Shown: in pieces, positions 1-19,059 of the stretch
How the letters are laid out: each line of letters starts with the position of its first letter
Position numbering within the stretch: position 1 is the first letter of the stretch
Origin: Myxococcales bacterium
GTDB taxonomy: Bacteria; Myxococcota_A; UBA9042; JABWCM01; BTVJ01
Direction: 5' to 3'
Length of the DNA stretch: 19,059 nucleotides
Assembly (NCBI GenBank): GCA_045863395.1
Contig: BTVJ01000123.1
Coordinates: 1-19,059, forward strand
The notes under the pieces: generated by a model
What the model was told of the DNA's origin: nothing
The model's database searches: none
The model's input: the letters and a program-made list of their open reading frames with translations, nothing else
Position numbers and translations under genes: made by a program

Positions 1-110
1 CGCCTGAGTCTCCTGTTCCTCCGCCTGAGTCTCCGGCGCCTCCGCCTGAGTCTCCGGCGCCTCCGCCTGAGTCTCCGGCGCCTCCGCCTGAGTCTCCCCC
101 GCCAGAGTCT
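1..110. repeat. 21-bp coding tandem repeat CCTCCGCCTGAGTCTCCGGCG (GDSGGGA on the minus strand)
   Basis: Three perfect copies at 18-80 with partial or degenerate copies on both sides. Unit length is a multiple of 3 and in frame with the CDS starting at 271. Confidence 0.9.
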
Positions 111-271
111 CCCCCGCCCCCCTTTGAGTCTCGCGGACCGAGCGCAGAGTCGCCGCCCCCTCCCGACTGGGCGTCGTGCGCCGCGGCTCCTTCCTCCGTC
201 GCTGCGTCGCAGGCGCAGACTGCGAGGGCGCCCGCCACGGTCACCGACCACATGAACCGACTTATCCGCAT
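2..271 (-). CDS. Partial putative lipoprotein (3' end runs off the window) with a Gly/Ser/Asp-rich repeat linker
   Basis: Not in ORF track; translated by hand. GGAGG RBS precedes ATG at 271. Reads MRISRFMWSVTVAGALAVCACDAATEEG...GDSGGGAGDSGGGA... with no stop to the window edge. Hydrophobic signal ends in a lipobox-like LAVCAC. Confidence 0.75.
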   Translation of the reverse strand, partial: MRISRFMWSVTVAGALAVCACDAATEEGAAAHDAQSGGGGDSALGPRDSKGGGGDSGGGDSGGGAGDSGGGAGDSGGGAGDSGGGTGDSG

Positions 272-406
272 CGAGGCCTCCCGTCGTATCCTGGTGTTGA
301 ATGGCACACACAGGCCATAGCAGGCACCACGGGAGCAGTCCAGGAGGGGAGCGTCGAAGTGAGAAGCGGGTGAGACGGGGCTGCCGGGGTCGCGGGCGCC
401 GCCCGG

Positions 407-781
407 TCAGTGTGCGTGTGTCGCGCGCTGCGAGGCGATCTGCGCCCGCACTTCGTCCATGTCGAGCTTGCGGGCCTGCTCCACGAGGCTGTCGAGGCCC
501 TGCTCGGGGACCACTCCAGGCTGAGAGTAGAGCAGCACGCCCTCGCGGAAGATCATCAGGGTCGGGATGGAGCTGATCCTCAGCGCCCCGGCCAGCTCCG
601 GCTGAGCCTCCGTGTCCACCTTGGCGAACACCGCGTCGGGGTGCTTTGCGGCGACGCGCTCGAAGATCGGCCCGAACGTGCGGCACGGCCCGCACCAGGC
701 CGCCCAGAAGTCGATGAGCACGAGGTCGTTGGTCTCGATGGTCTGCTGGAAGGTCTCCGCCGTGAGCGCGGTCGTGGCCAT
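407..781 (-). CDS. trxA: Thioredoxin (124 aa)
   Basis: IDFWAAWCGPC active site, FAKVDTE and cis-Pro loop SSIPTLMIF. GAGAGGAG RBS before ATG at 781; this is the true start inside track ORF 407..1426. Confidence 0.95.
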   Translation of the reverse strand: MATTALTAETFQQTIETNDLVLIDFWAAWCGPCRTFGPIFERVAAKHPDAVFAKVDTEAQPELAGALRISSIPTLMIFREGVLLYSQPGVVPEQGLDSLVEQARKLDMDEVRAQIASQRATHAH

Positions 782-876
782 GTCGTGTCTCCTCTCGATG
801 TGCCGGCGCGGCCGGCGTTGTGTGACGCGTCGTTGGAGCCAGAGACCCGCAGAGAGGGTGCACGGGCCCCGGGTGG

Positions 877-1545
877 TCAGCGCCCCTCGAAGTGCGCGAT
901 CACCCGGCGCCCCACCACGTGCAGCTCGGTGAAGTTCCACGCGGCCCCGATCACGCCCCCCACCACGGGGACGGACCGGGTCGCCACGGCGCGCCCCGAG
1001 ACCCGCTTGCCGAACACCTTGAAGATCGCGCGGCGCGCGACCCGCATGGACCGCTGCTGGAGCACGCGCTGCGCCGCGTGCCGCGTGACCTCCCGGGCGC
1101 CCTGCAGCCCCACCTCGCGCAGGAGCTGCGAGGCCAGGGACGCCCCGATCACGGGCGCCAGCAGGCGCCACTTCGCCCCCGGGTCGTCGAAGAAGCGGGG
1201 GTTGAAGATCAGCGCGACCTTGGCCGCCGCGACGAGCTCCATGTGCAGCACGGCGGCCACGTCGACGGCCGCCGCGGGCACCGCCACGGGGAGGCTCCCG
1301 GGGAACCCGGTCGCCGCCCCGACGACGGCGGCGCGCCACGCCTGGCGGGAGAACACGCGCTCCGCCAGCTCCCGCGGGGAGTCGCCCGCGTGGTGGCGCC
1401 GCAGGGCCTCCACGGCGGCCCCGCACCCGGGGACGTCCACGTCGAGGGCCGCCAGGATGGCGTCCTCCAGGGCGTCGATCACCGCGGTCCCCGCCTGGTT
1501 GGCTCTCTCGATGGCTTGCATGGGGTCACCTGCCTCGCCCTGCAT
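877..1545 (-). CDS. EcsC-family / DUF697-like protein
   Basis: Gly/Ala-rich hydrophobic motifs AAVVGAATGFPG..VPAAAVDVAAV and C-terminal RSVPVVGGVIGAAWN resemble EcsC-family proteins. Start could be 1545 or 1521. Confidence 0.6.
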   Translation of the reverse strand: MQGEAGDPMQAIERANQAGTAVIDALEDAILAALDVDVPGCGAAVEALRRHHAGDSPRELAERVFSRQAWRAAVVGAATGFPGSLPVAVPAAAVDVAAVLHMELVAAAKVALIFNPRFFDDPGAKWRLLAPVIGASLASQLLREVGLQGAREVTRHAAQRVLQQRSMRVARRAIFKVFGKRVSGRAVATRSVPVVGGVIGAAWNFTELHVVGRRVIAHFEGR

Positions 1546-1593
1546 CGTGCGCCCCTCGGCGCTCGACCGCAAGTCGATGCGCGCCCGCGGGGG

Positions 1594-3048
1594 TCACGCC
1601 CTGCGGCGCTGGAGCCACGCGCCGAGGGCCACCAGGGCGAGCACGAGCGGAGACCCAGACGGGAGGGCTGCCGAACAGCCTCCGCCCTCGCCCCCCGACG
1701 CCCCCACCTCCTTGCCAGGGCCCCCGCTGTCTCCGCCGGCACCTCCGCCCCCCGCGGTGCCGTCTCCGCCCCCAGCCCCCACGGCCTCGTTGCACACGCT
1801 GCCCTCGCACGGGGCCGCGGCGGGCACCGTCACGCACTCCCCGTCGCACCGGGCCCCCGCGCCGCAGTCCGCGTCCGTCGCGCACGCCCCCTCGAAGCGC
1901 CACACGGTCCCGCCGTCGCCCACCATCACGCCATCCAGCAGGGAGCGCATGGCGCCATCCACCGTCGTGCCGTCGCCGCTCGGCATCTGGCCCCCCATCA
2001 GGTTCACGGTGATCTTCCCGAGGTCGGTCTTCTCCCAGGTCGCGCCCCCGTCCCGGGTCAGGAAGTCGACCGTCTTGTAGATGGGCTGCGGCCCTCCTTG
2101 CCCAGAGGACGCATCCGTCAGGTAGGCGGACCCAGCGAGGTGCCCCGTCTTCGCGTCGCTCCAGTACATGGCGGTCACGAACGAGGCCTTGATCGGCACC
2201 TGGATGAACATGTCCAGCGTGCCCACCTCGGCGGGCAGGGCCGCGTCCACGAAGGTCGCGCCGCCGTCGGTGGTGCGCAGGAGCCGCGCCGTGCCGTGGT
2301 CGCCCGAGGGCTTCTCCGACGCCGCCAGGAAGCCCGTTCGGCCATCGGCCAGGAAGAACAGCGGGCACAGCACGTGGCCCGTGGTCGTCGCGCCAGCCGT
2401 CCAGGTCTGCCCGCCATCCGCGGTGTACAGCACGACGCCGCCCGTGACGGTGGTCGTCTCCTTGCCGTCCCAGTCCGTCTCGCTGGTCTGGCCCTGGCCC
2501 GCGGCCCAGCCACGCAGCCCGTCCAGCCAGAACATGCACCCGAGGTCCGCCTCGGTCCCCGTCGCGACGGGCTCCCAGGAGCCGCCGCCGTCCATGCTCA
2601 TCGCCGCGAAGCCTCCCTTGCCCACGGCGTAGCCTCGCTTGGCGTCGAAGAAGTGGAGCCGCCGGGCCGCGCCCCCGAGCTCGGCGGCGGTCCAGGTCTT
2701 GCCCCGGTCGCCGGTCCGGTGGGCCTTGCCGTCCAGGACCGCAAACCCCGTGCTGGCATCGAGGAACGCGACCGCGTCGACCGCCCCGATGCTGCCGAGC
2801 CCCGCCGGGGCGCCCCCGAGAGATCCGGTGATGACGTCGAGGGTCTTGCCCCCGTCGGCGCTCGCGAACACCGCCGCCTTGGGGAGAGGCAGCGGCGACG
2901 CCGGGTCCACCGTGAAACCCCCGGCGAAGAGATCTCCGCCCGCCAGGCTCACCGAGAGCAGCGTGTCGCCGCTCGACGTGTGGATCTTCTTCCAGGAGGC
3001 GTCCGCCTGGCTCGCGACCAACAACCCTGCCACCACCAACGCTCGCAT
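1594..3048 (-). CDS. Secreted BNR/Asp-box (YCF48-like) beta-propeller protein with a Cys-rich module and a MYXO-CTERM-type C-terminal anchor (484 aa)
   Basis: GGAGG RBS and signal peptide MRALVVAGLLVASQADA. Six Asp-boxes (SADGGKT, TGDRGKTW, SMDGGGSW, TADGGQTW, TTDGGATF, TRDGGATW). CATDADCGAGARCDGEC module, Gly linker, then GGGCSAA-hydrophobic helix-RRRA terminus. Confidence 0.85.
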   Translation of the reverse strand: MRALVVAGLLVASQADASWKKIHTSSGDTLLSVSLAGGDLFAGGFTVDPASPLPLPKAAVFASADGGKTLDVITGSLGGAPAGLGSIGAVDAVAFLDASTGFAVLDGKAHRTGDRGKTWTAAELGGAARRLHFFDAKRGYAVGKGGFAAMSMDGGGSWEPVATGTEADLGCMFWLDGLRGWAAGQGQTSETDWDGKETTTVTGGVVLYTADGGQTWTAGATTTGHVLCPLFFLADGRTGFLAASEKPSGDHGTARLLRTTDGGATFVDAALPAEVGTLDMFIQVPIKASFVTAMYWSDAKTGHLAGSAYLTDASSGQGGPQPIYKTVDFLTRDGGATWEKTDLGKITVNLMGGQMPSGDGTTVDGAMRSLLDGVMVGDGGTVWRFEGACATDADCGAGARCDGECVTVPAAAPCEGSVCNEAVGAGGGDGTAGGGGAGGDSGGPGKEVGASGGEGGGCSAALPSGSPLVLALVALGAWLQRRRA

Positions 3049-3154
3049 GTGTCCTCCGCTCATCCGCCGATGGTATCTCGCCGCTCTCCACGGGCGCCAG
3101 ATCCTTTCCGTGGCCCGCGCGTCCAGAGCCGGGCACACGCACGGAGGTGAGGTC

Positions 3155-4771
3155 ATGAAGCTGTTTGCGTTCCTTGGGGCCATCGTGATGGGCGCGGCCC
3201 TCGGCTGCCTGAGCCCCGATCCGGCGACCGGGGAGACCCCCAACCCGGCGACCGGGGAGACCCCAAACCCGACGAGCGGGGAGACCGCCAACCCGACGAG
3301 CGGGGAGTCCCCAAGCACGGCGATCGGGGAGACCTCGGCGGCGCCCCAGGTCACCACGCCCCCCGCCGCTGCGCCCGCCGCGCCCGGCGACCCCCTCGCG
3401 GACATCTTCGGTATGGCGCCGGTACCCGCCGCACCCACGCTCCTCGTGGCCGCTGGCGATCCCCTCCCTCCCGCCGGCGGCTCCGAGGTCGGGCCGCCGC
3501 AGCCCGACGGCGGCGCCGTGGAGCTGAACGTGGGGCTCTCCCACCCGAAGGTCCTCGCCGGCGGCCACCGCACGGTGTGGCTGGCGGTCGGCATCCAGGC
3601 CGCCGAGGCCCGCCCCGCAAACCGCCTCCCCTTGAACCTGGCGCTGGTCATCGACCGGTCGGGCTCCATGGAGGGTCGCAAGCTCAAGGACGCCAAGGCA
3701 GCCGCGCACGGCCTCGTCGCGCTCCTGTCCAGCGACGACCGGGCCGCGCTCGTGACCTACTCAAGCTCCACCCGCGCCGATGTGCCCTCGACCCTGATGG
3801 GCGACGGCGCTCGGGCCGCGTTCACCCGCGCCATCGACCGCATGAGGGCATCCGGCAGCACCTTCTTGACCGGCGGCCTCTTCGAGGGGCGCGCTCAGGT
3901 GCAGCAGCACGCGCGGCGCAGCCAGGTCAACCGGGTCCTGCTGCTCTCCGACGGCATCGCCAACGTCGGAATCACGGACCCGACCTGGCTCGCCGGCCAG
4001 GCCCGCCAGATGTCCCAGCAGGGCGTGCTGATCAGCACCATCGGGGTGGGCAACGACTACAACGAGGACCTGATGACCGCCGTCGCCGACTACGGCGGCG
4101 GGGCCTACTACTACGTGCGAGACTCCCGCGACCTGGCCTCCGTGGTGGAGCGCGAGGCGCAGCTCATGGCCTCGACGGTCGCACAGCGCATGACCCTCGA
4201 GCTGGAGCTGCCGACCGGCGTCGTGCTGGAGAACCTGTTCGGCTACACCTACACCCGCGAGGGGAACACGGTCGCCGTCCCCCTGGCCGAGGCCTTCGCG
4301 GGTCAGGGCCGCAACGTGCTCGTGCAGCTCCGCGTCCCTGCCGTGGAGCAGGGGCCGCTGCCCGTGGCGCGGGTGCGCCTGAGCTACGAGGACGTGACCG
4401 GCCAGGAGCCGCTGCGCTTCGACCGCACCGTGACGCTCGACGCGGAGGCCACCCGGGACGCGTGGGCCGTCGAGGACGCCGTCGACCGCGACGTGCTCGC
4501 GCGGCTCCAGCAGATCCGCATCGCCCAAGCGCTCAACGAGGCGGCCACCGCCGTGAGCCGCGGCGACCGCGCCGGGGCGCGCCGCGTCTTGTCGACGGCC
4601 AGGGAGGAGGCGGTGAAGGCGAACCAGGCCTACGGCAGCTCCAAGCTGGACAACTCCATCGGCGTGCTGGGAGGGGTGATGGACGAGATGGAGCGGGCGG
4701 GCGGCGCCCCCGCAGCCGCACCGGCGCTCATGAAACGCGCCAAGGCCTCCAGCTACGAGATGACGAAGTAG
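3155..4771 (+). CDS. von Willebrand factor A (vWA, YfbK/Ca-activated chloride channel homolog-like) lipoprotein (538 aa)
   Basis: GGAGGTGAGG RBS, lipobox MKLFAFLGAIVMGAALGC, PLNLALVIDRSGSM MIDAS motif, RVLLLSDGIANVG, STIGVGNDYNEDLM and GGAYYY. Confidence 0.9.
   Translation: MKLFAFLGAIVMGAALGCLSPDPATGETPNPATGETPNPTSGETANPTSGESPSTAIGETSAAPQVTTPPAAAPAAPGDPLADIFGMAPVPAAPTLLVAAGDPLPPAGGSEVGPPQPDGGAVELNVGLSHPKVLAGGHRTVWLAVGIQAAEARPANRLPLNLALVIDRSGSMEGRKLKDAKAAAHGLVALLSSDDRAALVTYSSSTRADVPSTLMGDGARAAFTRAIDRMRASGSTFLTGGLFEGRAQVQQHARRSQVNRVLLLSDGIANVGITDPTWLAGQARQMSQQGVLISTIGVGNDYNEDLMTAVADYGGGAYYYVRDSRDLASVVEREAQLMASTVAQRMTLELELPTGVVLENLFGYTYTREGNTVAVPLAEAFAGQGRNVLVQLRVPAVEQGPLPVARVRLSYEDVTGQEPLRFDRTVTLDAEATRDAWAVEDAVDRDVLARLQQIRIAQALNEAATAVSRGDRAGARRVLSTAREEAVKANQAYGSSKLDNSIGVLGGVMDEMERAGGAPAAAPALMKRAKASSYEMTK
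3215..3334 (+). repeat. 24-bp coding tandem repeat, five degenerate copies (PDPATGET/PNPATGET/PNPTSGET/ANPTSGES/PSTAIGET)
   Basis: Directly visible right after the lipobox of the vWA protein; forms a Pro/Thr-rich tether. Confidence 0.85.
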
Positions 4772-4783
4772 ACGTACCAACGG

Positions 4784-5185
4784 TCAGGGGCAGTAGCTCT
4801 TGTCCTTCTTGGCGATGGCCTTGCAGGCGTTGTCCGACCCGCAGTAGCTCGCGTCCCCGCTCGCGACCCCCTTGCAGAAGTCCGTGCGGCAGTAGCTCTT
4901 GTCCTTCTTCACGATGCCCTTGCAATCGTCGGTGCTGCAGTAGCTGGCGTCCCCCTTCGCCCACGCCTTGCAGTCGTCGGTGCGGCAGTAGCTCGAGTCC
5001 TTCTTGACGACGCCCTTGCAGTCGTCGGTGCTGCAGTAGCTGGCGTCGCCGCTGGCGATGGCCTTGCAGTCGCTGCTGCCCCACGACGTGATGTCCGCGA
5101 GACCCGCGGCGGGGAGGAGGGCGACCAGCGCCAGGCCGAGCAGGGCCACGGCGGCCGGTCCGAGTGCACGCTTCGTGTTCTTCAT
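4784..5185 (-). CDS. Small secreted cysteine-rich repeat protein (133 aa; six 16-aa C-x10-C repeats)
   Basis: GAGGA RBS before ATG at 5185. Signal peptide ends in AGLA. Mature part is DCKAIASGDASYCSTD-like repeats with 12 Cys. Codon third positions are strongly GC. Confidence 0.85.
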   Translation of the reverse strand: MKNTKRALGPAAVALLGLALVALLPAAGLADITSWGSSDCKAIASGDASYCSTDDCKGVVKKDSSYCRTDDCKAWAKGDASYCSTDDCKGIVKKDKSYCRTDFCKGVASGDASYCGSDNACKAIAKKDKSYCP

Positions 5186-5370
5186 GGGTTCCTCGTGTGT
5201 TGGCGCCCGGTTGATGTCGCTGCCCGGCGCCGGGGGCGGCGAGCGATGGTAGCACGGGACGCCGGCCCTCCGCACCGATTCACGGAGAGCGGTAGCACCC
5301 AAACCGGGGGCTGTGGGCTCATGCAGCTCACGGCGGGCGCCTCGCCCCCGAAATCACCCCAGGAGGACCC

Positions 5371-5682
5371 ATGCCATCCATCCCCGACAGCCCCACGCTG
5401 TCAGTCTCTGCGGCCGCCCTCGGGGCGCTGCGGTCCCACGTGAGCGCGCCCGGGAGCGCCGTCCGCGTCACCCTCGACGGCTATGGGTGAGGCGGGCCCC
5501 GCATGGGGCTGGCTCTGGATGAGCCACGAGACGGAGACGAGTCCACCGTTCACGATGGCATCACCTTCGTGGTCGGCCGCGACCTGACGCGAGCGCTCCC
5601 GCGGGGCGTCGTGCTCAACGTCGTGTACTACGAGCGCTGGCGGGAGTTCAGCGTGCGGGTCGCCGGGTATGCCTCCTGCTGA
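5371..5682 (+). CDS. HesB/IscA-like selenoprotein (103 aa, Sec at codon 40, TGA 5488-5490)
   Basis: Not in ORF track. AGGAGG RBS then ATG at 5371. Hand translation: MPSIPDSPTLSVSAAALGALRSHVSAPGSAVRVTLDGYG-U-GGPRMGLALDEPRDGDESTVHDGITFVVGRDLTRALPRGVVLNVVYYERWREFSVRVAGYASC. The motif RV..G.GUGGP..GLALDEP...D......GITFVV is the hallmark of HesB-like selenoproteins. Confidence 0.88.
5491..5526 (+). promoter_or_regulatory. Putative bacterial SECIS element
   Basis: Hairpin TGGCTC-TGGAT-GAGCCA (5510-5526) whose loop starts 25 nt after the TGA and has G at loop position 2, fitting the general bacterial SECIS model. A second small hairpin GCCCC-GCAT-GGGGC lies just upstream. Confidence 0.65.
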
Positions 5683-5695
5683 CGATTGACGGGCA

Positions 5696-5728
5696 CGCCT
5701 CCGGGAGGGACAGTGGGGCCCGGAGGTG
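5696..5728 (+). promoter_or_regulatory. GC-rich hairpin sequestering the GGAGG RBS of the nucleotidyltransferase gene
   Basis: CGCCTCCGGG (5696-5705) pairs with CCCGGAGGTG (5719-5728): 10 bp with one G-U pair and a 13-nt loop. GGAGG at 5722-5726 is 7 nt before ATG 5734. Confidence 0.5.
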
Positions 5729-5733
5729 CGGCG

Positions 5734-6330
5734 ATGGGCGCGGTCGGGATCGTGCTGGCGGCGGGGGCGGGGCGGCGCATGGGAGAGCCCAAGGCGCTGC
5801 TCGTCACCGCCGGCGAGAGCTGGCTCGCCCGCGCCATCCGCGTGTGCTTCGAGGGCGGGTGCTCGGCGGTCCACGTCGTCGCCCGCGCCGACGTCCCTGC
5901 AATCGGCGCCATCGTCGCCGGCGCCGGCGCGCGCCTGGTGCTCAACCCCGACCCCGAGCGGGGCATGTTCTCCAGCGTCCAGGAGGGAATCCGCGCCGCA
6001 CTGGGCGCGGCCCCCCACAGCCACGCCGTCATCTTCCCTGTGGACCACCCGAGCGTCCAGCCGCTGACCGTCGCGGCGCTGATCGCCGCATCCAGCCAGA
6101 GCGCCGTCGCTCTCCCCACCTGCAGGGGCGCAGACGGCCACCCGATCGCCCTGGATCCGCGCACCGCCCGAACGCTGCTGCTGCTCCCCACGTCCATGAC
6201 GCTCCGCGAGGCCCTGGCCGTCACCGGCGCCGCCTTCGTGCGGGTGCCCGTGGACGACCCGGGGGTCCTCCACAACGTCAACCTGCCCGCCCCGGGCTTC
6301 GGGGCACCGGTGACCGAGGAGTCCACATGA
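5734..6330 (+). CDS. Nucleotidyltransferase family protein (NTP_transf_3; MocA/YgfJ-like molybdenum cofactor cytidylyltransferase homolog)
   Basis: IVLAAGAGRRMGEPKALL, NPDPERGMFSSV, FPVDHP, GHPI and DDPGVLHNVN motifs. GGAGG RBS. Confidence 0.85.
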   Translation: MGAVGIVLAAGAGRRMGEPKALLVTAGESWLARAIRVCFEGGCSAVHVVARADVPAIGAIVAGAGARLVLNPDPERGMFSSVQEGIRAALGAAPHSHAVIFPVDHPSVQPLTVAALIAASSQSAVALPTCRGADGHPIALDPRTARTLLLLPTSMTLREALAVTGAAFVRVPVDDPGVLHNVNLPAPGFGAPVTEEST

Positions 6331-6929
6331 AGACCCTGCTCCTTCCGCTGTGTGTCGTCGCGCTCATCGGGTGCAAGCGGAGCGATCCCGCGCAGGCGCC
6401 CCCGGCTGCGCCCCCCGCTGCGCCGCCGGAGGCACGCGCCGTCGGCGACGCTCAGCCGCAGGTGGCCAAGGCCCGCGAGGTGTTCGCCAAGGTGGGTGCG
6501 GCCCTGTCGGAGCGCCTGGGCGCGGCTGTTCAAGAGGGAGGCGCGCCCAAGGCCATCGAGGTGTGCAAGGCGGAGGCGGCGACGTTGACGGCTCGCGCCA
6601 TCGAGGGGACGGGAATCCGAGCGGGTAGGACCAGCCACAAGCTGCGCAGCCAGGCCAACGCGCCCGCCGAGTGGATGAGGCCCATCGTGGCCGAGGGCGC
6701 CGGCAGGAAGGCCGGCGACGTCGGTGTGCGCACCGTGGACCTGGGTGACCGGGTCGGGGTGATGGCGCCCATCCCCACGGGCGGGCTGTGCGTCGCCTGC
6801 CACGGCGACGACCAGGCGGTGAGCGTCGAGACGCGCGCGGCCCTGGCCGCGGCCTACCCGGCGGACGAGGCGCGGGGCTTCGGTGAGGGCGATCTGCGCG
6901 GCTGGTTCTGGGCGGAGGTGCCCAAGTAG
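6327..6929 (+). CDS. DUF3365 (Tll0287-like) c-type heme lipoprotein (200 aa)
   Basis: ATGA overlap with the upstream stop. Lipobox VALIGC, AIEVC, RTSHKLRSQANAP, heme motif CVACH and YPADEARGFGEGDLRGWF. Confidence 0.88.
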   Translation: MKTLLLPLCVVALIGCKRSDPAQAPPAAPPAAPPEARAVGDAQPQVAKAREVFAKVGAALSERLGAAVQEGGAPKAIEVCKAEAATLTARAIEGTGIRAGRTSHKLRSQANAPAEWMRPIVAEGAGRKAGDVGVRTVDLGDRVGVMAPIPTGGLCVACHGDDQAVSVETRAALAAAYPADEARGFGEGDLRGWFWAEVPK

Positions 6930-6946
6930 CGCCTCCGCCCCCGGTG

Positions 6947-7807
6947 TCAGCGGCCGAGGAAGTCGAGCGGCATCTTGAGGTAGCGGCGGCCGTTGGCCTC
7001 TGGCGCGGGGAGCCGCCCCGCGTCCACGTTGACCTGGAGGCTCTCGAGGATGAGCCGCGGCGGCGCGAGGGTGGCGTCCCTCCCCTTGCGGAACGCGACG
7101 AAGTCGGAGCGCGAGGTGCCCGCGCGGAGCTGCACGTTGCGCTCCATGGACTCCCCGATGGTCGTCTCGTACCGAAGCTCCCGACCTCCCGGCAGGTAGT
7201 CGTGGCCCGTGAGGACCCGGGTGGCGGGGTCGAGGGTGTAGAGGCGCTTCGTGATCGAGTCATAGAGCTGCTCGGCGCTCCCCTTCGGGAAGTCGCAGCG
7301 CCCGGTGCCGTAGTCGGGCATGAACAGCGCGTCCCCCGTGAACACGGCGTCCCCGATCTTGTAGCTGCTGCACGCGGGGGTGTGGCCCGGGGTGGCGATC
7401 ACCTCGACCTTCAGGGAGCCTGCGTCCAGCACCTCGTGGTCGCTCACGAGCTTCGTCCACTGGCTCCCGTCGGTGCGCAAGGCGGGAACGTCGTAGACGC
7501 CCTTGAAGAACTCCTGGACCTCGGTGATGCGCGCGCCGATGGCCGTCGGGGCGCCGTAGCGCTCCCGGAGGACCTCCATTCCTGTGAGGTGGTCGGCGTG
7601 GGCGTGCGTGTCGAGGACCCAGCGCACCGTGAGGGACCGCTCGGCCACCAGGGCGGCGACCTCGTCCACGGACCGCGTGGAGAGGCCCCAGGTGGCGGGG
7701 TCGAAGTCGAGCACCGGGTCGATGACCACGGCGTCCCCGGTGGCCGGGTCCCATGCAACGTAGGTGAGCGTCCAGGTGGATTTGTCGAAGAATGCCTTGA
7801 TCTCCAT
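6947..7807 (-). CDS. MBL-fold metallo-hydrolase, persulfide dioxygenase (PDO/ETHE1/Blh-like)
   Basis: VIDPVLDFD, LDTHAHADH metal motif, TPGHTPAC, FTGDALFMPDYGTGRCDFP, GHDY and RDATLAPPRLILESLQVN. GAGGAGG RBS. Confidence 0.92.
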   Translation of the reverse strand: MEIKAFFDKSTWTLTYVAWDPATGDAVVIDPVLDFDPATWGLSTRSVDEVAALVAERSLTVRWVLDTHAHADHLTGMEVLRERYGAPTAIGARITEVQEFFKGVYDVPALRTDGSQWTKLVSDHEVLDAGSLKVEVIATPGHTPACSSYKIGDAVFTGDALFMPDYGTGRCDFPKGSAEQLYDSITKRLYTLDPATRVLTGHDYLPGGRELRYETTIGESMERNVQLRAGTSRSDFVAFRKGRDATLAPPRLILESLQVNVDAGRLPAPEANGRRYLKMPLDFLGR

Positions 7808-7851
7808 GGGTCCTCCTCATTCGGGCGCGGGGCTGCGCGGCGGAGCCTCTC

Positions 7852-7867
7852 TGCGAAGGGCGTGCCA
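7852..7867 (-). promoter_or_regulatory. Sigma-54 (-24/-12) promoter for the persulfide dioxygenase gene
   Basis: Minus strand reads TGGCACG-CCCT-TCGCA versus consensus TGGCACG-N4-TTGCW, about 45 bp upstream of the ATG. Confidence 0.75.
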
Positions 7868-7941
7868 CGAGGGAGATGTGCGTGATCCCAGGCAGTTGTG
7901 GATGTCGTCGCGCGGAGGGGAGGGCGAGCGCCGGTGCATGA

Positions 7942-7980
7942 ATCATGATGTTGCGTCAGTTGGCGCGTCATTTTGCGACA
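7942..7980. promoter_or_regulatory. Putative enhancer-binding-protein upstream activator sites (inside the 3' end of the first sulP)
   Basis: CGCGTCA-TTT-TGCGACA at 7964-7980 plus a weaker site 22 bp away (7942-7958, right half TGCGTCA). Confidence 0.55.
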
Positions 7981-9607
7981 ACCGGCTGACGGCGACGATG
8001 CACTCCTGAAGGGCCGCGCCCGGCAGCTCGGACTGGCCCGTGGCGCTCAGGGGCCTGCCCTCCCGCTCCAGGGCGTGGAGCAGCCGGTCCGGGGCGCCGC
8101 AGATGTGCAGCCGGGCCCCGCGGCGCCCGAGCGCGGCGTCGATCTCCTCCAGGGCGTCCACGGCGCGCCACCGGATGGCGTGGGCGTGGGTGAGATCGAT
8201 GATCACGTCTCGGGCCGAGGCGGGTACGAGGGCGAACACGGCGTCGGGGAGCGTGGACGCCGCGGCGAAGTGCAGGTTGCCGCTCACCTCGATGGCGACC
8301 GCGGCCGGCGTGCCTTCCAAGTGTGCGAGGGAGCCCCTCTGGACGGCCCAGGCGCGCAGGTGGGGGTGGGAGTCCTCCGCCAGGTGGAGGACAAGGGCGA
8401 GGCCCGTGCCCGCGAACACCGCCAGCTCCAGGGGCAGGACCAGCGTCGCCAGCAGTGACGTGAGCATCACCGCCCGGGGGGAGCGCCACACGTTGACGGC
8501 GCGGGACATGCGGCGGACGTCCACCATCGACCAGGCCGTCGCGAACAGGACGCCAGCCAGGCTCGCCTGCGGGATGGACTCGACGACGGGGCCCGCGAAC
8601 AAGAGCAGCGGCACGACGAAGACGGCCCCGCTGGCGGCCGCGAGGCGCGTGCGGGCGCCGCCGAGGCGCAGCAGGGCGGAGCGGGTCAGCGACGCGGACG
8701 CCGGGAAGGCGCTCGAGAACGCGCCGGCCAGGTTGGCCCAGCCCTGTGCCTGGATCTCGCGGCGCAGATCCGGGCGCCCGCCCGCCGCGGAGGCGGACAC
8801 GGTCAGCTCCAGGGTCCCGAGCAGCGCGATGGCCGCCGCAGGGGCCAGCAGGCGCGCCAGGGTGGACGGGTGGACGTCGGGGAGGGCGCCCGGGGGCCAG
8901 CCGGAGGGCAGAGGGGCGCGGTCCGAGACGAGGGGCAGGCCCGAGGAGGCGTCCGCGCCCGTCAGCATCACCACGATGGTCGTGGCGATCACGGTCAGCA
9001 AGGCCACGGGCACGTGGGGGTTGCGCTTCATGCCCATGAGGACCACCGCCGCCGTCCCGAACGCGACCAGCGAGGCAGGCCATGACGGGGCCGAGCGGCT
9101 GAGCGCCTCGCCCAGGCCGACCACCTCCTCCACCAAGCCGGCACCGCGGATGGGGTCCAGACCCAGGGCCTCGTCGAGCTGCATGGTGGCGATCAGGATC
9201 CCCGCGCCGGCCGTGAAGCCCACCAGGAAGGACTCGGGGAGGAACCGGATGAGGGACGCCGCGCCCACGCGCGCGGCGAGCAGGCGGATCAGGCCCGCGA
9301 GCAGGGTCAGCGTGGCGAGGGTCGGGAGGCCCTCGGCCCCCAGGAAGCCATCGGGGCCCAGGTACGGGGCGAGGGCCGCGAGGATCAGCAGGCCCGTGGT
9401 GTTGGTGGGGCCGGTCACCACCTGGGCGCTCCGGCCCGCCAGCGCGGCGATCACCCCGGGGACGGCGGCGGTGGTCAGGCCGTAGGCCGGGGGCAGCCCG
9501 CTCATCATCGCGTACGCGAGGCACTGGGGGAGCCCGACGAGCGCCACGGTCACGCCGGCCGTCAGGTCGGCGCCCAGGGTCTGAAGGCGCGGGCGTCGCG
9601 GATCCAT
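7943..9607 (-). CDS. SulP/SLC26 family inorganic anion transporter with C-terminal STAS domain (divergent copy)
   Basis: DLTAGVTVALVGLPQCLAYAMMSGLPPAYGL, GPTN, GFTAGAG, ASASLTRS and STAS-like GNLHFAAA..VIIDL; many hydrophobic helices. Confidence 0.9.
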   Translation of the reverse strand: MDPRRPRLQTLGADLTAGVTVALVGLPQCLAYAMMSGLPPAYGLTTAAVPGVIAALAGRSAQVVTGPTNTTGLLILAALAPYLGPDGFLGAEGLPTLATLTLLAGLIRLLAARVGAASLIRFLPESFLVGFTAGAGILIATMQLDEALGLDPIRGAGLVEEVVGLGEALSRSAPSWPASLVAFGTAAVVLMGMKRNPHVPVALLTVIATTIVVMLTGADASSGLPLVSDRAPLPSGWPPGALPDVHPSTLARLLAPAAAIALLGTLELTVSASAAGGRPDLRREIQAQGWANLAGAFSSAFPASASLTRSALLRLGGARTRLAAASGAVFVVPLLLFAGPVVESIPQASLAGVLFATAWSMVDVRRMSRAVNVWRSPRAVMLTSLLATLVLPLELAVFAGTGLALVLHLAEDSHPHLRAWAVQRGSLAHLEGTPAAVAIEVSGNLHFAAASTLPDAVFALVPASARDVIIDLTHAHAIRWRAVDALEEIDAALGRRGARLHICGAPDRLLHALEREGRPLSATGQSELPGAALQECIVAVSRLSQNDAPTDATS

Positions 9608-9671
9608 GGGGGGCTAGGATGGCCTCGATGGGCGCGGGCTGCAAGCGCTGCGAGCCCCGGTGCCTGGTTGT

Positions 9672-9710
9672 TGCCTCATGGCGCGTCATGTGTCGCGTCA
9701 GGTTGAAACA
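9672..9710. promoter_or_regulatory. Putative enhancer-binding-protein upstream activator sites
   Basis: TGCCTCA-TGG-CGCGTCA (9672-9688) and CGCGTCA-GGT-TGAAACA (9694-9710), 22 bp apart. Confidence 0.55.
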
Positions 9711-9771
9711 CTGGCGGAGGGCTGCGACACACAGGAGAGCACAGGGCCCCACCCTTCGGGCCCTTCATCGC

Positions 9772-9787
9772 TGGCACGCTTCTTGGA
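9772..9787 (+). promoter_or_regulatory. Sigma-54 (-24/-12) promoter for the YeeE/YedE pair
   Basis: TGGCACG-CTTC-TTGGA: perfect -24 element, with TTGG in place of TTGC at -12. Confidence 0.65.
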
Positions 9788-9873
9788 AAAGGTCCGAGCC
9801 GCGCCGCCTCAGGCGCCTGGGGCCCCCGCGCTTCTCGGGGCCTCCAACCACCCACCAACGGAGTCGGGAGTCC

Positions 9874-10299
9874 ATGCCTGAGTTCACACTTGCGCCCGCG
9901 CTGATTGGCGGGCTTCTCATCGGGGTCTCCGTGTCCTTGATGCTCCTGTTCACTGGGCGCATCGCCGGCATCAGCGGCATCCTGGGCGGGATGCTCGGCG
10001 CCGGCTCCGGCGACGCGGCCTGGCGCCTCCAGTTCCTGGGCGGGCTGGTGGCGGGCGGCGTGCTGCTTGCGGTCCTCCACCCGGGGGCGCTCGCCAGCGC
10101 CGCAGCCACGCCCGTGACCTTCGTGGCCCTGGCTGGGCTGCTCGTCGGCTTCGGCACGCGCCTCGGCAGCGGGTGCACCAGCGGCCACGGCATCTGCGGC
10201 GTGAGCCGCCTGTCACCGCGCTCGCTCGTCGCGACGCTCACCTTCACCATCTCCGGTGGGGCGGCCGTGCTGCTGCTCCGCCTGCTCGGAGGGATCTAA
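9874..10299 (+). CDS. YeeE/YedE family sulfur transporter subunit (PmpA-like, 141 aa)
   Basis: ALIGGLLIG, GRIAGISGI and GLLVGFGTRLGSGCTSGHGICGVSRLSPRSLVAT motifs; four hydrophobic segments. Confidence 0.92.
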   Translation: MPEFTLAPALIGGLLIGVSVSLMLLFTGRIAGISGILGGMLGAGSGDAAWRLQFLGGLVAGGVLLAVLHPGALASAAATPVTFVALAGLLVGFGTRLGSGCTSGHGICGVSRLSPRSLVATLTFTISGGAAVLLLRLLGGI

Positions 10300-10301
10300 G
10301 C

Positions 10302-10754
10302 ATGGCTGGTTTCATCGTGTTCGCGTCAGGGCTCCTGTTCGCGGTCGGGCTCGGAGTCTCGGGGATGACGGACCCTGCCAAGGTGAGGGGCTTCATGGAC
10401 GTCACCGGTGCCTGGGACCCGACGCTGGGCTGGGTCATGGTGGGCGCCGTCGCCACCCACATGCTGGCGTACCGTCTCATCGTGCGGCGCAAGGCGCCCA
10501 TCCTCGCGCCGAAGTTCGGGATCCCCACGCGGCGGGACCTGGATGCCCGGCTCCTCGTGGGCGCCGCGCTGTTCGGCGCCGGGTGGGGGCTCGGCGGCTT
10601 CTGCCCCGGTCCCGGGCTCGTGTCCCTGGCGTCGGGTGGCGCCGCTCCCCTCGTGTTCGTGGCGTCCATGCTCGGCGGGATGTGGGCGTTCAACGTCTGG
10701 GAGGGCCTGGTGGCGGCCCGCGCGGCGCGGAGGTTGGCTACACAGGCGGCCTGA
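10302..10754 (+). CDS. YeeE/YedE family (DUF6691, PmpB-like) membrane protein (150 aa)
   Basis: GLLFAVGLGVSGMTDPAKVRGFMDVTGAWDPTL and LFGAGWGLGGFCPGP motifs; starts 2 nt after the partner's stop. Confidence 0.92.
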   Translation: MAGFIVFASGLLFAVGLGVSGMTDPAKVRGFMDVTGAWDPTLGWVMVGAVATHMLAYRLIVRRKAPILAPKFGIPTRRDLDARLLVGAALFGAGWGLGGFCPGPGLVSLASGGAAPLVFVASMLGGMWAFNVWEGLVAARAARRLATQAA

Positions 10755-10757
10755 CCG

Positions 10758-11735
10758 TCAGGGTCCGGGCTGGATGATCCCGTACTCCCGCATCTTCCGC
10801 CAGAGCGTCGAGCGGCTCATGCCGAGCCGCACCGCGGCGTCCCCCTTCCGCCCCCTCGCCTCCTCCAGGGCTCCCAGGATCCGCTCCCGCTCCAGATCCC
10901 GCGCGGTCCGCCGCCCCGGCTCCGGCTGGGACGGCGCGCCCAGCTCCGGCGTCAGCTCGTCGAGGCGCAGGAGGGGGCCGTCGCCGACCGCGAAGGCGTG
11001 CTCGATGTTGTTGCGCAGCTCGCGCACGTTGCCTGGCCACTCGTAGGAGCACAGCGCCTCCGTGGCGGCCTCCTCGATGGCCTCGACGCGGCGGATGCCG
11101 AGCCCGTTGAACTCGTCGATGAAGTGCCACGCCAGCGCCTGCACGTCGCCGTCCCGCTCCGCGAGGCGCGGGATGAACAGGGTCACCACCCGGACACGGT
11201 ACATCAGGTCTTCCCGGAACCGGCCCGCCTCCACCTCTGCCCGCAGCGCCTTGTTGGTGGCCGACAGGAGCCGCACGTCCGCCGTGAGGCTCTCCGTACC
11301 GCCCAGCGGCACGAAGGTGCGCTCCTGGAGCACCCGCAGGAGCCGCGCCTGGAGGTCGAGGGGCAGCTCCGCCACCTCGTCCAGGAACACGGTGCCGCCG
11401 CTGGCGAGCGCGAACAGGCCGCGCCGGTCGCGCACGGCCCCCGTGAAGGCGCCGCGCACGTGCCCGAACAGCTCGGAGGCGAGCAGCTCGCCGGTCAGCA
11501 TGGCGCAGTTGATGGCGCGGAAGGGGCCCGCGGCGCGGCGGCTCAGGTCGTGGAGCGCCCGGGCGACCAGCTCCTTGCCCGTCCCCGACTCGCCCCGGAT
11601 GAGCACGGTCGCCTCCGTCCGAGCGACGCGCTCCATGCGCTCGAAGAACGCAAACATCTGAGGGGCAACCGTCACCATGCCGTGGAAGGTGGTCGGCGCA
11701 GTGTCGGGGCGGCCGTGGCAGGTGCGTCGCGTCAT
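10758..11735 (-). CDS. Sigma-54-dependent transcriptional activator (AAA+ plus Fis-type HTH) with no N-terminal sensory domain
   Basis: Walker A GESGTGKE, ELFGHVRGAFTGA, Walker B FLDEV, RFREDLMYR, WPGNVRELRN and HTH AAVRLGMSRSTLWRKM. Start taken as ATG 11735 (uncertain, no clear RBS). Confidence 0.92.
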   Translation of the reverse strand: MTRRTCHGRPDTAPTTFHGMVTVAPQMFAFFERMERVARTEATVLIRGESGTGKELVARALHDLSRRAAGPFRAINCAMLTGELLASELFGHVRGAFTGAVRDRRGLFALASGGTVFLDEVAELPLDLQARLLRVLQERTFVPLGGTESLTADVRLLSATNKALRAEVEAGRFREDLMYRVRVVTLFIPRLAERDGDVQALAWHFIDEFNGLGIRRVEAIEEAATEALCSYEWPGNVRELRNNIEHAFAVGDGPLLRLDELTPELGAPSQPEPGRRTARDLERERILGALEEARGRKGDAAVRLGMSRSTLWRKMREYGIIQPGP

Positions 11736-11766
11736 GGTGAGCCAGTCTATGCGACATTGTGAAACA
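11728..11766. promoter_or_regulatory. Putative enhancer-binding-protein upstream activator sites overlapping the activator's own start codon
   Basis: CGCGTCA-TGG-TGAGCCA (11728-11744) and TGCGACA-TTG-TGAAACA (11750-11766), 22 bp apart. Confidence 0.6.
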
Positions 11767-11849
11767 TTCTCAAGGCGACCGGAGCGGTGCGCGCGGTGGG
11801 AGGGCCGGCCGCGTGTCGCCATGGCTGCGTCGGCGCCGGTGGGCCACGC

Positions 11850-11865
11850 TGGCCCGGATTTCGCA
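11850..11865 (+). promoter_or_regulatory. Sigma-54 (-24/-12) promoter for the second sulP
   Basis: TGGCCCG-GATT-TCGCA, GG-N10-GC spacing, 35 bp upstream of ATG 11901. Confidence 0.7.
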
Positions 11866-11900
11866 ACCACCCTGGGGGACTCGCGCGACCCGGAGGTCTC

Positions 11901-13640
11901 ATGCACGCACTGTCACGACGGCTCCCATCACTGGACTGGCTCCTGCGCTACCGCCGAGAGGATCTGGGCGGTGACCTGTCGGCGGGGCTGACCACCGCCG
12001 TGATGCTGGTGCCGCAGGGCATGGCCTACGCCATGCTGGCCGGTCTGCCGCCCATCACGGGGCTCTACGCGTCCATCCTGCCGCTGGTCGCCTACGCGCT
12101 GCTGGGGTCGTCGCGCCAGCTCGCCGTAGGCCCCGTCGCCATGGTGTCGCTGCTCGTGGCGTCCGGGGTGGGCGCCCTGGCCCAGGGGGGCACCGAGGCC
12201 TATCTCGGCCATGCGGTGCTCCTGGCGCTGATGGTCGGTGTCATGCAGGTGGTCATGGGTGCGGGTCGCCTCGGCTTCCTCGTGAACTTCCTGTCCCACC
12301 CGGTCGTGAGCGGCTTCACGTCAGCCGCGGCGCTGATCATCGGGGCGAGCCAGCTCAAGCACCTGCTCGGGGTGGACCTGCCGCAGGGGGTGGAGGGGGC
12401 GGCCGTGGCGATCTCCCGGATCGCCGAGTGGCACTGGCCCACCGTCGCCGTCGGTGGGGCAGCCGTCGTGGCGCTCGTCGCGCTCCAGCGGCTCGCGCCT
12501 CGCTTCCCGCGCGCCCTGGCGGTGGTCGTCGCCGGAACGCTCGCCGTGTGGGCGCTGGGGCTCGAGGGTGCCGGCGTGCGGGTCGTGGGGAGCGTCCCCG
12601 CGGGACTGCCGACCCTCGGAGTGCCTGCGTGGAGCTGGGACGCGCTCCGGTCGCTCCTGCCCATCGCCCTGACCATCTCGCTGGTCGGCTTCATGGAGTC
12701 CGTCTCCGTCGCCAAGGCCTTCGCCCAGCGCAGTGGTCGCGACATCGACCCGAACCAGGAGCTGATCGCGCTCGGCGCCGCCAACGTGGCCGCCAGCGTG
12801 AGCGGGGCCCTGCCGGTGACCGGCGGCTTCTCCCGCACGGCGGTCAACGCCCAGGCCGGGGCGCGCACGGGCCTCGCGAGCCTCGTGACGGCCGCCATGG
12901 TCGCGCTGACGCTGCTCTTCCTGACGCCCCTGTTCCGGGGGCTGCCCACGGCGGTGCTCGCCGCGATCATCCTGACGGCGGTGGCGGGGCTCGTGGATCT
13001 GAAAGAGGTCCGGCACCTGTGGTGGGTCAAGCGCGGCGATCTGGCGCTGCTCGGGACCACCTTCGTCGCCACGCTGGGCCTGGGCATCGAGGAGGGCATC
13101 CTCGTGGGCGTGGGCGCCTCGCTGCTCTGGTTCGTGGTGCGGTCGACGCGCCCGCACTTCGCGGTGCTCGGGCGGCTGCCCGGCTCGACCGTCTGGAGGA
13201 ACGTCCGCAACTTCCCCGAGGCAAGGACGGTCCCCGGGGTGCTGGTCGTGCGCATCGACGCGCAGCTCTACTTCGGCAATGTGTCGTTCCTGAAGGAGAC
13301 CCTGCGGAGCCTGGAGACGGAGCCGCTGCGGGCCGTCGTGCTCGACGCCAGCGCCGTGAACCAGCTCGACTCGTCCGCCGAGGTGGCGCTGCAGGAGCTG
13401 CTCGATGCGTGGACGGCGCGGGGTGTGCGCCTGGCCATCGCCAGCGCGAAGGGGCCCGTCCGGGAGGTGATGGAGCGGTCGGGGCTCGCTGAGCGGCTCG
13501 GTGCGGGCATGTGCCTGACCACCGAGGAGGCGGTCGCCGCCGTCCTCGGTGCTCCGCCGCTGAGCGCGCAGCTCGTGGACGCGCCGCAGCCGGGAGCCAC
13601 GCCGGTGGCGCCGCTGGCGACGGTCCCCGCCGTGGCATGA
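11901..13640 (+). CDS. sulP: SulP family sulfate/anion permease with STAS domain (579 aa)
   Basis: [69 protein letters not shown] and [27 protein letters not shown]. Confidence 0.95.
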
Positions 13641-13761
13641 CACCGGAGCTGTCTCCAGAGACCCCCGCCAGTGCACCGACCCGTTGGAGTTGCCGCTCCC
13701 CGCTCCTTGCTGTAGGTTCGACGAGCGCCCCGCCGGGCGCCGACCCCACAGGAGCTCTCAC

Positions 13762-15050
<1,289 letters not shown>

Positions 15051-15054
<4 letters not shown>

Positions 15055-15848
15055 CGACCGTGGTCGGCTTCAAGGTGCCCGACGGCATCGTGCTCGGGGC
15101 GGACAGCGCCATGACCGTGACCCGGTCGCTGGGAGACAACCGCTACGACAGCTACCACAAGCTGTCGGTGGTCTGTGGGCTCCCCATCGCCACCGCCATG
15201 TGGGGGCGCGGCGCGCTGGGGCAGCGGACGGTGCCGAGCATGGTCGAGGAGTTCAGCGTGGAGAAGGCCATGCTGCGCGCCACGGCGTGGTCCGTCGAGG
15301 ACGTGGCGACGGAGCTGTGGCGCTTCATGCAGGCGCAGCACGACGCGCTCCCGCCACAAGGGGGGCAGGTGCCGCTCCACATGCTGGTCGCCGGATACTC
15401 GAAGGGGAGCTACCACGGGCAGATGTGGCGCTTCGACATCCCCGGCGACGGCCCCAAGCTGCACGCCGACTTGAAGGCGCTGACCATCTCGTGGTTCGGG
15501 GTGACGGAGGGAATCCAGACCCTGTGGTGGGGGCACTCTCCGGCGCTCCACGAGGTGCTCACGGAGGAGGGGGTGCCCCACGACGTGGTCCACCGGGTGG
15601 TGCGCAAGCTCCGGGAGCGCTCGGCGCTGGGCCCCGAGCGCCTCGACTTCGGCATGCCGCTCCAGAACGCGGTGGATCTGGTCGCCTTCCTCATCGGCGT
15701 GGAGGTCACCCGGGAGCGGTACACGCCGGGGCTCGCCCGGTCTGCGCCGCCCCTCGACCTGCTGGTGGTGCGCCCCGGCGGGGTCCACTGGGTGCAGCGC
15801 AAGGAGCTGATCGCGCCGCCGACGCTGCTCGGCGGGTTCCTGCCGTGA
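15051..15848 (+). CDS. Proteasome beta-subunit-like Ntn-hydrolase (265 aa)
   Basis: GTGA overlap with the upstream stop. N-terminus [19 protein letters not shown] gives Thr1 and Asp17 after Met removal, with Lys36 in HKL. C-terminal [14 protein letters not shown]...PLDLLVV..WVQRK. Confidence 0.7.
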
Positions 15849-17023
15849 CGGACGGGCTGGGAGCGACCCGTGTGGGCGGCGCGAACCTCGCGCGGGCCGA
15901 GGACGGACCGCACCACGTCTTCCTGATCCCGGGCTTCTTCGGCTTCGCCAACTTCGGCGACTTCAAGTACTTCTGGCACGTGCGCGAGGTGCTCGAGGCG
16001 CGCTTTCGGGCGCTCGGGTTGGACGCCCGGCTCCACCCGGTCCGCACGTCTCCCACGGCGTCCATCCGCACGCGCGCCGAGCGGCTCGCCGAGATCATCA
16101 CGGCGGCGGACACGGGTCAGGGGCCGATTCACCTGATCGGGCACTCGACGGGGGGATTGGATGCGCGCCTGCTGGTCACACCCGGCGTCTCGCTGCACAC
16201 CCGGGCCGACGTAGAGGCCATCGCGCGCCGGGTGCGAACGGTGGTCGCCGTGACCTCGCCGCACTATGGGACTCCGCTGGCGTCCTTCTTCGCGAGCATG
16301 TTGGGGCAGAAGGCGCTGGAGCTCGTCTCGCTGGCCACCATCTACGTGCTGCGCTTCGGCAAGCTCCCGCTGAAGGCGCTGACCTTGGCGCTCGGCGCCA
16401 TGGTCTGGACCAACAACCGCGTCGTGCTGCGCACGGGAGTGCTCGACCAGGTCCACACCATGCTACTCGCCGACTTCACGGAAGATCGGCGGGCCCTCCT
16501 CGACACCTTCTTCTCGGAGGTCATGGGCGACCAGTCGCTGCTGCCGCAGCTCTCGCCGGAGGGGATCGATCTGTTCAACGCGCTGGCGAGCCGCCGGGAC
16601 ACGGTCCGCTACGGCTGCGTGGTCACGGCGGCCCCCCCGCCGGGTCTCCGCACTGCGGCTAAGCTGGGCCTGGGAGCCTACGCCCAGCTCACCTACGGTC
16701 TCTACCGGGCGCTGTACTCCAAGGCCGCGTCCATGCGGCCGTCGCGCATCCCTCCGCTGACACCCGAGCAGTGGCGCGCGCTGCGCCAGGGGCTGGGCAA
16801 AATCCCGGCGCCCAGCGACAACGACGGCATGGTCCCCGCCCTGAGCCAGGTCTACGGAGACGTCATCCACGCTGCGTGGGCGGATCATCTCGACGTGATC
16901 GGCCACTTCGGGGACTGGCGCCACGACCCGCCCCACGTGGACTGGCTGATCACGGGGGCGCAGTTCGACCGGGGCCACTTCGAGCGCCTGTGGGGGGACG
17001 TCGCGCAGTATGTCGCCGGGTGA
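15845..17023 (+). CDS. Alpha/beta-hydrolase, triacylglycerol lipase family
   Basis: GTGA overlap. Oxyanion region LIPGFFG, nucleophile HLIGHSTGG, SPHYGTPLA, catalytic Asp in NDGMV and His in DHLDVIG. Confidence 0.88.
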   Translation: MTDGLGATRVGGANLARAEDGPHHVFLIPGFFGFANFGDFKYFWHVREVLEARFRALGLDARLHPVRTSPTASIRTRAERLAEIITAADTGQGPIHLIGHSTGGLDARLLVTPGVSLHTRADVEAIARRVRTVVAVTSPHYGTPLASFFASMLGQKALELVSLATIYVLRFGKLPLKALTLALGAMVWTNNRVVLRTGVLDQVHTMLLADFTEDRRALLDTFFSEVMGDQSLLPQLSPEGIDLFNALASRRDTVRYGCVVTAAPPPGLRTAAKLGLGAYAQLTYGLYRALYSKAASMRPSRIPPLTPEQWRALRQGLGKIPAPSDNDGMVPALSQVYGDVIHAAWADHLDVIGHFGDWRHDPPHVDWLITGAQFDRGHFERLWGDVAQYVAG

Positions 17024-17066
17024 GGAGAGCGCTTGACGCGCTGCCGTGGGGGGCCGCAGTTTCGCG

Positions 17067-17096
17067 TTGAAGCACCGCGCTGGACCGTGGTAGCGT
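17067..17096 (+). promoter_or_regulatory. Possible sigma-70 promoter for the EGF-repeat lipoprotein
   Basis: TTGAAG-18 nt-TAGCGT with an extended -10 TG. Confidence 0.3.
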
Positions 17097-17171
17097 GCTG
17101 GCACCAAGGACCCAAACAGCGCTGACCCGACCGCTCCCGCACGGCGGCAGGCCCAGATGAGGAGACGAAGC

Positions 17172-18962
17172 GTGAACAGACTTCTTGCCGTTGTGATGTG
17201 CGCCGCACTTGCGGGCTGCGCCGGTGGGACGGAGCAGGATGCCCCGGCGGAGCTCGGCAGCGTGGAGGGTGCCCTGAGCGCCAATGCGGCGCCCGCCGCC
17301 AATGAGAAGGCGGGACCTCCCGCCTCGGCAGGCCCCAAGTGCCCTGGCGGTTGCAGCGGCAACGGGGTGTGCTGGTTCGGCAAGTGCTTCTGTGACCCGG
17401 GCTTCGGGGGCGATGCCTGCGAAGCGCCGGACGCCTGCCCGTCCTCGTGCTCTGGGGCCGGCGTCTGCTTCCGCGGCACGTGCTTCTGCGACCCCGGCCA
17501 TAGCGGGGAGGCGTGCGAGCTCGCGGCCGCCTGCCCCGCCGGGTGCAGCAAGAACGGGGTGTGCGCCTACGGCAAGTGCTTCTGCAATCCAGGGTTCAGC
17601 GGGGAGTCTTGCGAGGCCAAGGACCCGTGCGCGGGCGGGTGCAGCGGCAACGGCGTCTGCGCGTTCGGCAAGTGCTTCTGCGCGCCGGGCTTCAGCGGGG
17701 TGGATTGCTCCGGTGAGGCGTCATGCCCGGCCAACTGCAGCTCCAACGGCGTCTGCGCCTATGGCAAGTGCCACTGCCTGCCCGGCTACAAGGGGGCGGA
17801 CTGCTCCGAGGCGGAGGCCTGCCCCTCGGGCTGCAGCGCGAACGGGGTCTGTGCCTTTGGCAAGTGCTTCTGTGTGCCGGGCTACAGCGGCGACGACTGC
17901 TCCAAGTCCGACGCTTGCCCGTCGAGCTGCAGCGACCACGGGGTCTGCTCCGGTGGCAAGTGCTTCTGTGTGCCGGGCTACAGCGGCGACGACTGCTCCA
18001 AGTCCGAGCAGGCGGGCAGCTTCGTCCCCATGGTCCTCGCCGATGGCTGGACCCACGACGGGCAGCCGCCGGGGGCGTGGTCGCACCTGGGTGGGGCCGT
18101 TCTGCTCGCGGGCCAGGCGTCGAGCTTCACGAGCGGCTCCCTCATCGGCTGGCTCCCAGAGGACCTGGCGCCCCCCACGAGGCGCATCCTGCTGGCGGCC
18201 GGTCCCTCTGGGCCCGTGCGCGTCGACATCCAGCCCGACGGCAGCGTGCACTGGACGAGCGCCAAGGGCGGGTGGGTGAGCCTCGACGGGGTGGTGTTCA
18301 CCCGCAAAGGCGAGGCGCTGGAGCCGGCGGTCGGCTTTGGTGGCCCGCTGGAGGACACGTCGGCCCTCCACGCGCACCTTGAGCAGGGCCCCGAGGGCGC
18401 CCCGCTGTGCGTGCTCGGCGGCACCACCACGACTCAGCTCCAGGAGGGCGCGGCGCTGGTCACGACCCTCCCCCAGGATTGTCGCCCGAAGAAGCGGCTG
18501 GTGTTTGGGGTGGCCGCGTCCGGTGGTCCCACCCGCGTCGACGTGCAGCCCGATGGGCGCGTCTACAGGGTCGGGGGTGGCAGTTGGGTCAGCCTGGACG
18601 GGATTGCGTTCGTGACGGCCAAGGCCGAGGGACTCCCCGTGGCGCTGAACCCCGAGTGGGAGGCTGCCACCGAGCCCCCGCCAGGGGAGTCGAAGGACCT
18701 GCTCGGCGCCCCCACCGCCTGGGCGCTCGGCGGCGGCCTGTGCGTGCTGAGCGGCGTCGTCAAGCCGATCAAGGGCAGCACGAGCGCTCCGGTAGGCACT
18801 CTGCCGGCGAAGTGCAAGAGCGCCTCCACCTTCCACATCGGTGGTGGCAGCCTCCAGATCGGTGACCCCTCCGCCATCGTGATCACCGATGGCTCAATCC
18901 ACTATGAGGGCTCGGCGGAGCTGGTGGTGCTCGACGCCGTGCGCTTCTGCACCAGCGAGTAG
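17172..18962 (+). CDS. Lipoprotein with seven tenascin-type EGF-like repeats and three C-terminal phage-tail-fibre/receptor-binding-like domains
   Basis: GAGGAG RBS 7 nt before GTG 17172 (ATG 17157 is an alternative start). Lipobox AALAGC. Seven C-x3-C-x5-C-x4-C-x-C-x8-C repeats. Three copies of G.V.L.G...LP...P...RVD.QPDG.V...WVSLDG..F, the third degenerate. Confidence 0.85.
   Translation: MNRLLAVVMCAALAGCAGGTEQDAPAELGSVEGALSANAAPAANEKAGPPASAGPKCPGGCSGNGVCWFGKCFCDPGFGGDACEAPDACPSSCSGAGVCFRGTCFCDPGHSGEACELAAACPAGCSKNGVCAYGKCFCNPGFSGESCEAKDPCAGGCSGNGVCAFGKCFCAPGFSGVDCSGEASCPANCSSNGVCAYGKCHCLPGYKGADCSEAEACPSGCSANGVCAFGKCFCVPGYSGDDCSKSDACPSSCSDHGVCSGGKCFCVPGYSGDDCSKSEQAGSFVPMVLADGWTHDGQPPGAWSHLGGAVLLAGQASSFTSGSLIGWLPEDLAPPTRRILLAAGPSGPVRVDIQPDGSVHWTSAKGGWVSLDGVVFTRKGEALEPAVGFGGPLEDTSALHAHLEQGPEGAPLCVLGGTTTTQLQEGAALVTTLPQDCRPKKRLVFGVAASGGPTRVDVQPDGRVYRVGGGSWVSLDGIAFVTAKAEGLPVALNPEWEAATEPPPGESKDLLGAPTAWALGGGLCVLSGVVKPIKGSTSAPVGTLPAKCKSASTFHIGGGSLQIGDPSAIVITDGSIHYEGSAELVVLDAVRFCTSE
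17340..18011 (+). repeat. Seven 96-bp EGF-like coding repeats
   Basis: 32-aa period. Repeats 6 and 7 share an identical 54-bp block (17858-17911 and 17954-18007). Confidence 0.9.
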
Positions 18963-19059
18963 CGTAGAGGGGGGGGGGGAAATAAAAAAAAAAAAAATAA
19001 AAAGGCCCGCCAGGCGATGTGATATTAGTATAAATGACCCCCCACAGGTTACACCCGTA
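18963..19059. other. Low-complexity, AT-rich terminal sequence, probably a contig-end or read artefact
   Basis: Long G run followed by A runs, with an abrupt drop in GC content relative to the rest of the window. Confidence 0.6.

What the first reader, a model, noticed from the sequence alone, without database searches (positions are those of the whole stretch)
5371..5682. Hidden selenoprotein gene (HesB/IscA-like) missed by ORF calling
Seen in the sequence: a strong RBS and ATG at 5371, an in-frame TGA at codon 40 in the context DGYG-TGA-GGPRMGLALDEP, an open frame continuing to a terminal Cys103, and a hairpin (TGGCTC-TGGAT-GAGCCA) with a loop G about 25 nt downstream. Established: HesB-like proteins are a known bacterial selenoprotein family, with Sec at the position of the first IscA Cys in a GUGGP..GLALDEP motif. 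Inference: this organism has the Sec machinery and uses this protein as a sulfur/selenium carrier or redox protein. It keeps only one C-terminal Cys rather than the IscA CxC.
Basis: partly seen in the sequence, partly recalled or inferred. Interest (0 to 1): 0.85.

Follow-up and report, generated by a model that had tools for sequence, protein, structure and literature searches.

The report
HesB-like selenoprotein gene split by callers
This small gene has a stop-like TGA codon in its middle that is very likely read as selenocysteine, giving a protein that likely carries iron-sulfur clusters; it is an ordinary member of a long-known kind that gene callers cut in two.

Summary
Observation confirmed. 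The frame 5371-5682 (+) gives a 103-residue IscA/HesB-fold protein with one in-frame TGA (codon 40, GYG-U-GGP) and a hairpin 25 nt downstream. The genome holds selA, selB, selD (itself with TGA) and tRNA-Sec. All 12 matches in 11 of 60 relatives have TGA at this column. The hairpin motif stands in 31 of 31 TGA forms and 0 of 14 Cys forms, with a compensatory C-G/U-A swap (23/8). The closing TGA is a true stop, so there is no fusion with the in-frame MocA-like gene. Against: alone the hairpin is weak (7% of synonymous recodings do as well), one genome has the TGA form without selA, and the protein scores below the curated cut-offs of NF038090 and TIGR01911. Function is inferred, not shown: most likely an accessory Fe-S/iron carrier using U40 and C103 (about 45%), or a Se-S redox protein (30%). 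The sulfur/selenium-carrier reading gets no support from gene neighbours. HesB-like selenoproteins are long known, and this scan found the same kind before on other DNA. Ordinary; low interest.

The parts
5361..5366 (+). Shine-Dalgarno-like AGGAGG, 4 nt before the start codon
   Evidence: sequence; a gene caller used the same ATG (39-aa fragment P0004)
5371..5682 (+). coding sequence of the 103-residue IscA/HesB-fold protein with predicted Sec40
5488..5490 (+). in-frame TGA, codon 40, predicted selenocysteine (UxGP motif)
   Evidence: TGA at this column in 12 of 12 matches in relatives; TGC/TGT in 14 Cys forms; no other letter in 4 DNA runs
5510..5526 (+). upper stem-loop of the predicted bacterial SECIS (6 bp, loop UGGAU)
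   Evidence: 31 of 31 TGA forms against 0 of 14 Cys forms; C-G in 23 and U-A in 8 at one pair
5677..5679 (+). Cys103, last residue; aligns with the first Cys of the CxC motif of A-type carriers
   Evidence: Cys is the last residue in 27 of 31 TGA forms
5680..5682 (+). true stop codon (TGA)
   Evidence: TAG or TAA in 6 of 31 TGA forms, best hairpin only -2.4 kcal/mol, non-coding score behind it
5734..6330 (+). context only: MocA/YgfJ-like NTP transferase gene in the same frame, with its own GGAGG (5722-5726) and ATG
   Evidence: PF12804 E 2.7e-29; TIGR03310 80.7 bits, under its cut-off; not a conserved neighbour

Best explanation
The frame 5371-5682 is one gene whose internal TGA is very likely read as selenocysteine, and its product is predicted to have the IscA fold and likely works as an accessory iron-sulfur (or iron) carrier. 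Steps: (1) shown in sequence: TGA at codon 40, a conserved hairpin 25 nt behind it, and selA, selB, selC, selD in the genome. (2) Inferred from the established bacterial pathway: SelB binds the hairpin loop and delivers Sec-tRNA; translation ends at the second TGA, which has no such hairpin. (3) Predicted: A-type-carrier fold with U40 at a strand-turn-strand tip where IscA has Cys35, and C103 on a mobile tail where IscA has Cys99. (4) Inferred, untested: two chains would each give U40 and C103, four ligands in all, to hold a labile [2Fe-2S] cluster or iron and pass it to client proteins, beside the genome's ordinary three-Cys carrier. Odds: steps 1-2 about 0.96, step 3 about 0.95, step 4 about 0.45.
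For: selA 567 bits, selB 316 bits, selD 387 bits, all over cut-off; tRNA-Sec 78.4 bits against 47; SelD has its own TGA in GUAAK; these contigs match the genome's composition (tetranucleotide r 0.992-0.998 for C20, C21, C40, C123). 11 of 60 relatives match, all 12 matches with TGA at this column; those 11 all have selA and none of the 13 without selA matched. Hairpin motif 31 of 31 against 0 of 14; the Ala/Val codon in the stem ends in T in 31 of 31 TGA forms and 1 of 14 Cys forms, while GCT is 5.3% of Ala codons in this genome. One pair swaps C-G/U-A with no mismatch in 31 rows. Profile hits in the PDB are only ErpA/IscA/SufA (5 of 5). AlphaFold model pLDDT 85.7; best Foldseek match is IscA with [2Fe-2S], 1x0g, E 1.3e-4, TM 0.63. 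U40 and C103 align with two of the three carrier Cys (Cys35 and Cys99/101 named as ligands in PMC11327457, passages). 15 of 31 TGA forms keep 2-3 Cys in the tail. The genome has a canonical carrier and SufB/D-like genes.
Against: No experiment shows Sec insertion or metal binding. The third carrier Cys is missing, and the IscA-fold protein DsrR is reported to bind neither iron nor Fe-S (title of a reference in PMC11406059; DsrR is Foldseek rank 8). Neighbours are not conserved and no Fe-S assembly gene is among them. The M. maripaludis HesB-like selenoprotein has no clear function, and its mutant still fixed nitrogen (PMC11097638, passages). G086 (94% complete) has the TGA form with hairpin but no selA and no tRNA-Sec over cut-off (150 of 833 RNA candidates scored). 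47 of 60 relatives have selA, so 11 of 11 is weak alone, and kin are not independent. 11 of the 14 Cys controls come from one pattern scan and are mostly Desulfomicrobium. Among 58 library proteins fetched, 19 have Trp (probably TGA read under another code; not tested) and one has Arg at the column. The model gave no coordinates, so the U40-C103 distance was not measured.
Confidence: 0.5

Rival explanations
1. Same selenoprotein, but a redox protein: U40 and the terminal C103 would form a reversible Se-S bond on an IscA scaffold, keeping client cysteines (perhaps of Fe-S proteins) reduced, with no cluster bound.
For: Only two thiol/selenol groups; 16 of 31 TGA forms have a single Cys in the last 14 residues; the last three residues are low-confidence in the model (pLDDT 59), as a mobile tail would be; most prokaryotic selenoproteins are thought to be redox proteins (PMC13188914, section 7 part 1); the genome already has a three-Cys carrier.
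Against: No thioredoxin fold or UxxC/CxxU motif; both residues sit at carrier ligand positions; no conserved reductase neighbour.
Confidence: 0.3
2. Sulfur or selenium carrier (persulfide/perselenide on U40 or C103), linked to the MocA-like gene behind it and the sulfur-transport genes nearby; the first reader's reading.
For: The window holds an MBL-fold sulfur-dioxygenase-like gene, two SulP permeases and a YeeE/YedE plus DUF6691 pair at 6947-13640, and a MocA-like gene directly downstream. A terminal Cys is typical of carriers (recalled).
Against: None of 87 neighbouring frames from 29 homolog loci matched MocA-like, SulP permease, YeeE/YedE or sulfur-dioxygenase families (one weak STAS hit only; flanks only 1.5 kb). 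The sulfur cluster's nearest gene is on the other strand, 1.3 kb away.
Confidence: 0.12
3. Pseudogene or sequencing error: the TGA is a plain stop.
For: TGA ends 2348 of 3318 long frames in this genome; G086 has the TGA form without selA.
Against: Same codon is TGA in 30 homologs, whose proteins are as little as 24-47% identical to this one; sequence behind it is conserved to the last Cys; complete Sec machinery; 4 DNA runs agree.
Confidence: 0.03
4. Double recoding: the closing TGA is also Sec (Cys-Sec pair) and the protein is fused to the in-frame MocA-like domain.
For: The frame stays open into the MocA-like gene.
Against: TAG or TAA at this place in 6 of 31 forms, no hairpin better than -2.4 kcal/mol, non-coding spacer; sequence after the stop is unrelated among 13 loci; the downstream gene has its own GGAGG and ATG.
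Confidence: 0.02

Closest known systems
HesB-like selenoproteins (UxGP motif, one Sec; listed as experimentally verified, domain TIGR01911, in Table 1 of PMC13188914; 11 bacterial members in PMC1794560)
   Same: One Sec in UxGP at the first carrier Cys, about 100 residues, IscA fold, in a Sec-decoding organism, Cys forms exist.
   Different: 27.5 bits against the 66.35 cut-off of TIGR01911; a branch of its own phylum that gene callers split.
NCBIfam NF038090 IscA_HesB_Se (IscA/HesB family protein)
   Same: Best-scoring model (E 4.5e-13); same GxUGGP-L-LALDE core; the model's Cys-form members align directly (L023, L025 over cut-off).
   Different: 49.4 bits against 85; the match covers model positions 2-69 only; no Cys/Gly/Ser-rich tail, one terminal Cys. 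None of the 12 TGA forms reached the cut-off.
A-type Fe-S carriers IscA, SufA, ErpA (TIGR00049)
   Same: Fold (TM about 0.6); first Cys and first Cys of CxC have counterparts.
   Different: Sec for the first Cys, third Cys absent, 18 bits against 58.8; not next to isc or suf genes; the genome has a separate canonical carrier (125.5 bits).
DsrR of Allochromatium vinosum (PDB 2k4z)
   Same: IscA-like fold (Foldseek rank 8, TM 0.62) reported without Fe or Fe-S binding (reference title).
   Different: 16% identity; not reported as a selenoprotein in the passages read; tied to sulfur oxidation.

Membership tests
Bacterial selenoprotein gene | In-frame TGA aligned with Cys or TGA in homologs, conserved sequence on both sides | tested here: met
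Bacterial selenoprotein gene | SECIS: 3-9 nt loop, 4-16 bp stem, G in first two loop places, 16-37 nt from UGA, energy -7.5 or lower (model as given in PMC13188914) | tested here: met
   5-nt loop, 6 bp, G second, 25 nt, -9.2 kcal/mol for the stem-loop (own script, not bSECISearch); compensatory pair
Bacterial selenoprotein gene | selA, selB, selC, selD in the genome | tested here: met
Bacterial selenoprotein gene | Selenium found in the protein | not testable with these tools
   needs 75Se labelling or MS
HesB-like selenoprotein (literature class) | UxGP motif with a single Sec | tested here: met
   U-G-G-P at 40-43; motif from Table 1 of PMC13188914
HesB-like selenoprotein (literature class) | Homology to HesB/IscA | tested here: met
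   NF038090 E 4.5e-13, TIGR01911 E 3.4e-6; PDB profile and fold hits
TIGR01911 HesB_rel_seleno (curated model) | Score of 66.35 bits or more | tested here: not met
   27.5 bits; 0 of 23 proteins reach it
NF038090 IscA_HesB_Se (curated model) | Score of 85 bits or more | tested here: not met
   49.4 bits; 0 of 12 TGA forms, 4 of 11 other proteins reach it
A-type Fe-S carrier (IscA/SufA/ErpA) | Three ligands: first Cys plus C-terminal CxC | tested here: not met
   U40 and C103 only; chain ends at the first Cys of CxC
A-type Fe-S carrier (IscA/SufA/ErpA) | IscA fold | tested here: met
   predicted model
A-type Fe-S carrier (IscA/SufA/ErpA) | Binds and transfers an Fe-S cluster | not testable with these tools
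   needs reconstitution and transfer assays

The most novel reading that the evidence does not exclude
The short-tailed branch, ending in a single Cys as its last residue, has left Fe-S carriage and is a selenenylsulfide (U40-C103) oxidoreductase built on the IscA fold: a redox enzyme class outside the thioredoxin fold, spread through this phylum and hidden because curated models miss it and gene callers split it.
Probability: 0.3. Interest if true: 0.55.

Novelty: new member of a known kind. Interest (0 to 1): 0.2.

Why it matters
Mainly an annotation fix: 12 of the 60 library hits are fragments that begin or end at the TGA region, and the branch scores under both curated models, so its members are lost or halved in databases. 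The function of HesB-like selenoproteins is still unknown (PMC11097638, passages). A minimal two-ligand member is a clean test object for carrier versus redox role, but this gene gives no new handle on that question, as its neighbours are not conserved.

Tried and rejected
Second Sec at codon 104 and fusion with the MocA-like gene: rejected. Second copy on contig C124: a duplicate contig of the window (99.98% over 19,017 bases; differences at window 56, 58, 59), not a paralog. Guilt by neighbours: 87 of 106 picked frames from 29 loci were scanned (19 frames that overlap or abut the HesB-like genes were left out); no shared functional theme. Pfam: no family at E 0.01. Rfam: no match in 5200-5900 at E 1. 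Promoter/terminator scan of 5150-7000: none. Transcription: contigs of 2 of 4 RNA-library runs cover the gene, but contigs cannot show transcription, so nothing is claimed. Tree: quick method only, 76 rows by 112 columns, 39 of 73 inner branches open; the window protein lies nearest other single-Cys TGA forms, in no starred set; not used as evidence. In one search three rows without the search motif were dropped before counting (L061, L062 Cys-type; L063 with TGA in another context), and duplicate loci were skipped. A home-made genome scan for TGA plus hairpin gave 203 candidates, mostly noise. Not obtained: language-model look-alikes, database names of the library hits, and a dimer prediction; so the oligomer state and how sources name the relatives stay open. 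Paper search 'selenoprotein + HesB + Myxococcota' found 0; the lineage of this genome was not determined, so this shows little.

Full report
Observation. AGGAGG (5361-5366) precedes ATG 5371; codon 40 (5488-5490) is TGA in DGYG-U-GGPRMGLALDEP; the frame goes on to Cys103 and a closing TGA at 5680-5682. Codon use marks both halves as coding in this frame only (0.18 and 0.36 bits per codon; other frames -0.01 or lower). Contigs of four DNA runs from four studies cover the TGA without another letter. Public gene callers split the gene: of 60 library hits, one is the 39-residue front piece of this very gene and 11 are 57-60-residue back pieces of relatives.

Sec machinery. The genome (8.77 Mb, 70.9% GC, 97% complete) has selA, selB and selD over their curated cut-offs and a tRNA-Sec. 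SelD has its own in-frame TGA. The contigs with selA, selB and selD match the genome's tetranucleotide profile as well as the window does. Five more frames with TGA at a known Sec motif matched peroxiredoxin, ResA/TlpA-like, formate dehydrogenase alpha, TUGYCR thioredoxin-fold and UshA-like models as partial frames, all under the whole-protein cut-offs, so Sec use here looks broad. The lineage was not determined; a weak MYXO-CTERM-type hit in the window (E 4e-4) hints at a myxobacteria-like organism, and the runs that hold the DNA are mostly from sludge, wastewater, bioreactor and aquatic samples.

Homologs. With the protein as query, 11 of 60 related genomes match, and all 12 matches have TGA at the same column. 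A profile search of 401 genomes of the phylum added more. After dropping duplicates and three rows without the motif, 31 TGA forms (this one included) and 14 Cys forms were compared. All 11 relatives with the gene have selA, and none of the 13 without selA matched, but 47 of 60 have selA, so this is weak alone. Of 21 further genomes with a TGA form, 20 have selA. G086 is the exception, with neither selA nor a tRNA-Sec over cut-off; incompleteness or recent loss are both possible. Among 58 of the 60 library proteins fetched, 19 have Trp at the column, probably TGA read under another code (inferred, not tested), and one has Arg.

SECIS. The hairpin at 5510-5526 meets the published bacterial model (PMC13188914, passages): 6 bp, 5-nt loop with G second, 25 nt from the TGA, -9.2 kcal/mol. 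Alone this is modest: 352 of 5000 synonymous recodings and 169 of 3000 random TGAs do as well, and 60 of 5000 recodings give the same motif. Across homologs it is strong: the motif is in 31 of 31 TGA forms and 0 of 14 Cys forms; the Ala/Val codon in the stem ends in T in all 31 (1 of 14 Cys forms; GCT is 5.3% of Ala codons here); and one pair swaps between C-G (23) and U-A (8) with no mismatch, an Ala-to-Val change tied to a silent Glu change. Caveats: only one pair covaries on both sides, kin are not independent, and most Cys controls are Desulfomicrobium.

The second TGA is a stop. The frame does stay open into a MocA/YgfJ-like gene, which raised the idea of a Cys-Sec pair and a fusion. But 6 of 31 forms end in TAG or TAA, no hairpin better than -2.4 kcal/mol follows, the spacer scores non-coding, and the next gene has its own GGAGG and ATG.

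Protein. The profile finds only ErpA/IscA/SufA in the PDB; U40 aligns with the first carrier Cys and the last residue with the first Cys of CxC. The AlphaFold model (U as C; pLDDT 85.7, pTM 0.73) matches IscA with [2Fe-2S] best (1x0g, E 1.3e-4, TM 0.63), then an integrative model, SufA and HI1723; DsrR is rank 8. Cys is the last residue in 27 of 31 TGA forms; 16 have one Cys in the last 14 residues, 9 two, 6 three. The genome has a separate canonical carrier with three Cys.

Mechanism. Decoding by SelB, the hairpin and Sec-tRNA follows from the established pathway (about 0.96). For function I commit to an accessory Fe-S or iron carrier in which two chains would supply U40 and C103 (about 0.45), because both residues sit at ligand positions (Cys35 and Cys99/101 of IscA; PMC11327457, passages) and half the branch keeps extra tail Cys. 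That two ligands per chain can hold a cluster in a carrier dimer is recalled, not from a call. A Se-S redox role is the main rival (0.3). The sulfur/selenium-carrier reading (0.12) rests on the window's sulfur genes, but no such neighbour recurs in 29 homolog loci. The oligomer state was not modelled.

Known or new. HesB-like selenoproteins with UxGP are listed as experimentally verified (PMC13188914, passages and section 7 part 1), were counted in 11 bacteria in 2006 (PMC1794560, passages) and in worm symbionts (PMC1976440, passages); the function of the archaeal one is unclear (PMC11097638, passages). PMC2682760, PMC7058544 and PMC11406059 were seen as passages only; no supplements were read, and they may list members of this branch. 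The protein fits the literature class by motif, homology and fold, but is not a member of TIGR01911 or NF038090 by cut-off (27.5 of 66.35 and 49.4 of 85 bits; no TGA form of the 12 passes), nor a canonical three-Cys carrier. Earlier notes of this scan report the same kind on other DNA (19 findings in at least 17 genomes hold the search words). Verdict: real, new member of a known kind, interest 0.2.

Noticed in passing
G000 contig C124 versus window 43-19059: C124 is a reverse-complement duplicate of the window (99.98%, three differences near the end): a redundant contig, so counts from this assembly may be doubled.
   Followed up: yes
window 6947-13640: Sulfur-handling cluster: MBL-fold sulfur-dioxygenase-like gene, two SulP/STAS permeases, YeeE/YedE plus DUF6691 pair and a sigma-54 activator.
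   Followed up: partly
window 4784-5185 (-): Divergent small protein with an N-terminal hydrophobic stretch and Cys-rich repeats (YCxTDDCK-like); no credible family match.
   Followed up: partly
window 17157-18962 (+): 601-residue protein with a run of teneurin/tenascin-type EGF repeats in a bacterium (Pfam E 5e-46).
   Followed up: no
L050, L056, L060 (G101, G076, G071): Tandem pairs of one TGA form and one Cys form of the HesB-like gene about 0.5 kb apart; only the TGA copy has the hairpin.
   Followed up: partly
L058 (G086:C1:384555-384854): TGA form with intact hairpin in a 94% complete, 3-contig genome where selA and tRNA-Sec were not found; a second copy without a stop lies 4 kb away.
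   Followed up: partly
L064-L068 (G000 C2, C71, C121, C161, C58): Further candidate selenoprotein genes: peroxiredoxin (TxxU), two thioredoxin-fold proteins (UxxC), formate dehydrogenase alpha, UshA-like (CxU).
   Followed up: partly
library proteins P0008-P0061: 19 of 58 fetched hits have Trp at the Sec column, probably TGA translated under a TGA=Trp code; P0005 has Arg there.
   Followed up: no
window 1594-3060 (-): Beta-propeller-like (BNR repeat) protein with a weak MYXO-CTERM-type C-terminal anchor.
   Followed up: no
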